NCBI GenBank assembly: GCA_964638425.1 | Contig: CAZWYM010000001.1 | Span: 74,441-138,440 of the forward strand | DNA length: 64,000 nucleotides | Reading direction: 5' to 3' | Source of the DNA: an uncultured Candidatus Saccharibacteria bacterium | GTDB lineage: Bacteria; Patescibacteriota; Minisyncoccia; Phycocordibacterales; UBA918 | Shown here: positions 1 to 64,000 of the stretch, piece after piece | Layout: each line of letters begins with the position of its first letter | Position numbering within the stretch: the first letter of the stretch is position 1 | Made by a program: the position numbers and the translations under genes | The notes under the pieces: generated by a model | The model's database searches: none | Told to the model about the DNA's origin: nothing | What the model saw: the letters and a program-made list of their open reading frames with translations, nothing else

Positions 1-718
1 TTGCGGGAAGCTTTTTACCATACTCGGTTTCACGTGTATTAGTCCAGTACCCGTCTGTTGCGTACGCAAATGTACCCAACACATCAAATGGTGATGAGAT
101 CTGGTTACCAATGACCTCAGTCGCTACCTTTGAGGTTGCGACATTTGTTTGGAGGAGTGTTGAGCTTGAGTACAACTTCACGACAACTGATTGCGCTCCA
201 GCAAACGTAGCGTCAGTGAGACCGAATCCTGCAGTGTAACCTTTCAAGATTCCAAGACCGGTGTCGTATGAGACGACCCCGAAGTCTTCAGCACTCAGTG
301 TGCCAATCGGAGTTGCTACTCCAGCACTTGCCGTCCATGTACCAGAACGATTACCCCCTTGGTAATTATCTGACCAGGTACCCGACATAACCCCGCTTGT
401 TGCGACAGTTCCAGTGATATGGAAAGCTGTCTGTGGTGTTACTGCATCAGCAGTCGCGGTGTAATTTGCATGAATATCGATGATATTATTTTGCATGTCT
501 CCTGAGGTAATGACCCATGTGTAGACAGGACTGACCACAGGACTTCCCCCAAATCCAGTAATGCTTCCTGCATTATTTTGGGTGAGTGTCATACTGTGTT
601 CATAGTCAGTACCAAGGTAATTGACTGCAATAGTGTAATTCCCCGTAGCGTTCCACGTTGGCACTTCTGCAGCATGTGCAGTGAGTGACACTCCGAACGG
701 CAGAACGAGAAGTGACAT
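1..718 (-). CDS. hypothetical secreted protein; the ORF runs off the window's left edge, so its C-terminal end is missing
   Basis: Minus-strand ORF with ATG at ~716-718 followed by a signal-peptide-like N-terminus (MSLLVLPFGVSLTAHAAEVP...). Not in the ORF track because it has no stop inside the window. Confidence 0.4.
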   Translation of the reverse strand, partial: MSLLVLPFGVSLTAHAAEVPTWNATGNYTIAVNYLGTDYEHSMTLTQNNAGSITGFGGSPVVSPVYTWVITSGDMQNNIIDIHANYTATADAVTPQTAFHITGTVATSGVMSGTWSDNYQGGNRSGTWTASAGVATPIGTLSAEDFGVVSYDTGLGILKGYTAGFGLTDATFAGAQSVVVKLYSSSTLLQTNVATSKVATEVIGNQISSPFDVLGTFAYATDGYWTNTRETEYGKKLPA

Positions 719-914
719 GATGGCTAACTTTGAGAAGATTGTTGATTTCATAATTATGCGAATGTTATGTTTTGTAATACTTGTTGTGTTCTTAAGTAAT
801 AGAAAGCACCGACCTCTATTCATGCCGACAATGTTCCCACACGATTACACGGTATACCCATTTTTTGTGGTGTAATATACAACTTCAAACAAGACTCAAT
901 ACTGCCTCATGCAA

Positions 915-953
915 TTCTTAAAAGAGCGCTTCAAGGAAGCGCTGTTTTAAGAA
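915..953. terminator. inverted repeat/hairpin (17-bp stem, 1 mismatch) downstream of the SOUL gene stop
   Basis: ttcttaaaagagcgcttc aagg aagcgctgttttaagaa; A/T-rich flanks. Confidence 0.5.
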
Positions 954-993
954 TTATTATTGATGATTATCTTTGAGGTACGGTCGGGTCTTC

Positions 994-1611
994 TTAGTTT
1001 GCTACCTCTACCAAGACCTCATTGCGATTCATCCACGGTGGAGTCCATGGCGCGTTGTATCCTGCGTATGCTACGCCTCCAGTGACCACTACCCCATCAC
1101 GCTTGAGCGCTTCGAGTAACGCTCCTTGTTTTTCTTTAATTCGGGCATCAGTGCGATACCAAGAAAAGCGCATAACCGCAAAAGTCTTTTCAGGAACGAC
1201 GACGAGCTTCACGCGAGGATCAGTCGGAGTAGGAAGTGTTTCGTATGTATATGAACGAGGCATACCAAACGAGACCGTTCGAGAATCCCCTTCTTCTGCG
1301 ACCATCACCGGTGCGGTCATCGCGATGCTTTCACCTTTTTCCACAACAACAGGCGCCGTCATAGCGATACTTTCTTTTTTAACATTGCCTCCAAAGATAT
1401 ACGAAGCCACAATACTGAAGCCCTCGCTCATTGATGATTCAAGTTGTCCACGCACCGTGGTCTGCGCAACGATGTGTTCGGGGTATTTCCGAAGTTCATA
1501 CCCTTCCATTTTCTTCACAACCGTATAGTCTGCTTGTTCAACGCGAGACCCAAAGAACCCCCACACCGACCACAAAACAACCACCACCAAAATAAGAATA
1601 AATATTTTCAT
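994..1611 (-). CDS. SOUL/HBP heme-binding family protein
   Basis: N-terminal TM/signal, then a SOUL-like core (ADYTVV...YELRKY..., C-terminal YNAPWTPPWMNRNEV). Internal duplicated segment ESIAMTAPVVV/ESIAMTAPVMV. Confidence 0.65.
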   Translation of the reverse strand: MKIFILILVVVVLWSVWGFFGSRVEQADYTVVKKMEGYELRKYPEHIVAQTTVRGQLESSMSEGFSIVASYIFGGNVKKESIAMTAPVVVEKGESIAMTAPVMVAEEGDSRTVSFGMPRSYTYETLPTPTDPRVKLVVVPEKTFAVMRFSWYRTDARIKEKQGALLEALKRDGVVVTGGVAYAGYNAPWTPPWMNRNEVLVEVAN

Positions 1612-1639
1612 TAGCTAACTATATCACTGATTCCAATCT

Positions 1640-3613
1640 CTACTTTTTCAATCCAAAATAACGAGTAAAAAGTAGGGGAGTATTATCTGCAGTCACTCCA
1701 TCTGCGGTGATTGGGAGTTGTTCAGAACGAACTGGCCATGGAAGCGGTAGCACTCCTGTAAATGGTTTGTCTCCAAACAGCACATCTGCGACCCCTGCAC
1801 CTTCGCTTCCCGGAAGCCACGCCATCACCAAAGCATCGAACGAAGCGACTTCACGCTCAATCAAAAGTGGCCGTCCCGATACAATCACCACAACAACCTT
1901 GTCACAGGTTGCTTGCAAATTGTGTATCGCACGTAGATCTTCCTCATCGAGTATAGGATACGCTGTATCTCCCCAACCTTCTGCGTATGGTTTCTCTCCC
2001 ACGACCGCTATACCAATATCAGCCTTCTGTATAGAAGAAGGAAAATTTCCGAGACGATCATATTCTACTTCTGTAGCTTGGTTAGCTCGTGCTTGAATCC
2101 CTGCCAAGATAGAGGTAGCGCCTTCGAGCCAGTTTCCATCAACTCCTTGCCATTCAATACTCCACGCTCCCATCTGTTTACCCACGTTATCAGCAGCACT
2201 ACCAGCAACGCGTATGCGTTGAATGTTCGGAGTGAGCGGTAAGAGATTGCCCTCATTTTTCAAAAGGACTAATGATTGTGCTACCGCATCACGCGCAAGT
2301 GTATGGTGCGTTGGGTGAGTGATTGGATTACGTGTCGCAGAGGCCTCCTTCTCATCGAAGAGTCCGAGTGCAAACTTAGCGTACAGAATTCTTCCCACAG
2401 CCTCATCAATACGCTCGTCTGATACAAGACCGAGTCTATTAGCCCATTTCATATGTCGTGCAAACGTCTTGTAGTCAAAGGGTAACATAACCATGTCGAC
2501 GCCAGCGTTTACTGCAGATACGGTGGCAAAAAAAGTATTCACGCTTCCCTCGTGAACACCATACCAATCAGACACCACGAATCCTTTAAACCCGAGCTCC
2601 TGTTTCAATATGTCAGTGAGTAAATGTTTCTGAAATACCATTCGCTCATCCCCCCACGTATTGAGACCAACCATGATGCTTAAAGCCCCCGCATTCACGC
2701 TTTCAGTAAAAGGTGGCAAATATACATCACGAAGAAGGTTTTCGTCAGCAGGTGTCACGCCTTGATCAATTTTAAAATTTTTATTCAGGGAGGTATTCCA
2801 GCCCATATTGCCAAGACCAAGGTAGTGCTTCGCAGTTGCGAGTACAAATATATCTGTATCCAATGGGTCAACATTTTTCTGAAGTCCTTGCAGATACGCG
2901 ACCCCAAGCGATGAGACGAGTGTCGGGTCATCGGAGAACGCCTCATAGACACGACCCCAACGAATATCCCGTGGCTGGTCAAGATTAGGAGCAAAATTCC
3001 AGTTTACTCCCGTCATTGCGAGATCCTCCGCAGTCGCGTTCGCCACCGCCTGTACGAGTGTAGGATTATTGGTTGCCCCAAGACCAATTGCGTGCGGAAA
3101 GACGGTGACTCCTAATACGTGTGCGTGCCCGTGTATCGCATCGGCTCCATACAAAAGCGGGATACTCAGTCGAGACTGCTTTGCGCTTGATTGGTAGGAG
3201 TCAGTCATTGCTTTCCATCCTGCCACCGTATTTTCTTCGGGCTTAGAGCCGGAACCACTGAGGAGTCCACCGAGGTAGTAGGTATTGATATCGCTTTGTT
3301 TCTGGATGCTATTTTTCTCTATCAAGGTCATTTGCCCAATTTTTTCTTCGAGCGTCATGTATGACAAAAGATTTGCCACACGCTCCTCAACAGGCTGAGT
3401 CGAGTCTAGATACAGAGCATCTTTAGGAGGCGTAGGCATGATTGGGTGCATATCAAAAAAATCAGTTTGTACAAAGACAAAAAAAACGACGAGTAAAATC
3501 GCTACTGGAAACAGAAAAAATCTTAACCTTCCCTGTATTTTAAGAGCTTTCACTCTTATAGTATACATCGCTCTCAGCGTAAACTTTGTTTTATATACGA
3601 CCCAATCTCGCAA
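1640..3613 (-). CDS. glycoside hydrolase family 3 (beta-glucosidase/beta-hexosaminidase-like), N-terminal membrane anchor
   Basis: GH3 N-terminal domain motifs (GADAIHGHAH, GVNWNFAPNLD, RDIRWGRVYEAFSDDP) plus a GH3 C-terminal domain. Alternative start at ~3568. Confidence 0.8.
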   Translation of the reverse strand: MRDWVVYKTKFTLRAMYTIRVKALKIQGRLRFFLFPVAILLVVFFVFVQTDFFDMHPIMPTPPKDALYLDSTQPVEERVANLLSYMTLEEKIGQMTLIEKNSIQKQSDINTYYLGGLLSGSGSKPEENTVAGWKAMTDSYQSSAKQSRLSIPLLYGADAIHGHAHVLGVTVFPHAIGLGATNNPTLVQAVANATAEDLAMTGVNWNFAPNLDQPRDIRWGRVYEAFSDDPTLVSSLGVAYLQGLQKNVDPLDTDIFVLATAKHYLGLGNMGWNTSLNKNFKIDQGVTPADENLLRDVYLPPFTESVNAGALSIMVGLNTWGDERMVFQKHLLTDILKQELGFKGFVVSDWYGVHEGSVNTFFATVSAVNAGVDMVMLPFDYKTFARHMKWANRLGLVSDERIDEAVGRILYAKFALGLFDEKEASATRNPITHPTHHTLARDAVAQSLVLLKNEGNLLPLTPNIQRIRVAGSAADNVGKQMGAWSIEWQGVDGNWLEGATSILAGIQARANQATEVEYDRLGNFPSSIQKADIGIAVVGEKPYAEGWGDTAYPILDEEDLRAIHNLQATCDKVVVVIVSGRPLLIEREVASFDALVMAWLPGSEGAGVADVLFGDKPFTGVLPLPWPVRSEQLPITADGVTADNTPLLFTRYFGLKK

Positions 3614-3658
3614 GTCCGTATACGATTATCTCAACTGGGGTTGAGGCTTCAGTGTTTC

Positions 3659-4321
3659 TTATTCAAAACTAATAGGTATCTCAAGCGCATCATCATGCTC
3701 AGGCAAGCCCGATGGATTGTCTTTACGGAAAATAATTGCCCCGCGTGTATAGGGGGTATCTTCTGGAAGCGTGTACATGACGGTACCAGTGAATGGGACA
3801 AATGATTCGGTCATCCAATCACCTACTGCTGTGGCATGTCCTTCTCCAATAATCTTGCCATCCCAGTCCACTACGATGAGTGGAAATGAACCTTCAAAGA
3901 ACCAGTACCCACGCGCTTCGCCAGACACTGTAATGGGATTCCCCACCGCAACTTGCGTACGGGGACTTGCTACTCGAATCAAATCACTCTTTTCATTTTC
4001 AATCACTGCAACGGGTACGTCCTCGATACTATTATTTTCCTTATGCTCAGGTAATTCTGTCTGCAGGAAAAAATAGAGCGTGACGACTATGAGTACCTGA
4101 AGGGCTACCGCTACTAGTATTCGTAAGATGCCTGTAGGTGAAGCAATCCTCCTTGAAACATACAATGGGAACACAAGCACGAATATAACGCTTGCCAGCA
4201 CCGTAACGATAAGCAGGTTTGGACCCTCGGGGTCATCGAGTGACACGAGCATCGTCCGCGAACTCACCATTGCGGTCACCCACAAGATGAGTAATGAAAT
4301 CTCTTTTGATTTGAAGTACAT
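3659..4321 (-). CDS. hypothetical membrane protein with beta-rich C-terminal domain
   Basis: Three predicted TM helices followed by a soluble domain; no diagnostic motif. Confidence 0.4.
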   Translation of the reverse strand: MYFKSKEISLLILWVTAMVSSRTMLVSLDDPEGPNLLIVTVLASVIFVLVFPLYVSRRIASPTGILRILVAVALQVLIVVTLYFFLQTELPEHKENNSIEDVPVAVIENEKSDLIRVASPRTQVAVGNPITVSGEARGYWFFEGSFPLIVVDWDGKIIGEGHATAVGDWMTESFVPFTGTVMYTLPEDTPYTRGAIIFRKDNPSGLPEHDDALEIPISFE

Positions 4322-4333
4322 AGTTCGATACTG

Positions 4334-4552
4334 CTAGTCCGGAGTTTTTTCATCAAACTCCTTTTGCATTCGTTCCATCCATTGGACCTTGTTTTCACCT
4401 GTACGCTCTTCCATGCTCATAATACTCGCTTTGTGTGATTCATCAGACATCATGTGTGGCATGGCTTTCCCGACAATCTCCATGAGGGTATCGCCAGAAA
4501 ACTTCTCCGTGCAAACTCCTCCCAATTCCGTGCATATAAATGTTTTACTCAT
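4334..4552 (-). CDS. DUF1059 family small protein
   Basis: MSKTFICTELGGVCTEKFSG... N-terminus is typical of DUF1059. Confidence 0.55.
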   Translation of the reverse strand: MSKTFICTELGGVCTEKFSGDTLMEIVGKAMPHMMSDESHKASIMSMEERTGENKVQWMERMQKEFDEKTPD

Positions 4553-4572
4553 ACAGAAAGTATACCAAATCC

Positions 4573-5151
4573 TTAACGAGCTTCTCCTTCAAAATCAGGT
4601 TCAACAATTCCCCACCGCATACTCACTGGGTCAAGCTTTAAATATGCACTTTTGCCGACGGATGGTTGCGTCGTCATCGGTTCGCCATCTTCACGGACAG
4701 CATAATTAACGACTATCACATGTATATGACGAGGATTAGGACTCTGTGTAATATTCTGTGGCGCTACACGGTCCCCGAGCAGGTACCCATCCGAACCTGT
4801 ATATCCTTCCTCTGTATTGAGAGCAGCAACAGCATAAAACATGGTGCCGCTTCCCCCTGTCTCCTGTGTAAGCAAAAAAACGACATCCTCACGACCATCG
4901 CCATTTAAGTCGATAACTAAATCATTCCCAAAATACCGAGTCACTGTTTTTGAAGCTGAACCTGGGGCTATCTCCGTTTCTGCAAAGCCGTTGGTGAGGC
5001 GTACTTGTTCACCTTCTATTTCATATGCAATATTTTTATAATCAGACGGAAGGGCTACTGGTGCTTTAGGAGTGCTGTACTTCTGTACGATAAAAAAACT
5101 CATCGCTAGAATTACGACAATCCCTGAAATGAGATATCTTCTTTTTTCCAT
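4573..5151 (-). CDS. hypothetical membrane-anchored protein (FG-GAP-like DLNGDGREDVV motif)
   Basis: The track ORF extends to 5247. The internal Met (MEKRRYLISG...) at 5149-5151 is preceded by the same 20-nt leader found upstream of the DUF1059 gene, so this shorter start is preferred. Confidence 0.45.
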   Translation of the reverse strand: MEKRRYLISGIVVILAMSFFIVQKYSTPKAPVALPSDYKNIAYEIEGEQVRLTNGFAETEIAPGSASKTVTRYFGNDLVIDLNGDGREDVVFLLTQETGGSGTMFYAVAALNTEEGYTGSDGYLLGDRVAPQNITQSPNPRHIHVIVVNYAVREDGEPMTTQPSVGKSAYLKLDPVSMRWGIVEPDFEGEAR

Positions 5152-5265
5152 ACAGAAAGTATACCAAATGTGTAATTTTCCTTCTAATTTAGGGTCATTT
5201 CCATTGAAATAATTTGAACGAAACACGCAACAAACTTTTTCCTTCAATGTGTTGTTTTATACAGT

Positions 5266-5466
5266 ATGGAAAAAGTAACACTGAGATTATTTTGGACGTG
5301 TATGATTGCCTGTGCGAGTTGCGCAGTTATAGGGATATGGTTTGAAGAACGAGTCCCTGAAGCATTTTTTAAAGCTATGGCAACGCTCTTTATCATTGGC
5401 CTCGCAAACTTTCTCGTTTGGGCGCCTATGATGGTGTACCGGTTTCTGAATAAACAGCCACACTAG
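5266..5466 (+). CDS. small two-TM membrane protein (hypothetical)
   Basis: 66-aa ORF with two hydrophobic helices, in an otherwise gene-free gap. Confidence 0.3.
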   Translation: MEKVTLRLFWTCMIACASCAVIGIWFEERVPEAFFKAMATLFIIGLANFLVWAPMMVYRFLNKQPH

Positions 5467-5503
5467 AAGAGATGGTGCATGGTACTTTTTAGTTTTAGGG
5501 ATA

Positions 5504-5911
5504 CTACTTCTCGGACTTACTACGGGGTAACGAATCACCCGTTCGTAAAATCTTTTCCATTGTCTTCCCTTTTGCGAGTTCATCTATGAGCTTGTCCAGA
5601 TAGCGAACTTCACGCATAAGGGGCTCTGTAACTTCTTCCACACGGACTCCGCAAACTACACCGGTTATTAACGTTCGCAGTGGGTTCATTCGTGGCGCCT
5701 CGTCAAAAAATGTTTCGAAGGTGACCTGCTTCTTTATTTGTTTCTCGAGCGCTTTTTGGGTATACCCCGTTAGCCAACATATGATTTTATCAACTTCTTT
5801 TTTCGTACGTCCTTTCTTCTCCCCCTTAGCAACATACAAAGGATACACACTCCCAAATATCATCGCATATACTCTTTTTATTGATGCTGGGTTTTCTGTT
5901 TTCATATTCAC
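5504..5911 (-). CDS. DUF2200 family protein
   Basis: Motif [32 protein letters not shown] is characteristic of DUF2200. Confidence 0.6.
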
Positions 5912-5942
5912 AATGCTATCACGACCTACTCTTCCCCTAAAA

Positions 5943-5996
5943 ACTACCGAATGGTTGCGCCGGGGATTTCCTTGAGGTACTGCTCCGTAGCGAGCA
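5943..5996. repeat. degenerate direct repeat, a copy of the 3' end of the gene at 7194..7748; left boundary of the fic cassette
   Basis: About 53 bp, ~5 mismatches and 1 indel versus 7193..7245. Confidence 0.7.
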
Positions 5997-6015
5997 ACTA
6001 CGCCACTCGTGTGTA

Positions 6016-7086
6016 CTAACTTAACAATTTGAGCAATGCCTGATTGGCAAAGAAGTGGTTTCGACCGACTTTCATTGAACGTAGGACCCCCGCTTCAGAA
6101 AGTTGCAGCAAGTACTTGCTCGCTGTGGTGTAGTGAATGTTAATTTCATTTGCCAGCTTGGTAGGAGTAATGACTGGGTACGAGAAAAGTGCTTCTAGCA
6201 AGTCAGCTGAATAAATCTTAGTGTGGTTGGTCTTAATGTTTTGTCGAAGCTCATGATGAAGTCCTACAATAGCATTGAGTGTCTCTTTGGTTTCTTTGGC
6301 TTGCAAATAAAAACCTTGAAGCATGAAGGCAATATATTCTTCCCAAGCACCTCCTGAAGTGACCGCTCGAAGTAATCGATAATATTCAGCACGATTCTTA
6401 TTAATGTAGCCACTGATAAAAATAATAGGTAGGTCGAGTACTCCATCCTTAACAAGTTCAAGGACCATCAAAATACGACCAGTACGTCCGTTACCATCGA
6501 GGAAGGGGTGGATTGATTCAAACTGTTGATGTGCTATTGCTGCCCGAATGAGTGGATCAATATCCGTATTTTCATTTACAAAATGCTCCCAATTACCAAT
6601 GAGTTCAGGGATTCTGTTTTGCAAAGGCGGTGTGTAGAGTATCTCACCAGTAGTTGAGTTGGCGATGTGATTTTGTTCACGACGATACATACCACCACCG
6701 GTGAGCATAAGTTGTTCGTGAACGCCCAAAATTGTGCGGTTACTGATACCAATGTCAGGCATGTTCTTCATCCCCCAAAATAGGGCCTGTTGATACTTAA
6801 GTACTTCTTTGTTTGGCTTACTCTGCTCATCTGCAGGTAAAAGCTGATTTTCGAGAACATTCGCAACTGTGGTATTGATATTCTCAATGCCTGAAGACTC
6901 GACTGATTCTTTAATGAGTAGCGGTGAAGTAAGTAAAAGTGGGTTCGGAATCTGTCCAGAAGCACCCTTGAGTTCTGCTAATTCCACTCGGGCCTTAAGC
7001 AACAATTCTGAAAAAACCTTATAATCTATGGTTTTTTCAGGTGGAAGCATGGCCAAATCAATTGGATATATTGGATTAAATGACAT
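6016..7086 (-). CDS. fic: Fic/DOC family protein (putative AMPylator) with C-terminal wHTH
   Basis: Canonical Fic motif [12 protein letters not shown]. Confidence 0.85.
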
Positions 7087-7192
7087 ATTGCTACCAATAT
7101 ATCAGTTTTTTTGATTTTTTACCATATATTGAGGTGGGTATGTTACTTTCACCTATGTAAGGCTATCAAGACCAACTCTTTGCACTTTAAAG

Positions 7193-7245
7193 ACTACCAA
7201 ATGGTTGCTCCGTGGATTCCCTTGAGGTACTGCTCGTAGCGAGCA
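7193..7245. repeat. direct repeat, the authentic 3' end of the 7194..7748 CDS; right boundary of the fic cassette
   Basis: Matches 5943..5996. Confidence 0.7.
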
Positions 7246-7748
7246 TCGGCAAGGCGGAGTTTGTAGTGTATGCGGGTGATGACGATTGCGTATGTCTTGC
7301 CGAACGTACCGCGGATGGTGGAGCGTATCTCAAACGAAGCTGTTTTACCTGCGGGTATTTTTGCATAGTGCACTGTACCGACGGTAACTTGCAGTACCCC
7401 TTCTCCACGAACGCGCACATCAGCAGTAGCAATCCTCCCTTCTGCAGTTCCCTCAATCTGGTACATGAAGCCCGCTACCTTCTTCCCCGAAGCAATGGAG
7501 ATAGGAATGAATACATCTCCGTCCTTTGCGGTAATCTCTATCTCAAGGTACGACGTTCCAACGAGGGTGTCGACTGCATCTTTCTGCTTCACCCGTTCTG
7601 CGCGTCCTTGATTCTTTTTTACCTTTACACCAATGAAAGGATCCTTCCCTTCCAGTTTATTCGCCTCTATTAATTCACTCTGGAGTACTTTGAGCTTCGC
7701 GTTTAAATCCTTCACTAGCTTTTTAGTATCACTTGGTACTTTTTTCAT
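7194..7748 (-). CDS. hypothetical protein
   Basis: 184-aa ORF; no recognised motif. Confidence 0.5.
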   Translation of the reverse strand: MKKVPSDTKKLVKDLNAKLKVLQSELIEANKLEGKDPFIGVKVKKNQGRAERVKQKDAVDTLVGTSYLEIEITAKDGDVFIPISIASGKKVAGFMYQIEGTAEGRIATADVRVRGEGVLQVTVGTVHYAKIPAGKTASFEIRSTIRGTFGKTYAIVITRIHYKLRLADARYEQYLKGIHGATIW

Positions 7749-7993
7749 ACTGTAATTATAGAATATGAAAAGTCCCCTTCATGCATGCTGTGGGAATAAG
7801 GTTAGGTTGGTGAGAGTCGAGCTACGGTATATTTGAACCAGAGTGTCATCTTCTACATACCGAGTTCCATACCACGACAACGCTCCACGGTATGGCGGTC
7901 GTAGAGGTCGATGTAGTACTGCTTGTCTTTGAGGTGGGTTATCACCTCAATATTTTATTCCTCTTTTAAGATATTTCCAGTTGCTGAAAATAT

Positions 7994-8563
7994 CTACTGA
8001 TACACGCACAAGCTATTGAATATAGGGTACAACACCTCAAATAACTGACCAAGGATGAGTCCCATAAACGATGCGTACAGAACTAGAATTATATACGAGT
8101 CCTTACCTTCATTTGCATTGCGAAATGATTGTAGAACTCCTACTTTATCAAACTCACGCTTTGCATTAGGATCACCAAAAAGTTCTCGATACAAACGCAC
8201 TCCGAAGGTAACACCAATGAAAATAATACTGATACCAATCAAACTTTGTAGAGAATCATCTGCAACTCTCTTGCTGATATCTAGCGCGCAATACGACTGA
8301 GCAATAAAGAGAATAAGGGATAATCCTGCTCCAATCACCATCAACGATCTGAACACTGCCAGAGCTGCTAGGGACCACGTAAACAAGGAAATGAACGCGA
8401 GTCCGATCAGAGAAAAGGTAAGAAAGATTGTGCTCACCTGCTTTTCCCAGTGAGCGAATGCAAATGAAGTTAGTATTACTGTGACTACGTATAGGACAAA
8501 CAGTACAGTAAATTTTCTGTCAGTCTTCATTCTGTGCAGTATGTATTTTATCTTCTTCAGCAT
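7994..8563 (-). CDS. 5-TM membrane protein; paralogue of 21695..22243
   Basis: Start codon is 2 nt after the KAP NTPase stop. Shares IAQSYCALD / MAQTYCDLQ and C-terminal SLCVYQ / GLCMY with the other paralogue. Confidence 0.5.
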   Translation of the reverse strand: MLKKIKYILHRMKTDRKFTVLFVLYVVTVILTSFAFAHWEKQVSTIFLTFSLIGLAFISLFTWSLAALAVFRSLMVIGAGLSLILFIAQSYCALDISKRVADDSLQSLIGISIIFIGVTFGVRLYRELFGDPNAKREFDKVGVLQSFRNANEGKDSYIILVLYASFMGLILGQLFEVLYPIFNSLCVYQ

Positions 8564-8565
8564 AA

Positions 8566-11500
8566 TTAAGATTCATTCTTCTCCGTCACATTATGAGATT
8601 CTACCTTTTCCCAATAACTTTTTTCAGTCGCACTAATCCTTCCATCAGGTTTTAGTTGCAATAGAAAATCAACAACTGATTTCTTCCCCCCGTTACTCCA
8701 CGAATCTAGGGCAGAAGCAACGTCTTCGTAGTCCTTCTGATATTGACTGAAGGACGGCTTCAACGTTAGTAAATTACTAAATGCCAAATCCAAAACTTCC
8801 TGAGAGTGACCATCTCTGATCATACAAAACAAGCTGAAAATATAATCCTTTTGCAGAGTCTCTTGTAACTCAGAGAAAAATCCAGTAACTACTTTAAGCG
8901 CAGAGGAATTTACTGTAGCTAAAACTTTACCTGGTTGTCTCAAAAATTCTAATGTTGACTTAACTATTTCTCTCTTCTTTTCTATGCTCAAAAAGTCTGC
9001 TTTTTCAAAGAAAAAATGCCCTACTTCGGATGTTTCAAGACTATCCTGGTTAAGTAATTCGATTACTTGCTTTGACACTAACTCCTTTATTGCAACATCA
9101 TTGTTTTTATTAATCTTGTCGGCAACAAAGTCATACATCTTCCTTCTACCCGCAATCCCAATAGTCGGAGCCTTGTTCAGTATTTTTTCAACTATTTCTG
9201 CCCTTGCATAATCTTTAGGCTTCAATGTAGCAATAAATTCTATCGCCTGAAGAGGATCTTGGGCAATTAGTACATCAAGTATTTGAAGTCTAGTTTCATC
9301 AGAAGAAAAATCATATATCACCTTAGTAAAATCTGGTTGTGACAAAACTCTTGGTTGAATGTTTGGTAAAAATTCGGTCACTAATGTTTGAGCATAAGTG
9401 ATTTTCCAAAACGTGAAGAACTCACGGACCGCAACCGCATTAGCATTTTGTAAAAACTGTACAAATAGTTGTTGCGCTTCGGTTTTCTGTGGATCAACAA
9501 GACTACTTCTTAGATAAATAAGTATAAGAGATAGGGTCTTACGCTTTTCCCATAAAGGAATCGCGTTGAAGGTTTGAACTATGTTTTTTATAAAATCAAC
9601 CTTATCTGCGGGCAAAAGTAATTTCAAATCTACTCTGAAAGTAACCAGCAAACCGAGAGCTTCCTTAAAGAATTGTTCTTTTTCTTCAGTAAAACCTGAA
9701 ACTGCTTGATTGTGTGCAATAGTAATTTCAGTAAGTTTTTTGAAGAGTTGAGGAAAGACTTTCTTCTCTATTACCATATCACTCAGGTCAGTCAACAAAG
9801 CTTTCTTTGTACCAAAGTTTTCTAGTGAAGCTGTTTCAACAATCCGTTCAATACTTTTTTTCGTAAGAAACTTGCTTTTATCATCGATTCCAACAAAAAG
9901 ATTCAAGATGTCGTCTCTTACGGAGTAATGTTCCTCAATAGCTTGTGCAATATTCAAAACATGTTCATTTGTTAGTAACTGCTTTTGCTTTACTAGGTTT
10001 TGCAAAATGCTCTTAACAATTGCTATTTCGTTAAAATTTTTAAACTCTTCGGTTGCAGAAAGTGCCAGAACATAACGGTCAAGAATATTCTTTCTAATAC
10101 GAGAATCAAGATTGGGATCCGCAACTACAAAATCAAAAATCACATCAGTTGGCAACTTCTGAAAAGAAGGCCAAACTTTACCATCAAGTAAGCCCGCGAC
10201 AGTATTTATATAATCTCTACTAGTCAGATTTAGCTCACCAAGAACAGTTAACTGAGTTTTAAAAATGGTTGTAACTACATCAATTCCGTGATTTTTATAC
10301 TTGTTGAGGATTGAAATAATGAACTCAAGCAAAGTTGCCTTGTCTGTTTCTGCCTCTATATGAGTTTTTGCCGTAGTTTCATTTCCTTCTATGAGAGAAA
10401 GCCTGATGGACTCATCATCTGTAAGAAGGTCGGAGATAACAGGTTTCTTTAGGTATATAAATGGTTCAGCATCCTCAACAGTGATTCGACTGGTCTCAAG
10501 CATGAAATTCTCAAACTCCTCACGAAAAGGCGGTTCTTCTGCAACCACTACTTTCCTATACGTACCAAGTATCTCTTCAGGTGCATACCAAGATTTTTTC
10601 AAGTTTTGAAATGCCTCGGGGTACTTATGCATTAGCACAAGTACTTTTGCCATATATGCAATATTATTAGAAACAATATCCTTAACCTCAGTATTGAAGG
10701 CAACAAGAACTGCAGAAATTAAATTGTTAATAAATTGTTTTATCTCTCGAGGATTGTTAGAAAATGCAGACTCTATAACCAAGTACACATCATCATTTTC
10801 TAAATAATTTTTAATGTCTCCTGTTTGTTTGATCTGTTCTTTCACGAAAGTACGAATGTCGGTATCAATATATTCCGGAGTCCAAACAACAACATTGAAT
10901 ATCTTTCTTAAAAACTCGTCGGCTAACTCAGCGCTAGGAGCTGCCTTTTTAATTGCTTCAAAATCACATGGGACGAGAAAAACAACATTCTTACCTTTTG
11001 CGTCCACGTCTTTAATTTCAAGAAACGTTTTTAGAGTCGACAGGACTTCCGTAGCAACTTTAGAGTCAACACGGTCAAGATTGTCTATAACAACCACAAC
11101 TCTATTGGTCTTAATTTTTGATAACTTTAAAATCCGTACAAAAGATTTCTCAAATTGTTCGGGAGAACTTAACTGTGATTTTGAGGAAGTTATCGGAGAA
11201 ACCATAATAATCTTTTTGAAGTCCTCCCCAAGTACTTTCTCTATAATTAAAGCAATTGAAAGTGCCAACGAAAAACTTGTTCCGGCCCAAAGTTTCCATT
11301 GTGTGGCAAGATCAGGGAAGACTTGCCACGTAAACAGACCAATTATTATTAGGAACGGCAGCGACAAAATTGCCACCTTCTTCAAATAACCCCAGGAGAT
11401 GGATACCTTTTCGCCTACAGTTTCGCTCAGAGAAAAATAAAGTTCCTTCTCAAGCTTATCAATTTCATTTTTATTTACTTGCAAATCCTTTGCTATCTGC

Positions 11501-11781
11501 AGGAGCAACTGTCTTCTTAAAGAATCTTTTTCGTATTTCCAAGCATCAAATTCAACTATTGTTCCTCCCTCAATACCCTCATCTTTGAGTAACTTAACGA
11601 TTGTACTTTTTCCTGTACCCCATCGACCAAAGAGACCGATGGTATGAACACACGTGTCGCTTTCTAAAATAGATTTAAGTGCCGGTGCAACGCTCTTGTG
11701 GTAGAAATCAAAAAAGTTTTTAGACTCCTTACCAACAGGAGCATCCTTTAAAAAATTAAACTGTTTTGATTTGTTATCCAT
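8566..11781 (-). CDS. KAP family P-loop NTPase
   Basis: Walker A GRWGTGKST. Two TM helices inserted within the NTPase domain (LPFLIIIGLFTWQVF.../SFSLALSIALII), which is the hallmark of KAP NTPases. Walker B/DdLDR-like VVVIDNLDR. Long helical C-terminal region. 15 nt downstream of hsdR. Confidence 0.8.
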   Translation of the reverse strand: MDNKSKQFNFLKDAPVGKESKNFFDFYHKSVAPALKSILESDTCVHTIGLFGRWGTGKSTIVKLLKDEGIEGGTIVEFDAWKYEKDSLRRQLLLQIAKDLQVNKNEIDKLEKELYFSLSETVGEKVSISWGYLKKVAILSLPFLIIIGLFTWQVFPDLATQWKLWAGTSFSLALSIALIIEKVLGEDFKKIIMVSPITSSKSQLSSPEQFEKSFVRILKLSKIKTNRVVVVIDNLDRVDSKVATEVLSTLKTFLEIKDVDAKGKNVVFLVPCDFEAIKKAAPSAELADEFLRKIFNVVVWTPEYIDTDIRTFVKEQIKQTGDIKNYLENDDVYLVIESAFSNNPREIKQFINNLISAVLVAFNTEVKDIVSNNIAYMAKVLVLMHKYPEAFQNLKKSWYAPEEILGTYRKVVVAEEPPFREEFENFMLETSRITVEDAEPFIYLKKPVISDLLTDDESIRLSLIEGNETTAKTHIEAETDKATLLEFIISILNKYKNHGIDVVTTIFKTQLTVLGELNLTSRDYINTVAGLLDGKVWPSFQKLPTDVIFDFVVADPNLDSRIRKNILDRYVLALSATEEFKNFNEIAIVKSILQNLVKQKQLLTNEHVLNIAQAIEEHYSVRDDILNLFVGIDDKSKFLTKKSIERIVETASLENFGTKKALLTDLSDMVIEKKVFPQLFKKLTEITIAHNQAVSGFTEEKEQFFKEALGLLVTFRVDLKLLLPADKVDFIKNIVQTFNAIPLWEKRKTLSLILIYLRSSLVDPQKTEAQQLFVQFLQNANAVAVREFFTFWKITYAQTLVTEFLPNIQPRVLSQPDFTKVIYDFSSDETRLQILDVLIAQDPLQAIEFIATLKPKDYARAEIVEKILNKAPTIGIAGRRKMYDFVADKINKNNDVAIKELVSKQVIELLNQDSLETSEVGHFFFEKADFLSIEKKREIVKSTLEFLRQPGKVLATVNSSALKVVTGFFSELQETLQKDYIFSLFCMIRDGHSQEVLDLAFSNLLTLKPSFSQYQKDYEDVASALDSWSNGGKKSVVDFLLQLKPDGRISATEKSYWEKVESHNVTEKNES

Positions 11782-11796
11782 AATTAAATTTCGAAC

Positions 11797-14700
11797 TCAG
11801 ATATTTACCGTATACACGCTAGTCTTATTATCAACATAACTGTCGTAAACATGCGAATAGACCTTCTGAGTTTTATCTTCACAGTCTTCTTCTGTATAGG
11901 TAGGCTCAGGCAAGTTGTCATACAAAAGAGCGCGGATAGTGACCTTAACATCAGCACGAGTCTCTTCCTTTTTCTTCCAGTCGAGCGCAAGTTTCTCCAT
12001 ACGAAGCTTTATTACCAACTCCTTCGCAACCACTTTCACTTGATTTACTTCGTCTGGATTGAGGTTCTCTTTTTTGAGCAAGTCAAAAATAGCCAGCTCT
12101 TCCTCAGATAGGTTCTCTGCAATTGCACGACTATCTTCCTCGCTTAGATCCTTAGCGAGCTCTACGAGCTGGTCAAAGAACGACTCAAGATCATGCGAAC
12201 CAGCGTTGTATTCATGCAACAGTCGATTGAGGCGATCAAGGAATGCCTTGCGTAGCTTATTCTTTCGAACCATCTCTTTTATCTTCTCTTCCAATTCAGC
12301 ACTTAATTCCTCAGCTTCAATATTCTTCGTGTCTGAGTCATCAAAAAACTTCTTGAGTGCTTCAAAGTCTATCTTGCTTAGGTCTTTTAGGTTTGGTTTA
12401 TCTTTAATGACGTACTCACCGGCACGGATAGAACGGTCGAGCAGATCCTCAAGATCCTTCTTAACCTGAGACACGTCAGTCTCCTCGTCGATAACTTCAC
12501 GGATACGGGAAGCAATAACCTTATACGCAGTCACCTCGTGGTAGAAGTCTTCTGCCTTTGGTTCTGGGAGAACAGCTTTGTAGTATTTGAGTGCATCACC
12601 TGAAAGTTCGAGGTAGCGTTGCTTAGTTTGTTCATCGACAAGGATGCGGTTGGTAAATACGTCGACGAGACGGATCTTTTCAATATCCTTTGCTTCGAGT
12701 AAATCATTGATATTGAGGTCGAGCAACTTGAGGAATTGTCGAGTCTGAGAAACACTTGCAAAGAGGATTTCTACTAGCTCATCCTTATCTTTAATAATCT
12801 CGTCATCACCATCATTCGAGACAGCATAAATAGCGAGTGCTTTCTGGAGGTTTCGGAACACACCAATGTAGTCAACGATAAGACCGTTAGTCTTTCCCGG
12901 ATACACACGGTTTGCACGAGCGATAGTCTGCATGAGCGTATGGTTCTTGAGTGGCTTATCAAGATAGAGCGTTGAAAGGTTTGGCACGTCAAAACCAGTC
13001 ATCCACATAGCACATACGAAGACAATCTTGAGGTTATCGGTAGGCTCTTTGAATTTAGTTTCCAAGTCCTCGTCAATCATACGAGCACGGATCGGACGCA
13101 TATCGATGTCAAACTCCTTCATGTCATCAATTTCGTTCTGGCTTTGACTGACCACTACCGCCATATCAATGTCCTCGTATTTAGATATCTGCTCACGAAT
13201 AGACTCCTTTTCGTGTTCGTCTTTTGCTTTTGAGACAGCAATATTAAGCTTTGCAATGTACCGTTGCATTTGTTCTTTTACCTTCACGTACATGCGAATA
13301 GCTGTCTTCTTATCAATAGACACGACCATCGCTTTACCGTTGTATCCCCGTGAGGTAAAGTGCGTCACAATATCTTCCGCAACCTTATTGAGACGATCTT
13401 CACGAGAGATGAGGTGGTAGAAAGTTGAAAACTCCTGCTCAAGTTTATCCTCCTCATCAGAGGTAAGGTCGTAGTAATCCATTACCTTCTCAATATCCTT
13501 CTGGATATCAGTATTAGTATTCTGAAGTTTTGGAACACGGTTCTCATAGAAGAGCGGTACTGTCGCACCGTCCTCTACAGACTGTGCAAAATTGTATGTT
13601 GAAACATAGTCTCCAAAGGTTGAGCGGGTCTTTTCTTCACCATCCATAATTGGCGTACCAGTAAAGCCAATGAATGAAGCGTTCGGAAGTGCAATACGAA
13701 GGTTTTTTGCAAAAGTATCGTATTGGGTACGATGCGCTTCGTCAGCCATTACAATAATGTCATTTCGTAGATTGAGTTCAATGGGTTCGTTGAACTTCTG
13801 AATCAAAGTGAAGATATGGCGATGATCCTCAGCAAGTAGTTCTCGGAGATTTTGAACAGAATCTGCATGCACTTCTTTATCTTTCTCAGCTCCACAGTCA
13901 ACAAAGTTCTTGTATATCTGTTTATCAAGCTCACGACGGTCAGTAATCAGCACAAAAGTGAAGTTACCATGCATCTTTCTGAATACCTTCTGCGACAAGA
14001 AGAGCATTGAGTATGATTTTCCTGATCCTTGTGTGTGCCAGAACACCCCAAGACGACCTCCATTTTCTTCACGATGTTCAATACGCTGAAAAGCTTTATT
14101 GACCCCGAGGAACTGGAAGTATCGAGCAACAATTTTGGTGAGTTCGCCACGAGAGCCATCAAATAATGTGAAGTTCTCAACAATATCTAAAAGTCGTGAC
14201 GGCTCACACGTACCACGAAGTACAATGTCGAGACTTACGCCACCCTCTTCACTCTCGTCATTAATCTTCTTCCATTCATTAAAGTGCTCATAGGCAGAAG
14301 TAAGGGTACCCACCTTACTCTCAATACCATTTGAAATAATGATAAATGCGTTACACCAAAAAAGCTGAGGAATGGTGTCCTTATAGTCACGAATATTTTC
14401 TTGGTAGGCATTGCGGAGATTCTTGTGCGAAGCTTTCAATTCAATGAGCACTAACGGCAACCCATTTACAAAACCTATAAGATCAGGGCGACGCTTGTGG
14501 AGTTCGCCAGTGATCCACATTTGAGATACGAGAAGGTAGTCGTTTTTTGAGACATCATTAAAATCAACAACTTTGATATTGATGGTCTCTATCGCTCCAC
14601 GATCGTCACGGACCTCAACTTTGACACCATCTTTTATGAGTTTATAGATATCAGCATTCGCATTTACCAAACTCATTGATGAACGGTCACGAGTAAGCTC

Positions 14701-14922
14701 ATCAATAGCTTGAATAATGGCTTCTATTGGAGCATCAGGGTTAAGTCTCTCGAGAGAGGGCTTTAGGTACTTCGCCAAAATAACCTGCCCTTGATTATCA
14801 CGACCTAGGAGTGCGTCACCCTCATCAGAGTATCCATTAATAAAATTTTTAACACCCCAAAGTTCGCCAAAGATTTTGACAGCTGTTTGCTCTATGAGGT
14901 TGTCTTCTGAAAATTCGTTCAT
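11797..14922 (-). CDS. hsdR: type I restriction enzyme R subunit (HsdR)
   Basis: SF2 helicase motifs WHTQGSGKS and DEAHR; size 1041 aa; overlaps hsdS by 4 nt. Confidence 0.9.
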   Translation of the reverse strand: MNEFSEDNLIEQTAVKIFGELWGVKNFINGYSDEGDALLGRDNQGQVILAKYLKPSLERLNPDAPIEAIIQAIDELTRDRSSMSLVNANADIYKLIKDGVKVEVRDDRGAIETINIKVVDFNDVSKNDYLLVSQMWITGELHKRRPDLIGFVNGLPLVLIELKASHKNLRNAYQENIRDYKDTIPQLFWCNAFIIISNGIESKVGTLTSAYEHFNEWKKINDESEEGGVSLDIVLRGTCEPSRLLDIVENFTLFDGSRGELTKIVARYFQFLGVNKAFQRIEHREENGGRLGVFWHTQGSGKSYSMLFLSQKVFRKMHGNFTFVLITDRRELDKQIYKNFVDCGAEKDKEVHADSVQNLRELLAEDHRHIFTLIQKFNEPIELNLRNDIIVMADEAHRTQYDTFAKNLRIALPNASFIGFTGTPIMDGEEKTRSTFGDYVSTYNFAQSVEDGATVPLFYENRVPKLQNTNTDIQKDIEKVMDYYDLTSDEEDKLEQEFSTFYHLISREDRLNKVAEDIVTHFTSRGYNGKAMVVSIDKKTAIRMYVKVKEQMQRYIAKLNIAVSKAKDEHEKESIREQISKYEDIDMAVVVSQSQNEIDDMKEFDIDMRPIRARMIDEDLETKFKEPTDNLKIVFVCAMWMTGFDVPNLSTLYLDKPLKNHTLMQTIARANRVYPGKTNGLIVDYIGVFRNLQKALAIYAVSNDGDDEIIKDKDELVEILFASVSQTRQFLKLLDLNINDLLEAKDIEKIRLVDVFTNRILVDEQTKQRYLELSGDALKYYKAVLPEPKAEDFYHEVTAYKVIASRIREVIDEETDVSQVKKDLEDLLDRSIRAGEYVIKDKPNLKDLSKIDFEALKKFFDDSDTKNIEAEELSAELEEKIKEMVRKNKLRKAFLDRLNRLLHEYNAGSHDLESFFDQLVELAKDLSEEDSRAIAENLSEEELAIFDLLKKENLNPDEVNQVKVVAKELVIKLRMEKLALDWKKKEETRADVKVTIRALLYDNLPEPTYTEEDCEDKTQKVYSHVYDSYVDNKTSVYTVNI

Positions 14923-16100
14923 GATTTTATTTCTAATTTACCGGTGACCAACTGTGGAAGAATCAAGTCACGTGACTTGATCAGTATTTCGTTCTGTTTC
15001 TCAAGTTTATACTTTAAAACAATACATTCTCGCACCTCTCTACCAAATTTATCTGTAACTTCAACTGGCGGAACATTCAATTTCTTTGTCATAAATTCAG
15101 GCCAGTGTCCTTTGTAGTCGTTGAATGAGATTAAGTTTTTTGTTGCAAAATGCAACCAAAATACATTCCTATCATCTAATGGGAGAAAAGGTAAAACATT
15201 TTGTATTGCAGAAAATGCAAACATTATTAAATTTTGATAACAAGTATGATTCGCAAATACAATTATTGGATCGTCTGTCGAAGCTACAACACTCGGCTCA
15301 TCATTATGATAGCCAATTATCCCTGACCTACCTTGATCTAAAACTGGCACTTTACCTGTAGGTTTAACAGTTTTATTTTCGTATCTCCTGCCAGCTGAGA
15401 CTCTTTTAATCACATCTTCTACTCTCTTTACTTCCCAGCCATCAGGAAGACCATCATTCCCAAATCTTATTTTTTCAGACCCAGGAAAACGAAAATTTAC
15501 AAACCATTCAGTATAAATTTTTTGAGCTAGTGTCTCAAGAATGTAGATGCGACGTTTGTTGTTTTCAATTAAATCATCAAAAAGGGACAAAGTTGAAGCA
15601 ATTGCTTTTTGAGTCTTCAATGGAAGATAATCAACATTGAGATTTTCTAGTTCACTCCCTCTGATTCCAGCTGCAGCTACCTGCATCACCAGTGATTGGG
15701 TTTTAGCTTTTCCTCTAGGAGATGAAAAGTAATAGTAGAAGAAATCAGGGTTTGCAATATCTTTTTTTAATCGCACTCTTATAAGGTGCGACTCGAAGGT
15801 TGTCTGACGTGTTGTCCCTTTAAAAATTGAACATTTACCAGCGCCTTCTGCCACTAATGACTGTCTTGCAAAAAGTAGATCGCCATCCATAAGTAGACTG
15901 TTCGCTTGCTCCTTTAACGTTAACGGGGCAAGCTCCATCCCAATAGAATCGTATATCTTGTCATACTTAAAAATCTCACCCATATTCACCATAGGAAAAC
16001 CTGAGCCTCTTACTCTCTTCGGCTTACTCACGCCATTACGAGAGGGGATTTCGTAAAGATCACCGAATCGTATTTCTTTTGTTTCTTGATTGATCTGCAT
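14919..16100 (-). CDS. hsdS: type I RM specificity subunit (HsdS), two target-recognition domains
   Basis: Position between hsdM and hsdR; two-TRD architecture with conserved central and C-terminal helices. Confidence 0.8.
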   Translation of the reverse strand: MQINQETKEIRFGDLYEIPSRNGVSKPKRVRGSGFPMVNMGEIFKYDKIYDSIGMELAPLTLKEQANSLLMDGDLLFARQSLVAEGAGKCSIFKGTTRQTTFESHLIRVRLKKDIANPDFFYYYFSSPRGKAKTQSLVMQVAAAGIRGSELENLNVDYLPLKTQKAIASTLSLFDDLIENNKRRIYILETLAQKIYTEWFVNFRFPGSEKIRFGNDGLPDGWEVKRVEDVIKRVSAGRRYENKTVKPTGKVPVLDQGRSGIIGYHNDEPSVVASTDDPIIVFANHTCYQNLIMFAFSAIQNVLPFLPLDDRNVFWLHFATKNLISFNDYKGHWPEFMTKKLNVPPVEVTDKFGREVRECIVLKYKLEKQNEILIKSRDLILPQLVTGKLEIKS

Positions 16101-16104
16101 ATTA

Positions 16105-17640
16105 CTATTCTAATCCCAAGAGATTTCGAAAATTATTCAAAATACTCTTTTCAAGAGAACGTGCCTCAACAGTAAGTTTTTCAAACTCGGTGTAAAGCTC
16201 TCTTGCAGACGTTTCAAAATCCTCATCTGAAATATCCGATTCGACAGTTCCTACATATCGACCTGGATTTAGAGAGTAACCAGTATCGGCTACTTCTTGG
16301 ATTGTAACGACCTTACAAAACCCCTTTACGTCTTCATATTTAGCTAAAGTTTGCTCGCCACGATACCTTCGTACAACGTCAGTAATCTGCTGTATTTGTT
16401 CATCAGTCCATTCACGATGTGAACGATCGACTTGGGTGAAGGTATTTCGTGCATCAATGAAAAGAATTTTGTCTTTACGCTCAAGATACCTCTTACCTTT
16501 GTCGAGAAACCAGAGAGTTACAGGAAGAGTAACGTTATAAAACATGTTTGGACCAACAGAGACCATCACATCAACAACATTGTCATCAACAAGCTTCTTA
16601 CGAATTTCTTTTTCACTATTTCCAGCATCACTGGCAGAGTTTGCCATAACAAAACCTGCACGACCTCCATCTTTGAGAGCGTTCAGGAATATTTGTATCC
16701 AGAGATAGTTACCGTTATCTGTACGTGGGAGACCGTATGAAAATCGGGGATCATCTTTGATACGTTCTTTATCAATACCATCTACATTGAATGGTGGATT
16801 TGCCATTGCAAAATCAAACTTTCCGACAGAGCGGTGTAGATCTTCGTAGTAAGTGTTTCCCTGACGTATATCTCCAGAAAGACCATGAATAGCGAGGTTC
16901 ATCTTAGCAATACGAACTGTCTGATCAGTCTTTTCTTGCCCATAAATAGAAATCTCTCGTGAGGCTTTTTCTTTTTTTCCATTTTCAAGATGACGCTTAA
17001 TGAACTCAAGGGACTGCACAAACATACCTCCTGAACCACAAGCAGGATCGTATATCTTTCCTTGATAGGGTTCAAGAATTTCTACGATCAACTTTACAAT
17101 CGATGTCGGAGTAAAGAACTCTCCACCACCCGAACCGTCTGACAGCGCGAACTTGCCGAGAAAGTATTCGTAAATAAGACCGAATGCATCGCCTTCAATT
17201 GTGTCGGGGATATGATTTAGATTTTTGAGAAGCGTAACAATTGCAGAATTGTCGAGCAGGTTGTAATTTTTCGGAAGAATGCCTGCGAGGTCTTTGTTTG
17301 ATGTTTCAATTTCCTTCATTGCATCATTAACTGCCTTTCCCATATCCGTTCCTTCTGGAAGTGCAATGAGATACGAAAAACGAGCGTGCTCAGGAACGAA
17401 AAGCACAGCTCGTGATTGATAGTCCTCAGGAGTGATAGGTCTCTGACGTTTAGAAGTAGACGTCTTTGTCTCAGCTTCAATTTCTTTCTGTGCAACAGTG
17501 AATTTTACGTCAGCGAACTTGAGAAAAATAAGACCTAGAACTGGCTCAGCAAACTCGTTGAGACGCAAAGAAGAGTTGGCTCGAAGATGATCTGCCGCCT
17601 CCCATAGTTTACTCTCAAGTTGTTTGATGTCTGATGCCAT
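16105..17640 (-). CDS. hsdM: type I RM N6-adenine DNA methyltransferase (HsdM)
   Basis: HsdM N-terminal domain, SAM motif, and catalytic NPPF (ANPPFNVDG). Confidence 0.9.
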   Translation of the reverse strand: MASDIKQLESKLWEAADHLRANSSLRLNEFAEPVLGLIFLKFADVKFTVAQKEIEAETKTSTSKRQRPITPEDYQSRAVLFVPEHARFSYLIALPEGTDMGKAVNDAMKEIETSNKDLAGILPKNYNLLDNSAIVTLLKNLNHIPDTIEGDAFGLIYEYFLGKFALSDGSGGGEFFTPTSIVKLIVEILEPYQGKIYDPACGSGGMFVQSLEFIKRHLENGKKEKASREISIYGQEKTDQTVRIAKMNLAIHGLSGDIRQGNTYYEDLHRSVGKFDFAMANPPFNVDGIDKERIKDDPRFSYGLPRTDNGNYLWIQIFLNALKDGGRAGFVMANSASDAGNSEKEIRKKLVDDNVVDVMVSVGPNMFYNVTLPVTLWFLDKGKRYLERKDKILFIDARNTFTQVDRSHREWTDEQIQQITDVVRRYRGEQTLAKYEDVKGFCKVVTIQEVADTGYSLNPGRYVGTVESDISDEDFETSARELYTEFEKLTVEARSLEKSILNNFRNLLGLE

Positions 17641-17645
17641 AAATG

Positions 17646-17849
17646 TTAAATACTCTTATCCAAAAATTTAATGATGTCTTCCTTGCGGTAACGTCGGTCT
17701 TTGCGAGTACCGAAGCGTAGCGCCTTAAGAATTCCTTTGTTGTCCCACTTGCGAAGCGTGTTCGGATGGCAATTTAGAACATCACATGCCTGCTGTAATG
17801 TCAGGATATCCGGTAACTCCAAAAGCTTCTTTTCGTGTTTCGTTGGCAT
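17646..17849 (-). CDS. excisionase/MerR-like HTH DNA-binding protein upstream of hsdM
   Basis: LTLQQACDVLNCHPNTLRKWDNKGILKALRFGTRKDRRY is an HTH_17-like sequence. Confidence 0.55.
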   Translation of the reverse strand: MPTKHEKKLLELPDILTLQQACDVLNCHPNTLRKWDNKGILKALRFGTRKDRRYRKEDIIKFLDKSI

Positions 17850-17902
17850 AATGCTAACTTAACACAAGTTTACATCACATTTTAAGAAAGATAAACTCGC
17901 AT

Positions 17903-18502
17903 TTAAGCTGTATTTTCAACGATTGCCTTTGCGAGATCGTTAAATTCAAAGGGTTTTATAGCGTGCTTTTCTAGACGAGCCAGAGAGATACTGTTGCCAT
18001 TCTTCGATAGCTCCTTAAGGTGGTCTCTTGAAAGAACATAGAAACACCACTGACTAAGGTCGACGATATCGAGAGTGACATGGTCTTGGTGCTTAAACAG
18101 TGCAAGAACATATACATCAGATTTGTAGTCAGCAACCCTGCTAAGCTCTGATTGCTTCTTAACAGCGTCTGAGTAATACAGTTCTGTTGCCTTAAGCCCA
18201 GACCAGAGAATCTTTGTAAATTGATTTTGATCCCAGTCTTGAATATATGAGCAACACTTCACCTCAATCTTTGTATTCTGATACAAAACATCGTAGTCTC
18301 CCCAAGGACTACGAACATCGATCTCTTTATTCTGTTTGAGTGCGTTCTCGACTAGAAATTCTGCGAGTGCACCTCGAAGTACATTTGAGTTAAGGCTGGA
18401 AAAGCCGTACTGCCAGAACTCTAATACGTTGAAAGATTTTTGTCCTGAGTTTTTAAATGTCTCAGAGCCCGAAAGTTTTTTCACTGGAAGTTTTTTATAC
18501 AT
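17903..18502 (-). CDS. hypothetical protein with a putative PD-(D/E)xK nuclease-like motif
   Basis: GDYDV...EVK spacing resembles a restriction-endonuclease-fold core. Lies upstream of the RM operon. Confidence 0.35.
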   Translation of the reverse strand: MYKKLPVKKLSGSETFKNSGQKSFNVLEFWQYGFSSLNSNVLRGALAEFLVENALKQNKEIDVRSPWGDYDVLYQNTKIEVKCCSYIQDWDQNQFTKILWSGLKATELYYSDAVKKQSELSRVADYKSDVYVLALFKHQDHVTLDIVDLSQWCFYVLSRDHLKELSKNGNSISLARLEKHAIKPFEFNDLAKAIVENTA

Positions 18503-18544
18503 GGGAGAAATTAAAATACCAGCATTTTATAATGAAAACCCTCC

Positions 18545-18967
18545 CTACATTACCTTTTCAAGTATCGTGAAGAGGCCTTGGGAGGTGAACTTTGCCCAGC
18601 TGTTTGGCTTGAGGTCTTTGGTCAGAATTATCGTTCCTTTTGCAGTAATGCGTTCTCCGTCTCTGAAGTCTGCCATGCTTCCTGCACCTGCTCCGAAATT
18701 AACCGCGTAGTATTCACCCTCATCGGTATGAATGCCAAACGCGCAGTCCGCTGTGACGGTACCCCCTGCAACAGGTGGTAGACATACGTACGTTCCCGAA
18801 AGTGTTACCGTCTCTGCCTTCTGTGTTACGTTCTCACCTTTTGTCTCTACACGTTCCTCGCTAGGTGTACCTCCGTTTGGAGTCGAAGTACTCCCCTGCC
18901 TCAGACTGCTATACCCCACAAATAAAACAACGAGTACCACCGCACCGATGAGTATGTTTCGATTCAT
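18545..18967 (-). CDS. hypothetical secreted protein
   Basis: N-terminal signal/TM segment; Gly/Thr-rich. Confidence 0.4.
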   Translation of the reverse strand: MNRNILIGAVVLVVLFVGYSSLRQGSTSTPNGGTPSEERVETKGENVTQKAETVTLSGTYVCLPPVAGGTVTADCAFGIHTDEGEYYAVNFGAGAGSMADFRDGERITAKGTIILTKDLKPNSWAKFTSQGLFTILEKVM

Positions 18968-18984
18968 ATAAAAAGTATATCAGA

Positions 18985-19022
18985 AACCCCAACGCGAAGC
19001 GCTAGCTTCGCGTTGGGGTTTC
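18985..19022. terminator. perfect palindromic hairpin (aaaccccaacgcgaagc gctagc ttcgcgttggggttt)
   Basis: Seen directly; between two minus-strand genes. Confidence 0.45.
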
Positions 19023-19041
19023 TCCACGTTGGTCAAACTTA

Positions 19042-19082
19042 AAAAATAATCCCGAAGGTCGCCATGGCGACCTTCGGGATTA
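19042..19082 (-). terminator. rho-independent terminator of the DUF1653 gene
   Basis: Hairpin aatcccgaaggtcgcc atg gcgaccttcgggatt followed by a T-run on the minus strand. Confidence 0.6.
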
Positions 19083-19092
19083 TGGGCGTATC

Positions 19093-19446
19093 CTACGGAT
19101 ACATTTCGTTTCTGATTTTGGTCAGCACCTGTGTGACGGCTGGGTCGGTGACTTTCGTGAAGCGTGGAAACTTTCTTCCATCCTTCTCTACATCACCCAT
19201 CCACATCTCAAGCGGACGGTTATCGAAACACGGAACACCAAGTTCTTTTGAAGCCTTGTACACAGAAGCTTCATACAAAGGACGGTACACAATGAAATGT
19301 GCTTCACCGGGGCGAGGGTCGTCTTCGGTGTGGAAACCGACACCTATCACCTCATAGGCATAATTGTTTACCAATCTGTTTGGGTCGTGCTTGTAGTGGT
19401 AGTAGAAGCCAGGTTCAGGCACTCGTTGTGGCATGGGTAATGACAT
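19093..19446 (-). CDS. DUF1653 family protein
   Basis: GFYYHYKHDPNR...YEVIGVGFHTE pattern. Confidence 0.5.
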   Translation of the reverse strand: MSLPMPQRVPEPGFYYHYKHDPNRLVNNYAYEVIGVGFHTEDDPRPGEAHFIVYRPLYEASVYKASKELGVPCFDNRPLEMWMGDVEKDGRKFPRFTKVTDPAVTQVLTKIRNEMYP

Positions 19447-19556
19447 ATATTTCTCCTGTTTGGGTTGCTCTGGGACAAGACTAACCTAATTACATTCCTT
19501 TGAAAAGTTCAGTGGCTTTAGCCCACAGGGTTACCCTGTGAGTGACACGATTGATG

Positions 19557-20150
19557 TTATTTCTGGAATGTCTTGTACTTTTCAATAAGCTCCTTATATC
19601 CAATTTCTTTAACTAACTCAATTGCCCGGGCGTACCCTGGTGGTAAATTGTCCCGACCGAAGTCTAGCGGCTCTTTATCAAACAGTCTTTGATACATTTC
19701 ATACAGCATGGCATACAGAAGTATATGGTTCCTAGATACTGGTTCTTCACCTGCATATTGCGTTTGTGCATAATCCCAATACTGTTGATTATCTGTGACT
19801 AGAAAAATATGCAGTAATTCATGAATGATTAAATCCAGAAATTTTTCGTCAGACCATTGTTTATTCTCCTTATTCCACATCGGAAGAAGAAACGGAGTAG
19901 ACATCGCTTGTAGTCCTGCTCCAAAAACGAAACACTCCAAGTTACGCTCGGGGACTTTCCCTGTTAGATCAGCAAGGTTAGCAATTATATGTTTCGATGA
20001 GTCCGCTTCGCTCCAGATTCCTTCCCAGTACTTGAGAGTAGACTTAACTTCTTCCATAGATGGATACTCAAGACCCTTCTCTAAAAATAATGCTCTCCGT
20101 CCACGATCAAGAGGGTACGCGTAAATGAATGATAATTTTGGTAAATCCAT
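19557..20150 (-). CDS. hypothetical protein with HExxH (HELLH) putative zinc-metallopeptidase motif
   Basis: IIHELLHIF motif is the only diagnostic feature. Confidence 0.35.
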   Translation of the reverse strand: MDLPKLSFIYAYPLDRGRRALFLEKGLEYPSMEEVKSTLKYWEGIWSEADSSKHIIANLADLTGKVPERNLECFVFGAGLQAMSTPFLLPMWNKENKQWSDEKFLDLIIHELLHIFLVTDNQQYWDYAQTQYAGEEPVSRNHILLYAMLYEMYQRLFDKEPLDFGRDNLPPGYARAIELVKEIGYKELIEKYKTFQK

Positions 20151-20157
20151 ATAATCA

Positions 20158-20583
20158 CTATGCTTTCGGATTAAATTCTACAATCCACTCAATACCGTAT
20201 TTGTCTCTGAACATTGCGAAGGCTTCTCCTTCAGCGCTGTCATCCATCGGTACTTCTACTTCTGCACCAACAGAAAGCCCTTTGAATATCCTTCCCGCTT
20301 CTTCTCTACTCTCAGCATCTACAAAGATTTTACTTCTGTTTTCGCTTTCACTTACCTTCCCCATGAATGAGGGTACGTCATTTCCGACGAGCATTGTGCC
20401 GTTCCCTATGGAGAGTACGATGCGCATGATTTTGTTTGCGTCTTCATCTCCGACTGGGAATTCAGGAGTTGCAATATCTTTGAAACGGGTCACCTTCGAA
20501 AACTCACCACCAAACACTGACTGATAAAAAGTAAACGCCTCTTCTGCGTTGCCATTAAAATTAATCCACGGGTTTATTGTCAT
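20158..20583 (-). CDS. VOC/glyoxalase-like (PhnB-like) family protein
   Basis: MTINPWINFNGNAEEAFTFYQSVFGG... is a typical PhnB/VOC N-terminus. The track ORF extends to 20661; the Met at ~20583 is preferred. Confidence 0.6.
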   Translation of the reverse strand: MTINPWINFNGNAEEAFTFYQSVFGGEFSKVTRFKDIATPEFPVGDEDANKIMRIVLSIGNGTMLVGNDVPSFMGKVSESENRSKIFVDAESREEAGRIFKGLSVGAEVEVPMDDSAEGEAFAMFRDKYGIEWIVEFNPKA

Positions 20584-20763
20584 ACGTGTAAGTATACAAT
20601 ATTTAGGATAGTGTAACCTTCCCAGATGTATTGGACGATGCCGGAAAACTTCTCTATCCAACTTCCACAGAAAAACCTCCGACAGCCATTTTGCTCATAT
20701 CAAACGGCATTGGCATGTCTACATTGGCGTATTTTTCATTGAAAAATTCCATTACTTTTTTAT

Positions 20764-21045
20764 TTACTTGGTTTCTCTGGGTTTTATTTTATAGGTAATG
20801 AAAGAAAACCAGATAGTATCACTTGCTTTTGCTCCGGTCAGTTTGGTAAACGAGAGTGGTGCTGGCATACCATGCGACGCTTTCTTTGAAAGCTCTTCTC
20901 CTATACATTCTTTATAATCTAAAGCTCCAAAACGCTTCCACACCTCCTCCGCCTCACGAGCCATCTTCTTGTACTTGGCGATGTTCTTTTTAGGAATAAC
21001 GAGTACAAACCCATCTACATATGTTGCAGTTTGCTTTTTTGTCAT
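20764..21045 (-). CDS. DUF1428 family protein
   Basis: ATYVDGFVLVIPKKNIAKYKKMA...FGALDYKEC matches the DUF1428 pattern. The upstream extension to 21141 is probably not translated. Confidence 0.55.
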   Translation of the reverse strand: MTKKQTATYVDGFVLVIPKKNIAKYKKMAREAEEVWKRFGALDYKECIGEELSKKASHGMPAPLSFTKLTGAKASDTIWFSFITYKIKPRETK

Positions 21046-21694
21046 ATCCTTAAATGATAGCAGATCTGTGTTTAAAAGTGAGTTGCGTTTCTCCAGAGCG
21101 CTGCCAGACTTGGAATCTCTCTCATTACATGAGCAGTACACCTTGTCGATATTTTGTTTCCTTACATCACAAAATATCTGGCAAGGTCTTCGAGGTCAGG
21201 GACTCGTCCCGCTTTTTCTAGTTCACTTCGTTCACAAGAACGCTGGACGCGGCTCGCTGTTTCGTCGCAAGCTCCTCATATCGCTCCGCCGTTCGAGTCC
21301 CTGACTGGCTAGCAACGACAAAGGCCACAGACGTATTCACGTTTGTGGCCTGTCGATTGCTGCCAGTCAGGGACTCGAAGCTTACAGCTTCAGTTCAGGT
21401 TGTATGATATTTTCTTTCAGAAAATCTCGACAACCTCCTTAAAAGTCTCCCAGACTTTTAAGCCCCAATAAAATGCGAATGAGGCGTGTCCTAGAGCCGA
21501 ATGAGTGAGTGTGAAAGAAAATGTGTTGAGTTTCCACAGAGCGCTGGCCGTCTCGGGCTAGAACCGTAGGTGACCAAGCCCAGCTTGACGGAATCAGCTC
21601 ATTTTACACTACCTTACCGACGCGTCTCGTGCATCTCAAAAAGTGACAAAAGTGACACGGAACAGCCTGTAATAGTTACAGTCATCTGTAACTA

Positions 21695-22243
21695 TTAGTA
21701 CATACAAAGACCCGAAATAATTGGCGTTAGTACTCTATAAATACAAATAAGGTAGAACAAAACAAAGAGAATATATGCAATTATGGTCAATCTGCTTTCC
21801 CATGATGAGCCACCTTTCTCAAACCGCTTCCTATGCTCTTTGTATGCCTCCTGAAATTTTGTAATGAAATCGTAGGAGATAAAGACGAGTCCTGTACCCC
21901 ACAAGAACGTGAGGGCTTGGAGTCCTTCAGGTGTTTGGCTTTGGAGATCACAATATGTCTGTGCCATAAAAATGAGCACACCAAATCCAACGCTTGCATG
22001 TAGTAAGGCTTTGTATACTGCATAGCCAGATACAAGCATGATGACAGTGAGGACAAATCCAATGGAAGAAACAGCGACAATAGAAAGACCAGAAAGAAGT
22101 TGGTGATTGAAGTAGTTGTTGTCAGCAAATATCAGAGCAGTAAAAAGAACCGCAAAGATGAGCGGTACTAATTTCTCCTTATTAAACCCAAGTTTCATAA
22201 GTCCAACTATACGCCCACAATACGAGTCTGCAACTATACCCAT
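21695..22243 (-). CDS. 5-TM membrane protein; paralogue of 7994..8563; last gene of the LexA-TIR-caspase operon
   Basis: Overlaps the upstream gene by 10 nt; shares conserved blocks with 7994..8563. Confidence 0.5.
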   Translation of the reverse strand: MGIVADSYCGRIVGLMKLGFNKEKLVPLIFAVLFTALIFADNNYFNHQLLSGLSIVAVSSIGFVLTVIMLVSGYAVYKALLHASVGFGVLIFMAQTYCDLQSQTPEGLQALTFLWGTGLVFISYDFITKFQEAYKEHRKRFEKGGSSWESRLTIIAYILFVLFYLICIYRVLTPIISGLCMY

Positions 22244-22932
22244 TCTTCGGCCCGAGCATATTCAATCCTTGTTTTTGCGCCATCGAGTATCTTGTCATCG
22301 AGGGAGACTAGCGGTGGTTTCCCTCTCGCTGAGTACTCCAAGGTCTTGAATAGGTACCCCAGAAACGATCCTGTGTATCTACAGCACCGAATGCAACATC
22401 GTATTTTGTCGGGCACCTCGTCCTCATATCCTTTCCAACGATACATTTGTGGGTAACGATCTATCCAGTCGTCAGTAATGAATGTCACCCACTTTATAAG
22501 TTCCTCTTGAGCGCAGACGTTACCCCTTTGACCCAATCGCACCAAACGAATCACCATGCGATCTTGAATGTGTTTGTCGCGGTCATCTGCTGGCGAAAGA
22601 AAAACATACAATTTCTCTTTATATCTCTCAAGGATCAAGTCAACTTCTGTCTGACGTCGGTACGGTCGTGCCTGTTTATATCGATAGCGAATCCATCTTT
22701 TTTGATACTCACGGGAAATGTGACGAGTTAAAGAGTCCCAATCAATACTATTGTTTTCGTTACGTAAGTTCTGTCGTGCATATTGGTACACAGGTTTTGC
22801 ATGTATAAAAATCCACGAGCTAGTGAGTGCCGGTGGTTGCTTCTCGTCAAGAGCCTGATTAAGTAATGCAATAGCGGTACAAAAATCCATAAGTGCCCAT
22901 TTGGGACACTTATATTTTACCTTCTGAAACAA
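22234..22932 (-). CDS. hypothetical protein with CCxRCC cysteine cluster
   Basis: 232-aa ORF overlapping the caspase-like gene by 23 nt; contains DKIRCCIRCCRYTG; no recognised fold. Confidence 0.45.
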   Translation of the reverse strand: MFQKVKYKCPKWALMDFCTAIALLNQALDEKQPPALTSSWIFIHAKPVYQYARQNLRNENNSIDWDSLTRHISREYQKRWIRYRYKQARPYRRQTEVDLILERYKEKLYVFLSPADDRDKHIQDRMVIRLVRLGQRGNVCAQEELIKWVTFITDDWIDRYPQMYRWKGYEDEVPDKIRCCIRCCRYTGSFLGYLFKTLEYSARGKPPLVSLDDKILDGAKTRIEYARAEEWV

Positions 22933-23857
22933 GTCTCCAATAGTGGTATCCGAGAGCCGTTAACTTACAGGATTTTGAGTTTTGAGCTGCGTAATACATG
23001 TGTTCTTCCCCGACAGGGACAACTAGTCCAATGCTCACAAATTTCTGTAAATTTTTAAGGACAGCAACCTTTTCAGGTATGGCAATATCTTTATTATCAA
23101 ACTCATACGTAGGGTCTAATGCGTATTCTTGTTCAGGCGTTGGAAAATACTCTGTTATTTTTCTAAGCGTCTCTGTAGGAACAGGAGGATTTATAGTTCT
23201 CAATGAAGTGAATCTAGTTACATTAGTCTTAAAGACTGGACGTTGATCCCAAGGACCAAGCGCTTGATCAATGTAAGCATAAACACTTCCAGGAGTTATA
23301 TGACCCCTTAAGTCGGCGGCACCTCCTTGCAATGCATCAATAAGCAAACTAGTAAAAATTCCATGACCATTAATCTCCAAAGCAACTTCGCTATCACGAC
23401 TGGCAGTTAGAACAACTACACCTTCAATAATTTGAGTTGTCGGTGCGGTAGTTCCTGTAGTGACAGGTGAACCAAATGAACCTGAATGACAACAGTCAAG
23501 AATGATTATCTTGTCCTTTGATTTAGATTGGTTTGCAATAGTAAGAATTTGATCCATCGAAACACCCTCATCATTTAGTTTGTAATCTGGGGTTACTAAG
23601 TAACCACCAAGAGTGTTCAGGTACCCATGACCTGAAAAATATAAGAGGGCAATATCGCTATCGCCAGCAAAAAGCTCTTTAATCGCCGTCATAAGATCAG
23701 ATTTTGTTGGAACATCAGTCTCAAGTCTGACATCGAAGTTAGGTGATCCATCACCATTCTTGCTGATAGTATTTGCAAAAGCTGAAGCGTCATTAATGCA
23801 CCCTGTTAGAGGCGATTGTGGGTAGTTATTAATCCCAACTACAAGCGCTTTTCTCAT
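22910..23857 (-). CDS. caspase-like peptidase C14 (metacaspase/orthocaspase-like) with a C-terminal domain of unknown function
   Basis: KALVVGINNY...L.GCINDA start; catalytic His in YFSGHG; catalytic Cys in IILDCCHSG. Confidence 0.8.
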   Translation of the reverse strand: MRKALVVGINNYPQSPLTGCINDASAFANTISKNGDGSPNFDVRLETDVPTKSDLMTAIKELFAGDSDIALLYFSGHGYLNTLGGYLVTPDYKLNDEGVSMDQILTIANQSKSKDKIIILDCCHSGSFGSPVTTGTTAPTTQIIEGVVVLTASRDSEVALEINGHGIFTSLLIDALQGGAADLRGHITPGSVYAYIDQALGPWDQRPVFKTNVTRFTSLRTINPPVPTETLRKITEYFPTPEQEYALDPTYEFDNKDIAIPEKVAVLKNLQKFVSIGLVVPVGEEHMYYAAQNSKSCKLTALGYHYWRLVSEGKI

Positions 23858-23858
23858 A

Positions 23859-24230
23859 CTACAGTTTGTTGATGAATGACTTTATATTGTCCCAATTCCA
23901 AACATTAACAAGACGACCATTCAAAGAAGATGGAAGCATAGGTCTATCTGAACCTGTATACATAAGCATTACTGGTACTTTTTCTTCGTTCGCAGTCTTA
24001 ATTTCATACAATTCACCAGTCGCCCGTGGTGTGTTGTTACTGATAAGCGCAATCATTCCGTCACAACCCTTAATTTTTGTTCGACATTTAGACTCCCAAT
24101 CTGTTTCCCACGGTGTTTTTACGGACATATCTACAAACTCAAATGGTGAGTTGTCATTTTTTGCTTGACCTACAAGAAAGTCACGGAACTTTTTGTCTTC
24201 AACAGCGAATGCAATAAATATTCTTTTCAT
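23859..24230 (-). CDS. TIR-like domain protein (DUF1863/MTH538-like)
   Basis: RIFIAFAVEDKKF...MIALISNNTPRATGELYEIKTANEEKVPVMLMY follows the DUF1863 TIR-like pattern. Confidence 0.6.
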   Translation of the reverse strand: MKRIFIAFAVEDKKFRDFLVGQAKNDNSPFEFVDMSVKTPWETDWESKCRTKIKGCDGMIALISNNTPRATGELYEIKTANEEKVPVMLMYTGSDRPMLPSSLNGRLVNVWNWDNIKSFINKL

Positions 24231-24251
24231 AATATGTTGTGGTTAAATCAA

Positions 24252-24491
24252 TTAATGTTTTGTATCTTTCGGTGGGTTTGGGTCCTTGCCGTAACTATCC
24301 TTGTCGGTAATCGTTCCGTCTCTTTTATGTATCACATGCTCAACTTGTCTAGACCTCGCCTCTTTTATTGATTTATCAATGGCCGTTTCTTTGGTATGAG
24401 AACTTACGACCGGTTTCGATTGATTTTCGACTTTGGTTTCCCACATACTTCTATCCTTATTGTATACGGTATGAATATTTCTTTTGGTCAT
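24252..24491 (-). CDS. DUF2188 family small protein
   Basis: ...VIHKRDGTITDKDSYGKDPNPPKDTKH C-terminus is characteristic. The track ORF extends to 24548; the Met at 24491 is preferred. Confidence 0.6.
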   Translation of the reverse strand: MTKRNIHTVYNKDRSMWETKVENQSKPVVSSHTKETAIDKSIKEARSRQVEHVIHKRDGTITDKDSYGKDPNPPKDTKH

Positions 24492-24496
24492 AATAT

Positions 24497-25114
24497 TTAA
24501 TACAGATCTGATGGAAGTATCGCAACAACAACTCCTTGGATCTGACAATTATCGGTTAATATGATTGGTCTATACGTTTTATTGGATGATTTTGGTCTTA
24601 GGATCACCGCACCATCAGCTCTTTCAAAGTATTTGAGAGTTGTCTCATCATTGATGAGGGCAACAACTTTATCTCCAGTCTCTGCTGACTCTTGCTGTCG
24701 AATGAGTAGAAGGTCACCACTATTGATACCAGCAAGATTCATCGAGTCGCCCATAGCACGCAAAAGAAAATAAGTAGAACCACTTCTCGCCATCTCAGTT
24801 GAGACTGGAATGTAGTCTAAAATATTTTCCTCGGCTAGCATTGGAGTACCACACGTCACTGCACCTACTAGGGGTACGTCAATCGTGTTAACTGAATTAT
24901 TGAGCCTCGGGGATGTTAAGACGAGACTTCGCCCGCTTCGCTTCACAAGTCCTGCTTTTTCTAAGCGATCAATTACTAGACTGGCTGATCGGGGTGATTT
25001 ACCGCCAGTAACCTCATTGATCTCCTGTAGGGTAGGGCTTTTGCCATACGTAGTAATCTTGTTGCGGATAAGTCCAAGGGCTTTCTTGTCTTTGTCACTG
25101 AGATTATTTATCAT
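24497..25114 (-). CDS. lexA: LexA repressor (wHTH + S24 peptidase)
   Basis: N-terminus ALGLIRNKITTYGKSPTLQEINEVTG...PRSASLVIDRLEKAGLV is LexA-like. S24 Ser-Lys dyad (GDSM, TTLKYF). Confidence 0.8.
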   Translation of the reverse strand: MINNLSDKDKKALGLIRNKITTYGKSPTLQEINEVTGGKSPRSASLVIDRLEKAGLVKRSGRSLVLTSPRLNNSVNTIDVPLVGAVTCGTPMLAEENILDYIPVSTEMARSGSTYFLLRAMGDSMNLAGINSGDLLLIRQQESAETGDKVVALINDETTLKYFERADGAVILRPKSSNKTYRPIILTDNCQIQGVVVAILPSDLY

Positions 25115-25174
25115 GGTATAAATAGTATAACAAATGCTATACAATCCAGCAAACAGTGCTAAAATTAGGATACT

Positions 25175-25843
25175 ATGAGTAATGAATCAGAGAAAGAATA
25201 CAAAGTACAGATACCTGAGAGTCTACTCTCTTTCACGCAGTTTCCTGATCTCTCTGCTATTCAAAAGTCACTTAAGCCAATTTTTGAACAACGTGAGACT
25301 TTTCTAAATTTAGCTAAAAGTATGAAGCCAATTGCAGATATGGCTGTACAACTCCAGAAGCGGTACAAGCAACATAATTCTCTTACACGTGAAATGGTTA
25401 TTCCGTATCACCGACCTGTTGAGTACAAAATTTTGGATGAGCTGAGAAGCATCAATGAAAACCAACAAGAGATAACCAAAAATCAGCAAGCTATACTTGA
25501 TCTCCGTGAAGATGGTGTCGATTGTATCATTTATGATGTGGGGGATGGATCACTCTCACATGTGCTGGGTGGGAGTAATTTTTCGTACGACATGACGAGT
25601 GATGGAAAACGAAAGCAAATGTTTGAGATACTGTTTCGGACTAGGAAGTATGTAAATACAAATGACTTAAAGGAGTCATTGGGGTGTCCGTCAACACAAG
25701 CGGTGGCAAAGATTGTACAGACGTTTAATGCCTACGCGAGTGACATGCTTCGGCTTAACGGTGAAAAACTTATTCAAGGGAGGAAAGGTTCTGGCTATCG
25801 AATTAATCCGAAAATAAGAGTTGAGAGCAGTCGAAATTATTAG
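25175..25843 (+). CDS. hypothetical protein; first gene divergent from lexA
   Basis: 222-aa ORF with its own downstream terminator. Confidence 0.45.
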   Translation: MSNESEKEYKVQIPESLLSFTQFPDLSAIQKSLKPIFEQRETFLNLAKSMKPIADMAVQLQKRYKQHNSLTREMVIPYHRPVEYKILDELRSINENQQEITKNQQAILDLREDGVDCIIYDVGDGSLSHVLGGSNFSYDMTSDGKRKQMFEILFRTRKYVNTNDLKESLGCPSTQAVAKIVQTFNAYASDMLRLNGEKLIQGRKGSGYRINPKIRVESSRNY

Positions 25844-25872
25844 GTGGACATCAAGGTGAGTGGATAATACAG

Positions 25873-25905
25873 AAAACAGCCTTTTAAAATAAGGCTGTTT
25901 TCATT
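25873..25905 (+). terminator. rho-independent terminator
   Basis: aaaacagcctt ttaaaataa ggctgtttt followed by a T-run. Confidence 0.6.
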
Positions 25906-25931
25906 TATCGACTCCATCTGGTGTCTATTAC

Positions 25932-27269
25932 GTGACTAGGTATCTATTTGCTTTGATAGAGCCATATCAACATAAGCAAGTAGTTATGAAGAAACTAATT
26001 TGGCATACCGCACAGAAACGAGTGAACGATCTTGTTCCGCAAGAAATTAATCCCCGCAAGATCACTGACGTACAGATGAAGGCTCTAACTGTGAGTCTGA
26101 GGAAATTTAATCTAGTGGAAATACCAGCTATTGATGCTGACGGTACTATCCTCGCTGGACACCAGCGTATCAAGGCACTCCAGCTCTTGGGTCGAGGAGA
26201 AGAGTTAATTGACGTACGAGTACCAAACCGCAAACTCACTAAAAAGGAGTCAAAGCAGTATCTCATCGGCTCAAACAAGCTTGGTGGCTATTGGGACTAT
26301 GATCTTCTCAAGGCGTTCGATATGGACACTTTGTCTTTTGCTGGCTTTGAGTCAATGGAACTAGCGAAGTTTTGGGATGAGGACAACGCTACCAAGGATG
26401 ATGACTTCAATGTAGAGAAGGAGCTAAAGAAGATTGTTATCCCAAAGACTAAGCTCGGCGATATTATCCATCTCGGACGGCATAAGCTCATTTGTGGTGA
26501 CTCCACAAAACCTGAAACTCTTGCACGACTCTTTGGTAATGAACGAGCGTCGATGATTTATTCAGATCCAGTGTACAACATAAAAATTAATTACGACGGT
26601 GGTATTGGTGGCAAAAAAGATTATGGTGGCAATGTCAATGATTCTCGTACCTTTGAGGAATACAAGACATTCATCAAAGATAGCTTGAGTTCCGCACTAG
26701 CAGTCTCAGACCCGAATACTCACGTCTTCTACTACTGCGATCAAATCTATATAGGACTGATTCAGGAGGTATACCGATCACTAGGTATTGCCAATAAGCG
26801 AGTGTGTTTGTGGCTTAAAAATTCTCAAAATCCTGTCCCGAAAGTATTTTGTAACAAGGCATATGAGCCTGCTGTTTACGGTGTGCGTGGTAAACCTTAT
26901 CTCGCAGGTAGTATTCAGGATTTAAACGAAGTTCTCAATAAAGAGTTTGGAACTGGTAATGAACTAGTTGCACAAGTTGATAGCTTTCTTGAAATATGGA
27001 CTGCCAAACGACTCTCTGCTAAAGACTATCAGCACGCTACGTCTAAACCCATCACACTCCACGAGAAAGCGATTAAACGCTGTACCAAACCAAACGACAT
27101 TATCCTCGATAGCTTCCTTGGTTCTGGTAGTACGCTTCTTGCCGCTGAACAGCTGGGTCGTCGAGTGTATGGCTGTGATCTTGAACCGAGATTTTGCGAT
27201 CTCATCATTAACCGCTTTGAAGCTCTGACTGGCACAAAGGTAACTGTTGAACACTATGAAGAAAAATAA
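25932..27269 (+). CDS. ParB-like nuclease domain fused to N4/N6 DNA methyltransferase (phage-type orphan MTase)
   Basis: ParB/Srx N-terminal domain (LAGHQRIKAL), DPPY-like motif SDPVYN, SAM motif DSFLGSGST. Alternative start at 25986. Confidence 0.8.
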   Translation: MTRYLFALIEPYQHKQVVMKKLIWHTAQKRVNDLVPQEINPRKITDVQMKALTVSLRKFNLVEIPAIDADGTILAGHQRIKALQLLGRGEELIDVRVPNRKLTKKESKQYLIGSNKLGGYWDYDLLKAFDMDTLSFAGFESMELAKFWDEDNATKDDDFNVEKELKKIVIPKTKLGDIIHLGRHKLICGDSTKPETLARLFGNERASMIYSDPVYNIKINYDGGIGGKKDYGGNVNDSRTFEEYKTFIKDSLSSALAVSDPNTHVFYYCDQIYIGLIQEVYRSLGIANKRVCLWLKNSQNPVPKVFCNKAYEPAVYGVRGKPYLAGSIQDLNEVLNKEFGTGNELVAQVDSFLEIWTAKRLSAKDYQHATSKPITLHEKAIKRCTKPNDIILDSFLGSGSTLLAAEQLGRRVYGCDLEPRFCDLIINRFEALTGTKVTVEHYEEK

Positions 27270-27669
27270 ATACCAAGAGCAGTTTCTCCTAGAGCTAGCC
27301 AAAGTACCGATTGTTCAAGTTGCGTGCGAAAAAACAGACTTATCACGCAATACGATATACCGTTGGCGGAAAGAAGACGTTTCGTTTGCTAAGAAAATGG
27401 ATCAAGCACTAGCTGATGGCGTGGCTTTGGTAAATGACATGGGTGAAAGCCAGCTTCTTACCCTGATTAAGGAAAAGAACTTCCCAGCGGTGCGCTTTTG
27501 GCTCAATAAACGTCATCCAGCATACAAAGACAAAATTGAAGTTACGACTAAAGAGGATATTGAAGCACTAACGCCGTCACAGGCAAAGATTGTAAGGCGA
27601 GCTCTTAAGCTCGCTTCAATTACCAAAACCACTTCCATTAAAAAGATAAATACTAAACATCATGAATAA
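27247..27669 (+). CDS. putative terminase small subunit (HTH)
   Basis: Small basic HTH protein immediately upstream of the terminase large subunit, overlapping it by 8 nt. Confidence 0.45.
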   Translation: MNTMKKNKYQEQFLLELAKVPIVQVACEKTDLSRNTIYRWRKEDVSFAKKMDQALADGVALVNDMGESQLLTLIKEKNFPAVRFWLNKRHPAYKDKIEVTTKEDIEALTPSQAKIVRRALKLASITKTTSIKKINTKHHE

Positions 27670-29152
27670 AATTATTCCCAACGCACTGGTGAACAAGATG
27701 CTGAAAGACCGTCTGATCCGTACATCTATCACCAAAGACAGTTTCCTCTACTTCTTCCACTTCTACTACGCCCACTACGTGAAGTACGAAACGGCAGACT
27801 TCCAAAAAGAAATTATTCACCATCTTGAAAGTAGTCCTACTGAGAACTTCTACGTTGTCGCTTTTCGTGGATCAGGTAAATCCACAATGGTTACCACCGC
27901 CTATCCAATATGGGCAATCCTCGGTAAACAACAAAAGAAGTTCTGCATTATCTTCTGTCAGACACGGGCACAGGCGAAGCAACACATGATGAACATCCGC
28001 ACTGAGCTTGAGGGAAACGATCTGCTTAAAAAAGATCTTGGTCCGTTCCAAGAAGAGAGTGATGAATGGGGTTCGCATTCACTAGTATTCAGAAAACATG
28101 GTGCTCGGATTACGGTTGCTTCGAGCGATCAGAGTATTCGTGGACTCCGCCATAACGAACACCGACCCGACCTTATCATTTGTGACGACGTTGAGGATGT
28201 ACAATCTACCAAGACTCGCGAAGGTCGGGAGAAAACCTATAACTGGCTTCGAGGTGAAGTAATTCCATCAGGTGATAAAAAGACTCGGCTAATTATTGTT
28301 GGAAACCTTCTCCATGAAGATTCTCTTCTCATGCGTATTAAAGAGGAGATTGGAAAAGGAAAAGCCAAGGGAGTATTCAAGGAGTACCCGCTTCTCGATA
28401 AAAATGATGTCTGTCTTTGGACTGGGAAATACATGGACGTAAAAGATATCGAGGACGAGAAGCTCAAAGTTGCGAGTGATATCTCGTGGCAACGTGAGTA
28501 TCTCCTTCGAATTATTCCAGCAGAAGATCAGGTTATCTATCATGATTGGATACAGTACTACGATGAACTTCCTCCAGTGAGTCATCGTGCTTTTCGTGGT
28601 CGGTATGCAGCCGTTGACTTGGCTATATCTGAAAAAGATTCAGCAGACTATACCGCTCTTGTGTCGGCGCACATTTATGGACGACGAGAGAAGTTGCGCA
28701 TATACATTCTCCCCAATCCAATAAATAAGCGACTCAATTTTCCAGCACAAGTCGATTTGCTAAAAGACTACAAACTTACCTATATGCCGAGTAGCTATGA
28801 TCTTATGTTTGTAGAGAGTGTTGCGTATCAAGAAGCACTTCCGCAGATGCTTGAGCTACACGGGATTGACGCTGAAGCCATAAAGCCAAAAGGTGATAAG
28901 CGAACACGATTATCGCTCACTTCGACTTCAATAAAGGCAGGTGTCATTAAGTTTCCTCGGCAGGGATGCGAGCGCTTGATAGAACAATTGGTTGGATTTG
29001 GAGTCGAAAAACACGACGATCTGGCAGATGCGTTTTCACTGCTCGTAAATGCTACACTTAAAAAACATATGGACGAATCTACGTGGTTAATGGCAAGTAT
29101 GGAGAGTACTCTTTTCTACAGTGACTATATTGATGTTGAAACAGGTAAATAA
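27662..29152 (+). CDS. phage terminase large subunit
   Basis: Walker A AFRGSGKST; ATPase plus C-terminal RNaseH-like nuclease layout with acidic residues (DDLADAF). Confidence 0.8.
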   Translation: MNKIIPNALVNKMLKDRLIRTSITKDSFLYFFHFYYAHYVKYETADFQKEIIHHLESSPTENFYVVAFRGSGKSTMVTTAYPIWAILGKQQKKFCIIFCQTRAQAKQHMMNIRTELEGNDLLKKDLGPFQEESDEWGSHSLVFRKHGARITVASSDQSIRGLRHNEHRPDLIICDDVEDVQSTKTREGREKTYNWLRGEVIPSGDKKTRLIIVGNLLHEDSLLMRIKEEIGKGKAKGVFKEYPLLDKNDVCLWTGKYMDVKDIEDEKLKVASDISWQREYLLRIIPAEDQVIYHDWIQYYDELPPVSHRAFRGRYAAVDLAISEKDSADYTALVSAHIYGRREKLRIYILPNPINKRLNFPAQVDLLKDYKLTYMPSSYDLMFVESVAYQEALPQMLELHGIDAEAIKPKGDKRTRLSLTSTSIKAGVIKFPRQGCERLIEQLVGFGVEKHDDLADAFSLLVNATLKKHMDESTWLMASMESTLFYSDYIDVETGK

Positions 29153-29157
29153 CGTGG

Positions 29158-30192
29158 TTACTCACACTGCGGACTCTTTGTTCGTTGGTATGAAGCAAGG
29201 AGTTCCTCAAGTGAGTTAAAGGATTTAAGATTTGAAGCACTGAGACTTTTCCAGCCATCACAATCTTCAGGATAGTAGTATTTCGCACTGTAATGTGAGG
29301 AAGTGTAGTATTTCGTTCCAGAAGTATTTGATACTGGAACGGCTGTATTTGTCTGTGTGTCCGTCTCAACCGCTGTTCCCGTAAGCGGATCACCGTCACA
29401 TGTATTCGATGACCATAATCCTTTTTCGGAGCTACGTGCACTTTCTTGTGCCGATTTAAATTCTGCCTGATATTTATACGCTACGTTGTATGTGTACTCA
29501 TACGCATATCCTTCTGTAATCATGTGTTTGTTGAAGAAAAGTCCATCATCTCGAAATACATACACAAGGAGTCGTCCATATTTATCACGAGTATCTTGCG
29601 TGGAGTCAGATTCAATACGCACACTCTTTCCTAAAAGGAGCTGTTTTGCCATGTTAGATGCTTCTTTTCCAAAACACTGCACGGGCTTTCGTGGATCAAC
29701 TGTTTCAGGCGTATCAATACCAATGAGTCGGAGTGTTTCAATGACTCCGTCTTTACGAATTTTAATAGTATCTCCATCAACGACATCAGTAATTGAATAA
29801 GTATCACCGTTTGTAACGGGTTGTTCTGTTGGAGTAATTTGAGAGGTGTTGTCGCCAGTTTGAACATTTGTATTTAAAACAGCTGGTGAGTCGGTACTTT
29901 CCAATACTTGTTCTTGCTGTGTTTCTCCCTCACTTAAAATGGATTCTGATTCAGTTACTTGCGTCTCAATGATTTTGTTCTCGCTCAATTCTCTCGGTTG
30001 TGTCGGTTCACCAAAAATATTTCCTATGAGACCGATTATAAAAAGAGTAATAAGTGCCAAATATATTGGATGTCGTTTCATCCATCGTATATACGATTTC
30101 TCTGCACCTGAGGTGCTTTGTGTTTGATCTGTATTCATAATGTGCTTGATAGGACTTAAATTTAAAGTAGCGAGATACAAAAAGCCCGCCAC
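29158..30192 (-). CDS. thermonuclease (SNase-like) family protein, membrane anchored
   Basis: DGDTIKI...RLIGIDTPE...GRLLVYVF...NKHMITEGYA matches SNase motifs. Confidence 0.75.
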   Translation of the reverse strand: MAGFLYLATLNLSPIKHIMNTDQTQSTSGAEKSYIRWMKRHPIYLALITLFIIGLIGNIFGEPTQPRELSENKIIETQVTESESILSEGETQQEQVLESTDSPAVLNTNVQTGDNTSQITPTEQPVTNGDTYSITDVVDGDTIKIRKDGVIETLRLIGIDTPETVDPRKPVQCFGKEASNMAKQLLLGKSVRIESDSTQDTRDKYGRLLVYVFRDDGLFFNKHMITEGYAYEYTYNVAYKYQAEFKSAQESARSSEKGLWSSNTCDGDPLTGTAVETDTQTNTAVPVSNTSGTKYYTSSHYSAKYYYPEDCDGWKSLSASNLKSFNSLEELLASYQRTKSPQCE

Positions 30193-30280
30193 GGGTAGAG
30201 GGCGAACCCTCTCGTACCAGTTTCCCGATACGGCCTATCAAGCAACCCCATGACGGGTTTTTTATGCTTGATAGGACTTT
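30144..30280. repeat. 15-bp direct repeat tgcttgataggactt (30144-30158 and 30266-30280) with an inverted copy at 30233-30246, in the nuclease/recombinase divergent region
   Basis: Seen directly. Confidence 0.5.
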
Positions 30281-30476
30281 TCGCCATGCCTCGGATAACT
30301 CTGAGGTTTAGGCTACTTCTATATATTCTGTTGTTGCACAATGATAACAGATTTTGCTACCGATTTACACCTTAACGCACAGATGCTGTTTTGTTAAGAG
30401 TATGACGCGAGTATGCGTCGTTTATCTAGTTCTGCATAGACTATGCACCACTGATGGTTCTGTCATTAATGGTCGT

Positions 30477-31826
30477 ATGGAAACACAAGTGATTAACAAT
30501 TTCGGTGTTAAGACGGAAGTACCGGCCACACCAGTTCGCTACGTCTTGTATGCGAGAAAAAGTACCGAAGATTCCAGCGAGAAACAAGCACTTTCAATCG
30601 ACTCTCAAGTCAAGGAAATGCTCGCAATTGCAGAGCGTGAGGGGTTAGACATAATTGATATACGGCGCGAAGCACACTCCGCAAAAGACTCCGGGCAACG
30701 ACCAGTCTTTAATGAGATTTTAAGAGATATAAAATCAGGAAGATACAACGGAGTGGCAACGTGGAGTCCGGATCGCCTAAGTCGTTGTGGGGGTGACTTA
30801 GGTTCACTTGTTGATCTTATGGATGAGAAACATTTAATTCAAATCAGGACATATGGACAGACATTCACCAATACTCCAAGTGAAAAGTTTTTACTGATGA
30901 TCCTGTGTAGCCAAGCTAAATTAGAAAATGACCAAAAAAGTATCAACGTGAAGCGAGGACTTAAGACCAGAGTAGAAATGGGATTGTGGCCTGCACCGGC
31001 ACCAACGGGGTATATCAAAGAGAAACGGATGGACAGAAAGTGCGAGACTTTGATAGATCCAGACAGAGGTCATATTATTAAGCAAGTATTTGATAAAGTC
31101 GCATACGAAAAATGGAGTGGTCGAAAAGTATATAACTGGCTAAAATTTGATTTGAACTTTAAAACAGCTGGAGGGAACAAAAATCTTTCGTTGAGCAATA
31201 TATTTGTAATACTTCAAAATCATTTCTATTACGGTGTATTTGAATATCCAAAAAAAAGTGGCAACTGGTACAAAGGAAAACATGAACCGCTTATATCAAA
31301 AGAACTCTTTGATGCAGTCCAGATGCAAGTAAAGAGTCAGTTTGTCCGATCTGAGAATAAAGAGTTTGCATTCACCAAGCTCATGACATGCGGACTCTGT
31401 GGTTCAGGTATCTGTGCTGATGAGAAGTTCAAGAAACAGAAAAATGGGAATGTGCATCGACACGTATATTACGGGTGCACCAAATCAAAAGACAAAAACT
31501 GCAGGTGTGGCTATATCAACGAAATTGATCTTCTCAAACAATTTGAAGAGCTGATGGATAAAATTGATATAGATGAGATAGGTATCAAACAAAAATTGAA
31601 AGAAGAAGTGGAACGATTCAAAAAGTTCCAGAGAGTACTACTAGGAAAACCAACTCAAGTGACCGTTGAGGAGGTTGATATACGAAATTATGCAAAATAT
31701 TTACTCAGGGAAGGTAAGGATGTAGAGAAGAGAGAATTGCTAGGATGCATAAATAATACAATATATTTAGCAAGTAAAATAATAACTCTACAGATGAGTA
31801 AAAATTGCTTTATTATTGAAGAATGA
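30477..31826 (+). CDS. large serine recombinase (resolvase/invertase catalytic domain + recombinase domain + zinc ribbon)
   Basis: YVLYARKSTEDSS...LSIDSQ catalytic region; ATWSPDRLSR; C-terminal CGLCGS...YYGC zinc ribbon. ORF opens at 30354; Met at 30477 chosen. Confidence 0.8.
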   Translation: METQVINNFGVKTEVPATPVRYVLYARKSTEDSSEKQALSIDSQVKEMLAIAEREGLDIIDIRREAHSAKDSGQRPVFNEILRDIKSGRYNGVATWSPDRLSRCGGDLGSLVDLMDEKHLIQIRTYGQTFTNTPSEKFLLMILCSQAKLENDQKSINVKRGLKTRVEMGLWPAPAPTGYIKEKRMDRKCETLIDPDRGHIIKQVFDKVAYEKWSGRKVYNWLKFDLNFKTAGGNKNLSLSNIFVILQNHFYYGVFEYPKKSGNWYKGKHEPLISKELFDAVQMQVKSQFVRSENKEFAFTKLMTCGLCGSGICADEKFKKQKNGNVHRHVYYGCTKSKDKNCRCGYINEIDLLKQFEELMDKIDIDEIGIKQKLKEEVERFKKFQRVLLGKPTQVTVEEVDIRNYAKYLLREGKDVEKRELLGCINNTIYLASKIITLQMSKNCFIIEE

Positions 31827-31861
31827 ACTCAATCAAAGCAAACATGTTGGAAATGATTGAC

Positions 31862-32359
31862 TCAATTATTTTTTTGCAAAATTGATAATCGGTCTGCGTA
31901 GTGTATTCGTACCAAACTCACCACATACGATGCGAGTGTAACTGCACCTATCGCAATACCTACACTACCAACAACATCTATGCTGTGATGTACATTTGCC
32001 AGTACGCGAGAAATGCCAACGCCGACAGCAAGTATCGCAAGTACTACTCCAAGAACTTTATTCTCCGTGTACACGAGGGCAGAAATTGTGGCAACCAGGA
32101 GCGTGTGCTCCGATGGAAAACCATTGTCGGGTATATGAGCAATGAGGGGTTGTATATTTTCAACCACAAAAGGACGAGGGTTGGAAATGAATAAACTAGC
32201 AAGTCGTCCCAGTAGAAAGGCTATAGGGAGTGCCACAATCACTCTTCCTACAAAGATAATTCTTCTCTGCGTAGGTAGTATCAGAAGAAATACAATTCCC
32301 GTCAGCACAATGCCTACGTGTAGTTTGGTTGCGAAGAAAACAGTGATTGCATCCATCAT
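31862..32359 (-). CDS. PAP2 family phosphatase (undecaprenyl-diphosphatase-like)
   Basis: PAP2 motifs PSEH and SRVLANVHHSIDV. Confidence 0.7.
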   Translation of the reverse strand: MMDAITVFFATKLHVGIVLTGIVFLLILPTQRRIIFVGRVIVALPIAFLLGRLASLFISNPRPFVVENIQPLIAHIPDNGFPSEHTLLVATISALVYTENKVLGVVLAILAVGVGISRVLANVHHSIDVVGSVGIAIGAVTLASYVVSLVRIHYADRLSILQKNN

Positions 32360-32360
32360 A

Positions 32361-34289
32361 TTATTTGGTCGAAAATAGTCTCAAACTATTGAGAATAACA
32401 ATAAGTGCCATTCCTGAATCTGCTGCAATGGCAACGACAAGATTCGACATACCGAAAATTACTAGTATGAGAAATACGACTTTCACACCCAGAGCGAGAG
32501 CGATATTTGCTCGAATGACAGACATGGTCTTTCGTGCAAGCCGTATTGCATATGGAATGGTTTCCAAGTTTCCTGAAAGGAGAGCAATATCAGCAGTCTC
32601 TATTGCGACATCAGTACCCCCTGCACCAATTGCAAAGCCCACATCAGAAAGTGCGAGTGCCGGTGCGTCATTAATGCCATCGCCCACCATTGCAATGGTC
32701 CCGTATGTCTGTTTTTGTGTTTGCACAACTTCCACCTTTTCCTCAGGTGAAAGAGACGCGTGAATATCCGTAATACCAACGGTCTTTGCCACAGCTGTAG
32801 CACTGTGCACGTTGTCTCCCGTAAGCATAGAACTCTGCACCCCGAGACGCGTGAGTGATGCGATTACACTTTGTGCTTCCTCACGCACAACGTCAGAGAT
32901 ACCAATGGCACCAATGACCTGTTTTCCTTCTGCAACGAGGACGACCGTCTTACCCTCTTTTTCTAGACGTTCTACGTCTTGCATGAATACACCGTCTTCA
33001 ATCCCATACTCACGCATCATTTTTGTGTTGCCTATGTAGTTGTGAGCATCACATATCGAACACTCTGCATGCCCGCCCTTACCAGCGACATTTTCATACG
33101 TATGCATAACGTGTGGAATAATGTTCTGTTCTTTTGCATACGTGAGAATAGATTCTGCGAGAGGATGTGACGAGAATTGTTCAATTCCTGCTGCATCAGC
33201 AATTACATCGTCCTTACTATGATCGCCGAATGTTACGACATCAGTGACACGGTGGCGACCGAAGGTAAGGGTGCGTGTTTTATCGAATGCGATACTTTTT
33301 AGTTTTGCGAGCTTCTCAAGATACACACCACCCTTTACGAGTACTCCATGTCGCGATGCTCCTCCTATTGCTGATGCAATAGCGACAGGTGTGGAAATCA
33401 CGAGTGCGCACGGACAGGCGATTACCAAGAGCACCAATGCGCGATACAGCCATGTATCAAATGATTGACCAAAGAGAAATACTGGCACTGTTGCAACGAG
33501 CATTGAAAGAACGACGACCGCTGGCGTGTAGTACCGAGCAAACGAGTCGATGAACGCTTCGGTGGGTGCTCTTGAAGCTTGCGCTTCTTTCACCAATGCG
33601 ATAATTCGAGCAAACATGGAATCATCGCTTCTCTTCACAACCATGACCTCGAGATATCCTTGGATGTTCATTGTTCCTGCAAAGACGGTATCTTTCACCT
33701 GTACCTCAACAGGAGCAGATTCACCGGTGACCGCTGACGTATCAATGGAGGATGACCCTTTCGCCACAGTTCCATCAAGCGGTATCTGCACTCCGGGTCG
33801 GACGACAACAATTGAACCTACGGTGACGCTCTCAACAGGAACAATAGTTCCATCAAGAAGCTCTGCTGTTTTTGGTGAACGTTCTATGAGCGCAGCAACG
33901 GCACGCTTCGATCGCTCAATGCCAAAAGACTCAAACAACTCAGAAAGTGAAAATAGAAATATGACTGCGGCTGCCTCACCATATTCACCAATATACAAAG
34001 CGCCAATCGAAGCGATGACAACGAGAAAACTAATATTAAGAAATCGCTGTTTCAGGAGTCCTCGCACTGCACTACGAACTACAAACACTGACCCTACCAG
34101 TATCGATAGAATATAGAACACCGTGCTCCATCCTTGGGAAAGTGAAAACGAGCTCAAAAAACCAACTGCCAGCAGGAGACCAGCAATGGGTGTAAGTGTC
34201 TTGAGTATCTGCGTAGAGGAAAAGAAGTTAGTCTGGTGAGATGATTCGTCATGTTCACAATGGTCGCATCGTGTATGTTCGTGTGCCAT
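32361..34289 (-). CDS. heavy-metal (Cu/Zn-type) P1B-type ATPase
   Basis: His-rich N-terminus, TM CPC motif (ACPCALVISTP), phosphorylation loop FDKTRTLT, hinge VGDGINDAPAL. Confidence 0.9.
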   Translation of the reverse strand: MAHEHTRCDHCEHDESSHQTNFFSSTQILKTLTPIAGLLLAVGFLSSFSLSQGWSTVFYILSILVGSVFVVRSAVRGLLKQRFLNISFLVVIASIGALYIGEYGEAAAVIFLFSLSELFESFGIERSKRAVAALIERSPKTAELLDGTIVPVESVTVGSIVVVRPGVQIPLDGTVAKGSSSIDTSAVTGESAPVEVQVKDTVFAGTMNIQGYLEVMVVKRSDDSMFARIIALVKEAQASRAPTEAFIDSFARYYTPAVVVLSMLVATVPVFLFGQSFDTWLYRALVLLVIACPCALVISTPVAIASAIGGASRHGVLVKGGVYLEKLAKLKSIAFDKTRTLTFGRHRVTDVVTFGDHSKDDVIADAAGIEQFSSHPLAESILTYAKEQNIIPHVMHTYENVAGKGGHAECSICDAHNYIGNTKMMREYGIEDGVFMQDVERLEKEGKTVVLVAEGKQVIGAIGISDVVREEAQSVIASLTRLGVQSSMLTGDNVHSATAVAKTVGITDIHASLSPEEKVEVVQTQKQTYGTIAMVGDGINDAPALALSDVGFAIGAGGTDVAIETADIALLSGNLETIPYAIRLARKTMSVIRANIALALGVKVVFLILVIFGMSNLVVAIAADSGMALIVILNSLRLFSTK

Positions 34290-34297
34290 ATAAATGT

Positions 34298-35110
34298 TTA
34301 ATTATTATGTGTGTAAATTCTTTGATCGGTACTGAGTCTTTTTTGAAATTCTCGCAAAATAAAGAGACTTACGTCATCCATCGTAGTATGCCCACCACGA
34401 AACGGTTTTTCAATGACTTGAATGAGTCGATAGATGTACATAAACAGGTAGGAAATGAAGCCGAGTAAAAATGCCGATTCGATGGAACCCTCTGTCTTCA
34501 GAAACAAGAGCAGACCGATGACACCAAATATCAATGTCGTTGCTAATGTATGTGCTGAGGGAAGAAACATTGTGCGTTGAATGTGGTACACACGCAACAC
34601 ATGTTTACGTAAGAGCGACTGCTCATTTTCAAGTCGTACAATGTAGTTGGCGGGCATACCCAGTGCCTCCATCTGAGAGAATTGGTTTGATAGCGCATTG
34701 ATAGAATCAACACATGGTTGTAAATCATGATGTCCTCCTTGATGTGATACCCCTGAAATAAAATCTTCAGTAATTCGCTGCAACACTTGTCGTGTACTTT
34801 CTAAGTCAAAAGTAGAATTTTTCTGCTTAAACACAAGTGCCTTTTCGTAGATACTCTCTAGTGTTGAGCGAAATTCAACTGGAAATTTATCTGCTTCCTT
34901 ATAATCTGCAATAATGCCCGAAAGAAGAAATCCTATGATAAATACCACACCACCAATAGCACTCGTGAAAAGTGCGTTGAGTGTGAAGATTTCCAATCCA
35001 AAGTAGTGAATGCCCGCTTTGACAAGAAGTAGTGCACTTACCCCGATTACGGTAAATACACTGACTGAGGAAATCAATGACGTGAGTGATTCTTTATTCT
35101 CGGTATACAT
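34298..35110 (-). CDS. hypothetical membrane protein (possibly bestrophin-like)
   Basis: Four TM helices with a cytosolic helical domain; assignment is weak. Confidence 0.35.
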   Translation of the reverse strand: MYTENKESLTSLISSVSVFTVIGVSALLLVKAGIHYFGLEIFTLNALFTSAIGGVVFIIGFLLSGIIADYKEADKFPVEFRSTLESIYEKALVFKQKNSTFDLESTRQVLQRITEDFISGVSHQGGHHDLQPCVDSINALSNQFSQMEALGMPANYIVRLENEQSLLRKHVLRVYHIQRTMFLPSAHTLATTLIFGVIGLLLFLKTEGSIESAFLLGFISYLFMYIYRLIQVIEKPFRGGHTTMDDVSLFILREFQKRLSTDQRIYTHNN

Positions 35111-35113
35111 ATA

Positions 35114-37264
35114 CTACTCTGAAAAATTATTCTCTTGTAATAGTTTTCTTAGTGTCCTTGAGTAGATTGTTACATCGTATTCATCTTTAAGTTTTGCAGA
35201 GAGGCCTAGAGCCAGATCCTCGTGCTTTTGGGCCATAATCGCCTCACGAATAAACTCCTTGGCCTGTTCAAAAGCAATGAGTTCTGGATTTGTGCGTTCG
35301 AGCACTTCGACAATATATAGGTAACCATTTGCCTCGAATGGTCGACTGATTTCCCCGACTGCGGTCGCCAATACTTCTGCGTGATATCCGTGTTCGGAGA
35401 ATTCGCCGAGCAATTCATTACTCTCAGACACCCATCCGTTCACTTCTCCTCCGTTCGTCTTCGTCTCCTCGTCTTCAGAATATTCGTTTACCACAGTGGC
35501 AAAATCGCTGGCTTCACCAAACGCACCGGGCACGAGTTTTTTATATGCCTCTTCTGCCTTATTCATTGCCTGAGTGTGTTCCTCTTCCGATTCGCCAGAA
35601 CGGATCGCAATCTGCCGCACGCGCGATTTCGGCGGGAGCATAAGTTGATCTTTCCTTTCATCGTAAAAGGCACGCAGTTCAGCGTCATCAACAGTGATTT
35701 TTTCGTCAACTTCTTCTTGCTCGAGCATCTGCGCGAGCACTTTGAGTTTCATTTCATCTATTTTTTCCTGCGACTTTGTTTGTGAGACTTTAGTAATACT
35801 GTCTTCATAAATGAGCATTCGTTCAATAATGCGTTCAACCAAATTTTGTTTCCCCTCAATGCCAGTGTATGTGGCTAGAAATGATGAAGGTAATTCTTGA
35901 TACTCACTCCAAAAATCACCGAGTGTTAACTGTTTGCCGTTTAGTGTCACGAGCACACGATCGGCATTGTCAGCATAATATTTCTCTTCAGTAGTTCGAT
36001 ATACTTGATCAAAGATTTCTGTCCATACTTCATCAAAGGCCCGTTGCCGTGGTGGGTTTTTCTTTGTCACTTGTGCAATAGTAAATCCGTCACTCGTTTC
36101 AAGCACATCACTTATCCTACCTACTTCAAGACTGAAGAGCGTTGACTCGTATGTAGTATCCTGTGACGATCCTCGCGCGATTGTATGCGGTTCCGACGTC
36201 AGACCATCCATCTGTTCTGTCATTGGTGGAAATCCTGCTCCAGAGCGGATTGCCGTTATGAGCGCGAGAGCACGCTCTCGCGCCTGTTCTTTGTTTGAAC
36301 CTAATGGGATATGAATCTCATTCACCTCAATCTGCTCTGGAATGTTAAAACTCTGTGCGTTCTCAGTGTAATATGCAAGTAACGAATCTTCAGTTGGTTG
36401 CGGAGCAGCGAGAATTCCCATATCTCTTGTGATAGATGCTCTTTGTTTCAGTGAAGCAATGTAATCTGCAACAAATGTATCCTCATTCGCATTTTTCAAA
36501 GTATCTTCTATTTCTTTTCTTACATCGGTGAGCGTTCGATCACCAAATGTCTCTTTATTTGCTTCATAGTATGCCTGTATATCGCCCTCACTGACGCCAA
36601 GTTGACCCTCGTGCATTTGCGTATGTAACTCATCAAGATTTATTTCCTCGGCAATATGTTGCATCGTGTGTGAAAATCCATCTCCTTGGTCTGGCTGTTG
36701 TGTTGCTTGCCCTTGCTGTACTAACGTATCACTTACCATGTCCTCGAGTATTGATGCATATCCGTTAGGTGTGCGTAGTCGCTCCTGCGCTGACTCATCA
36801 CTTACAAGTGTTTTGAGGTGCTCCTCAACATCTTCTATAGTAATTTGACCACCACTCCACGTCACGAGAACATTTGGTGCTGGTGGATACGGAGCGAAAA
36901 GAATGTCTTTGAAAAATACCGCGATTGCTAAAATCAGCACGAACGCTCCTATAACTATTTTTCTTTTCCAAAATGGGCGTTGCTGTGAGAACGGGGCGTC
37001 TTCAGTATCTGAAACATCTACGGATACGTCTGGTGTTGCTATATTGCTTGGTTCATTCGGTGTCTGGATACTATTTATTTGATTGGTAGATTCTGTACGT
37101 ATTTGACTATCATCAGACGACATATCTGACGACAAGGGACTCTTGTTGTCATCAGTAACGGAAGATACACCAAGTGCCACTCGCATATCAGCCCACACTT
37201 GTCGCCACGTATGGGAACGTGTCGGTACTGTTTCATTATTTTTGTATTCTTGATTGTCAGACAT
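35114..37264 (-). CDS. membrane-anchored peptidyl-prolyl isomerase/chaperone of PpiD/SurA type (two parvulin-like domains)
   Basis: N-terminal TM; two parvulin-like segments (…FTIAQVTKKN…, …GYLYIVEV…). Confidence 0.55.
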   Translation of the reverse strand: MSDNQEYKNNETVPTRSHTWRQVWADMRVALGVSSVTDDNKSPLSSDMSSDDSQIRTESTNQINSIQTPNEPSNIATPDVSVDVSDTEDAPFSQQRPFWKRKIVIGAFVLILAIAVFFKDILFAPYPPAPNVLVTWSGGQITIEDVEEHLKTLVSDESAQERLRTPNGYASILEDMVSDTLVQQGQATQQPDQGDGFSHTMQHIAEEINLDELHTQMHEGQLGVSEGDIQAYYEANKETFGDRTLTDVRKEIEDTLKNANEDTFVADYIASLKQRASITRDMGILAAPQPTEDSLLAYYTENAQSFNIPEQIEVNEIHIPLGSNKEQARERALALITAIRSGAGFPPMTEQMDGLTSEPHTIARGSSQDTTYESTLFSLEVGRISDVLETSDGFTIAQVTKKNPPRQRAFDEVWTEIFDQVYRTTEEKYYADNADRVLVTLNGKQLTLGDFWSEYQELPSSFLATYTGIEGKQNLVERIIERMLIYEDSITKVSQTKSQEKIDEMKLKVLAQMLEQEEVDEKITVDDAELRAFYDERKDQLMLPPKSRVRQIAIRSGESEEEHTQAMNKAEEAYKKLVPGAFGEASDFATVVNEYSEDEETKTNGGEVNGWVSESNELLGEFSEHGYHAEVLATAVGEISRPFEANGYLYIVEVLERTNPELIAFEQAKEFIREAIMAQKHEDLALGLSAKLKDEYDVTIYSRTLRKLLQENNFSE

Positions 37265-37269
37265 ACCTA

Positions 37270-38385
37270 TTAGGGATTATTGATCGACGGGAAGACAGAC
37301 GCATTTTCTCCGCCATCAAGGAGTTTTAGATTTACCTGATCTCCAGGCTCAACAACATACATCTTCACTCGGGGAATAACCTGCTCCATTCGCTCTAGGA
37401 ACAGACGATTTCTCGTAATACCCTCACCGTAGATGCGACTGTTTTGCTGATATTGTGCAAGCATCGTGTCAAATCCAGCACCTAGACCGCGAGCGTTGTT
37501 AATCTCCGCTTTTGCGGTACTTGTAGCCTCAGTCAGTAGTTTTTGTGCCTGCCCACGCGCTTCAGGCACAACACTATTTCTGTACCCCTCAGCCTCGTTC
37601 ATCGCTTTCCCTTTATCTTCGCGAGCGCTCGCCACATCTCGAAATGAATCGGCAACTTCTTCAGGAGGATATGCTTTTTGGAAGTTGACGTTTACGATGC
37701 GCACGCCACTTTTATATTCGTCGAGAAGTCGTTGTGCCTCTTGACCAAGTGCAAGTAGAACCTGCTGACGATCTGTCGTGAGTATGCCATCAACGGATGT
37801 CCGTGTGCTCACTGAAGTTACTGCGGCGCGTATGGTATCACGCACAATTTGATACGGTTCATACTCAAGTGTGAAAAGGTACAAAACCGGATCAATTATC
37901 TGATATTGAACAACAACTTCATAATCCAGAATGTTAGTGTCACCGCTCAGCACTTGGAGCGTTCCTGCTTTTCCTGCGTGTTCAGGGTGTTCTGGCTCGC
38001 CAGTTTGTAAGCCGACACTCTCACGGCGAATTTCTGAAGTGTTTACCACAAGCTCGCGTTCAAGTGGCCACGGGAGGCGATAGTGAAGTCCTGCCGTAAC
38101 TCGCGGGTTCACCACCTTGCCAAAGCGTGTCACCACAGCAACTTCACCTGATTTAATCATGTATATTCCAGATAGCAGGTATACAGCCAGAATCGCTAGC
38201 ACAAATAACGTAAAAGCACGTTGTGGGCGTATGTGTGAAAAAGCTGCACGCATATCTCTCATCGTGTCCGAATCGGAATGTATAATCTTCACCGTCACCG
38301 ACCAAAGATAGGTTGACATGTACAACACAGCAAAAATTATTCTGCGTATATATTTTGTACTGTTTCCTTCGTTATTATTTTCCAT
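37270..38385 (-). CDS. SPFH/band-7 protein, HflK-like
   Basis: SGEVAVVTRFGKV..., SGDTNILDYEVVVQY, ADSFRDVASAREDK. Confidence 0.7.
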   Translation of the reverse strand: MENNNEGNSTKYIRRIIFAVLYMSTYLWSVTVKIIHSDSDTMRDMRAAFSHIRPQRAFTLFVLAILAVYLLSGIYMIKSGEVAVVTRFGKVVNPRVTAGLHYRLPWPLERELVVNTSEIRRESVGLQTGEPEHPEHAGKAGTLQVLSGDTNILDYEVVVQYQIIDPVLYLFTLEYEPYQIVRDTIRAAVTSVSTRTSVDGILTTDRQQVLLALGQEAQRLLDEYKSGVRIVNVNFQKAYPPEEVADSFRDVASAREDKGKAMNEAEGYRNSVVPEARGQAQKLLTEATSTAKAEINNARGLGAGFDTMLAQYQQNSRIYGEGITRNRLFLERMEQVIPRVKMYVVEPGDQVNLKLLDGGENASVFPSINNP

Positions 38386-38398
38386 AGTATGTTACTAA

Positions 38399-39334
38399 TT
38401 ACGGATTGAGGTACTTAAGGAGTTCCGAATCGGAAGGAAGAATGAGTGTCGTACCAGGCGTGATAATCTTGTCATACGACTCAAGTGTACGTAGGAATTG
38501 ATAAAAGCCAGGATCTTTTCCAAATGCCTGCGCATATATACGAATGGCTTCCGCTTCACCTTCACCCTTTGTTTTACTTGCTTCTTCTTGTGCCTTAGAG
38601 AGCAATTGAGTTTTCTCCGCATCTGCCTCTGCACGAATTTTTGTCGCCTCTTCAGTTCCTTCGGCGCGAAGTTGGCGTGCAATTTGTTGCCGTTCAGCCC
38701 GCATTCGCTGGAAAACGCTTTGTCTGTTTGCCTCAGGGAAATTTATCTGCTTCAATCGCACGTCGGTCACACTGAAGCCGTATTCCTTGGTACGATCGTT
38801 CGTTTGCTTTGTCAGATTCTCAAGCATTTGCGAAAGTTGTATCTGGGATGGATCAGTTGAGACGAGGTTGGAAAGTTCGTATTGACTGAGTGCAATGCCC
38901 AGTTCAGAAATCATAATGTCCGAAAGACGCGAAGCTGCACCCTGATTATCTCGGACACTTCTGTAGAATTGCACAGGATCTTGAAGTTGCCATGTTGCAT
39001 ATGCTTCAACCAATACATTTTTCTTGTCTTTGGTAAGGAACTCCGATTCGCCAATCGTAAATATTTGTGTTCGCCGATCAAGACGAGTGACACTCTGAAT
39101 AGGATCAGGCAACTTGGCATATAAGCCTGGTGCGGTAATTGTCCTGACCGGATTTCCGAACTGCGTTACGATGGCATATTGAGTCGTATCAACTTGAAAC
39201 GCAACAAGAAAAGAGACGAGCAGGGTCATAAAAATTCCGAATATCAGAATGTTTCTGCCACGAGAATGTGAGCGATGCATGCGTGAGGGTTCTCCGGCGC
39301 CAGCTGTCATTGTCTGTGTAGTGTGTGTTAACAT
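38399..39334 (-). CDS. SPFH/band-7 protein, HflC-like
   Basis: QYAIVTQFGNPVRTITAPGLYAKLP... with a coiled-coil C-terminus. Confidence 0.7.
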   Translation of the reverse strand: MLTHTTQTMTAGAGEPSRMHRSHSRGRNILIFGIFMTLLVSFLVAFQVDTTQYAIVTQFGNPVRTITAPGLYAKLPDPIQSVTRLDRRTQIFTIGESEFLTKDKKNVLVEAYATWQLQDPVQFYRSVRDNQGAASRLSDIMISELGIALSQYELSNLVSTDPSQIQLSQMLENLTKQTNDRTKEYGFSVTDVRLKQINFPEANRQSVFQRMRAERQQIARQLRAEGTEEATKIRAEADAEKTQLLSKAQEEASKTKGEGEAEAIRIYAQAFGKDPGFYQFLRTLESYDKIITPGTTLILPSDSELLKYLNP

Positions 39335-39356
39335 AAAGGTATAATTTTAAAAGTTA

Positions 39357-40862
39357 TTAATTTTGATTGCCAATCCAGATATCAGTAGCGTTTGTCTGTA
39401 CTTGCGGATCAAGGATAAATTTTTTACTTTCTGGTAACACTTGTTCCAACATTTCAAGATAGAGACGAGTCCTCGTTACTGCAGGCGCAGTCTGGTAGGC
39501 AATGAGTTTACTGCTAAACTGCGTACTCTCCCCAGTCGCAATTCTGATTTTCCTCTCCTTCTCTGCCTTTGATTCGGTAACGAGCTTGGCAGATTCGCCA
39601 CGGGCGAGGGCAATGGTCTCATTTTTATACGCGAGTGCTTCGTTAATGTATGTACTTTTGTCCTCACGTGCACTTGCGACATCTCGAAATGCATCAGCAA
39701 TCTCCTCTGGAGGAGTAATCGTGACTAACTCAACACCAACCACATCTATACCAAATATGTCCTCGGCAATACGCTTGCGTACACGTTCTCGTGCGTCTGA
39801 GAGGATTAACCCTCTCCCATCAGTGAAAAGTTTGTCTGCTCCTTGTTCTGATACTACTTGCCGAAAAGACGTCTCAACCTCTTCCATTAAGAACTGATCA
39901 GGATTTGTGGCGGCAAAAAGATACTGCTTGATATCAGTGACACGGTACTGAACTGCAAGTGAAGCTTCAACAAGATTATTATCACCACTCAGCACAAGAA
40001 GTTGAGGAGTTTTCGCTGAAATCACCGCGCCAATATCGTGGAGTGTAATTTGATCAAATAGTGGTAGTCGCACATGAATGCCTGGTTGAACCACCTGTAT
40101 AACTTTCCCAAAGCGTTGGACGACCGCTTGCTGACCAAGTGGTATCGAGTAGATGCTGGCTGAAACAACAAACAGTACTGCGAGGAATCCTCCCAGTAAG
40201 GATACGTGCGTACCCTTGAGGTGATATTTCGGATGCAAGTATCGTTCGGGTTCCAAAACACGTTGCTGTTTGAAAGCTGCGAGCGCAGCAAGACCAATTT
40301 CCAAGCTTGATACGACGATAAGTACGACGACAACGGCTGCGGCGATACGATCAAGAGTAGGAAAACCAATCAATGCTGCAATAAGTCCAATAACAATAAG
40401 TGCTGAGGCGTAGAGATCCATCCGTGAGTGGTATCCACTTGCGATAAGACTCAGTGATTGCGTTGCCTGACCAACATATTCTTTATATCGAGCAGTGAAG
40501 TACGTTATGCCTATGGTAACAAAGGCTCCGAGAGTCACAGGCCAGATATTTGTGAGGTCTGGCAGCTCTCCAATCCCTGACACGTCCCTAAAAATATCAA
40601 ACGCTGTATACATCATGAATACGGACACCATAAGTGCAAGTCCATTTTCAACTATACCCACTCGTTGTTGTGTAGAGAAACTACGTCGTGACATAAATAA
40701 TCCCACAAGAACAACACCTGACACGAACACATCGCTCACCGAGTGCCATGCACTCGCTCGGAGCGCGAGACTTCCCGATACTGCACCGAGCAAAAATTTC
40801 ATGAGCACAAGGCTCAATTGTGCAACAATCGTTATGAGGATGGTTTTTTCTTTTCTATCCAT
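39357..40862 (-). CDS. fusion of a CDF-type cation-efflux membrane domain and an HflK-like SPFH domain
   Basis: N-terminal ~220 aa with CDF signature SLALRASAWHSVSD and 6 TM; C-terminal VVQRFGKV...ADAFRDVASAREDK. Confidence 0.6.
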   Translation of the reverse strand: MDRKEKTILITIVAQLSLVLMKFLLGAVSGSLALRASAWHSVSDVFVSGVVLVGLFMSRRSFSTQQRVGIVENGLALMVSVFMMYTAFDIFRDVSGIGELPDLTNIWPVTLGAFVTIGITYFTARYKEYVGQATQSLSLIASGYHSRMDLYASALIVIGLIAALIGFPTLDRIAAAVVVVLIVVSSLEIGLAALAAFKQQRVLEPERYLHPKYHLKGTHVSLLGGFLAVLFVVSASIYSIPLGQQAVVQRFGKVIQVVQPGIHVRLPLFDQITLHDIGAVISAKTPQLLVLSGDNNLVEASLAVQYRVTDIKQYLFAATNPDQFLMEEVETSFRQVVSEQGADKLFTDGRGLILSDARERVRKRIAEDIFGIDVVGVELVTITPPEEIADAFRDVASAREDKSTYINEALAYKNETIALARGESAKLVTESKAEKERKIRIATGESTQFSSKLIAYQTAPAVTRTRLYLEMLEQVLPESKKFILDPQVQTNATDIWIGNQN

Positions 40863-40894
40863 ACACGTTACATTAAATTAATAAAGGTACGATA

Positions 40895-41626
40895 TTAAAT
40901 GTTCTCAAGTACGGCGCGCAATTCGTCACGCACGCTATTGAAATCAGATATTCGTGATGACTCAAGTATCTTACCCTTCGGCAGATCGTCACCGAGTGGG
41001 TTGACTGGAGCACCATTTTGAAATAATGCATATTGCAAGTGGGGTCCCGTTGAGATTCCAGTGGACCCTACATACCCGATTATTTCCCCCTGTGTAACCT
41101 GACTGTCGCGCTTCAATTCAGCTGCAACCTTTGAAAGGTGTGCATACTGACTCTTATAACCATTTGCGTGTGTTATCTCAACACTCTTTCCGTATGCATT
41201 GTCTTTCCATCCAGCAAGTGAGACTGTTCCGTCAGCAGTTGCATATACAGGGGTGCCTTCAGGTGCACCATAATCAAGTGCTCGGTGTGGCTGCACAACA
41301 CGAGTCACGGGGTTCACACGACTTTGACTGTATCCAGAGGTAATAGCACCAAACGCGAGAGGTGTCCGCAAAAATGATCGGGCAAGCGCGATTCCTGATT
41401 CGTCATAATACGCTCGTTCATCACCTTCACCAAACAAGAATGCCCAGTAATCTGTATCACCGAGTCGCGCACGTGCAGCGATAATATTTCCATCACCTGC
41501 AGATACACCATTGAGAGAACGCTGTTCGTAGACCATGTCAATCCAGTCACCTTGTGCGACATCAGCAGCAAAGTCAATGTCCCAACTATACAGATCTACC
41601 AGATTCATAATAGTATTGTCACTCAC
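40895..41626 (-). CDS. M23 family metallopeptidase (LytM domain)
   Basis: HRALDYGAPEGTPVYA and HLQYALFQNG (HxxxD/HxH motifs). Confidence 0.8.
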   Translation of the reverse strand: MSDNTIMNLVDLYSWDIDFAADVAQGDWIDMVYEQRSLNGVSAGDGNIIAARARLGDTDYWAFLFGEGDERAYYDESGIALARSFLRTPLAFGAITSGYSQSRVNPVTRVVQPHRALDYGAPEGTPVYATADGTVSLAGWKDNAYGKSVEITHANGYKSQYAHLSKVAAELKRDSQVTQGEIIGYVGSTGISTGPHLQYALFQNGAPVNPLGDDLPKGKILESSRISDFNSVRDELRAVLENI

Positions 41627-42147
41627 CCCTGATCAAGGGCGTCTAAGTAAAATATTCCTGTAATGGGAACTTTCACGACTCGAGTCGTTACATCGTAGGA
41701 GATTGGCTCTGTCTTTGCCAAAAATCCATCCACGGACCGCTCAATAACGAGTAGGTTCTCTTCGTCGAGAGGATATTCAACCGCAGCGAGTACCTTTTCT
41801 GCAAAAACTACCCTGAGCACACGCCCAACTTGGATCTTGTTGAAGTCATAGATATCTTGTACTGCGTCAAATATTGTGCGTGCATCTTCCTTTTGAACAT
41901 CTAACTCTTCTAACACCGTATAGAATGTGTCATCAGAGCTGATAGGTCGTTCCACGACTTTAATAGTAGACGATGAGACTTCATCACCTCGTGTAGTTTC
42001 TCTAGCGAGAGTAGTTTGTGTGGTAGCATCGGTAGTATATGACAATGGTGATACATCGAACTTTGAGTACACATATCCAAAAATCAGAAACACCACTATC
42101 CCGACAAGAATAATGAGACTGAAATGTGTGCGTTTAATAATTTGCAT
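41623..42147 (-). CDS. membrane-anchored protein resembling the N-terminal region of M23 peptidases (possible split gene)
   Basis: ATGA overlap with the M23 ORF; TM plus linker region. Confidence 0.45.
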   Translation of the reverse strand: MQIIKRTHFSLIILVGIVVFLIFGYVYSKFDVSPLSYTTDATTQTTLARETTRGDEVSSSTIKVVERPISSDDTFYTVLEELDVQKEDARTIFDAVQDIYDFNKIQVGRVLRVVFAEKVLAAVEYPLDEENLLVIERSVDGFLAKTEPISYDVTTRVVKVPITGIFYLDALDQG

Positions 42148-42790
42148 AATACTTTATAGTTGCCTTTTCGGTGATATCAGCAACCCACTTTTGCGCTTCT
42201 GCCTGAAACTTCTCTTGTTTCAACTGCTCTCCGACTTGGGTTTTTACATCTTCAAGACTTACATCCTTCGGTGGAGTAATTTTATTTTCAGTGATGTACG
42301 CATCTATCTCTTCGGGAGAAACCTGCACTTTCGTTGCCAAGAGTTTCTCAAGCTTTAATTGTGTTTCCAACTGTGCACGCAACTGATCCATAGTCATTCC
42401 CTGTGATGCAAGCGCGTCCTCAAGTGTGCCTCCCTGCGTAGCGACCTGCGCTTCAATTTCCTTTATTTTTGTATCAACGGCACTCGTCTCAATGGTGATT
42501 CCGTTCTTTGCAAGCTCCGTTTCGATAAGTTTTTTATCTACCATTGCCTCAAGCGCTTGTTTGCCGCCTTGCTTTTCAAGTTCCTGTATAAGTGCTAACC
42601 GACTAATGGGACTGCCGTTCACGGTAGCCGCCACAAGAAATCCGTTGGAAAAAAGTAGTGAAAGCACAACAGCGAGAACTGCCGTCCCTAATGCAATTAG
42701 AAGCAATTTAGATTTTTTGAATTTAAAACTCATGTAGCCAGTTTTCTCCTGTGGTACAACTACGGTTTCTGATGCAGTACTGTTTTCCAT
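42134..42790 (-). CDS. SurA N-terminal domain-like periplasmic chaperone
   Basis: TM/signal, then VNGSPISRLALIQELEKQGG...; helical chaperone-domain pattern. Confidence 0.5.
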   Translation of the reverse strand: MENSTASETVVVPQEKTGYMSFKFKKSKLLLIALGTAVLAVVLSLLFSNGFLVAATVNGSPISRLALIQELEKQGGKQALEAMVDKKLIETELAKNGITIETSAVDTKIKEIEAQVATQGGTLEDALASQGMTMDQLRAQLETQLKLEKLLATKVQVSPEEIDAYITENKITPPKDVSLEDVKTQVGEQLKQEKFQAEAQKWVADITEKATIKYYANY

Positions 42791-42804
42791 ATTATGTGTG
42801 ATGA

Positions 42805-43551
42805 TTAGTTTTTAAGAGCCCCCTCTAATATCTTTTTGAAATCTTCATATCCTCTTGGATTTTCTATCTTTTTGCCGTTAAGGAAAAAAGATGGAGTGCC
42901 TTGGATATTTAGCTTTATCCCAGCGTTCCTGTCGCGTTCAATGCGGTCTTTAACCTCCTGTGATAACACGTCTTGCTTAAATTTCTCCATATCAAGGCCA
43001 AGTTGTTGCGCATATTCCTCAAAAATCTTTGGTTCGGGAGTTTTCTTTTCGCCCCATGCACTTTGGTTTTCAAAAACCATATTGTACATTTCCCAATATT
43101 TTCCTTGTTTGCCCGCAGCCTCTACAGCTGATGCGGACGTCATGCTGTTCCTATGGCTCGGAATTGGGAAATATCTGCTGACAAAGGCTACCCTGTCGCC
43201 ATATTCCTCGGTCAGGCGCTTAACAAGAGGGAAATACGCTCCACATGCCTCACATTCAAAATCAAGATACTCCACCAAAGTTACTTTCGATTCTTTGTTT
43301 CCTTTAATCCAATCATCAGTCTTGATGGAAAAAGGGTCACTTGTAGGAGTGGGAAGAGTAGTAGTAGGTTGCAATGACCTAAGTCCAATAATGCCTCCAA
43401 TACTTGCTACCGCAACAAGTGTAATTGCCACTATTTTAATCCATTTTGTAGCCGTCCCTGAATGATGTTGTTGAGTCTTTGCAAGTTGCTTTTCTTGTCG
43501 ACGCAGTTCTCGTCGTTCGCGTTTTGTGAGTTGCTGATTTTTCATGTTCAT
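42805..43551 (-). CDS. DsbA-like thioredoxin-fold protein, membrane anchored
   Basis: CxxC motif CEAC in a thioredoxin-like context. Confidence 0.7.
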   Translation of the reverse strand: MNMKNQQLTKRERRELRRQEKQLAKTQQHHSGTATKWIKIVAITLVAVASIGGIIGLRSLQPTTTLPTPTSDPFSIKTDDWIKGNKESKVTLVEYLDFECEACGAYFPLVKRLTEEYGDRVAFVSRYFPIPSHRNSMTSASAVEAAGKQGKYWEMYNMVFENQSAWGEKKTPEPKIFEEYAQQLGLDMEKFKQDVLSQEVKDRIERDRNAGIKLNIQGTPSFFLNGKKIENPRGYEDFKKILEGALKN

Positions 43552-43571
43552 GCGTACCTCTGTATGATTAA

Positions 43572-44645
43572 TTATTTTAATTTTCCCGGTTCGACTGCAC
43601 GGTCGTATCTTCGTCCATCAAAAATGATTGTCGGGATTTTAATGGTTTGAATTTGCTCTTCTACAATTAACTTCTGTCGAATGAGACTGGCCTTTACTGT
43701 TTCAGAATTTGACTCTTGTCGGATTTCATTGAGTTGCGATTCCGAATATCCAATATCGATAAGCCATGAAAGAAGTGTATTTTCAGCCTCCGTTGCGGTA
43801 TAGACCGTATTAAATTTAATTTGATACGCCACATTGTCAGAGTCTTTGCCGGTAAAAATCTTTTCTAGTATTTGCCAATCAGTAGGTATGTTCGCGTTCG
43901 CCAACGGGTATCGTTTCATTGCCTCTAAATAACTCGCAATGAGCCACGAGTGTGGAAACCTGTATCCATCAGACTGCATTGAATCGGGTATCGGATATAC
44001 TAAATAGGTAAGATTGTATCTGTCGGCAAACCCTGTTTCTTTGATGTTGCCAAATAATTTTGCGCAAAACTTGCAGCTCGGATCAATGACCTCCAATGCT
44101 GTCGATTTATTTTGGTCGAACGGCTTGTAATAGGTATTTGAATTTACAACAAACTCTTCCGCATTCCATGTTTTTAGTCTGTTTGGAATTCTACTGACGG
44201 TTTCCCCGAATGTGAGTACACCGTCTTTTACCCACGCAATTACATTTCCCTCCTTGAGAGAAAGCCAAAATCCTGGCTTACCAGAAGTTACACCACATCC
44301 TGCACCTGCTAATGAGCACGACTCTGGATTGTTAGGGTTGCAGGTATCGTAGACGAATAGATTGAGACCACTGTTCAGTACCACCACAAGGCTCCATACG
44401 CTCAAAATCACAAAAGCCCATGCAAAAGTATTGGCCCAGCGGTCGATGTACTTGGCCAATCTCGGTCGTGTGAGAATAAATTTTCCCATTAGTCTACTCT
44501 TTATCTCCTCCTGTACACTTATATCGCACGGTTTGAATGTGAGTTTTCGAAGTACGCAACCCCACGCTTTTTTAGCCAGAGTCCGATAGGATGCTGAAAA
44601 GACACCAAGAATTCCAAAAATTACAAATGCAACTATACAAAACAT
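43572..44645 (-). CDS. membrane protein with thioredoxin-like C-terminal domain (CKFC)
   Basis: Two TM helices, loop cysteines, C-terminal DPSCKFCAKLF. Confidence 0.45.
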   Translation of the reverse strand: MFCIVAFVIFGILGVFSASYRTLAKKAWGCVLRKLTFKPCDISVQEEIKSRLMGKFILTRPRLAKYIDRWANTFAWAFVILSVWSLVVVLNSGLNLFVYDTCNPNNPESCSLAGAGCGVTSGKPGFWLSLKEGNVIAWVKDGVLTFGETVSRIPNRLKTWNAEEFVVNSNTYYKPFDQNKSTALEVIDPSCKFCAKLFGNIKETGFADRYNLTYLVYPIPDSMQSDGYRFPHSWLIASYLEAMKRYPLANANIPTDWQILEKIFTGKDSDNVAYQIKFNTVYTATEAENTLLSWLIDIGYSESQLNEIRQESNSETVKASLIRQKLIVEEQIQTIKIPTIIFDGRRYDRAVEPGKLK

Positions 44646-44651
44646 AGAAGT

Positions 44652-45860
44652 TTAAGAATGAGCAATTATTGCTTTAAGGATTCCAGTAAATTTTTCAACT
44701 TGTTCCTTGGTATTGTGTAGTCCCAACGAAACTCGCACGAGTGGCGGATGATCTTTTAGGTTTTTCAGATAGTAGTGACAACAAAAGTAACCGCTTCGCA
44801 CCATGATGTTCTGGGATGAAAGAAATATGGCCAAACGATGAGCATCAATTTTTTCAGAATAGAAACTCACAATAGGTGCGGGTTTAGTGTTAACCAGTTT
44901 GATTGTTGGTATTTCAGTCAATGCATCAAACAGGAGCTTAGATACGTTTTCCTGATGGACGTCTTTGTTCTGATTTTCAGGTCGGTAACTTTCATACCAC
45001 TTGATTGCTGCACCTAGGCCGATAATCCCAGCAAAATCTTGCAGACCTATTTCTAGACGACTATGCAGGTCTTCGTCGGATGAAACAAGAGAATAGTTAC
45101 TCAACGCTACATCTTCAACCATTCCACCACCAATAAAATTGATATCCAATTCTTTTACGAGCGAGCGTTTAATAACTATCACGCCAAGACTGGGTCCATA
45201 GAATTTATGACCAGAAAAGAATAGTGCATCAAAGTCACATGCACGCAAAAACTCTTTCTGGTGGCTTATCCCTTGTGCCGCGTCTATAAGGACAATGCCA
45301 CCGTCTTTGTGAGAGTCATTAGCAATATCTTTCAAGTTACATAGTTCTCGGCCGTCGATGTTTGACATGCTATTTAAGACAGCGACTGCTCCTGAAAGAT
45401 TGCTTGGGTCATATTCTAGTGACCCGTCTTCTTTCCGAGGTAAAACTATTCTTGGTATGTGCAACCTTTTTGCAGTCGCAATCGTCGAAAGAAAAACAGA
45501 GTTATGCTCAATCTCGGATGTAACAATCTTTCCGAATTTCGGTGGTAACTGACCAAGAACAAGATTAATGCCGTACGTGGTGTTGAGTGTAAATGCTACG
45601 GTATATTCTGAACTTGACTTGCCCAAAAATGTCAGTATTTGCTTTCTGGTTTCATTAATTTTCTCATCCACCTTGATACCCCAGTCATATTTTACCCGAC
45701 CCCCACAAGCATTGTATGTAAGGAAGTATTCGACCACTGCGTCAACAACTGGTTGAGGTCGCAATGTTTGACAGGCTGAGTCTAGGTATATCAACTTTTC
45801 GTCCAAATACTGAAAACCTTCCACTCCCGTTAACGTTTGACGTGCTTTGAATAACTTCAT
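44652..45860 (-). CDS. class V aminotransferase / cysteine desulfurase family (SufS/CsdA-like)
   Basis: PLP-lysine motif SGHKFYGP. Confidence 0.75.
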   Translation of the reverse strand: MKLFKARQTLTGVEGFQYLDEKLIYLDSACQTLRPQPVVDAVVEYFLTYNACGGRVKYDWGIKVDEKINETRKQILTFLGKSSSEYTVAFTLNTTYGINLVLGQLPPKFGKIVTSEIEHNSVFLSTIATAKRLHIPRIVLPRKEDGSLEYDPSNLSGAVAVLNSMSNIDGRELCNLKDIANDSHKDGGIVLIDAAQGISHQKEFLRACDFDALFFSGHKFYGPSLGVIVIKRSLVKELDINFIGGGMVEDVALSNYSLVSSDEDLHSRLEIGLQDFAGIIGLGAAIKWYESYRPENQNKDVHQENVSKLLFDALTEIPTIKLVNTKPAPIVSFYSEKIDAHRLAIFLSSQNIMVRSGYFCCHYYLKNLKDHPPLVRVSLGLHNTKEQVEKFTGILKAIIAHS

Positions 45861-45877
45861 ACAAGGTAATGTGCCAC

Positions 45878-46651
45878 TTACTTACTCTGCAGAGCAGCAT
45901 CAATTTGTTGCTTTATTGATGCAAGTGGTTGTGCACCATTTATAGGAGACGTTTTTCCGTTTGGCGCAATGATAATACTCCATGGCGTACCTCTACCACC
46001 TGTCGCAACGGCATTAGCAATTTCACTTTGTATATGCTCGTCATACTTTCCGCTTTGTCGACACGTATTGAATGTACTTGTATTAAGTCCGATTTCACCT
46101 GCAATTTGTGGGATGACTGTTTCGATATCAGTGCGATTATTGCTGAGTGTCAGTTCGAAGTACCTATCAGCGAACTTCCAGAACATATCGTTGCCTCCTT
46201 GCTCGTTTGCGCATTCAGATGCCACCGCTACAGCCTGTGCTTTTACAGGATGTAATTGTTCAAGTGGGAATTGTCTAAATACCCACGCGACGTCACCTGA
46301 AGCTTTGTACGTATCCATAATCTCATTCATCGTATTGTGGAACTGCTTGCAGAAGGGGCATTCGAAATCAGAATATACAACAATTTTCACCGGAGCATCA
46401 GGATTCCCTTTGATATGATCTTTTTCTGTCACTTTCGCCACAGCAGTTGTGTTGTCGGCTTGTTGCTCAATACCTTGCGCGATTGGATTTGTGTTTTTCT
46501 GTGGTGATGTTGATGTTGTACCACCGTTTAAAAGAACCGCACCAGCAATCAATCCACCTGCAATAACTACGGCAATTGGCATGAGATACGGCTGTATCCC
46601 ACGAGTCAGTTTCTGTGTTTGCGATTGTGTTTGTGTATTATTATCGTCCAT
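45878..46651 (-). CDS. DsbA-like thioredoxin-fold protein, membrane anchored
   Basis: CPFC motif (DFECPFCKQFH). Confidence 0.7.
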   Translation of the reverse strand: MDDNNTQTQSQTQKLTRGIQPYLMPIAVVIAGGLIAGAVLLNGGTTSTSPQKNTNPIAQGIEQQADNTTAVAKVTEKDHIKGNPDAPVKIVVYSDFECPFCKQFHNTMNEIMDTYKASGDVAWVFRQFPLEQLHPVKAQAVAVASECANEQGGNDMFWKFADRYFELTLSNNRTDIETVIPQIAGEIGLNTSTFNTCRQSGKYDEHIQSEIANAVATGGRGTPWSIIIAPNGKTSPINGAQPLASIKQQIDAALQSK

Positions 46652-47027
46652 ACCATTTGTTTAACCACTCTTTCATCAGCGTTATCTCTGATGTTTGAGT
46701 ACTTATAATATCTTCCGCCTCTTTTTTGATTTCAGGTCGCTTTGTCGCAGTGACTACTGCTTTTGCCATATTGACTGCCCCTTCATGGTAGGCAATCATA
46801 CCTTCAAGAAAAGCAATGTCTTGTGCTTCGCCACTTTTTGCTTGCAATTTCTCGGCCGCTTCTGTCAATGTGACGTCCTTCTGCATTTTTCCATACACTT
46901 CAGATGGGGCTGTGGCTTCGGTTAGTGAATCTGTGATGTCTTCTGTATCTGAATCCAACATAAAACCACTCCCAATTCCTACCGTAAATGCCAACACTCC
47001 AATGATACCCACTACTTTTATAGACAT
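46641..47027 (-). CDS. DUF305 family protein
   Basis: MIAYHEGAVNMA motif. Confidence 0.6.
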   Translation of the reverse strand: MSIKVVGIIGVLAFTVGIGSGFMLDSDTEDITDSLTEATAPSEVYGKMQKDVTLTEAAEKLQAKSGEAQDIAFLEGMIAYHEGAVNMAKAVVTATKRPEIKKEAEDIISTQTSEITLMKEWLNKWYGR

Positions 47028-47089
47028 ATCTACAAAAAACTACACGGATAATGACTCTCAATATGAAGAGAATCAAATATTCTGTGTAG

Positions 47090-47500
47090 CTAAAAAAGCT
47101 TTGGGTTCAAGATGCCTCTTGAGAAAGATTCCTTGAGATAATTATAGGTGAATTGATTTTGAGTCGGAGAAAAATATTTCCGCAACGATACAATTATGCG
47201 AGGGGGATTGAAAAAATTATGAAGTGCTTTTGAGCCAAAGAATAGCAATAAACAAATGAGAAGCATCAGTGGAAGCGTCTCTGATGTTGCGGTAAACATA
47301 TGTTGCCACGCTTCTATATGCTCGATAGGGTTCATGGTACATACCACCGCAGTTTGATTCATGAGTGGACAACCGAATATGGGCATATCCATAGTGCTCA
47401 TATTTTTTACGTGCCCATACACAAAAAGTAGCGGAACAAAGAAAGAGAGGAGAAAGACTATCCCTATTACTTTTTTTACAAATGATGTCTTAGAAAACAC
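47090..47500 (-). CDS. hypothetical membrane protein with Met/His/Cys-rich segment (possible metal binding)
   Basis: HVKNMSTMDMPIFGCPLM...VCTMNPIEH. Confidence 0.35.
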   Translation of the reverse strand: MFSKTSFVKKVIGIVFLLSFFVPLLFVYGHVKNMSTMDMPIFGCPLMNQTAVVCTMNPIEHIEAWQHMFTATSETLPLMLLICLLLFFGSKALHNFFNPPRIIVSLRKYFSPTQNQFTYNYLKESFSRGILNPKLF

Positions 47501-47544
47501 TTCATAAGTATAGCAAATAATCTTTAAATTAAAACACGTCTCAC

Positions 47545-48285
47545 TTGAGTTTGTTTTTTAAGAAACAAGGGTGGGTGCTACAATATCTCAATATGGAGTC
47601 TGTATATGTTGCTGTTGCATTTACAGCTGGTTTGTTACCAGCTCTTTTTTGGTTATGGTTCTGGTTACGTGAAGACAGTTACCATCCAGAACCAAAAAGA
47701 CTGATCGCGTCGGCATTCATAACAGGTATGCTTATTGTTCCACCAGTCCTTTATTTAGAAAAAGAGGCCATGGCACTCTATACCGATAACTCTCTTGTAG
47801 TTGTTTGGGTAATGATTGAGGAAATTTTGAAATATTCCGGTGCACTTATTGTTGTATTATGGAATAGAGCTGTTGATGAGCCGATAGACACCATCATTTA
47901 TATGATTTCTATAGCACTCGGTTTTGCTGCGCTTGAAAATGCACTGTTTATCTTTAATCCACTTTCGTCAGGAGAGTACACCAATGCCCTGATTACAGGA
48001 AGTTTTAGATTTTTGGGATCAACTCTACTCCATACGCTTGCCTCTGGAACTGTCGGAATCTTTATGGCTTTAGCTTTTTACAAGAGAGACTTCATAAAGA
48101 TATTCTTGGCCACATTTGGGCTACTTGTTGCCATTATCTTACATGCATTGTTCAATCTTTTTATAATGGATGCAAGCGGACAAACTGTATTGGTAGTATT
48201 CATGTTTGTGTGGATCGGTATTGTTATTTTAATGCTTTCCTTTGAGATTGCTAAAATGATAGAAAAAAAGCATCGACTGAGCTAG
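47545..48285 (+). CDS. prsW: PrsW family intramembrane metalloprotease
   Basis: EEILK, FAALENALF and HTLASG motifs; multiple TM helices. Confidence 0.7.
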   Translation: MSLFFKKQGWVLQYLNMESVYVAVAFTAGLLPALFWLWFWLREDSYHPEPKRLIASAFITGMLIVPPVLYLEKEAMALYTDNSLVVVWVMIEEILKYSGALIVVLWNRAVDEPIDTIIYMISIALGFAALENALFIFNPLSSGEYTNALITGSFRFLGSTLLHTLASGTVGIFMALAFYKRDFIKIFLATFGLLVAIILHALFNLFIMDASGQTVLVVFMFVWIGIVILMLSFEIAKMIEKKHRLS

Positions 48286-48296
48286 TGGCACTAAAA

Positions 48297-48323
48297 AACC
48301 ATCCAAAAATGGATGGCTTTTTA
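48297..48323 (+). terminator. rho-independent terminator after prsW
   Basis: aaccatcc aaaaat ggatgg followed by ctttttag. Confidence 0.55.
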
Positions 48324-48411
48324 GTTTGGATACTGCTCTCAGCAGGTATGCCATTTCAGAATAGTCCTCGGGTGGTCTCGACGCGTCTCGTGCGCGATAA
48401 CCTACCTCGAG

Positions 48412-48486
48412 TTGGCTGCCAGACTTGGACTCGAACCAAGATAACATCCTCCAGAGGGATGCGTCCTACCATTAGACGATCTGGCA
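48412..48486 (-). tRNA. tRNA-Gln (anticodon CTG), CCA encoded
   Basis: Hand-folded cloverleaf: acceptor TGCCAGA/TCTGGCA with U1:A72 and G73, D-stem GTCT/GGAC, anticodon stem CATCC/GGATG with loop CTCTGGA, T-arm CTTGG TTCGAGT CCAAG. Confidence 0.8.
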
Positions 48487-48722
48487 GCGCTTTGAACAAA
48501 CAATATTTTCTTTCAACCGAACGAATGAAGGCTGTATGGTTTCCATACCATTAGACAAGAAGACGAACTGGCAATGGAAACGCTCGACGTGGGTCGAGCG
48601 AGAATAGCCTATCATATTTTAGTGAGCTACTCTAGCTCCTATATGGCGGGTTATTAAACTTAGGTGTTATCTGGATTGTCCTGTATACTCCTGTGTCGTT
48701 TAGTAGCTAAGTATATATACAT

Positions 48723-48854
48723 ATGACAGACGAAACTAAAGAAGTAGTCGGAGAAGCGGTTGCTACAGAAACAGAGACTCCAGTTGAAACAGCAGAAGTT
48801 GCTTCTGAGGTTGTAGCTGAAACAGCAGAAGTTGTTGTTGAAAAGGCGGAATAA
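48723..48854 (+). CDS. possible 43-aa acidic small protein with internal ETAEV repeat
   Basis: ORF below the track's length cut-off, followed directly by a strong terminator. No obvious SD. Confidence 0.25.
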   Translation: MTDETKEVVGEAVATETETPVETAEVASEVVAETAEVVVEKAE

Positions 48855-48868
48855 CTTCCGTTTTGCAA

Positions 48869-48906
48869 CGCACGAAAAAACACCCCTTGGGGTGTTTTTT
48901 CGTGCG
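48869..48906. terminator. bidirectional rho-independent terminator
   Basis: cgcacgaaaaaacacccc ttgg ggtgttttttcgtgcg. Confidence 0.7.
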
Positions 48907-48923
48907 TTCTTTAGTCGTTCCTA

Positions 48924-49196
48924 TTACGCCTTACTCTTCTTGAAACAATCGATACACTTCAAGTTCGATGTATCGCGTGGAGAAAATGGGAGTGAGGTAA
49001 TCGCAGCACTGCATCCACTACACTTCCAGTCACCTTCGAAGCGCGGCTTATCTCCTCCTTGTGTCTTTGGAGCAGTACTTCCCTTTCCCTTTCCGTGACA
49101 GTCGCGACAGAGGAGTCCGTCGGTGCGTCGTGGTTCAAATGGTAATTCAGTAATTGCTGAGTTACATCCGCTACATGTCCAATTTCCTTGATGCAT
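48924..49196 (-). CDS. tandem zinc-ribbon small protein (two CxxC-x17-CxxC units)
   Basis: Two repeats of WxCSGC...ITxLPFxPR...LxCxDC. The overlapping ORF at 48959..49252 is judged spurious. Confidence 0.5.
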   Translation of the reverse strand: MHQGNWTCSGCNSAITELPFEPRRTDGLLCRDCHGKGKGSTAPKTQGGDKPRFEGDWKCSGCSAAITSLPFSPRDTSNLKCIDCFKKSKA

Positions 49197-49404
49197 AATC
49201 TAAACTTATTTCGTAAGTCCTCTAGTATACTCCCCTCCCTGCGATGATACAAAAGTGCCCCTTAATAGGGGCGTAAATACTACTTTTTTTGAAAAACTAA
49301 AAAATTGCTTTAGATGCGAGGCAGACAAAGAATTTGAAGTGAAACGTACATAGGTACGGTGAGCTTCAAACTACTGCAGTCTAACGACGCAGATGAAGTG
49401 ATTT

Positions 49405-51075
49405 TTAGTTTTTGCTCTCGTAGGAGGCCTTGATGAAGGCGGTAAACAAAGGATGCGGACTCAAAGGACGCGCATGGAACTCTGGATGGAATTGCACGCC
49501 AACAAAGAATGGGTGGACCTCACGAGGAAGTTCCATAATTTCCATGAGCTTTTGGTCGGGCGATGTTCCTGAGAAGACGACCCCTTTAGCACTGAGACGC
49601 TCAACGTACGCTGGATTCACCTCGTAGCGGTGACGATGACGTTCGGTAACCTCAAGCGCTCCATAAGCACGCGCAGCGATACTTCCCTTCTTGAGTGAAG
49701 CGGTGTATTCACCGAGACGCATGGTGCCTCCCATTTCGCCTCGTGCAATCTTCTCCTTCTGGTCGGGCATCACACCAATGACGAGATGTTCTGCGTTCGG
49801 ATTTATTTCCTCGGTACTCGCATCCTTAAGCTTGAGAATGTTCTGTGCATACTCAAGAACAGCGAGTTGCATACCATAGCAAATACCGAAATACGGGATG
49901 TTATTTTTGCGGACATACTCAATCACATTGAGCTTCCCCTCGATACCGGTAGTACCAAATCCCCCAGGGATGAGTACCCCGTCGTACTCTTGCAAGTTCT
50001 TCAACTTCTTCTTATCTGAGAATGAAACAGAAGAAATGTAGTGAATCTCTGGCTTGAGGTGGAGCGCGTACGCTGAGTACTTAATTGCTTCGAGGACTGA
50101 GAGGTACACATCCGATAGGATGAAGTCACCCGAATTAAAGTACTTCCCAACAACGGCAATCTTCACCACGTCCTTTCCGTTCTTTGAACGCTTCACAAAG
50201 TTCTTCCAGTTGGTGAGGTTGGATGGTTTCTTTTTCTTGATACCGAGCACGTCGCAAATACGAAGTGAAAGATCGTCTTTTTCAAAATTCACTGGGACGT
50301 CGTACACACTCGCTACATCAGGAGCTGAGATAACATGCTCAGGCCGTACGTTGCAGAAGCGTGCGATTTTTTCCTTTCGCTTCTTATCGAGTGGTACGGG
50401 ACCACGTGCGAGGATGAAGTCTGCAAAGACGCCCGTGCTGTTGAGGATGCGTGCGGCGGTTTGGGTAGGCTTTGTTTTCATTTCGCCGATGCTTCCCGGG
50501 ACAGGAAGATAGCTCACCATAACGACTGCAACTGAGTCGGGCATCTCTGTCTTCATCATGCGGACAGCTTCAAGGAAGAGTACGTTCTGGTACTCGCCCA
50601 CTGTTCCACCGATTTCGATAGTGGTGACGTCTGCGTTTGCTGTTTCGGCAGCCTTCTTGATACGACGAATCACCTCCTCAGGGATGTGTGGCACTACTTC
50701 AACGTTGTGTCCTCCGTACTCGAGGTTGCGCTCCTTCCTGATGACGTCTTGGTACACGCTCCCCGTCGTCATGTAGTTGATGCCAGGAATATTGGTATTG
50801 AGGAAACGTTCATAGTTCCCCATGTCTTGGTCGGTCTCGAGACCATTCTCGAGGACAAACACTTCACCGTGTTCGGTAGGGTTCATGGTTCCTGCATCGA
50901 CGTTGATGTATGGATCAATTTTGATTGAGGTAACGGTAAGTCCTCGCGCCTGAAGGAGAAGCGCTATTGAAGAAGAGGCAACACCCTTCCCCACTCCACT
51001 CATAACGCCACCGACGACAAATATGTACTTATGTTCTTTTTTCTTTGGTGTTTTCTGATTTTTTTTGACTGCCAT
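49405..51075 (-). CDS. pyrG: CTP synthase
   Basis: Synthetase domain (YIFVVGGVMSGVGKG) and glutamine amidotransferase domain (GICYGMQ). Start chosen at MAVKK...; the track ORF extends to 51144. Confidence 0.9.
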   Translation of the reverse strand: MAVKKNQKTPKKKEHKYIFVVGGVMSGVGKGVASSSIALLLQARGLTVTSIKIDPYINVDAGTMNPTEHGEVFVLENGLETDQDMGNYERFLNTNIPGINYMTTGSVYQDVIRKERNLEYGGHNVEVVPHIPEEVIRRIKKAAETANADVTTIEIGGTVGEYQNVLFLEAVRMMKTEMPDSVAVVMVSYLPVPGSIGEMKTKPTQTAARILNSTGVFADFILARGPVPLDKKRKEKIARFCNVRPEHVISAPDVASVYDVPVNFEKDDLSLRICDVLGIKKKKPSNLTNWKNFVKRSKNGKDVVKIAVVGKYFNSGDFILSDVYLSVLEAIKYSAYALHLKPEIHYISSVSFSDKKKLKNLQEYDGVLIPGGFGTTGIEGKLNVIEYVRKNNIPYFGICYGMQLAVLEYAQNILKLKDASTEEINPNAEHLVIGVMPDQKEKIARGEMGGTMRLGEYTASLKKGSIAARAYGALEVTERHRHRYEVNPAYVERLSAKGVVFSGTSPDQKLMEIMELPREVHPFFVGVQFHPEFHARPLSPHPLFTAFIKASYESKN

Positions 51076-51076
51076 G

Positions 51077-51997
51077 CTATACACTGAGATACCGAGCAAT
51101 TGCGAGTGTACTTGATGCTGTACCAAGGACAATACCTGAACCAACGAGAACGAAGAAGAGGTATCCGAAGTTGGTCACAAAGTACGTGAATATATTAAAT
51201 GAGAAGAATGCTTCTGTGTGTGGGCCAAGCCAGAGGACGGTTGGGTACAAGATGAGGAGTGCAACGACGCCTGCAATAAGACCATACATAATCCCCTGCA
51301 ATACGAACGGACCACGGATGTACATGTTGGACGCTCCAACGAGTCGCATGACACCTATTTCCTCGCGTGAGGTATAGATGGTGAGACGAATAGTATTAAA
51401 TGCAATCAAGACTGATGAGATGATGAGAACAATCATGGTGATGTAGCTCACTCGCTCGACGGTATTGATGATGTTGGTGAGCTTGTCGATGGCGTTCTTG
51501 TTTTGGTTGAAGTTGATACGGTCGATAAGTGGTGACTCTGTTGCTTCTATATCGCGATGCTGTTCGAGGAAGAGTGCAATGCTTTCGTACTGAGAAGTCT
51601 CCTTTGCGCGGATTGAGAGTGACGCTCCGAGTGGGTTCTCGCCGAGTTCTTCGAGTGCTTGGATGGTGAGCTCGTCGTTCTTGTGTCGTTCACGGAATTC
51701 ACGAAGCGCATCTTCACGTGAGGTGTACACCACTGCTCGTACGTCTGGGAGCGTCTCGATAGAAGTCTTCAAATCGAGCACTGCTTGTTCTTCTGCAGTC
51801 GTCACCATGTAGACATTGATGTCTACCTTATCCTTCACCTGTACGAGTGACGCATTGAGAAGCTGTCCTAGGAGTATCATCGCTCCGACGACGGTGAGTG
51901 TAACGGTAATCACAAAAATGGCTGAGAGCGAAACGAACGCACTCCGCCAAAACCCAACAAACCCTGCACGAATAATTCGTTTGAGACTCGTAATCAT
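51077..51997 (-). CDS. ftsX: cell-division permease FtsX
   Basis: FtsX topology immediately downstream of ftsE. ORF opens at 52033; Met at 51997 avoids overlap. Confidence 0.7.
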   Translation of the reverse strand: MITSLKRIIRAGFVGFWRSAFVSLSAIFVITVTLTVVGAMILLGQLLNASLVQVKDKVDINVYMVTTAEEQAVLDLKTSIETLPDVRAVVYTSREDALREFRERHKNDELTIQALEELGENPLGASLSIRAKETSQYESIALFLEQHRDIEATESPLIDRINFNQNKNAIDKLTNIINTVERVSYITMIVLIISSVLIAFNTIRLTIYTSREEIGVMRLVGASNMYIRGPFVLQGIMYGLIAGVVALLILYPTVLWLGPHTEAFFSFNIFTYFVTNFGYLFFVLVGSGIVLGTASSTLAIARYLSV

Positions 51998-52004
51998 AAC
52001 TATA

Positions 52005-52688
52005 TTAAAGCACGTACTTACCCTCTGCGTCATCCCTTACTATCCGACCTTCATCCATCGTGATGACTCGACGACCAAGTGCATCAATAACGCCCTTATT
52101 GTGGGTCGTCATAATGACCGTTGTGCCGAGATCGTTGATTTTCTTGAGAATTTGAACCACCTCGTATGTCGCAATCGGGTCGAGGTTTCCTGTTGGTTCG
52201 TCGGCAATAATCATGTCGGGCTGGTTCACAATCGCTCGCGCAATAGCGACACGCTGTTTCTCCCCTCCTGAAAGCTCATGGGGGAAATTCCATACCTTGT
52301 CGCCAAGGTCGACGAGTTCGAGTGCTTGTGGCACGTTTTCTGCAATTTCTGCATCGGTGCGACCGTTCGCCTCCATTGCAAAGGCAATATTCTCATACGC
52401 GGTTTTGTTAGGAAGGAGTTTGAAATCCTGAAATACCGTTCCAATCTTTCTTCGGAACTTTGGGAGCGCCCCTCGTGAGATGGTGTGGATGTCGAGTGAC
52501 TCAAAAAAGACCTGCCCCTTTGTCGGAGAATCTTCAGCAATGAGCATCTTAAGGAGGGTCGTCTTGCCCGCTCCTGAGTGTCCGACGAGCGACACGAATT
52601 CACCTGGAGCTACCTGAAACGTTACTTCTTGGAGTGCAACCGAACGTCCACCGTTGTAGATTTTCGAAACGTTATCAAAGTAAATCAT
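52005..52688 (-). CDS. ftsE: cell-division ATP-binding protein FtsE
   Basis: Walker [13 protein letters not shown] signature [14 protein letters not shown]. Confidence 0.85.
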
Positions 52689-52701
52689 ATACTCTTCTAT
52701 T

Positions 52702-53595
52702 TTAACCTAACTGGGTCTCTGAGTCTATAAATATCTGAATATCACCTTGTAATACCTTCTCAATATCGCGCACCTCTGTGTCGGTGCGATGATCTTTTAC
52801 GAGCTGGTACGGATGGAGTACGTATGAACGTATCTGACTTCCCCATTCAATCTTGAGAGTCTTCTCTACCGACAAGCCCTTGAGCTCGCGCTTGTGTTGC
52901 TCTTCTTCAAAGGCGTATACCTTTCCTGCGAGGAGTGCGAGTGCCTTCTCTTTGTTTTGTTGTTGACTACGCTCTGAAGAAACGTGCACTGAAATTTTGG
53001 TCGCGAGGTGTGAGGCACGCACTGCGGTCTCGCGTTTGTTTACGTTTTGCCCTCCTGCTCCTCCAGCTTTTGCATAGGTAATCTCTATATCGTCGTCATG
53101 TAGTCCAACCTCCTTTACGTCGTCAATACGTGGTGAGATTTCAACAAGTGCAAAGGAGGTCTGTCGCTTCGCGTTTGCATTGAAGGGAGAGATACGCACC
53201 AAGCGGTGCACCCCCGACTCGAGTCTCAGTGTCCCGTACGCTTCTTTTCCTCCTATTTCAAATACGACGTTGCGGTATCCATTGTGGTCGTTTGTATTTG
53301 AATCAATAATCGAAACTGACCACCCTCTCCCCTCAGCATATTTCTGGTACATCTCTACAAGCATCCGCGCAAAGTCTTCTGCATCGTCTCCTCCTGCACC
53401 AGCAACGACGGTAACGATTGCGTTGTTCCTGTCGTACTTCCCCTTCCCGTCTTTTTCTGCCTTGAGTGTTTCAAGTTCCTTAAACATTGCCTGCGCTTCC
53501 TTGGGGTTGTTCCAAAAATCAGAGCGCACCATTGCGTCTTCAATTTCCTTTATTCGTTCCTCAGGCGAGAGTGACATAGAATATGAGTATACCAC
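52702..53595 (-). CDS. prfB: peptide chain release factor 2 (N-terminally short; GTG start)
   Basis: SPF tripeptide (RISPFNANA) and GGQ motif (AGGQNVNK). No in-frame CTT TGA frameshift site seen. Confidence 0.8.
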   Translation of the reverse strand: MVYSYSMSLSPEERIKEIEDAMVRSDFWNNPKEAQAMFKELETLKAEKDGKGKYDRNNAIVTVVAGAGGDDAEDFARMLVEMYQKYAEGRGWSVSIIDSNTNDHNGYRNVVFEIGGKEAYGTLRLESGVHRLVRISPFNANAKRQTSFALVEISPRIDDVKEVGLHDDDIEITYAKAGGAGGQNVNKRETAVRASHLATKISVHVSSERSQQQNKEKALALLAGKVYAFEEEQHKRELKGLSVEKTLKIEWGSQIRSYVLHPYQLVKDHRTDTEVRDIEKVLQGDIQIFIDSETQLG

Positions 53596-53710
53596 TTAAT
53601 CCTTACCAAGCATTTCGTTGCTTTTACAATGCGAAAGGAACATTATTTCCTCCTTTATTTCTTGACATGCGGTACCAAAGAGATACTGTGGATAGAGAAA
53701 GGAGACGACC

Positions 53711-53929
53711 ATGACCAAGCTCACATTTAAACCTCTTTCGAGAGGACGGTACCGATGTAATCAAACAGGAACAATCATGACACAACGGCAAATTCTTGCC
53801 TACGTATCTGGCTTCCTTGCTACGGGACATGAAGTGAAGATTGCACCAACACACTCCCCTTCACCAAACGCACCCGCGGAGGAAAAGAAACAAGACCATC
53901 CATCAAAATACAGGACAAAACATTCATGA
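53711..53929 (+). CDS. small hypothetical protein
   Basis: 72-aa ORF with SD-like AAAGGAGA 8 nt upstream and a hairpin terminator at ~53945-53975. Confidence 0.35.
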   Translation: MTKLTFKPLSRGRYRCNQTGTIMTQRQILAYVSGFLATGHEVKIAPTHSPSPNAPAEEKKQDHPSKYRTKHS

Positions 53930-54144
53930 AAATACGACCAACGGACACTCTCAAGTGTCCGTTTCTTTATAAAAAATACCCCCGCGGTGGGTATTTATGT
54001 TTTTGACGTCAGCTCACTAATTCGCTTACGCTCAAAAGTGGCTCCTGTCCGACCTCGCGGTTTTGGCATTATAAATAGCCAAAACATCGCTCCGGTTCTC
54101 AAAGCTAAAAAACAACACGCAGGTGTTGTTTTTCTTTACGCCTT

Positions 54145-54162
54145 GAGCCATCTCCCGGGATT
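54145..54162. repeat. direct copy of the 3' 18 nt of tRNA-Thr(GGT)
   Basis: gagccatctcccgggatt is identical to 54301-54318. Confidence 0.7.
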
Positions 54163-54256
54163 GGCGTCCAACTCTAGTTCACTACGTTCACAAGAGTTAC
54201 CTGCCCGCGGTTTGCTGTTTCGTGACATTAGGAATAATGTCACTCACATCGCAAAC

Positions 54257-54276
54257 CGTTCAATCCCGGGAGATGT
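54257..54276. repeat. inverted partial copy of the tRNA-Thr(GGT) T-arm/acceptor 3' end
   Basis: ccgttcaatcccgggagatg. Confidence 0.6.
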
Positions 54277-54301
54277 CTCCCTCGTCATTATATTCCTCGT
54301 G

Positions 54302-54374
54302 AGCCATCTCCCGGGATTGAACCGGGGACCTCATCCTTACCATGGATGCGCTCTACCGACTGAGCTAAGATGGC
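54302..54374 (-). tRNA. tRNA-Thr (anticodon GGT)
   Basis: Acceptor GCCATCT/AGATGGC, D-arm GCTC AGTCGGTA GAGC, anticodon stem CATCC/GGATG with loop ATGGTAA, T-arm CCCGG TTCAATC CCGGG. Confidence 0.8.
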
Positions 54375-54518
54375 AATAGTACAGTGTGAAGGTGGTTAAA
54401 AATTCATTGACATAGGGAGTGTCAATTTAGGACCACTATAGGTATGGTCAACGCCCCTCACACTGCGATAGAAGAATACCAAAGTTTTCACTGAAAACAA
54501 AACGTATCGATACCTAGA

Positions 54519-55361
54519 TTAGAGGGAAAGTTCATTCATCCGAGCAAATGTAAATCCTTCGTCTTCCAATGCATCAAGGAGATTGGTGTAATATTCTTGA
54601 TACTTTTCGGCACTATGCGCAGGACCATCTGCAAAATCTTGTGGGTGCAACATAATAATGCAGTAGGTACTTGTCTCAAATCCAACCTTGCATGATTCCA
54701 CAATTTTTTCTGGGGTAAGAAGCGAATCTGTATCATAGTTAAATGTAGATGTGTCGTAATCGAATTGCCCTTTCCCTTCCGATGAGAGGTGTGTGAATCC
54801 GAGTTCATGGAGGGCCTCTACGGTACCTTGCGAATGTACGTTAAACGGAGGAATCCATGTCACAACAGGCTCTTCCGTAACCCCACGTAGCACTTCTAAA
54901 CCAAACAAGATGTGTTCGCGCGCTTCTTCTTTTGTGTATGTACCAAACTCTGGATGGTTGCCATATTCTCCTCCATCGTGTGTTAGCCCATGTAGTGCAA
55001 TTTCATTACGACATGCCGTGGCTTTAAGAAAAGCGCTCAGTGCTTTGTCATCATTAAGACCTAACGGAATGAGTCCTAGAGTAAGTGGTATGTCACGCTT
55101 CCCTGCATCAGTGATCATTTTTTCGCTTGTTTCCCTCCATGAGTAGGCTTGAATGTCGTCAATACGTAGTACGACTGTTTTATCACTCACCGTTCCCTCA
55201 AGTGGTATACAGGTTTTATTAATAGAAACATCGACTGGTAATACACCAGAATTACTGAAAAAAGCAACATAAATAACTCCTGCAACCATTCCTCCAAACA
55301 CGGCAATAATACCGACGAGACGGAGTGCTTGTGTAAATTGTTTTAAAAGTGACGGCTTCAT
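54519..55361 (-). CDS. polysaccharide deacetylase (NodB-homology) family protein, membrane anchored
   Basis: RIDDI (TFDDG-like) and HGLTHD motifs. Confidence 0.6.
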   Translation of the reverse strand: MKPSLLKQFTQALRLVGIIAVFGGMVAGVIYVAFFSNSGVLPVDVSINKTCIPLEGTVSDKTVVLRIDDIQAYSWRETSEKMITDAGKRDIPLTLGLIPLGLNDDKALSAFLKATACRNEIALHGLTHDGGEYGNHPEFGTYTKEEAREHILFGLEVLRGVTEEPVVTWIPPFNVHSQGTVEALHELGFTHLSSEGKGQFDYDTSTFNYDTDSLLTPEKIVESCKVGFETSTYCIIMLHPQDFADGPAHSAEKYQEYYTNLLDALEDEGFTFARMNELSL

Positions 55362-55449
55362 GAATGTACAATATATAGTATCATTCTAAAAAGACAATCA
55401 GGGAAGATTGTTTGATACTGAGGTATATATGTACTAGAGTAATTTAGTT

Positions 55450-55522
55450 GCCGTTTTAGCTCAGTTGGTAGAGCATTGCATTCGTAACGCAAAGGTCCGG
55501 AGTTCGATCCTCCGAGACGGCT
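55450..55522 (+). tRNA. tRNA-Thr (anticodon CGT)
   Basis: Acceptor GCCGTTT/AGACGGC, D-arm GCTC AGTTGGTA GAGC, anticodon loop TTCGTAA, T-arm CGGAG TTCGATC CTCCG. One A31/C39 mismatch. Confidence 0.75.
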
Positions 55523-55632
55523 CATGAAGTAAATGAGGGGTCTCGGATATATGTTTCAATATATACCTAGGATCGAAAAGGATGTCGGGATTTTCTCCCG
55601 AAAATACCATACAACCTGAACAGAATCTGTAA

Positions 55633-55656
55633 GATTCGATCCTCCGAGACGGCTCA
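55633..55656. repeat. direct partial copy of the tRNA-Thr(CGT) 3' end (22/24 nt)
   Basis: gattcgatcctccgagacggctca versus 55501-55524. Confidence 0.7.
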
Positions 55657-55734
55657 GAATAAAGCCTGGATATAGCGTTGCAAAATATGTATAGAACGGC
55701 TATACTCATCGCTATCGCATGTGTTGATACATTT

Positions 55735-55808
55735 GCGGTGGTAGCTCAACTGGTTAGAGCACCCGCCTGTCACGCGGGAGGTTGCGGGTTCGAGTCCCGT
55801 CTACCGCG
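55735..55808 (+). tRNA. tRNA-Asp (anticodon GTC)
   Basis: Acceptor GCGGTGG/CTACCGC, anticodon stem CCCGC/GCGGG with loop CTGTCAC, T-arm GCGGG TTCGAGT CCCGT, discriminator G. Confidence 0.85.
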
Positions 55809-55816
55809 CAATTAGT

Positions 55817-55848
55817 AAAACGGCAATTTCAAACGAAATTGCCGTTTT
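55817..55848 (+). terminator. hairpin terminator after tRNA-Asp
   Basis: aaaacggcaatttc aaacg aaattgccgtttt. Confidence 0.55.
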
Positions 55849-55989
55849 ACGTTATGAGCGGTAGTTTCAAATGTGTGGGACACATTTGAAAAGGGGCTCG
55901 AAGAATCTGAGCAGGCTCTGCGAAGAGTGTACTGAACAAAACAATTTCGAGATATTTTCCTTAAAATATGGGATAAGACGCCAAGGATT

Positions 55990-56185
55990 GGTCACGAGTT
56001 GCTAAGTATTATTCGAAGCAAAGCTTCTTAAATCCTAAGCACTCTCGACTCCACCTCGACTCTACCTCCTGCCCCGCAGGCAAGTCTGCGGTTTTCAATC
56101 CTTGCCGTCGAAAAACTTAGTACACAAAACACCAGATGTGTATCTGGTGTTTTGTGTACTTGTGTCGACGGCAAGGATTGAAACG
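55990..56185. repeat. structured repeat element X (~190 bp): GC motif, inverted tRNA-Met 3'-end arm, 42-bp palindrome, direct tRNA-Met 3'-end arm
   Basis: Homologous (~75% by eye) to element Y at 57372..57560. Outer arms at 56097-56112 and 56162-56184 equal the tRNA-Met 3' end. Confidence 0.65.
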
Positions 56186-56293
56186 TACCGTTTCCGTTTA
56201 GGTTGTATGATACTTTCCTCCTTCGGTCGAAAGTATCGACAACCTTTTCAATCCCTGACGTACTCTTTCCCAAAGAGTACTCCCTCGCCAGTC

Positions 56294-56316
56294 AAAAACC
56301 GCCGTGAGGCGGTTTT
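56294..56316 (-). terminator. rho-independent terminator just after the tRNA-Met 3' end
   Basis: aaaaaccgccgtgaggcggtttt. Confidence 0.6.
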
Positions 56317-56321
56317 ATTTG

Positions 56322-56394
56322 TGTCGACGGCAAGGATTGAACTTGCGACCTTATCTTTATGAGTGATATGCTCTACCAACTGAGCTACGCCGAC
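56322..56394 (-). tRNA. tRNA-Met (anticodon CAT; elongator or Ile-lysidine type)
   Basis: Acceptor GTCGGCG/CGTCGAC, D-arm GCTC AGTTGGTA GAGC, anticodon loop CTCATAA, T-arm GCAAG TTCAATC CTTGC. Confidence 0.75.
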
Positions 56395-56603
56395 AGGTGA
56401 ATGCGCGAGCGAAATAAGAATATGTATATTCTTATTTTCGAGCAAATGAAATCTGTATGGTTCCCCTACGAGTGAGGAAGGGGGTGAAAATTTATTTTCA
56501 CCCATTTTCCGAACGAAGTCGGCGGAAGCTTTGCTTACACCGACATACACATAATGTGCGTGTGCAAGAATACCATTAGATATCCTTCCCTTCAACCTTC
56601 TTA

Positions 56604-57281
56604 TTATCGCATTGATAAAATTGTTTCCGCCTTCACTATATCTTCTGGGTATCCTATTGGAATCCAGAATTGCTCCTCAACTACCGCAACAGGATACTCC
56701 CGCGCATACCGCTCAATCACTTCAGTGAGATAATACTCGCCATTGACTGGATTTGCTGGTTCAAATTGAAATATACGGTCATCGAGAACCATGACTCCTG
56801 TCGAAACGAGATTAGAAGGAGGGTGTGTCGGTTTTTCAACAATTTCTGAAAGTGTTCCATCTGGGTTACGCACGACTACTCCGAAACGCTCTGGTGTATC
56901 ACTTGTTTTTGCGAGCATACCCCGACTGTATGATGCGACGCGTGCAATATCATCCTTGCCGTGGATATCGTCGGCAAACATAAAAAGGAAACGTCCCTTC
57001 AGAAGGTCTTTACATAACCAAAGTGCTCGCGCTGTTCCATCTTGCTCAACTTGCTCGATATAGGTTACCTTCTTCCCTTGGAATTCAGAACCGTAATATT
57101 CACGGATTTGGTCACCTAGATAACCCACCACAATGATAAGCTCGTCGACAGCGCTCGGGAGCGCATCAATGATGTGATTGAGGAGTGGCTTCCCCGACAC
57201 AGGAACGAGTGGCTTAGGAGTATTTTCTGTAAGCGGGCGGAGACGTGTCCCCTTTCCTGCTGCTAAAATGACGCATTGCAT
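56604..57281 (-). CDS. sugar-phosphate nucleotidyltransferase (NTP_transferase family)
   Basis: N-terminal VILAAGKGTRLRPLT signature. The track ORF extends to 57596; ATG at 57279-57281 chosen. Confidence 0.75.
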   Translation of the reverse strand: MQCVILAAGKGTRLRPLTENTPKPLVPVSGKPLLNHIIDALPSAVDELIIVVGYLGDQIREYYGSEFQGKKVTYIEQVEQDGTARALWLCKDLLKGRFLFMFADDIHGKDDIARVASYSRGMLAKTSDTPERFGVVVRNPDGTLSEIVEKPTHPPSNLVSTGVMVLDDRIFQFEPANPVNGEYYLTEVIERYAREYPVAVVEEQFWIPIGYPEDIVKAETILSMR

Positions 57282-57371
57282 ATACTCGTATTTATAGCAT
57301 GAAAGCATAAAACAAAAAAACACCCCATACGGGGTGCTTTTTGTAACGTGTTGCGAGAGGTGTGGAATCGA

Positions 57372-57560
57372 CATCGAGTTCCTAAGTATTTTTCGCAAAC
57401 TCAAAATACTAAGGACTTGTCGGCTCACCTCGGCACTTACCCCCGCCCCGCGGGCGTGCCTGCGGTCGTTCGATTCCAGACATTTTCGCAGAGAATACAA
57501 AAAGATCTGCATAATGCAGATCTTTTTGTATTCTTGTTGCGGAGCCTGGAATCGAACCAG
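57372..57560. repeat. structured repeat element Y; second copy of the X family
   Basis: T-arm-like inverted arms gttcgattccag (57468-57479) and ctggaatcgaac (57547-57558) around a 41-bp perfect palindrome (57493-57533). Confidence 0.65.
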
Positions 57561-58008
57561 GGTCTGGAGGTTATGCTTACCTGCTACAATTTTCATTGCT
57601 CAAGCGATAGCTTGATTTGTGGTCTGGACTATACCTTCATCTTTCTTAAAAAAGTTAAGATGCCTACCATCTAGTCTCTACACCTTCCCATCACTTTGAT
57701 GGGCTTGGCTCGGTATTGCCATGTGCTATACGCACGAAGGTTTCACCGAATTTGGCAGGATTCCATAGAGCATTTCTGCTTTACGAGCCCAATTGAGCCT
57801 CCCGAGGTACCTCTCCTCTACTCCGCGATGATGTGTTTGCTTACCTCTCCTCGTCCCTACTTGAACAAGTGAGGGCGGAAGAATGAATTTATTCATTCTC
57901 TACGTACGAACGCAGTTCAAGCAAGCTTTGCTTACAGGACCTGTTCTTCTACTCACCTCAAAATAATGAGTACACATGAATGTACCGCATGTTTTGAATA
58001 TACGCAAA

Positions 58009-58611
58009 TTAAATAACCCCGAATTCTTGGAATACACGTTCGAATCGAACAAGTGTTTCTTGCGCCATTTTGCGGGTGAGGATGAAGTCGCTTCCAGCGT
58101 GAGCAATTTCATTTCGGACTTTGTGTGCCTCCCATGCGTCTTGAATTGTGGTAAATGAATGTGGATTTGCCATCTTTAGTTTCTCCCCAACGCTCTGCCC
58201 GACATACCCTGCATTGGTAAGCGTCTCATCGAGGAAAATGTCTGCTTCAATGATTCCCACTCGCCATGACTCAGGATTGTTTTCGGTAAGGTGTGCTTTG
58301 ATGAGGCTCCATCTTGAATTCTTTGAACCAACGCGTTCGTGGTGCATCGCCCAGTGATGCTCTGCTTCGTGTAATTGGTGGTGTTCAATCTCATGCAACT
58401 GCCCATAGCGAATTTTTGCATAGATATACCCTACAAAGAAAAGAAGCGATAGGAGTATTGCAATGACTGAATAGATGTTCCACCAGTGTTGGAGTGTCGT
58501 AAGAATAGAATCCCAATCACCCCCAAACAGCTTCTCATACAAAAAGCGAAATATACTCTCGATATCGAGTCCGTATGTTTGGTACAGAATGTCGTTTTCG
58601 TCTGGTGTCAT
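58009..58611 (-). CDS. hypothetical membrane protein with His-rich segment
   Basis: One TM helix; HEIEHHQLHEAEHHWAMHH. Confidence 0.4.
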   Translation of the reverse strand: MTPDENDILYQTYGLDIESIFRFLYEKLFGGDWDSILTTLQHWWNIYSVIAILLSLLFFVGYIYAKIRYGQLHEIEHHQLHEAEHHWAMHHERVGSKNSRWSLIKAHLTENNPESWRVGIIEADIFLDETLTNAGYVGQSVGEKLKMANPHSFTTIQDAWEAHKVRNEIAHAGSDFILTRKMAQETLVRFERVFQEFGVI

Positions 58612-58628
58612 GTGATGACCACTTCTCC

Positions 58629-60068
58629 CTATGCAATCCCCTTCTCTTTATCGTAGATTTTTTTTCCGAAATCAAAGAGTCGTTCATCGCCGGCGTGTGG
58701 TGCTATATATTGTACCCCAATTGGGAGCGCAATTCCTTCTCTCTCTACAGTTCCACTAGGAATAGAAATAGCCGGAACTCCAATGAGGTTTGCGGGAACG
58801 GTAAATATATCAGCGAGGTACATAGATAGAGGATCTTTCTTCTCACCAATTTTAAATGCTGGTGTTGGTGCTGTTGGTGTCATGATGATATCGACATCTT
58901 TAAATACAGCGTTGAGTTCATCACGCATCATTGTACGAACAAGTTCTGCCTTTCCGTAGTACGCATCATAGTATCCAGCAGAAAGTACGTACGTTCCGAG
59001 AATAATTCGTCGCTTTACCTCTTCACCAAATCCTGTTGCGCGGGTCTTCATATAATCTTCGAGGAGTGTGTCGCCCTCTACACGAAGTCCAAAACGCATA
59101 CCATCGTATCGTGCAAGGTTAGAAGATACCTCTGCTGGCATCACAATGTAGTACGCTGCGAGTCCCTGCTTCATGAGCGGAAGTGACACGTCGATAACTT
59201 CGTGCCCTTGCGCGACGAGGTCTGCAACGGTTTTATTAAAAACTTCGAGAACATCCGCATCCATTCCCTCCCCGAGAAAATCACGTGGTATACCAATGCG
59301 ATACTTTTCCTTTGCTGAAACTGGCGGGAATGTATCTTCTTCAATTGTCGTTGCGTCGAATCTATCCTTACCACTCATCACCTCAAAAAGAATTTCTGCA
59401 TCACGTACTGAGTTTGTGAACGTCCCTGCTTGGTCGAGTGATGAACCCATCGCAATGAGACCGTGTCGTGAAATTCTTCCATATGTCGGTTTGAATCCTA
59501 TGTTCCCACAGAAACTTGCGGGAAGGCGTACCGAACCTCCTGTGTCAGTACCGAGCGCTGCGACTGAAGCACCCATAGCGACCGCAGCACCTGACCCACC
59601 TGAAGAACCTCCTGGTACGCGACTCGTGTCGACAGGGTTTTTAGTCATTCCGAATGCAGAATTTTCTGTTGATGAACCCATCGCGAACTCATCAAGGTTT
59701 GTTCCTCCCATAAAGATAACTCCCTGCTCCTTCAATCGAGCGATTACTGTTGCATCATAAGGAGCAACATAGTTTTCAAGCATTTTCGATGCTGCAGTTG
59801 TTCGCTTTCCTTGTATGAGAATATTGTTTTTGTTTGCAATCGGCATTCCGAGGAGCATCGGCGCTGACTCTCCTTCTTTTGCATAGCGCTCAGTTGCCTC
59901 TTTTGCTCCTTCTTCTGCATCATCATACACTTCAAGAAATGCGTGAATGTCGGCATCTTGCGCATCAATAATTGCACGCATATCCTTGTACGCTTGGAGT
60001 GGAGTGTATGATCCCTCTATGAATTTTTTTCGAAGTTCGGTAATTGTCATACTATGATTTTTCGCCAA
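58629..60068 (-). CDS. gatA: Glu-tRNA(Gln)/Asp-tRNA(Asn) amidotransferase subunit A
   Basis: Amidase signature GGSSGGSGAAVA. Start may be MTITEL at 60050. Confidence 0.9.
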   Translation of the reverse strand: MAKNHSMTITELRKKFIEGSYTPLQAYKDMRAIIDAQDADIHAFLEVYDDAEEGAKEATERYAKEGESAPMLLGMPIANKNNILIQGKRTTAASKMLENYVAPYDATVIARLKEQGVIFMGGTNLDEFAMGSSTENSAFGMTKNPVDTSRVPGGSSGGSGAAVAMGASVAALGTDTGGSVRLPASFCGNIGFKPTYGRISRHGLIAMGSSLDQAGTFTNSVRDAEILFEVMSGKDRFDATTIEEDTFPPVSAKEKYRIGIPRDFLGEGMDADVLEVFNKTVADLVAQGHEVIDVSLPLMKQGLAAYYIVMPAEVSSNLARYDGMRFGLRVEGDTLLEDYMKTRATGFGEEVKRRIILGTYVLSAGYYDAYYGKAELVRTMMRDELNAVFKDVDIIMTPTAPTPAFKIGEKKDPLSMYLADIFTVPANLIGVPAISIPSGTVEREGIALPIGVQYIAPHAGDERLFDFGKKIYDKEKGIA

Positions 60069-60345
60069 TGATTTTCTTTACCTTTACGTACTGTCCGTCT
60101 CGTTCTGGAGCAAGGTTGAGGAGATCTTCGGTGTACTTACCTGCTTCATGCGGCTGTCCGTCTTCACGCATCACGTTGTAGAGTGCACCCACGACTTTTT
60201 TCTCCTCACTACTTCCGGTGATTTCTTCAATTTCGCTCACGTACCCGAGAATACTCGTAATATCATGTGCAATATTTTCTGCTTCAGCATCGCCAATTTC
60301 AATACGGGCGAGCTTTGCTAGGTGCGCAACATCTTCTCGTTTCAT
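60052..60345 (-). CDS. gatC: amidotransferase subunit C
   Basis: 95-aa acidic protein directly upstream of gatA; LAKLARIEI...ILGYV pattern. Confidence 0.65.
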   Translation of the reverse strand: MKREDVAHLAKLARIEIGDAEAENIAHDITSILGYVSEIEEITGSSEEKKVVGALYNVMREDGQPHEAGKYTEDLLNLAPERDGQYVKVKKIIGEKS

Positions 60346-60387
60346 AATGAGGGTATAGTAGCACTACGTAACTAAACTCGCCACTTT

Positions 60388-60451
60388 ATATCAAGTTATA
60401 TCAAGTTTTGAACATACATCATAACGTACGGCCGTACGTTATGATGTATGT
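60388..60451. repeat. tandem 10-bp repeat (atatcaagtt x2) followed by a perfect 18-bp-stem palindrome
   Basis: acatacatcataacgtacg gc cgtacgttatgatgtatgt, between the ligA stop and the gatC start. Confidence 0.6.
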
Positions 60452-60500
60452 TCCGTATTATGTTAAAAGATACACGTAGGGTCAAAGAACTCATCACTCG

Positions 60501-62549
<2,049 letters not shown>

Positions 62550-62742
62550 TCAGTTTCAGAGTTGTAACATAACCAATCATTCAAAAAGCAGAAAGCAGGC
62601 GTCGTTTGATCTCCATAGGAGCTTAAAGAATTGAGGAAAGTTCGAGGCGAAACAAGGTTTTTGAATGAGACGTACATAACGTACGTTGAATGAAAAAAGC
62701 GCTGTTTCAACAAAGAAATTTGCCAATTCTTTAGGCTCCTGG

Positions 62743-63309
62743 TTAATAGACTTGGGTGTATTCGCGCTCCACCACCCTCCCCCCTCCCGCAATACTCGCA
62801 CACGTCACATTGTACCCACGTGACTGCACCACAGTACACACAGACCCTGCTGGGCAATCTCCACTTGGACGCATATTAACTCCATTTACGGTTACAGGGA
62901 CAGGATTTGTTGCGTTATAAAATTTATAAATACTCATCTCAGTACATATTTCTGGACTCCCCCAACTAAATCTGAATCGCTGTTCGCTTCCGCTTGTAAC
63001 ATTTCCCGAATTTAAATCTGAAGCAGATGGCTTATCGAAACACGGAATGCTCGTTCGCGCTGTTGTCCCGGTGACAACTTGGTTGAATTTATTATTTACC
63101 TGATCTTGGTATACAGCGCACTCCATACCAGCACTCGCTGCTTGAAAGGCAACTTCAGAAACAACAGCAATCCCAGATAACTGGAATTGCTTCAGAGTGA
63201 CATTGAGAAGTGACGAACTCACTCCCAGAAGGACACCCATAAGGAGGAGTGTGATAAGAAGTGTAATACCATCTTGATTACCATTGATGCGTGTTGGTTT
63301 AATCTTCAT
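62743..63309 (-). CDS. type IV pilin-like/pseudopilin protein
   Basis: N-terminal GITLLITLLLMGVLLG hydrophobic segment directly downstream of a pilin gene. Confidence 0.5.
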   Translation of the reverse strand: MKIKPTRINGNQDGITLLITLLLMGVLLGVSSSLLNVTLKQFQLSGIAVVSEVAFQAASAGMECAVYQDQVNNKFNQVVTGTTARTSIPCFDKPSASDLNSGNVTSGSEQRFRFSWGSPEICTEMSIYKFYNATNPVPVTVNGVNMRPSGDCPAGSVCTVVQSRGYNVTCASIAGGGRVVEREYTQVY

Positions 63310-63880
63310 AGCGTTTGTAATGATTATATACCCATGACTGCAACTTGATGCTTCGTGCATTCCCAGAAGCTCCGAAAATCTTTGCATCCCACGTCACTTC
63401 AACCGTAACGGGTACCCACTCGTTGGTCGATGGTCCAACAAATACCTTTCGAGTAAAGAGCGAATCTACTCCCCCGGCTTGATAATTGTAAGCTCCCGTT
63501 GCACTTACTCTTAACTTACATGCATTGTTACTCCCACATGTTTCAAAGGCTTTACTGACGACGTCAAATGCGCACCCGTTTGTATTTTTACAATCACTGA
63601 CCAAATTACCGTACCAATTCCATGTATTCCCTCCTGGATCGGTATCATACGCATCGAGCGCATCACTATCGCGCAATTCCCGAACTGCCTCAATTGCTTC
63701 TTGCGCAAGAAATACTGCAGTTACTTGCTCGTTTGCAAAGTATGCGTTTTGGATCCCCTTCTGAGCAACCGTCATCGGGCCAATAATCACGAGGAGGAGT
63801 ACTGTAATAGCAACGAGGGTCTCAACAAGGGTAAATCCTGAGTGATGTGTGTTACGTGTTTTTATTGAAGTTGTGTACAT
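63299..63880 (-). CDS. type IV pilin (class III signal peptide)
   Basis: Prepilin motif SG/FTLVETLVAITVLLLVI. Confidence 0.7.
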   Translation of the reverse strand: MYTTSIKTRNTHHSGFTLVETLVAITVLLLVIIGPMTVAQKGIQNAYFANEQVTAVFLAQEAIEAVRELRDSDALDAYDTDPGGNTWNWYGNLVSDCKNTNGCAFDVVSKAFETCGSNNACKLRVSATGAYNYQAGGVDSLFTRKVFVGPSTNEWVPVTVEVTWDAKIFGASGNARSIKLQSWVYNHYKRYED

Positions 63881-64000
63881 ATGTGTTATATAACATCGAG
63901 ACGACGTCCCACCATGTGCGTTTGAATATTGAAGTCAGTATTGGTATCCAAGCCGTTATTGACATGTCCTTTGACGGACAAGTCAGCGGTTGGTTGATTT

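Follow-up and report, generated by a model that had tools for sequence, protein, structure and literature searches.

A duplicated gene end flanking a SoFic gene in a Patescibacteria defense-gene slot, possibly the scar of two merged slot versions

The window examined here, by which we mean the whole 64-kb stretch of DNA that was analyzed (64,000 nucleotides), contains a conserved gene of the Patescibacteria, termed X, that is followed on the minus strand by a fic gene and then by an incomplete second copy of its own 3′ end. Read along that strand, the order is X (7748-7194), a 35-nt spacer, an upstream element of fic (7160-7087), fic itself (7086-6016), 19 nt (6015-5997), the X remnant, here called X′ (5996-5943), a 31-nt spacer, and a DUF2200 gene from 5905. 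As the original prediction had it, fic is the only gene between the two copies, together with its conserved upstream element of ~75 nt.

Gene X (7194-7748, minus strand), the source of the repeat, encodes a conserved Patescibacteria protein of ~184 to 186 residues. We identified 354 homologs at E ≤ 1e-3, the closest non-identical ones being ~60 to 70% identical and the nearest 70%. A Pfam scan of X returned no domain. Its AlphaFold model (pLDDT 86) features an N-terminal helix and a β-sandwich, for which a fold search against the PDB gave no informative match (TM ≤ 0.29). In the 245-nt gap between X and the membrane-protein gene upstream of it lies a short, protein-like open frame on the minus strand (7856-7954), reading (N)IEVITHLKDKQYYIDLYDRHTVERCRGMELGM to its stop codon. 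This frame has no Pfam match and no counterpart in ~90 related loci, and may represent either a small gene or what is left of one.

Directly upstream of X, positions 7994-17640 hold genes for a 189-aa membrane protein and a 1071-aa KAP-family P-loop NTPase with weak PADLOC similarity to QatA/PifA, followed by a complete type I restriction-modification (R-M) operon (hsdM, hsdS, hsdR). In two related loci (L064 and L066), the position directly upstream of X is instead occupied by the DUF1428 gene found at 20764-21141 of the window, and much of the region from 7.8 to 20.7 kb may accordingly be inserted defense DNA. A second island, at ~21700-31830, ends in a large serine recombinase (30354-31826) and encodes a caspase-like peptidase, a TIR-like (ThsB-like) protein, a LexA/S24-type repressor, an N6/N4 DNA methyltransferase, an AlpA-like HTH protein, a DEAD-type helicase, and a staphylococcal-nuclease-like protein. 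Most likely this is either an integrated element in decay or a defense island. The 189-aa membrane protein (7994-8563) and a 182-aa protein (21695-22243) are distant paralogs (25% over ~110 aa by tblastn), and both genes lie at edges of these putative islands. We also considered whether X had been split by the large serine-recombinase element; this was rejected, as tblastn detected no X 5′ fragment elsewhere in the window, including at the end of the island.

The fic gene (6016-7086, minus strand) encodes a 356-aa SoFic-type class II Fic AMP-transferase with Fic_N, Fic, and winged-helix SoFic-like_C domains in Pfam. Its product matches the PADLOC SoFic model, which has 361 positions, over residues 13-355 with an E value of 4.8e-104. 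Examination of the translation reveals both the canonical HPFx(D/E)GNGRxxR catalytic motif and the N-terminal inhibitory SSGIEN. Judged by these features, the predicted product is a full-length SoFic-type defense protein, and the PADLOC match lends support to a reading of fic as defense-type cargo.

Upstream of fic, a segment at 7087-7160 (minus strand) is conserved in seven fic loci of differing context. Some 65 to 75 nt upstream of SoFic are kept in the window and in L028, L029, L030, L096, L099, and L100, even inside R-M operons. Two boxes of the TGATATAT type occur in the element, one at ~7124-7146 and one at 7096-7104. The latter can be read as an extended −10 (TGATATATT) that ends 9 nt short of the fic ATG; in all seven loci compared, AAAAACTGATA.ATT is invariant ~9 nt before the ATG. 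This conservation suggests that the element may comprise the promoter and operator of the gene, and it looks like a gene-owned promoter/operator, not an att arm. The C-terminal winged helix of SoFic is perhaps what binds it.

On the other side of fic, the DUF2200 gene (5504-5911, minus strand) matches Pfam PF09966 with an E value of 7e-53 and is called at a length of 119 aa. Its start is probably the ATG at 5905 rather than the 5863 chosen by the gene callers, and its homologs, 70 to 84% identical, are spread over many phyla. A promoter-like sequence, TGATAGCAT, lies at 5913-5921 within copy A of the repeat, 7 nt before the ATG at 5905, and the same layout of −10 box, 6 to 7 nt, and ATG also precedes X and the genes p224 and s72. 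We infer that TGATAGCAT is the DUF2200 promoter. The X′ remnant is non-coding and has plausibly been kept as promoter context for DUF2200. A scan of 5400-7900 found no terminators, promoter-like matches in that same interval were not above shuffle expectation, and an Rfam search of 5200-8100 returned no RNA family.

An extended −10-like TGnTAnnnT (for example TGGTATACT, TCTATAAT, and TGCTATAAT) occurs 6 to 7 nt before the ATG of many genes, which show no obvious ribosome-binding site. Such boxes are found in the window at 4543-4570, 5142-5169, 7739-7766, and 5913-5921, as well as at 7795-7815 of L019 and 6482-6502 of L021, and this arrangement suggests leaderless or near-leaderless transcripts in these Patescibacteria. 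A degenerate extended −10-like sequence, TGATAGCCT, is also present at 7160-7168, in the downstream part of copy B. In addition, 5880-5911 and 7128-7161 are identical at 19 of 33 positions, with GTGAA..CCA.C.TCAATA in the same order in the DUF2200 start and the distal part of the fic upstream element. This likeness may be fortuitous, may reflect a promoter architecture common to both, or may be an old relic. We did not count it as an extension of the repeat into the 5′ end of DUF2200, since the copy B part belongs to the upstream element of all fic loci.

Gapped self-blastn of the window aligns 5912-5996 with 7159-7245 as a direct repeat of 88 columns at 83% identity (E 8e-20 / 5e-19, or ~1e-19), and a separate repeat search returned 5938-5985 versus 7188-7235 at 90% identity and a spacing of 1250 nt. 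Self-comparison found no third copy in the 64-kb window. The repeat consists of the last 52 nt of X plus ~32 nt past the stop codon and is thus longer than originally claimed. Copy B (7159-7245, minus strand) comprises the functional last 52 nt of X including the stop (7194-7245) and the following 35 nt (7159-7193). Copy A comprises X′ (5943-5996, minus strand), a truncated and frameshifted copy of those 52 nt, and, by sequence alignment, a post-stop segment (5912-5942, minus strand). Past the stop codon, copy A extends as far as the start region of DUF2200, and copy B as far as the conserved element upstream of fic. Over the coding part, 5943-5996 differs from 7194-7245 by four substitutions, one fewer than the approximately five first reported, and by the predicted 1-nt insertion, which does break the frame. 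Copy A consequently translates as ARY(+1) plus 13 residues, where the C terminus of X reads ARYEQYLKGIHGATIW before its stop.

Could the similarity be fortuitous, or the arrangement an assembly chimera of two strain variants? The window does come from metagenome-assembled sequence (source samples with runs SRR12762296 and SRR12762285), which would allow for a chimera; the same arrangement, however, is recovered with 100% identity on contigs from at least two separate sequencing runs, and the longest identical run between the copies is 16 bases, too short to mislead k-mer assemblers. As to chance, the local alignment score of 59 stands ~35 sd above that of shuffled sequences (n = 200; 12.2 ± 1.3, maximum 16), in keeping with the E value. 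We therefore give both of these explanations a next to negligible probability. Because the copies are only 83% identical and share no more than 16 identical bases in a row, excision of the cassette by homologous recombination also appears unlikely.

The similarity to X ends sharply at 5996/5997. A novel joint would thus be located within the 19-nt spacer (5997-6015, minus strand) that runs from the fic stop codon to the start of X′. These 19 nt match neither the sequence 3′ of DUF2200 nor the sequence 3′ of fic in L028-L031. Copies A and B are each other's closest relatives, scoring 57 against each other and at most 31 against any of ~80 other X 3′ ends (at most 22 for the remnant), and both encode a GATI(W/R) tail directly before the stop that occurs in no other family member examined. 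This mutual closeness and lineage-specific tail indicate that the second copy derives from this same genome or from that of a very close relative.

Such a sister relationship would also be expected if everything had happened in place within one genome, either by a short tandem duplication of the X end and spacer followed by insertion of fic between the two, or by a deletion that left just the last 52 nt of a second X paralog formerly upstream of DUF2200. Tandem duplications mediated by microhomology are frequent in bacteria, and the similarity does extend into non-coding sequence past the stop. Yet an in-place origin would require that two separate events struck the same few bases, and none of the ~90 X-bearing loci examined has an X paralog (no locus gave two tblastn matches). 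The pattern of change also speaks against it. When the four substitutions are polarized with outgroups, functional copy B has a derived G (in KGI) and probably a derived W, whereas remnant copy A has a derived P and the frameshift, so the functional copy carries as many derived changes as the remnant. Apart from the frameshift, the residues of copy A (E and P) are all seen in functional X proteins. With so few changes to go by, the polarity would fit two once-functional alleles slightly better than duplication in place and decay of A, and we consider the in-place scenarios improbable.

The original prediction took the bracketing of fic to be the classic footprint of site-specific integration into the 3′ end of X. 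Under this explanation, fic would be a small cassette using the X 3′ end as its attachment site, the repeats would be attL and attR, and a tyrosine integrase would have acted in trans, possibly from a gene beyond the 64 kb, or have since been lost. The anatomy offers it real support, in that direct repeats derived from the X 3′ end bracket a single accessory gene while X itself remains intact. The repeat runs from inside X to the exact edge of the conserved fic unit, just as an attL/attR pair would appear, and the high conservation of X is a trait that many integration targets have. Against it, no tyrosine integrase (Phage_integrase) turned up when essentially all window ORFs of 120 aa or longer were searched with Pfam, neither within or next to the putative element nor anywhere else in the 64 kb. 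The sole recombinase is the large serine recombinase 23 kb from fic, which belongs to a separate island, and large serine recombinases are not known to leave ~85-bp repeats. Two other classes of mobile element were rejected. For a transposon or insertion sequence there is no transposase domain in Pfam and there are no terminal inverted repeats at the cassette ends, and the duplication measures ~85 bp, where transposon target-site duplications are usually under 15 bp. For an integron gene cassette there is no IntI-type integrase in the window, and the repeats derive from coding sequence, not from an imperfect-palindrome attC.

Relatives of the fic gene weigh against an attachment site as well. 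The closest homologs (L028-L031; 85 to 89% identical in amino acid sequence) share DNA homology with the window that begins at 7141-7159 and stops at the fic stop codon; their flanking genes are different, and no direct repeats beyond chance surround them. Farther homologs, 73 to 74% identical, lie within R-M loci or beside methyltransferases, as in L100, where the order is hsdM-SMODS-SLATT-hsdS-fic-hsdR. The nearest fic units (73 to 89%) thus reside at unrelated sites, R-M operons included, without flanking repeats, and relatives of neither fic nor X were found on viral contigs. On a Paceibacterota contig (L096/L097, 2597-5074), a SoFic homolog that is 73% identical is divergent to a second Fic gene with a DIP2311-like C-terminal domain, another sign of Fic gene clustering in these genomes.

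We compared 26 genome loci and 62 metagenome loci that contain X. The genes that follow X differ from locus to locus, with ~170 clusters of genes within 3.5 kb downstream of X across 62 loci, among them a MazG-like protein with a Schlafen-type helicase and CsoR with a copper ATPase. In two loci (L082 and L092), X and a DUF1294 gene are just 4 nt apart, leaving an empty slot, whereas elsewhere the interval between these genes is occupied by a Fic (L059), RhuM (L021), an Mrr-type nuclease (L081), or Fic, a RhuM fragment, and Abi_2 together (L019). The region 3′ of X is a variable defense-gene hot spot. Its far side is marked, judging from sequence similarity, by a gene for a 66-aa small membrane protein, which in the window (5266-5466, plus strand) is convergent with DUF2200 and of which copies 62 to 71% identical occur 0.3 to 3.5 kb downstream of X in six loci (L003, L007, L010, L013, L014, and L015). 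In L003, we detected no fic or DUF2200 homolog between X and this gene.

Neither the adjacency of X and DUF2200 nor the gene order 3′ of X is conserved in relatives. No locus was found in which X adjoins DUF2200 without fic; DUF2200 occurs near X only in L042, where it is convergent, and in L008, where it is 3 kb away. SoFic directly 3′ of X without the repeat was seen in none of 62 loci. One contig, L095, was considered as an empty site and rejected, being 100% identical to window positions 5390-6523. Screening the 83 X loci with an intact 3′ end, 59 of which have at least 1.5 kb of downstream sequence, revealed a direct duplicate of the X 3′ end in only three: the window, L019, and L021. The duplicates begin 52 nt (window), 83 nt (L019), and ~31 to 72 nt before the X stop, so that even the three cases have unlike breakpoints and the locus provides no recurrent site with a common crossover core, a further point against integration at an attachment site.

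The two other cases, together with a third contig, offer an independent parallel in which the course of events can be followed. L019, L021, and L059 are related Kaiserbacteria-type contigs, L019 being from a Kaiserbacteria MAG. In L059, X is followed by a different Fic gene (Fic292, PADLOC PDC-S04) and DUF1294. In L021, X is followed by 42 nt from the region upstream of Fic292, then by a decayed X′ remnant, RhuM at full length (PDC-S05), and DUF1294. L019 combines the two: X is followed by Fic292 and the initial ~77 nt of DUF1294, then by the terminal 83 nt of X (at 80% identity with the resident X end), a RhuM fragment, Abi_2, and complete DUF1294. Over its left part, which runs through Fic292 into the DUF1294 fragment, L019 is colinear with L059 (6651-7715 versus 4727-5792, 81%); over its right part, which begins with the remnant and enters RhuM, it is colinear with L021 (7769-8114 versus 6456-6801, 82%). 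The joint between the two parts lies within an imperfect microhomology of ~10 nt, AAC(G/T)ACAAAC, that is present in both DUF1294 and X. On this comparison L019 is a duplication junction of the form A-B′-(C5′|A3′)-B″-C, in which two slot fillings have been stacked by illegitimate recombination, and both of the unmerged parental arrangements exist in the sister contigs L059 and L021.

Several smaller observations concern these contigs. The Fic292 upstream region (L021 6354-6502; L019 6640-6745) contains several CGTTAAT/ATTAACG boxes, and L021, where Fic292 is missing although the X′ remnant and the first 42 nt of this region are retained, looks as if it lost the Fic gene by a later deletion. 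The remnants of L019 and L021 have a derived base in common (GTAAAG, versus GTGAAG in all three X genes), suggesting that the scar is old or that it moved together with RhuM.

For the interpretation of the window, L019 is informative in three ways. Its Fic gene adjoining X, the second such case, is also trailed by an X 3′ remnant, as might be expected of an attachment site. An attachment site nevertheless leaves both the DUF1294 5′ fragment and the microhomology unexplained, which points instead to illegitimate recombination between two variants of the locus. Finally, L019 clearly merges two different arrangements, which argues against an origin of the window's repeat in place. What stands of the original proposal is the presence of an accessory fic insertion beside a conserved gene and bracketed by that gene's 3′ end; the mechanism it proposed is not supported, and we regard site-specific integration of a fic cassette as rather unlikely. 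The more specific idea that the X 3′ end is a genuine attachment site for tiny, integrase-less, single-gene defense cassettes mobilized in trans, by a recombinase whose gene is elsewhere, seems to us highly doubtful. If true, this reading, with SoFic as cargo here and the PDC-S04 Fic in L019, would imply a cassette system, resembling integrons or satellites, that is confined to these reduced genomes.

We favor, with a probability of roughly 0.5, the explanation that the repeat is the scar of a homology-anchored illegitimate recombination that merged an X-fic and an X-DUF2200 arrangement within the defense hot spot. The slot 3′ of X holds different accessory or defense genes in different strains. 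One version would have consisted of X, a short spacer, and SoFic, and another, in the same lineage, of X, a spacer, and DUF2200. DNA of one version would then have recombined into the other, with one end anchored by homology in X and the other formed by an illegitimate joint that lay ~52 nt ahead of the stop codon in the resident X and probably made use of a short microhomology of a few bases. The same result could be reached by homology-facilitated illegitimate recombination following uptake of DNA, by unequal crossing-over, or by a Campbell-type insertion of a circularized fragment, and none of these routes would call for a dedicated integrase or attachment site. The outcome would be a complete X, SoFic with its own promoter/operator, a truncated X 3′ end with the DUF2200 promoter region, and DUF2200, and the remnant would probably persist as the supplier of promoter context for DUF2200.

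That the mechanism seen in L019 also lies behind the structure of the window we infer by analogy. The different breakpoints of the two loci (52 versus 83 nt) are what would be expected of illegitimate joints. Unlike in L019, no fragment of a downstream core gene abuts the window remnant. The nearest X is, moreover, only 70% identical, and all contigs with X, Fic, or DUF2200 identical to those of the window carry its filled, merged arrangement, none of them a parental one.

The proposed merger resembles several known phenomena. Homology-facilitated illegitimate recombination has been described for naturally transformable bacteria, and the window is similar in that it is continuous with X on one side and has a novel joint, arbitrarily placed, on the other; the usual outcome of that process is deletion of recipient DNA, however, whereas the window shows a duplication. 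L019 is comparable to microhomology duplication junctions, having its joint in ~10 nt and fragments of both flanking genes duplicated. With tyrosine-integrase islands and prophages the window shares a target 3′ end on both sides of accessory DNA and an intact target. It differs from them in that the "element" is a single 1.1-kb gene with no integrase, that this cargo is absent from the site elsewhere, that the breakpoints are not conserved, and that the L019 joint holds a fragment of the downstream gene.

As in defense hot spots between core genes, where recombination in the flanks exchanges the contents of variable slots, X and a downstream core neighbor bracket SoFic, PDC-S04 Fic, RhuM/PDC-S05, Abi_2, Mrr, and MazG with a Schlafen-like helicase, and some slots are empty. 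The present case differs in lying in Patescibacteria, with X as a novel anchor gene, and in that the window keeps the scar of two tandem-stacked alleles. The fic gene itself is similar to SoFic and R-M-associated Fic genes in its full-length PADLOC match and motifs and in having homologs between hsdS and hsdR or beside methyltransferases, and the window has a type I R-M operon of its own 4.7 kb away. It differs in that the KAP NTPase, the membrane protein, and X intervene between fic and the R-M genes. Literature searches found nothing specific to this arrangement. We regard the locus as a new instance of known phenomena, with no new mechanism and with a cargo of a known defense gene type.

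Hot spots of this kind are little described in the Patescibacteria, and gene X with the slot downstream of it is a useful landmark for defense-gene discovery in the phylum. For annotation, the locus illustrates that gene-end fragments are not automatically attachment sites of integrative elements. Imprecise recombination between slot variants can stack cargoes and leave such fragments behind as scars, and the ultra-small genomes of Patescibacteria, with few mobile elements, can still shuffle and accumulate defense genes.

Follow-up and report, generated by a model that had tools for sequence, protein, structure and literature searches.

Two small membrane proteins, A and B, encoded in the window (the 64,000-nucleotide stretch of DNA analyzed here), belong to an undescribed, apparently Patescibacteria-centred family of 5-TM proteins of ~170-190 aa, designated C0, whose genes stand at the operon end of at least 13 different defence architectures. 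A portable membrane add-on to immunity is the likelier role for C0; a dedicated partnership with the KAP NTPase or the caspase, encoded in the operons of A and B, respectively, is less likely. To our knowledge, almost nothing about immunity in Patescibacteria has been tested experimentally. These bacteria (CPR) have tiny genomes, yet their density of defence genes is high (PMC12259885). C0 can serve as a genomic flag for new defence cargo in CPR genomes and offers a simple candidate for a new anti-phage function at the membrane. Its loci also document small integrative islands, with methyltransferase, TerS/TerL-like and serine recombinase genes, that shuttle defence systems.

Homology and topology of the two membrane proteins

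The initial annotation took A and B to be paralogous 5-TM proteins on the basis of a few shared sequence blocks. Both open reading frames are present on the minus strand (Table 1), and the blocks are real: IAQSYCALDIS in A corresponds to MAQTYCDLQSQ in B, a basic loop follows TM4 in both, and SLCVYQ corresponds to GLCMY. BLASTP aligns the two proteins with E=2e-10 (25% identity over 124 aa), and the profiles of their subfamilies match each other with an hhalign probability of 99.06% (E=1.6e-18, 177 columns). The Smith-Waterman score of the pair is 131, compared to 41.7 ± 8.6 (z=10.4) for 2000 shuffles made within 10-residue blocks with the TM pattern kept. Because none of the 2000 shuffles reaches the observed score, the likeness extends well beyond hydrophobic composition, and A and B are, as judged from these alignments, true homologues and paralogues of one family. 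The kinship proposed initially is thus borne out. Neither of the outcomes named initially as refuting was seen: the similarity is significant, and in other loci relatives are associated with defence genes, those for NTPases and proteases among them.

Five hydrophobic segments are present in each protein, consistent with a predicted 5-TM, N-in/C-out topology. The positive-inside rule is satisfied, with 14 of 17 K+R in A and 10 of 10 in B located in the predicted inside loops. Each protein has two Cys on the predicted outer face.

Table 1. Features of the A and B operons and of the adjacent mobile backbone in the window.
Feature	Position	Strand	Remarks
Membrane protein A, 189 aa	7994-8563	-	Long-loop ('A-like') C0 clade
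KAP-family P-loop NTPase, 1071 aa	8566-11781	-	Variable cargo; next gene upstream of A
Type I restriction-modification head of A operon	11797-17849	-	HTH_17 to hsdR
hsdR	11797-14922	-	
hsdS	14919-16100	-	
hsdM	16105-17640	-	
HTH_17 regulator	17646-17849	-	
Conserved non-coding DNA element	21542-21694	-	Immediately 3' of B
Membrane protein B	21695-22243	-	Short-loop ('B-like') C0 clade; probable true start 22198 (167 aa)
C9, very basic protein, 217-232 aa	22234-22932	-	Probable start 22890
Caspase-like C14 peptidase	22910-23857	-	
Short TIR protein	23859-24230	-	
DUF2188	24252-24548	-	With S24, conserved head of B operon
LexA/cI-like S24 repressor	24497-25144	-	Conserved head of B operon
Divergent mobile backbone	25175-31826	+	
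222-aa HTH protein	Within 25175-31826	+	Mobile backbone
N6/N4 methyltransferase	25932-27269	+	Mobile backbone
TerS-like HTH	27247-27669	+	Mobile backbone
Terminase-large-subunit homologue	27662-29152	+	Mobile backbone
SNase-like gene and LOOT RNA	29158-30314	-	In mobile backbone
Large serine recombinase	30354-31826	+	Mobile backbone

Extent and conservation of the C0 family

C0 comprises ~181 clusters at 50% identity, and its members with names come from Patescibacteria. Pfam, NCBIfam, PADLOC, PHROGs and the PDB contain no match to it. A profile search of PDB sequences returned 0 matches at E<=10, A and B hit no PHROGs family at E<=0.1 and 0 PADLOC families, and A, B and 55 divergent members matched no Pfam family, with just scattered single sub-threshold matches. 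No C0 sequence was found by tblastn in 50,697 phage records. The profiles of Cap15_CD_rec/S-2TM-beta, S-4TM, SLATT, 8xMP, KwaA and ZorA/B gave no significant match to A or B; searches with such membrane-effector models work when the target is present, as Cap15 was detected in locus L008 and 8xMP in L031. The combined alignments of A and B diverged too much to be used in locus scans; the separate genome and metagenome scans gave only four loci each.

Among 128 divergent members, the two cysteines are nearly invariant (C92 in 128 of 128, C186 in 127 of 128). They are part of a conserved site composed of A-Q-S/T-Y-C at the outer end of TM3 and P-I-x3-L-C-x-Y in the C-terminal tail, and the conserved residues face outward according to the predicted topology. 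No position of the cytoplasmic TM4-TM5 loop is conserved at >=60% in the same set; in the long-loop clade, a cytoplasmic loop of 30 aa is well conserved.

An AgrB-type peptidase was considered and rejected. The hhalign probability of the family profile against a manually entered S. aureus AgrB sequence is 0.13%; a match to AgrB was seen in just 1 of 57 members, and C0 has no conserved His. Two fusion proteins, P0126 and P0154, carry cytoplasmic domains of 400 and 270 aa, respectively, N-terminal to C0, for which no match was found in Pfam, PADLOC, PHROGs or the PDB. A Rosetta-stone link of these domains to free upstream genes was rejected, there being no similarity. The RSAYLH motif of P0126 is possibly HEPN-like, by reading of the sequence only.

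Gene neighbourhoods of C0

Recognizable defence genes lie upstream of C0 on the same strand in 15 of the 20 architectures examined. C0 closes, or nearly closes, operons that begin with a regulator and have an interchangeable anti-phage middle part. In one group of loci it follows type I R-M with KAP (A in the window), with C13 and a Dsr1-C-like protein (L001/L014), or with Shedu and YgjP (L007). Elsewhere it follows PDC-S11-like (L015), Hsp70-like/AAA/Mrr (L004) and Gabija-like (L019) genes, and CBASS genes in the form of CD-NTase with HORMA (L009) or with Cap15 (L008/L011). Further architectures are TIR with caspase (B in the window), TIR with E2 (L006), ThsB with ThsA_Macro (Thoeris II, L021), TIR with E2/E1 and JAB (L024), and E1/E2 with JAB (L017). 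Unannotated genes beside C0 include those for C9, C13 and proteins of 745 and 584 aa.

Six genes make up the A operon, in the order HTH-hsdM-hsdS-hsdR-KAP-A, and the gaps between them are 5, 4, -4, 15 and 2 nt. The initial annotation, which described it as a KAP NTPase operon, was right in placing the KAP gene directly before A and fell short of the actual unit. The protein encoded upstream of A has both the KAP_NTPase domain (PF07693, 96 bits compared to a cutoff of 20, residues 36-354) and, within the P-loop fold, one hydrophobic insert (residues 131-156); its likeness to QatA/PifA is confined to the N-terminus. The R-M genes of the window are 79-84% identical in nucleotide sequence to those of L001/L014, and the KAP position in L001 is occupied by genes unrelated to KAP.

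In the B operon, the caspase domain scores above its cutoff (79.7 bits). The adjacent TIR is below the Pfam cutoff (20.4 compared to 21.2) and gives weak ThsB matches in PADLOC. Type IV Thoeris consists of TIR and a caspase-like effector, and the two genes in the window are predicted to be a type IV Thoeris-like cargo pair. The likeliest start of B is M16 (22198), 35 nt past the upstream stop, because most homologues begin there and a GTATAGTT motif, conserved ahead of the B-type start ATG in 4 loci, precedes that ATG. With this start, B would be co-transcribed with the upstream genes without overlap. The translational coupling proposed initially for both genes therefore holds for A, at the TAA-TT-ATG junction with its 2-nt spacer, and probably not for B.

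No canonical intrinsic terminator was reported after A or B in an intrinsic-terminator scan. Their position at operon ends is indicated by gene-free stretches of 245 and 550 nt with short hairpins in the sequence and, for B, also by the conserved 3' DNA element. This element contains an invariant TGTAAC...GTGTCACTTTTGTCACTTT and marks the operon or island end in 8 loci. Its interpretation as a structured RNA found no support, as 0 of 24 predicted pairs covary, and a relaxed Rfam search gave spurious miRNA matches only.

Cargo exchange between conserved flanks

Comparison of loci by blastn revealed mosaics, with conserved flanks and non-homologous cargo, among L006/L008/L009/L019/L021/window and among window/L001/L013/L014/L015. 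L006 and L021 share 85% identity across the 4.76 kb that lead up to the repressor, their cargo is unrelated, and their C0 genes are 74% identical. Between L006 and L009, the backbone is 67% identical and C9+C0 81%. Likewise, hsdM/hsdR and A of the window are homologous to those of L001, and the KAP slot is not. One flank is formed by the regulator, the other by (C9+)C0 and the 3' DNA element. The operon-terminal pattern of C0 also reflects cargo swapping between conserved island flanks. Such swapping on mobile islands was absent from the reasoning of the initial annotation.

The defence cargo recognized comprises type I R-M, KAP/QatA-like, Shedu, Gabija-like, Thoeris, CBASS, E1/E2/JAB, Dsr1-C-like and PDC-S11 genes. 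Of the features of a defence-cargo hotspot, conserved flanks and recognizable defence cargo were found; a constant C0 flank was not.

Proposed function of C0 and alternatives

Our preferred reading, held tentatively and at somewhat less than even confidence, is that C0 is a membrane module that is portable, stands at operon ends and works at the envelope independently of its partners, and not the dedicated effector of the KAP NTPase or the caspase. Defence cargo is exchanged between conserved flanks, with C0 at the operon 3' end, and the activity of C0 would be independent of which cytoplasmic system precedes it. The conserved Cys pair at the outer end of TM3 and in the C-terminal tail, predicted to lie on the extracytoplasmic face, leads us to propose action at the envelope, where C0 may provide an extra co-expressed protective layer, conceivably as a superinfection-exclusion-like block of entry or as a small membrane gate. 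An autonomous exclusion protein of this kind would add a new family. Most of the partner systems are known to be complete without a membrane protein, including type I R-M, Gabija, CBASS with Cap15, Thoeris II with ThsA-Macro, and TIR with caspase as in type IV Thoeris.

A shared effector or anchor, onto which the upstream protein docks or which it activates, with C0 permeabilizing the membrane or localizing the complex, is rather unlikely; if it served many systems, this would amount to a new principle. The stop-2nt-start coupling is conserved with the KAP NTPase, the Dsr1-C-like protein and a 198-aa protein, the N-terminal cytoplasmic domains of P0126 and P0154 fit the N-in topology, and the cytoplasmic loop is conserved within the long-loop clade. 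In addition, the TIR+E2/E1+JAB+C0 locus L024 has no other effector candidate, and L031 has a Pfam 8xMP membrane protein in the C0 slot (a literature search on 8xMP gave no usable result). However, some of the systems ahead of C0 do without any membrane effector (type I R-M, Gabija) and others already have their own (Cap15, ThsA-Macro), and C0 matches no TM effector model known from Pfam or PADLOC. The upstream partners have no common domain, BLASTP found no similarity shared among them, including any C-terminal docking domain, and none matches the fused N-domains. Modular reuse, which the initial annotation had deduced from two cassettes, extends to many more unrelated ones; the effector or anchor role attached to it is not supported: most partners are self-sufficient, they are unrelated to each other, the conserved residues face outward, the cytoplasmic loop is variable across the superfamily, distant members lie near xseAB or alone, and related elements often lack C0.

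These distant members, P0190 directly after xseA-xseB and P0210 alone, are among the observations suggesting that C0 may be a hitch-hiking housekeeping or envelope protein, kept as a homology arm or boundary for cargo exchange. We regard this as unlikely. It would account for the position of A, where variable cargo meets flanking genes whose synteny is shared by the window and L001, for L013, where the same host genes (P-type ATPase, PAP2) precede another cargo that also ends in A, and for homology between elements stopping 40-150 nt past C0. On the other hand, defence genes lie immediately upstream in those 15 of 20 architectures, C0 travels with its cargo to unrelated genomic sites with different flanks, it is tightly coupled to the preceding gene, and two paralogues occur within one 14-kb stretch. 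Even as a hitch-hiker, C0 would remain a useful island marker.

Quite improbable, in our estimate, is a universal membrane hub or executioner of Patescibacteria on which restriction, KAP, Gabija, TIR/caspase and CBASS all converge; one small 5-TM protein would then carry out the final step shared by all of these systems in such ultra-small cells.

Many C0 loci are located on small islands with methyltransferase, TerS/TerL-like and serine recombinase genes, and one C0 region is catalogued as viral in IMG/VR, as might be expected of a mobile-element backbone gene for packaging, lysis or transfer. We give this reading very little credence. C0 is absent from 21 related TerL-bearing loci (L036-L056) fetched via the TerL-like gene and from the S24-led operons L031 and L035, found through the 3' motif. 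It is present in L024 and L028 with no mobile backbone nearby, and the phage records mentioned above lack it. C0 is therefore optional in the TerL/serine-recombinase island family, and an obligatory backbone gene was rejected.

It is equally doubtful that C9 and C0 form a sigma/anti-sigma-like pair, in which a soluble nucleic-acid or polymerase binder held by its membrane partner would report membrane or defence status to transcription: C9 is very basic, always directly precedes a B-type C0 when present (four different cargo contexts) and is far more conserved (72-84% identity, compared to ~48% for C0), but it has no family or PDB match, its single-sequence AF2 model has a pLDDT of 33, and many C0 genes, all A-type ones included, lack it. 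A sigma-like C9 found no support in the family and structure searches.

Comparison with known systems

The superinfection-exclusion proteins P22 SieA, T4 Imm and HK97 gp15 are small, self-acting inner-membrane proteins from lysogeny or immunity regions. C0 would resemble them by analogy only, in position, size and outward-facing conservation, with no homology. In the lambda cI-rexA-rexB immunity operon, RexB is a small multi-pass membrane protein with 4 TM. B-type operons are similarly arranged, with an S24/cI-like repressor first, defence genes next and a small polytopic membrane protein last. In contrast to RexB, C0 has 5 TM and no PHROGs or Pfam relationship to it, and the middle genes of C0 loci are interchangeable complete systems, not one fixed sensor. 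In A-type loci, HTH and type I R-M take the place of the repressor. The lysogeny-type arrangement, in which a repressor-led operon on an integrative element ends in C0 and the 3' element, next to a divergent MTase-TerS-TerL-recombinase backbone, applies to B-type loci and not to A-type loci.

Like the TM effectors of CBASS, Thoeris and Pycsar (Cap15/S-2TM-beta, SLATT, 8xMP), C0 is a small membrane protein at the operon end. Unlike them, it matches none of these families and has no conserved cytoplasmic ligand-binding part, and in L008/L011 it co-occurs with Cap15.

B is also comparable to EACC1 in being a small membrane protein genetically linked to a caspase-like protease. EACC1, which is membrane-active, is a cleavage-activated protein of ~13 kDa (5.7 + 7.1 kDa fragments) encoded 5' of the caspase (PMC7159879; bioRxiv 10.1101/2025.11.14.688446), built around one conserved, Gly-rich TM helix with alpha+beta extensions (PMC7159879). 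The window caspase reaches 110.6 bits with the NCBIfam model 'caspase_w_EACC1', below the cutoff of 140. B, in contrast, is 5-TM and lies 3' of the caspase with C9 in between, A has no caspase neighbour, and C0 occurs mostly with non-protease systems. The identification of A or B as EACC1 was rejected based on their length (189 and 167-182 aa), five TM segments and wrong gene order.

C0 islands resemble the P2/P4-type defence hotspots of prophages and satellites (bioRxiv 10.1101/2021.01.21.427644) in having variable cargo, conserved flanks and a recombinase. They differ in their carrier, a Patescibacteria island that has a methyltransferase and a serine recombinase besides its TerS/TerL-like pair, and in that one flank is a membrane protein translationally coupled to the preceding cargo, which is also found free of the backbone in L024.

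Two membrane proteins of one family

The membrane proteins A and B had been proposed in the initial annotation to be paralogs with five transmembrane (TM) segments. Their homology is confirmed by BLASTP (E = 2e-10) and by an end-to-end match of the two subfamily profiles, which hhalign aligns over 177 columns with a probability of 99.06% and E = 1.6e-18. The Smith-Waterman score of 131 lies 10.4 SD above shuffles confined to 10-residue blocks, by which the TM pattern is preserved. The relatives of A (36 clusters at 90% identity) and those of B (34 clusters) form separate sets, referred to here as the A-like and B-like clades of a family, C0. Hydropathy and the positive-inside rule likewise support five TM segments, with the N-terminus inside and the C-terminus outside.

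The sequence blocks quoted for the two proteins prove to be the signature of the family, as judged from 128 superfamily members, mostly representatives of 50%-identity clusters. The cysteine of A-Q-S/T-Y-C is kept in all 128 and that of L-C-x-Y in 127, both being on the predicted outer face; Y91, F120 and P180 are conserved at 90-97%, whereas conservation stays below 60% at every position of the cytoplasmic TM4-TM5 loop. An exhaustive profile search yielded 181 C0 clusters at 50% identity, 165 of them at E<=1e-10, with named sources in Patescibacteria, Nomurabacteria and Paceibacterota MAGs. Nearly all members have 165-210 aa. Two clusters, P0126 (575 aa) and P0154 (430 aa), are N-terminal fusions in which cytoplasmic domains of 400 and 270 aa, respectively, with no known family precede the C0 module. 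An RSAYLH motif in P0126 is, by eye only, reminiscent of the HEPN Rx4H motif.

Searches of Pfam, NCBIfam, PADLOC and PHROGs with A, B and 55 divergent relatives gave no matching model, and the C0 profile matched no PDB sequence. The AF2 model is all-helical, of modest confidence, and gave no specific structural neighbor. On testing, C0 does not belong to the EACC1, Cap15, SLATT, 8xMP, AgrB or any PHROG family. It does not occur in any of 50,697 phage records.

Operons of A and B

The A operon is one tightly packed unit on the minus strand, with intergenic gaps of 5, 4, -4, 15 and 2 nt in order from the HTH_17 gene to A. It had been read as a KAP NTPase operon; KAP does lie upstream of A, but as the fifth gene of what is really a type I restriction-modification (R-M) operon. 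A 184-aa protein without family match, encoded downstream of A and kept in the comparison loci L001-L003 (69% nt identity), probably belongs to the syntenic flank and not to the cassette.

Divergent from the S24 repressor gene of the B operon, the plus strand carries genes for a 222-aa HTH protein, an N6/N4 methyltransferase (MTase), a TerS/AlpA-like HTH protein and, further on, a terminase-large-subunit (TerL) homolog and a large serine recombinase. The TerL homolog matches 484 phage records, 36 of which cover at least 80% of the query. Between its gene and that of the recombinase, and so within the island, a full-length LOOT RNA (RF03000, 94.8 bits) lies directly upstream of an SNase-like gene. 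A group I intron match (RF00028, 72.1 bits) is located near the tRNA gene cluster at 54.3-56.4 kb.

The start of B needs to be corrected; it is most likely 22198, because most homologs begin there and GTATAGTT is conserved ahead of that ATG in four loci; 35 nt would thus separate B from C9, with no overlap. C9 is strongly basic, matches no family and always stands just before a B-type C0. It is strikingly conserved, with 72-84% identity between loci in which the neighboring C0 is only ~48% identical to that of the window and the cargo is unrelated.

Coordinates of features in the window and in comparison loci
Feature	Locus	Position	Strand	Unit
HTH_17 regulator	window	17646-17849	-	A operon
hsdM	window	16105-17640	-	A operon
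hsdS	window	14919-16100	-	A operon
hsdR	window	11797-14922	-	A operon
KAP-family NTPase, 1071 aa	window	8566-11781	-	A operon
Membrane protein A	window	7994-8563	-	A operon
LexA/cI-like S24 repressor	window	24497-25144	-	B operon
DUF2188	window	24252-24548	-	B operon
Short TIR protein	window	23859-24230	-	B operon
Caspase-like C14 peptidase	window	22910-23857	-	B operon
C9, basic, 232 aa	window	22234-22932	-	B operon
Membrane protein B	window	21695-22243	-	B operon
C9	L006	9305-9961		
C9	L009	9284-9937		
C9	L019	9306-9959		
Gene-free stretch	window	21142-21694		
Hairpin	window	21294-21377		
SNase-like gene	window	29158-30192	-	
LOOT RNA	window	30197-30314	-	
Serine recombinase	window	30354-31826	+	backbone
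P-type ATPase + PAP2	window	31862-34289	-	
P-type ATPase + PAP2	L013	3653-6108		
Group I intron match	window	57611-57805	-	
184-aa protein	window	7194-7748	-	
Fic-domain gene	window	6016-7086	-	
Fic-domain gene	L017	17678-18733		
Fic-domain gene	L024	11634-12200		
A-type element	L001	10595-10753		
A-type element	L013	11014-11172		
A-type element	L014	13484-13658		
A-type element	L015	10595-10751		
P0126	L017	10001-11728		
P0154	L023	1478-2770		
S24-led operon with 8xMP	L031	2532-4510		

Gene neighborhoods and exchange of cargo

Twenty distinct C0 gene architectures were recovered, annotated by precomputed Pfam matches, further domain searches and our own ORF clustering. Recognizable defense genes lie directly upstream on the same strand in 15 of the 20, in agreement with the earlier proposal that the module is reused behind distinct defense systems. 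The upstream proteins, when compared with one another, have no detectable similarity, and the TAA-nn-ATG junction is kept although the upstream protein differs (KAP, a 1013-aa or a 198-aa protein). Three unrelated loci have a Fic-domain gene a few kb or less from C0; these genes may be part of the islands, or their proximity a coincidence.

Gene architectures around C0
Clade	Locus	Genes
A-like	window	type I R-M + KAP
A-like	L001/L003/L014	type I R-M + C13 (unannotated) + Dsr1-C-terminal-like 1013-aa protein
A-like	L015	PDC-S11-like nuclease + 242 aa + same 1013-aa protein as L001; adjoins MTase/TerS/TerL backbone
A-like	L007	MerR::hsdM-Shedu-hsdS-444-hsdR-YgjP
A-like	L004	Hsp70-like/AAA/Mrr_cat set; three more genes after C0
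A-like	L013	FAD_binding_4 + 745 aa + 3-TM protein
A-like	L016	short contig: 139 aa + C0 + 235 aa + 442 aa; upstream gene unannotated
B-like	window	after TIR + caspase + C9
B-like	L006	after TIR + E2 + C9
B-like	L009/L012	after CD-NTase + HORMA + 2-TM protein + C9
B-like	L008/L011	after CD-NTase + Cap15
B-like	L019	after Gabija-like OLD-family ATPase + UvrD-like helicase + C9
B-like	L021	after ThsB + ThsA_Macro
Distant	L024	after TIR + E2/E1 + JAB; no mobile backbone nearby
Distant	L017	fused member inside S24-led E1/E2-JAB operon
Distant	L028	after xseA-xseB
Distant	L026, L023	neighbors uninformative

Nucleotide comparisons show conserved flanks with unrelated cargo between them. L006 and L021 are 85% identical in a 4.76-kb stretch extending across the repressor and DUF2188 genes, without a match in the cargo, and 74% identical in C0; L006 and L009 share 67% identity in the backbone and 81% in C9 and C0. 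The window matches L001 at 84% over HTH-hsdM, 79% over hsdR, not at all in the KAP slot and 81% over A, the last match stopping exactly at the stop codon of A.

Directly 3' of C0, B-type loci carry one copy of a ~150-nt non-coding element with an invariant TGTAAC...GTGTCACTTTTGTCACTTT. No covariation was found in this element, which is therefore read as a DNA site and not an RNA. In L011 and L017 additional genes lie between C0 and the element, so that the element, not C0, is the true end. In the window it occupies the first ~150 nt of the 550-nt gene-free stretch behind B. Further parts of this stretch are conserved with L019, and an 84-nt near-perfect hairpin within it matches miRNA models only. 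A-type loci have a separate ~160-nt non-coding element, ~87-91% identical and containing two copies of GAGACCGAGACGG; its distance downstream of A varies, and it is absent from the window.

Host genes for a P-type ATPase and a PAP2 protein border the 23-kb stretch of the window that holds both cassettes. In L013 the same pair (76% nt identity) directly precedes a different 3.9-kb cargo whose last gene is an A-type C0, pointing to a common island site.

Possible role of C0 and its relation to the mobile carrier

The data show that C0 recurs at the ends of operons, that the cargo of these operons is swapped, and that an invariant Cys pair lies on the predicted outer face. We tentatively favor a putative partner-independent function at the envelope, where C0 may act as a co-expressed, exclusion-like barrier or as a small gate. 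Partner-independence is suggested because C0 follows mechanistically unrelated systems that are complete by themselves, such as TIR and caspase (as in the two-gene type IV Thoeris), because it occurs together with Cap15, because no cytoplasmic part is conserved across the family, and because distant members stand outside defense contexts.

The initial annotation had proposed a shared effector or anchor of the upstream systems. The translational coupling of C0, the P0126 and P0154 fusions and the effector-less L024 cassette favor this role, as does a substitution in L031 (same contig as L037), in which S24, a TIR 91% identical to that of the window, a ThsB-type TIR and a Pfam 8xMP membrane protein are followed by the 3' motif. 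Here 8xMP stands where C0 is expected, so a different membrane family fills the slot. We regard a shared effector or anchor as a serious alternative, though a less probable one than an envelope function. By another explanation, which we regard as somewhat less probable still, C0 would be a non-defense hitch-hiker or a homology arm.

Independently of C0, sequences related to the TerL-like gene were collected, as were loci with the 3' motif. The module is absent from the 21 closest TerL-bearing loci, whose cargo consists of type I R-M, MmeI-like, OLD-family and TIR genes, and from two S24-led operons ending in the 3' motif, of which that of L031 is one. C0 is an optional, portable module and not part of the carrier; that it is a backbone gene of the mobile element is essentially excluded.

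In architecture, the B-type loci are similar to lambda cI-rexA-rexB and to prophage and satellite defense hotspots. The searched literature held no description of the C0 family or its arrangement. The arrangement resembles a defense-island hotspot that ends in a recurrent membrane module. The IMG/VR loci L036-L056 make up a family of small islands that encode an MTase, TerS-like and TerL-like proteins and a serine recombinase. Their defense cargo (type I R-M, an MmeI-like enzyme, OLD-family ATPases, TIR) often occupies the interval from the TerL-like gene to the recombinase gene, and the islands have the appearance of satellite-like carriers of defense genes.

Follow-up and report, generated by a model that had tools for sequence, protein, structure and literature searches.

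A KAP NTPase gene in an exchangeable position at the 3' end of a type I restriction-modification operon, a candidate antiphage gene

Introduction

The demonstration that KAP NTPases are antiphage proteins is very recent. EF_KAP and three KAP proteins from gut metagenomes are described as single-gene defenses in mobile islands beside serine recombinases (PLoS Biol 2026, PMC13552941). In the same report, KAP NTPases carrying fused C-terminal regions of unknown nature protected against phages and required the Walker B motif for doing so, and the one KAP protein tested for abortive infection reportedly does not act in that mode (PMC13552941). Tmn, a single-gene defense of mobile hotspots, is an NTPase with two transmembrane (TM) helices inside the P-loop domain and with solenoid arms. 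It senses a phage protein, its solenoid binding T2 RIIB, and its ATPase drives the export of Mg2+; the assembled protein is a decameric pore, and it synergizes with other defenses (PMC13001434).

Here we describe a KAP NTPase gene that lies directly behind a type I restriction-modification (RM) operon in DNA from an uncultured Candidatus Saccharibacteria bacterium. The stretch analyzed is 64,000 nucleotides long and is called the window; all coordinates refer to it. We compare the locus with its relatives (loci with L numbers) and weigh several explanations of the position of the KAP gene.

Results

All genes of the locus are on the minus strand. The first, HTH_17 (17646-17849), encodes a small MerR-like DNA-binding protein (Pfam HTH_17, 3.1e-11; PADLOC mad1, 9.8e-9) that is likely the controller of the RM operon; such a gene also opens the RM gene set in L084, L088, and L095, and L099 carries it as a fusion with HsdM. 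It is followed by hsdM (16105-17640), for the methyltransferase subunit (N6_Mtase, 5.2e-97; HsdM_N, 6.4e-22; PADLOC MTase_I, 1.2e-202), hsdS (14919-16100), for the specificity subunit (Methylase_S, 3.5e-16; PADLOC Specificity_I over residues 5-392), and hsdR (11797-14922), for a full-length restriction subunit with HSDR_N, SWI2_SNF2, T1R_D3-like, and T1RH-like_C domains (PADLOC REase_I, 1.5e-183). HsdM, HsdS, and HsdR each have their characteristic domains, which identifies the system as type I RM, and hsdS is the divergent portion of the operon compared to relatives. The contiguous HTH-hsdM-hsdS-hsdR order given in an earlier note on this DNA was confirmed for every gene, as were the positions that it gave for the two genes downstream. 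These are a KAP NTPase gene (8566-11781; 1071 aa; PF07693 at 96 bits against a cutoff of 20), which begins 15 nt after hsdR, and, 2 nt farther on, a gene for a 189-aa protein with five hydrophobic segments, here called TM189 (7994-8563). The remaining junctions are equally close, with gaps of 5 nt (HTH_17/hsdM) and 4 nt (hsdM/hsdS) and a 4-nt overlap of hsdS and hsdR. Tight gene spacing is normal in such compact genomes, L092 being an example, and this counts against reading cotranscription from the spacing.

A single tightly packed, codirectional transcription unit is plausible, and the RM genes and the KAP gene would, judged by their spacing, be cotranscribed. We found neither a promoter-like nor a terminator-like site in the gap between hsdR and KAP (11782-11796), and RNA structure at this junction was not above chance (fold z = +1.14). 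A promoter-like leader (17850-17880, minus strand) immediately precedes the HTH_17 start codon, and its stretch GTGTAAACT..TGTTAAGTTAGC is kept in the window, L088, and L095; the leader presumably acts as the promoter. Homology of the window to L088 and L095 starts at about 17877, the left edge of the block common to them, and two strong terminators (19083-18982) lie farther upstream of the unit. Beyond TM189 there are two hairpins, at 7995-7969 and 7950-7929 (RNA fold of 7900-8010, z = -3.42; 0 of 200 shuffles as good). The first of these (7969-7995, minus strand) has a 12-bp stem beginning at the TM189 stop codon and no U-tract, and as a putative terminator it may be where the unit ends or is attenuated.

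The unit is thus likely to be about 9.9 kb long (about 17880 to 7994). The earlier note had proposed one unit of ~10.5 kb; the close packing and the lack of a terminator at the hsdR/KAP junction agree with one unit, but the size does not hold, since a 199-aa open reading frame (ORF) at 17903-18502 had been wrongly included. This ORF lies outside the block conserved in syntenic relatives and gave no HTH or other family match in profile scans, and we rejected it both as an HTH gene and as the start of the unit.

The KAP protein matches PF07693 over residues 36-354 (profile positions 9-286 of 293), and its start codon is backed by the family alignment (MxxxxFxFLKD). More than 250 homologues are conserved over the full length, and those members of the clade that carry taxonomic labels are mostly Patescibacteria. 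The Walker A motif GRWGTGKS (residues 52-59; 11605-11628, minus strand) and the Walker B motif VVVIDNLDR (residues 229-237; 11071-11097, minus strand) follow the patterns GxWGxGKS and hhhhDNxDR, both invariant in 24 of 24 aligned members. Between the two motifs, a two-helix TM hairpin (residues 130-183; 11233-11394, minus strand; AF2 helices 130-154 and 158-183) is inserted in the P-loop domain, which bears out the earlier proposal of TM helices at this place, and hydrophobic segments occur at the equivalent position in every full-length KAP homologue. The AF2 model has a pLDDT of 83.6 overall and only 45-58, i.e., low confidence, in the hairpin. The C-terminal part is an all-alpha, HEAT/ARM-like solenoid of ~620 aa (residues ~440-1062; 8596-10464, minus strand) with a pLDDT mostly above 90, for which Foldseek returned karyopherins, CAND1, and the PP2A-A subunit. 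The solenoid diverges faster than the NTPase (mean pairwise identity of 30%, versus 50-53%) and is presumed to be a sensing or interaction surface. No enzymatic effector domain was found in the protein by Pfam scan or Foldseek.

In its profile score, Walker motifs, TM helices inside the NTPase, and alpha-superhelical accessory region, the protein belongs to the KAP family. The label "STAND-like" given to it earlier is imprecise: the Pfam scan gave no match to the STAND family (NACHT or NB-ARC core) and, besides KAP_NTPase, returned AAA_22, AAA_16, and AAA below threshold. The GC content of the KAP gene is 36.1%, compared to 44.4 ± 3.0% for the other ORFs of the window and 42% for hsdR.

RM genes are present within about 3 kb in 17 of the 21 distinct full-length KAP loci of the clade. 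A restriction enzyme is the immediate codirectional upstream neighbor of KAP in nine loci, at a distance of -4 to +24 nt. The neighbor is HsdR in the window, L004 (4-nt overlap, with the KAP ATG on the hsdR stop), and L011; type III Res in L084 (3 nt); a type IIG enzyme in L014 (5 nt) and L017 (-4 nt); and GmrSD_N-HNH in L006 and L007. Linkage to type I RM is seen in L004, L011, L015, and L098, the last with a fragment of hsdR and a YgjP-like gene upstream of KAP, and the KAP genes of L009 and L013 lie within a helicase-DUF4391-Mod-Res cluster. The linkage recurs with RM proteins that are just 37-42% identical, as in L004. At L002 and L083 the KAP gene lies apart from the RM genes and adjoins a recombinase, and at four KAP loci (L005, L019, L043, and L075) an RM neighbor is absent; these four favor an autonomous KAP protein. 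A position that recurs behind restriction subunits could equally mean coupling to restriction rather than autonomy. RM adjacency was found for 9 of 15 members of the clade versus 1 of 60 distant KAPs, a comparison that is biased, since the RM queries were drawn from the clade's own loci. The linkage of KAP and RM is conserved across RM types at the level of the family, not of the locus. A terminator or promoter at the junction, combined with a linkage not conserved in related genomes, would have spoken against the earlier note; the junction has no such signal, and the linkage recurs in related genomes.

One explanation of this recurrence is that the KAP protein guards the RM system in the manner of PrrC. 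Its solenoid would monitor the restriction complex or antirestriction factors (Ocr/ArdA-type mimics or Stp-like peptides), and disabled restriction would lead to a membrane-based shutdown. The close, codirectional placement 3' of a restriction subunit in nine independent loci, its recurrence with RM proteins as divergent as those of L004, and a KAP protein without an enzymatic effector of its own are all in line with a guard, for which PrrC and RloC, both encoded within type I hsd loci, are the precedent (PMC2610378 and established knowledge). Specific protein-protein contact is, however, disfavored by partners as unrelated as type I, IIG, III, and GmrSD-HNH enzymes, and the four loci lacking any RM neighbor, as well as the two with KAP beside a recombinase instead, also tell against a guard, which we consider rather doubtful.

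The block common to the window, L088, and L095 comprises HTH-hsdM-hsdR and TM189 at ~80-90% identity; HsdR is 79-90% identical to the syntenic relatives, with 90% for the L095 protein. In L088 and L095 the KAP gene alone is replaced, gene-precisely, by a cassette encoding a ~250-aa and a 1013-aa protein, the latter matching the C-terminal region of Dsr1 (4.9e-17). The interval from the end of hsdR to TM189 is a gene-precise swap slot at the 3' end of the RM operon, and the locus is a mobile-type defense island. The islands of L002, L083, L084, L096, and L099 have large serine recombinases at their edges; prophage genes adjoin L086, and L096 lies inside an IMG/VR provirus call.

These surroundings bear on the idea that the neighbors are coincidental and that KAP is a housekeeping membrane NTPase, for example an organizer of envelope complexes. 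Full-length conservation and concentration in one organism group would suit such a role, and eukaryotic KAP proteins act as scaffolds (Kidins220/ARMS). Nonetheless, close relatives have no KAP gene in the orthologous slot, the GC content of the gene is atypical, recombinases and prophage genes flank it, and RM adjacency in 17 of 21 loci involves unrelated RM types, so that we give this idea very little credence.

Close homologues of TM189 number 36, with identities of 48-100%, and the family comprises 159 representatives at E <= 1e-3. The TM189 start at 8563 is backed by the family alignment, the 178-aa version of the gene caller being too short; the AF2 model has a pLDDT of 69.8, and a fold match was not found. 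TM189, the X440 family described below, and the 1013-aa family matched no described family in the libraries searched. TM189 recurs in last position, after variable defense-like cassettes and after type I RM operons. The earlier note had treated KAP and the TM protein as a pair, which the distribution does not bear out: only 2 of the 21 KAP loci have TM189 (in L004 its place is taken by an unrelated two-TM ORF of 131 aa), and only 2 of 11 TM189 loci have KAP. Upstream of TM189 in the nine loci from which KAP is missing are the 1013-aa protein, a 745+198-aa pair, Mrr_cat with a 356-aa protein, or YgjP. KAP and TM189 do not coevolve, because the TM189 of the window is closest (81-86%) to copies without KAP. 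Most likely, TM189 is a cotraveling or shared downstream gene and not a partner specific to KAP.

Downstream of TM189 is a truncated stub of X440 (7853-7945, minus strand; 30 codons), detected by tblastn at 81% identity to the N terminus of the L100 protein (E = 5.6e-11). X440 proteins combine a Cys-rich Zn-ribbon with an HTH, and elsewhere the gene is intact after TM189 or KAP. The TM189-X440 spacer is kept in the window, L100, and L095. The order KAP-TM189-X440 is intact in L098 with divergent copies (60% identity for KAP and 52% for TM189), and X440 comes straight after KAP in L084 (gap of 0) and L008.

It follows that KAP, TM189, and originally X440 might be considered a dedicated module, with KAP as sensor and switch, TM189 as membrane effector, and the window copy decayed by truncation of X440. 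Besides the intact order in L098, the 2-nt gap between KAP and TM189, and the placement of X440 in L084 and L008, two further observations fit: no conserved sequence with a promoter accompanies TM189 on its upstream side, since each context puts unrelated genes there, and P0196 is a fusion of a TM189-like domain and a segment bearing an Rx4H (HEPN-like) motif. The distribution of TM189 and KAP, the other genes found in KAP's place, the substitute ORF of L004, and the affinity of the window TM189 to KAP-less copies all weigh against such a module, and we judge it unlikely. A related and rather tentative suggestion is that the hsdR-TM189 interval is a recombination-driven plug-in slot for unrelated large solenoid-bearing sensors (KAP, or the 1013-aa protein with its small partner), with TM189 and X440 as a shared back end that would execute or regulate the response. 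If true, this would add an architecture of variable sensor and shared membrane effector to the restriction systems of Patescibacteria-type bacteria.

Discussion

We think it somewhat probable that the KAP protein is an autonomous antiphage sensor/effector that occupies the swap slot of an RM operon. Its gene would be read through from the RM promoter, and the protein would be anchored in the membrane by its hairpin, with the solenoid on the cytoplasmic side. By analogy with the tested KAP NTPases and Tmn, the solenoid may recognize a phage-derived protein or state, and recognition may switch the NTPase; oligomer- or membrane-level changes, possibly involving ion or nucleotide flux, would then halt phage growth. 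KAP would in this way provide a second layer of immunity against phages that escape restriction. The earlier note had offered an accessory defense function or an abortive-infection module. A defense role is consistent with the experiments on other KAP NTPases in PMC13552941, but abortive infection finds no support: the one KAP tested for it there reportedly acts otherwise.

The repeated occurrence of one KAP clade directly behind four types of restriction enzyme, in many bacteria of the candidate-phyla-radiation type, suggests a standard route for adding a second defense layer. Candidate-phyla-radiation bacteria have tiny genomes and rely heavily on RM and little on CRISPR. The exchange of KAP for a Dsr1-like cassette indicates that RM operons themselves can be defense hotspots with exchangeable cargo, and the KAP clade, TM189, X440, and the 1013-aa protein are candidates for membrane-based immunity.

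The published antiphage KAPs share with the window protein a KAP NTPase domain, membrane helices, and a large C-terminal region without a known domain. That region is ~322 aa in EF_KAP, compared to the ~620-aa HEAT-like solenoid of the window protein, and the clade studied here differs in being concentrated in Patescibacteria-type genomes and systematically placed 3' of RM operons, a placement that the passages of PMC13552941 consulted do not describe. Tmn likewise has two TM helices within the P-loop domain plus an alpha-solenoid, although it is assigned to the YobI family and the window protein to KAP; a PADLOC scan of the latter gave no Tmn match, with the inclusion of a Tmn model in that library unconfirmed. 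The likeness to the tested KAPs and to Tmn is architectural, a close sequence relationship not being established.

QatA, the best PADLOC and NCBIfam match, has the same KAP-type NTPase core, but just this core aligns, and the NCBIfam score of 69 bits compares with an equivalog cutoff of 600 bits. No genes for QatB, QatC, or QatD (QueC-like, TatD) are present in the unit, and membership in QatABCD was rejected on the score and the absent partners. PifA, which is responsible for F plasmid exclusion of T7, is another KAP-family member with a defense role; its weak N-terminal match (PADLOC, 1.8e-11, residues 11-123) covers just ~110 residues, and it is reported to be without TM helices (PMC13001434).

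PrrC, RloC, and other restriction-linked ORFs of type I hsd loci resemble the window KAP in placement, as second-line defense genes within, and coexpressed with, a type I RM operon, in a slot whose content varies by strain. PrrC and RloC are ABC-type ATPase anticodon nucleases, whereas the window protein combines a KAP core with a membrane anchor and lacks a nuclease, and the RM linkage of its clade is not confined to type I but covers several types. We rejected the window KAP as a PrrC-type anticodon nuclease, since it has no such domains and its C terminus is a HEAT-like solenoid; the placement alone is alike. The hotspots of P2/P4-type phage satellites and prophages, finally, share with this locus the conserved flanks and the gene-precise exchange of unrelated defense cassettes among close relatives. 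What differs is the identity of the flanks, which for the window slot are the hsdR 3' end and TM189, the gene of a small membrane protein, and the slot therefore lies inside the RM transcription unit.

Organization of the operon

The six genes of the unit all lie on the minus strand: HTH_17 (67-aa ORF, 17646-17849; Pfam), hsdM (16105-17640; N6_Mtase, 5e-97), hsdS (14919-16100; Specificity_I over residues 5-392 in PADLOC), hsdR (11797-14922; REase_I, 1.5e-183 in PADLOC, with all four HsdR domains), the KAP NTPase gene (1071-aa ORF, 8566-11781; PF07693 at 96 bits against a cut-off of 20), and the gene for TM189, a five-helix membrane protein (189-aa ORF, 7994-8563). By Pfam and PADLOC the type I restriction-modification (RM) system is complete, and the places of the genes are as the earlier note had described them. 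The intergenic gaps, read from HTH_17 to TM189, are 5, 4, -4, 15, and 2 nt, confirming that KAP begins 15 nt past hsdR and the membrane protein 2 nt past KAP. A consensus scan of the hsdR/KAP gap, the check proposed earlier, found no promoter-like or terminator-like site, and the RNA of the junction folds no better than shuffled sequences (z = +1.14). Two stable hairpins lie 3' of TM189, at 7995-7969 and 7950-7929 (RNA folding, z = -3.42), and two strong tandem terminator-like hairpins with 19-bp and 17-bp stems lie upstream of the island (18982-19083, minus strand), after a DUF1653 gene. Co-transcription of the RM genes, KAP, and TM189 is plausible.

The earlier note had proposed, as likely, a single transcription unit of ~10.5 kb, from 7994 to 18502. 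The tight gaps and the clean hsdR/KAP junction make a single transcript plausible, but the end at 18502 takes in an extraneous 199-aa ORF (17903-18502, minus strand), which has no Pfam, NCBIfam, or PADLOC match and falls outside the block common to the syntenic relatives. Together with a 140-aa ORF that likewise has no match in these three collections (18545-18967, minus strand), it sits between the terminators and the RM operon; both are missing there in the syntenic relatives.

Exchange of the gene between hsdR and TM189

Homology of the window to two syntenic relatives, the loci L088 and L095 from other genomes or metagenomes, begins immediately ahead of the HTH_17 start, in conserved sequence that resembles a promoter, with about 84% nt identity over HTH-hsdM, 79% nt and 90% aa identity in hsdR, and about 81% nt identity in TM189. 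It breaks off within the final codons of hsdR and returns at the TM189 start codon. The slot between these two points holds only the KAP gene in the window, compared to a ~250-aa gene and a 1013-aa gene in L088 and L095. This alternative cassette (L088, 6211-9998; L095, 6190-9998; L096, 6232-9998; L100, 6456-9998) consists of a variable protein of 177-256 aa and a protein of 1000-1013 aa that is 83-89% identical between loci and is followed in all four by TM189, 2 nt on. The 1013-aa protein matches the Dsr1 C-terminal region (4.9e-17, PADLOC), has no Pfam domain, and shows no homology to KAP (BLASTP E = 0.57). Pfam and PADLOC searches of the genes of the alternative cassette and of neighboring genes were mostly empty, the exceptions being Dsr1-C, an IetA-like AAA protein, PDC-S11, and PDC-S50. 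The GC content of the KAP gene is 36.1%, against 42.3% for hsdR, 40.0% for TM189, and 44.4 +/- 3.0% for the other ORFs of the window. Given this composition and the gene-precise exchange of unrelated proteins, the slot behaves like a defense hotspot inside an RM operon.

Architecture of the KAP protein

KAP homologues are conserved end to end, with lengths of about 1065-1100 aa. Those that carry a label are almost all from Patescibacteria (Pacebacteria, Staskawiczbacteria, Gracilibacteria, Parcubacteria, and Saccharibacteria), with a few in MAGs labeled Bacteroidota, Gammaproteobacteria, and Stahlbacteria; a scan of IMG/VR returned no full-length relative. In the AF2 model, calculated from a 24-sequence alignment (pLDDT 83.6), the P-loop domain occupies residues 1 to ~440 and is interrupted between Walker A and Walker B by a two-helix hairpin (residues 130-154 and 158-183). 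Residues ~440-1062 form an all-helical solenoid, mostly at pLDDT >90, that resembles karyopherins, CAND1, and PP2A-A; its fold matches in the PDB are generic HEAT/ARM solenoids only. The family profile found no solved relative by sequence, and no enzymatic effector domain was found in the protein.

Neither Walker A (GxWGxGKS) nor Walker B (hhhhDNxDR) varies in any of the 24 sequences. Mean pairwise identity is 50-53% in the NTPase halves, 30-31% in the solenoid, and 21% in the hairpin. The invariant motifs and the difference between NTPase and solenoid fit a conserved motor joined to a faster-evolving interaction surface.

Association of KAP with RM genes

Neighboring genes were annotated for 21 distinct loci with full-length KAP relatives. 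RM genes of at least four unrelated types lie within about 3 kb of KAP in 17 of them, and the linkage to which the earlier note drew attention is thus kept in related genomes. The immediate co-directional upstream gene is a restriction enzyme in nine loci: HsdR in the window (15 nt), in L004 (where the KAP ATG overlaps the stop by 4 nt and the RM proteins are only 37-42% identical to those of the window), and in L011 (19 nt); type III Res in L084 (3 nt, in the order HTH_17-Mod-Res-KAP); a type IIG Eco57I-like enzyme in L014 (5 nt) and L017 (-4 nt); GmrSD_N-HNH in L006 (24 nt) and L007 (11 nt); and, counted with these, a YgjP-like gene plus an hsdR fragment in L098 (11 nt). Upstream of KAP are also found an EcoRI-methylase, GmrSD/HNH, and a helicase (L086) or hsdM and hsdS (L015); KAP lies inside a helicase-(DUF262)-DUF4391-KAP-Mod-Res cluster in L009 and L013, and methyltransferases or GmrSD-HNH occur within about 3 kb in L002, L008, L010, and L083. 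The annotated neighbors include no RM gene in the remaining four (L005, L019, L043, and L075). A crude tblastn comparison placed RM-like genes at <500 nt in 9/15 KAP-clade loci versus 1/60 distant KAP loci, a control that is biased because the RM queries were drawn from the clade's own loci.

Mere coincidence of KAP and RM genes seems very improbable beside the recurrence across unrelated RM types. A restriction-guard role, in keeping with the restriction enzymes directly upstream and less so with the RM-free loci, is an unlikely reading.

TM189 and X440

The TM189 family is strongly conserved (mean column identity 72%), with 36 close clusters and 159 representatives at E <= 1e-3 among 1.84 billion; a metagenome scan gave only 4 loci. 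The AF2 model, of modest quality (pLDDT 69.8), matches no known fold. In the 11 distinct contexts surveyed, TM189 is the last gene behind differing upstream genes: KAP in the window and L098; the small variable and 1000-1013-aa proteins in L088, L095, L096, and L100; proteins of 745 aa and 198 aa in L092; an island encoding an IetA-like AAA protein, Mrr_cat, and a protein of 356 aa in L090; and a YgjP-like gene in L099. Type I RM operons, of varied subfamilies and gene orders, make up 6 of these contexts. TM189 is present in only 2/21 KAP loci, and the window copy is closest (81-86%) to copies without KAP. TM189 is therefore an RM/defense-linked gene in its own right rather than a dedicated partner of KAP; after the surveys of both families a KAP-specific role for it was rejected, and the pairing of KAP with the membrane protein in the earlier note does not hold as a dedicated one.

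A core housekeeping marker of an insertion site is also unlikely, since TM189 is rare, both of its flanks vary, and it occurs in recombinase islands and a provirus call. Its role may be that of a pure "hotspot flank." Two larger proteins, P0196 (575 aa) and P0235 (430 aa), end in a TM189-like domain. The N-terminal region of P0196 has an RSAYLH (Rx4H) motif reminiscent of HEPN domains, which is only a hint, as there is no Pfam match.

The L099 operon (1147-9992) is a further case of defense genes interleaved in a type I RM operon: HsdM carries the HTH as a fusion, a Shedu-type SduA_C gene lies between hsdM and hsdS, a 444-aa gene lies between hsdS and hsdR, and the YgjP-like gene and TM189 close the 3' end.

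X440 is a Cys-rich Zn-ribbon protein, with an HTH-like C terminus in longer forms (family alignment) and no sequence match in the PDB. It directly follows KAP in L084 (gap 0) and also follows KAP in L008, KAP-TM190 in L098, and TM189 in L100, L095, L090, and L097; an intact copy in L010 is likewise behind TM189 or KAP. The window retains a 30-codon remnant (7853-7945, minus strand; 81% identical to L100, E = 5.6e-11). Since the TM189-X440 spacer is kept in the window, L100, and L095 and only this stub follows it, the local module of the window is partly decayed or rearranged. A dedicated KAP-TM189-X440 module, as the gene order of L098 might suggest, is distinctly unlikely beside the scarcity of TM189 among KAP loci.

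Mobility and neighboring genes

Large serine recombinases are nearby in L002, L083, L084, L096, and L099, and prophage structural genes in L086. A trio near the islands, consisting of a ParB_N-N6_N4 methyltransferase, a ~130-aa HTH protein, and a ~380-500-aa protein (L002, 15352-18250; L010, 5512-8372; L096, 541-4437 and 17401-20486; L099, 11080-12408), resembles a phage ParB-methylase with small and large terminase. From the recurrence of these elements we conclude that the KAP/TM189 loci are mobile islands. IMG/VR calls the L096 region a provirus, and L103 is identical to it.

Just downstream of the unit, on the minus strand, are a SoFic-type Fic protein gene (6016-7086; PADLOC SoFic, 4.8e-104) and a DUF2200 gene (5504-5911); L088 has a HATPase_c/DUF4325 gene at this position instead, so that the island contains a second slot whose content varies. 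A 184-aa ORF without a family match (7194-7748, minus strand) is conserved behind TM189 in L088 and L089, where the nt identity is about 69%. A caspase-like Peptidase_C14 gene (3.4e-22) and then two tightly packed ORFs without assignment (232 and 182 aa) occupy 21695-23857 and 24497-25144 on the minus strand. With a LexA-like S24 repressor nearby, these genes may make up a further module for conflict or stress.

Relation to known systems

We lean, with modest confidence, towards KAP as an autonomous membrane-anchored sensor/switch defense protein that fills an exchangeable slot and forms a second layer, expressed together with the RM operon. The observation of the earlier note thus stands, and its interpretation is supported in part. 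The KAP protein class and the logic of RM-linked second-line defense are already known. New relative to the literature searched, which yielded no account of KAP genes lying within RM operons, are the clade-level association of KAP across RM types, the gene-precise swap slot inside an RM operon, and three uncharacterized co-traveling families: TM189, X440, and the 1013-aa protein.

KAP NTPases with C-terminal regions lacking a known domain were recently shown to protect against phage in a manner dependent on Walker B; for one of those tested, abortive infection is reported not to be the mechanism (PMC13552941). The nearest profile matches of KAP, QatA and PifA, cover the NTPase core only and fall far under the family thresholds. 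Tmn, of the YobI family, which senses T2 RIIB and exports Mg2+ (PMC13001434; 10.1101/2022.08.21.504612), shares the gross design of two TM helices within the P-loop domain and solenoid arms. The classical second-line genes found within type I loci, PrrC and RloC (PMC2610378), differ from KAP in encoding anticodon nucleases.

Follow-up and report, generated by a model that had tools for sequence, protein, structure and literature searches.

We analysed a 64-kb stretch of DNA (the window), in which six closely packed genes on the minus strand had originally been predicted to form an undescribed defence system. As can be seen from Table 1, all six open reading frames are present, and code in the direction of transcription for a LexA-type repressor, a DUF2188 protein, a TIR-like protein, a caspase-like protease, a protein first read as 232 aa long and a membrane protein. 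Pfam and NCBIfam searches bore out the first four domain assignments, that of the TIR-like protein also by fold and by homology to PsTIR. The spacing of the genes is indeed tight; the gap between the DUF2188 and TIR genes, however, is 21 nt, and the proposed 23-nt overlap after the caspase gene is in fact a 19-nt gap, since the 232-aa frame starts at its Met15 (22890) to give a protein of 218 aa.

Table 1. Features of the locus and of the element that carries it; positions are those of the window.
Feature	Position	Strand	Evidence
Conserved non-coding end block	21533..21693	.	blastn and alignment, 12 element copies
Backbone membrane protein, 'TM5' family, 182 aa	21695..22243	-	34 homologues, no family match
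Backbone gene, 'P232' family, 218 aa from Met15	22234..22890	-	homologue lengths and N-termini
Terminator-like hairpin, 11-bp stem and T-rich tail, at caspase stop/218-aa start	22888..22914	-	from sequence
ThsE, predicted caspase-like effector protease, 315 aa	22910..23857	-	Peptidase_C14, phrog_18397
ThsB, predicted TIR-domain sensor and signal synthase, 123 aa	23859..24230	-	PsTIR homology, fold
DUF2188 protein, 79 aa, facultative accessory gene after repressor	24252..24491	-	Pfam 6.5e-12, PADLOC PDC-S16 1e-20
LexA-type repressor, 205 aa, winged-helix DNA-binding and S24 autoprotease domains	24497..25114	-	Pfam, NCBIfam
Candidate promoter of repressor operon	25124..25152	-	consensus match
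Inverted repeat GTATA-N8-TATAC over -10 hexamer, candidate operator	25125..25142	.	same spacing in L006, L007, L009, L089
First gene of divergent arm, 222 aa, weak HTH	25175..25843	+	HTH_11 1.1e-3, sub-cutoff
ParB-like N-terminal domain fused to N6/N4 DNA methyltransferase; backbone	25932..27269	+	N6_N4_Mtase 4e-29, phrog_498 2e-81
Small-terminase-like protein; backbone	27247..27669	+	phrog_4044 4.6e-9; kept in sister elements
Large terminase subunit; backbone	27662..29152	+	phrog_38 2e-75; kept in sister elements
Staphylococcal-nuclease-domain protein; facultative	29158..30192	-	SNase 4.5e-27; also L013, L086
LOOT RNA motif, divergent from recombinase gene	30197..30314	-	Rfam RF03000, 94.8 bits (gathering score 46.4)
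Large serine recombinase (integrase), right edge of element	30354..31826	+	Resolvase, Recombinase, Zn_ribbon_recom; phrog_95 5e-59

The Pfam scores of the TIR-like protein fall slightly under the gathering cutoffs (ThsB_TIR, 6.9e-4; TIR_2, 2.3e-3). An alignment over 122 of its 123 residues nevertheless shows 39% identity to PsTIR, which has been validated by experiment, and places Glu76 at the catalytic E79 of that protein (PsTIR and EcTIR sequences were taken from Table S2 of 10.1101/2024.10.24.620036). The structure search proposed with the original prediction did find a TIR fold: the best PDB matches of the AF2 model (pLDDT 87) were a B. cereus TIR protein (8fz9; E 1.8e-7, TM 0.78) and EcThsB2. 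Across 51 homologues E76 is invariant, and 29 of them match PF08937. The modelled fold and the homology to PsTIR thus confirm the TIR assignment despite the sub-cutoff scores.

The 315-aa protein matches Peptidase_C14 (3.4e-22), carries both signatures of C14 enzymes, YFSGHG (His77) and DCCHSG (Cys123), and is covered over its full length by phrog_18397 (2e-88). The two catalytic residues are invariant in 71 caspase sequences, and the C-terminal domain (about residues 200–315) is conserved, with a mean identity of 62%. Its tie to a validated protein is indirect, via a Salmonella caspase (44% identity, full length) that is encoded next to a TIR protein with 77% identity to the validated EcTIR; comparison with PsCaspase was limited to its first nine residues (MRKALVVGI), which are the same here. 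An adjacent co-directional TIR gene was found at 63 of 70 caspase loci, with homologues from many phyla. A TIR protein together with a caspase-like protease makes up type IV Thoeris (Rousset et al., bioRxiv 10.1101/2024.10.24.620036, Science 2025), and six Nomurabacteria/Parcubacteria genomes are already listed with it (10.1101/2024.10.24.620036). The two genes thus represent a further example of a system already known and not the undescribed one proposed; very probably they are a type IV Thoeris pair (ThsB and ThsE) carried as cargo by an integrative element of Patescibacteria.

Homologous systems of Pseudomonas and E. coli have been characterised and suggest a mechanism for the pair. The TIR protein would sense phage infection and convert NAD+ to N7-cADPR via Glu76; the signal would be bound by the C-terminal domain of the caspase-like protein, whose His77/Cys123 protease would then cut many cellular proteins after arginine, and the infected cell would halt ahead of phage release. 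The assignments of signal, trigger and protease specificity are in every case carried over from homologues at 39–45% identity.

Comparison with sister elements places these genes in a ~10-kb integrative, phage-derived, terminase-bearing element conserved in Patescibacteria, which appears to span about 21,530–31,860. The element contains a serine recombinase, LOOT RNA, TerL and TerS, a ParB-methyltransferase, an S24 repressor, the 232-aa protein and the membrane protein, with an identical backbone order in L005–L009, L013, L082, L087–L089 and L094. The ParB-methyltransferase is 40–92% identical across sister elements, and LOOT RNA, which adjoins the recombinase gene in 8 of 10 of them, is a hallmark of the family. 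The 222-aa gene of the divergent arm differs between element copies, and its product found no match in a PHROG search. Host genes lie on both sides of the element, the right side beginning at 31862; the host flank codes for PAP2 and a P-type ATPase. The left border is probably near 21,530, where similarity to sister elements ends. There the last element gene, that of the membrane protein, is followed by the conserved end block, which consists of a hairpin (AGTTACAG/CTGTAACT), a tandem TGTCACTTTT repeat, GCACGAGACGCGTCG and about 90 further bases. An Rfam search of the block gave no match; it may be a recombinase, packaging or terminator site. We found no long direct repeats at the element ends, as expected for a serine recombinase, so the borders are defined by comparison alone.

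Within the element, the Thoeris pair appears to occupy a cargo slot between the LexA-type repressor and two backbone genes, those of the 218-aa protein (P232) and of the small membrane protein (TM5). In sister elements this slot is occupied by variants of CBASS, by other ThsB systems, by Shedu or by a ubiquitin-like E1/BubE set. The P232–TM5 pair was seen with every cargo type except Shedu, namely beside the ubiquitin-like set in L087, another TIR system in L088 and CBASS in L089 and L094, and also without cargo (L091). The suggestion that the locus is carried by the adjacent phage-like element was therefore right as regards the Thoeris pair, which is its cargo.

These data bear directly on the reading that all six genes form one undescribed SOS-inducible system, in which the caspase or the 232-aa protein would activate the terminal membrane protein to kill the cell. 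The genes do share one strand and are closely spaced, an independent Logan contig carries the identical six-gene block, and caspase-activated pore formers, such as bacterial gasdermins, are known elsewhere. However, among 78 genomic caspase loci just two had the 232-aa protein and none had the membrane protein; homologues of these two proteins pair with each other, and of 80 further loci encoding the 232-aa protein none had the caspase gene. Conversely, the TIR–caspase pair stands without the other four genes in 60+ loci, and two genes are enough in validated type IV Thoeris. The P232–TM5 pair follows unrelated cargo or none, and the P232 model, all-alpha and sigma-2-like, does not resemble a gasdermin. 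The neighbourhood data thus largely refute the six-gene reading, including the role of the membrane protein as effector, and we regard it as extremely improbable; the LexA, 232-aa and membrane-protein genes appear instead to be parts of the element and not of the defence system. Given how closely all six genes are spaced, the flanking genes may still be functionally coupled to the Thoeris pair to some degree.

Neither P232 nor TM5 found a family in a Pfam search. The CCxRCC cluster noted in the original prediction is present in this copy of P232, but it is not a conserved feature, as 61 homologues share just a single invariant Cys. P232 is predicted to be all-alpha, with a C-terminal half resembling sigma-factor region 2, domains of which were the best structural matches of the model; a sequence search against sigma families gave no match. 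The TM5 gene always directly follows P232. Its product is a membrane protein, as proposed, with about 4–6 spans by hydropathy scan where five had been counted, and with an ambiguous start (182 aa, or 167 aa from Met16 at 22198). The terminator-like hairpin before P232 is not kept in sister elements and is therefore a local attenuator at most. It might be argued that P232 and TM5 form an independent defence or superinfection-exclusion module, so that the locus stacks two or three systems: they lie in the repressor-side arm, where prophages carry exclusion genes, no housekeeping role can be recognised for the membrane protein, and defence genes fill the neighbouring slots. We consider this rather unlikely, as nearly all elements of the family carry P232, often as the first gene opposite the methyltransferase arm, which is the behaviour of backbone rather than cargo; its sigma-like structural matches, and a PADLOC search that gave no match of note for it, also argue against such a module.

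The DUF2188 gene could be a third Thoeris component, a second effector or a regulator answering the TIR signal beside the caspase. It corresponds to the PADLOC candidate PDC-S16, is listed as a predicted Thoeris effector (10.64898/2025.12.03.692087), and adjoins TIR genes here and in L004 (Thoeris IV), L088 and L117 (another TIR system). However, it is missing from the closest TIR–caspase elements (L005, L006, L007 and L009) and also from L089, and in L097 it lies upstream of a CBASS cyclase gene. Wherever DUF2188 is present in these elements it comes after an S24 repressor, whatever the cargo. A three-gene system is therefore unlikely; DUF2188 is a facultative gene on the repressor side.

The LexA-type protein matches Peptidase_S24 (4.6e-28) and LexA_DNA_bind (7.6e-07), and passes the NCBIfam lexA equivalog cutoff (140.7 versus 110.95 bits). 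This score, and the lack of a second lexA visible within the window, would fit the cell's own SOS regulator heading a chromosomal SOS suicide operon beside a prophage remnant. Such an arrangement is very unlikely, because the gene lies within the conserved element borders and moves with the element into differing host contexts. Orthologues of 67–91% identity occupy the same position in sister elements, while in others it is held by a second S24 type (30–34% identical) or by an HTH+M78 pair. Element copies retain the Cys88-Gly89 cleavage motif as well as Ser124 and Lys161, and the protein appears to be the element's autocleavable repressor. Since it lies inside the element, at a position filled elsewhere by other genes, it gives no evidence of a dedicated SOS-controlled defence regulon, contrary to what the presence of lexA had suggested.

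The candidate promoter of the repressor operon consists of TTGCTG (25152–25147), 17 nt and TATACT (25129–25124), a layout that L006, L007, L009 and L089 keep ahead of their lexA gene of the same type. With 9 nt between its end and the lexA ATG the mRNA would, as read from the sequence, be nearly leaderless. The inverted repeat is overlapped by a plus-strand promoter-like site (25138–25165), and is a candidate operator common to both divergent promoters. Repressor and cargo are probably transcribed together from this putatively autoregulated promoter, which would provide basal cargo expression in the carrier cell and an increase upon repressor cleavage.

Compared with known systems, the novelty of the locus lies more in the carrier element and the defence hotspot that it contains than in the Thoeris pair. 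The pair has the same gene order, 1-nt spacing and His/Cys dyad as type IV Thoeris of Pseudomonas sp. 1-7 and E. coli 328, with the catalytic Glu of PsTIR aligned as described above, and the family is already known from Nomurabacteria; here, however, it resides in a Patescibacteria host, inside a repressor operon, that of a small integrative element with terminase genes, and is preceded by a DUF2188 gene. Gasdermin–caspase systems and the CHAT/caspase-like proteases of type III CRISPR likewise place a clan CD protease in a death pathway, but no gasdermin or CRISPR gene lies near the caspase gene, the neighbouring membrane protein is an unrelated one that is independent of the caspase, and activation would be by a TIR-made nucleotide instead of upstream proteolysis or SAVED domains. 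The protease domain is also similar to that of EACC1-associated caspases (NCBIfam NF047832; 7.3e-32 over residues 3–200), though the score (110.6) is below the curated cutoff of 140, the EACC1 partner is absent and the C-terminal domain differs. As for P232, region-2-only phage sigma-like factors such as T4 gp55 differ from it in lacking its extra ~100-residue N-terminal domain, and its own likeness to sigma factors is that of a predicted model, not of sequence.

The carrier differs from prophage and satellite hotspots (P2/P4, PICI-borne defence) in combining TerL, TerS, a ParB-methyltransferase, a serine recombinase and LOOT RNA without capsid, portal or tail genes or a recognisable replication gene, and in being restricted to Patescibacteria in the data examined; an IMG/VR search with the 218-aa marker found no relatives. 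As in those hotspots, however, defence genes are swapped at a fixed slot between collinear elements. In lambda, rexAB lies with cI, and the slot described here is likewise beside the repressor gene and in the same direction.

All six minus-strand ORFs of the original prediction (21695-25144) were found as described and, reading leftward, encode LexA, a DUF2188 protein, a 123-aa TIR protein, a 315-aa caspase-like protease, a 232-aa protein and a membrane protein. The window is part of a Patescibacteria (CPR) genome, and an exact search for its proteins found a 3.4-kb Logan contig and nothing else. The defence role proposed for the six genes proved right in kind: its core is type IV Thoeris, which pairs a TIR protein (ThsB) with a caspase-like protease (ThsE). 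In type IV Thoeris the TIR protein makes N7-cADPR upon infection, which activates an arginine-specific, promiscuous protease, and E79 of PsTIR and C129 of PsCaspase, a validated pair, are essential for defence (10.1101/2024.10.24.620036). The protease effector was later given the name ThsE (10.64898/2025.12.03.692087).

Profile searches with the 123-aa protein gave borderline TIR matches (ThsB_TIR, 6.9e-4; TIR_2, 2.3e-3), and a search of PDB sequences returned chance matches and one weak ThsB match, nothing else. We compared the protein by BLASTP with PsTIR, translated from the cloned sequences in Table S2 of 10.1101/2024.10.24.620036. The alignment spans 122 of its 123 residues, i.e. the full length, with 48 of 123 identical (39%; 66% positives; E 1e-32), and pairs E76 with the catalytic E79 of PsTIR. 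E76 is invariant across 51 TIR homologues, 29 of which pass the ThsB_TIR profile. The AF2 model (pLDDT 87) has a TIR fold, its best PDB match being a Bacillus cereus TIR protein (8fz9; E 1.8e-7, TM 0.78), and in the same structure comparison it also matched the TIR domains of EcThsB2, MyD88, SARM1 and SPARTA. The homology to PsTIR, the conserved E76 and the modelled fold together bear out the TIR-like call.

The caspase-like C14 call is likewise upheld by the Peptidase_C14 match (3.4e-22) and by His77 and Cys123, the residues located by the two catalytic motifs, which are invariant in 71 aligned caspases. The first nine residues, MRKALVVGI, are those of PsCaspase, and phrog_18397 covers the whole protein (residues 1-313; 2e-88). 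Judged from the alignment of about 70 homologues, the C-terminal domain (residues 201-315) is conserved no less than the protease domain (mean identity 62% versus 57%). A PDB sequence search with the caspase gave no match. Its nearest relatives (75-83% identity) all come from Saccharibacteria, Paceibacteria and 'Patescibacteria group' MAGs. Full-length identity is 44-45% to proteins of a Salmonella houtenae ICE (L002; L-numbers denote the contigs or loci compared) and of a fecal 'phage' contig (L003), and in both a TIR gene precedes the caspase homologue. With the validated EcTIR the Salmonella TIR shares 77% identity, so that the caspase is linked to a validated protein indirectly, apart from the nine N-terminal residues shared with PsCaspase. 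A related pair, labelled 'TIR domain-containing protein' and 'caspase family protein' in RefSeq, occurs in 24 E. coli genomes, in 8 of them at 99% identity to the Salmonella pair. The same island has, directly upstream of the Salmonella pair (L002 6235-7580), two genes that on a reading by eye may form a Pycsar-like pair: one encodes a membrane protein of 184 aa, and the product of the other, of 262 aa, shows a nucleotide-cyclase-like GDGILAFF motif.

Caspase-like proteases also occur in other defence settings. A gasdermin-caspase system was rejected: the protease gene is flanked by the TIR gene and by one whose product is predicted to be all-alpha and sigma-2-like, and neither Pfam nor PADLOC gave a gasdermin match. 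Assignment to the EACC1-associated caspases (NF047832) was rejected as well, at 110.6 bits against a curated cutoff of 140.

The TIR and caspase genes are 1 nt apart, and a co-directional TIR ORF lies within 700 nt in 63 of the 70 genomic loci that have a complete caspase and upstream sequence. By these homologies, the TIR-caspase core is a new copy of type IV Thoeris. The system is therefore published rather than 'undescribed', as had been suggested, and a published census already places it in six Nomurabacteria/Parcubacteria genomes; since it is on record in that lineage, the core alone adds little beyond one more copy. Homology, catalytic residues, fold and gene pairing, like the element architecture described below, are shown by the present analysis. 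By extension from characterised homologues, ThsB would sense infection and then synthesise N7-cADPR, which would bind the C-terminal domain of ThsE; ThsE would then cleave promiscuously after arginine, leading to abortive infection.

The system does not comprise all six genes: the four outside the TIR-caspase pair, which include those for the 232-aa and membrane proteins, are part of a mobile element. Homologue lengths and N-termini place the first residue of the 232-aa protein at Met15 (218 aa; 22890) and leave the start of the membrane protein ambiguous (182 or 167 aa). Neither protein had a family match in profile searches, and the membrane protein has 34 homologues. The two come after cargo of other kinds in L087 (ubiquitin-like), L088 (another TIR) and L089 and L094 (CBASS), and are present without cargo in L091. 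In another 80 metagenomic loci that encode the 218-aa protein, neither the caspase nor the window's type of TIR is present, and many of these loci have a methyltransferase/terminase/recombinase backbone. Thus, the gene-neighbourhood conservation expected of a single six-gene module was seen for the TIR-caspase pair, but not for the 218-aa protein, found in just 2 of the 78 genomic caspase loci, or the membrane protein, found in none of them. Given this varied or absent cargo and near-absence beside the caspase, the 218-aa and membrane genes belong to the backbone of a mobile element and are not Thoeris parts; the membrane protein had been considered as the Thoeris effector, a role we rejected.

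A metal site at the CCxRCC motif of the 232-aa protein was also dismissed, because the motif is not conserved. On sequence, nothing ties the protein to the sigma-70 family, whether as a match to sigma region 2 or as a region 4: none of 61 members of the protein's own family has a sigma Pfam match, a profile search of PDB sequences found no sigma factor, and the protein ends about 30 residues past its predicted sigma-2-like part. Searches of phage records (tblastn) and, with the alignment, of IMG/VR gave no match. A hairpin between the caspase and 218-aa genes is not conserved in the sister elements (related copies on other contigs), and so we do not propose it as a boundary signal.

The carrier runs from about 21,530 to about 31,860 (Table). 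Ordinary host genes resume at 31862, and there are host genes on the left side too, up to about 21,140. Its backbone recurs in identical order, in different host contexts, on Patescibacteria contigs L005-L009, L013, L082, L087-L089, L094 and others, and the element is spread across Saccharibacteria, Paceibacteria, Nomurabacteria and other groups. The gene that ends the leftward arm is followed directly by a non-coding block conserved in 12 element copies. Within it, a tandem TGTCACTTTT-TGTCACTTTT followed by GCACGAGACGCGTCG (window 21617-21658) is invariant and better conserved than the adjoining coding sequence; the tandem block also occurs in L005-L008, L012, L013, L023, L082 and L087-L089, and is probably a binding site for the recombinase, the terminase or the repressor. 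We place the left border near 21,530 because similarity among the copies ends there. No direct or inverted repeats of at least 10 nt common to both element ends were found, and an Rfam E-value search of the non-coding 21100-21800 gave only hairpin look-alike miRNA matches below threshold. Just outside this border, the host intergenic region has a long hairpin (about 84 nt; 21294-21377) with near-perfect pairing, which could terminate the host gene upstream of it or belong to the integration target.

Features of the element, of the exchangeable slot in sister elements and of the neighbouring host island
Feature	Location	Strand	Match or remark
222-aa gene	first gene right of lexA		
ParB-N6/N4 methyltransferase	second right of lexA		phrog_498, 2e-81
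Small terminase	third right of lexA		phrog_4044
Large terminase	fourth right of lexA		phrog_38, 2e-75
Nuclease gene	fifth right of lexA		
LOOT RNA	30197-30314	-	Rfam RF03000, 94.8 bits; between nuclease and recombinase genes
Large serine recombinase	last, right of LOOT RNA		phrog_95, 5e-59
End block parts			hairpin AGTTACAG/CTGTAACT; invariant TGTCACTTTTGTCACTTTTT; GCACGAGACGCGTCG; about 90 more bases
Candidate LexA promoter	ends 9 nt before ATG		TTGCTG-17 nt-TATACT; kept in L006, L007, L009, L089
Inverted repeat GTATA-N8-TATAC	overlaps -10 hexamer of LexA promoter		kept in L006, L007, L009, L089
Slot: SMODS cyclase + HORMA (CBASS)	L089 5353-7280; L094		
Slot: nucleotidyltransferase + Cap15 (CBASS)	L092 2157-4385; L109		
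Slot: patatin + SMODS-AGS_C (CBASS)	L167 1738-4061		
Slot: SMODS after DUF2188	L097		
Slot: ThsB_TIR-AGS_C + ThsB_TIR	L101 4225-6086		
Slot: ThsB_TIR + 240-aa protein	L088, L117		
Slot: Shedu SduA	L109 (slot 3960-8992)		
Slot: Multi_ubiq/E1/BubE ubiquitin-like set	L087 6839-8629		
Slot: empty	L091, L082, L086		
HsdM (type I restriction-modification)	16105-17640	-	
HsdS (type I restriction-modification)	14919-16100	-	
HsdR (type I restriction-modification)	11797-14922	-	
KAP-family P-loop NTPase, 1071 aa	8566-11781	-	follows HsdR

Because the element lacks capsid, portal and tail genes, it falls short of a complete phage and may be satellite-like. The LOOT RNA lies 40 nt upstream of the serine recombinase gene and divergent from it, and a LOOT RNA stands beside the recombinase in 8 of the 10 sister elements searched (L005, L006, L007, L013, L082, L089, L094 and L111). 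The searchable literature assigns no function to LOOT, and the element family may be its natural context. The restriction-modification and KAP genes form a host defence island (8566-17640) about 4 kb from the element, and in L082 type I restriction-modification genes flank the element on both sides. Elsewhere in the window, a group I catalytic intron (57611-57805, minus strand; 72.1 bits) sits in a tRNA-gene-rich region (tRNA genes at 54301-56394), just upstream of a nucleotidyl-transferase ORF. A 2026 paper (PMC13011429) reports that Patescibacteria have tRNA genes with group I introns which standard tRNA finders overlook, and this intron may mark such a split tRNA gene.

The repressor and 218-aa genes bound a slot whose contents differ among sister elements, as can be seen from the Table. 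L007 (8946-11042) has a further cargo set unlike that of the window: after the caspase come a 135-aa ORF, an 8xMP octameric membrane protein (4e-42), a DUF5677 protein and the conserved end block. Several slot ORFs had no family match (for example L092 3684-4385, L097 2550-3395, L109 6210-7811, L165 2050-3543 and L117 3287-4012) and are candidates for new effectors.

The LexA and DUF2188 calls were both confirmed. LexA has an N-terminal winged-helix domain (LexA_DNA_bind in Pfam) and a Peptidase_S24 domain (4.6e-28) with the cleavage motif and Ser/Lys dyad, and scores 140.7 bits with the NCBIfam lexA equivalog TIGR00498 (cutoff 110.95). The Cys88-Gly89 cleavage motif (as in UmuD), Ser124 and Lys161 are kept in all copies of this LexA type (eight element copies). 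The gene lies inside the mobile element, and it behaves like a mobile-element immunity module, since other elements have at its position an S24 protein of 30-34% identity or an HTH + M78 pair. The inverted repeat at the LexA promoter also overlaps a promoter-like site that points the other way, and we infer autoregulation and an operator common to both divergent promoters. Of the traits of a cellular SOS regulator, this conserved repeat at the gene's own promoter was the only one seen. Judging by this arrangement, the cargo would be read together with the repressor from an autoregulated promoter, with basal expression in carrier cells and higher expression once the repressor is cleaved. Such cargo-with-repressor organization resembles lambda cI-rexAB. 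DUF2188 (Pfam 6.5e-12; PADLOC candidate PDC-S16 profile 1e-20, positions 1-74 of 75) invariably comes after an S24 repressor in these elements and co-occurs with Thoeris IV, another TIR system or CBASS; the nearest TIR-caspase elements are without it. DUF2188 is listed as a predicted Thoeris effector (10.64898/2025.12.03.692087).

The context could matter more than the TIR-caspase core: a compact, terminase-bearing element with a single slot at which entire defence systems are exchanged. In Patescibacteria, whose genomes are tiny, few mobile elements have been recognised, and in the searchable, incomplete literature we found no description of an element with an exchangeable slot, a LOOT RNA and a sigma-2-like/membrane pair. 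We put forward tentatively, as a possible rather than a probable reading, that the carrier represents an undescribed, satellite-like Patescibacteria element family of about 10 kb (serine recombinase, LOOT RNA, TerL/TerS, ParB-methyltransferase, switchable repressor, sigma-2-like protein, membrane protein and end block). Its slot might shuttle signalling-based abortive-infection systems (type IV Thoeris, several CBASS types, other ThsB systems, Shedu and a ubiquitin-like system) among ultra-small episymbionts. Through the autocleavable LexA-type repressor, whose operon holds the cargo, expression of defence would be coupled to DNA damage or to induction of the element, and LOOT and the sigma-2-like/membrane pair would provide element-specific control. 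The element gives a handle for new Patescibacteria defence genes, through inspection of the interval between the repressor and 218-aa genes. It also sets the orphan LOOT RNA motif in a genomic context for the first time and offers a case in which the wiring of defence genes to an SOS-type repressor can be tested. Among known systems, the cargo carried here is most like type IV Thoeris, with which it shares a homologous TIR protein, the catalytic Glu, the C14 His and Cys, the C-terminal domain and the adjacency of the two genes.
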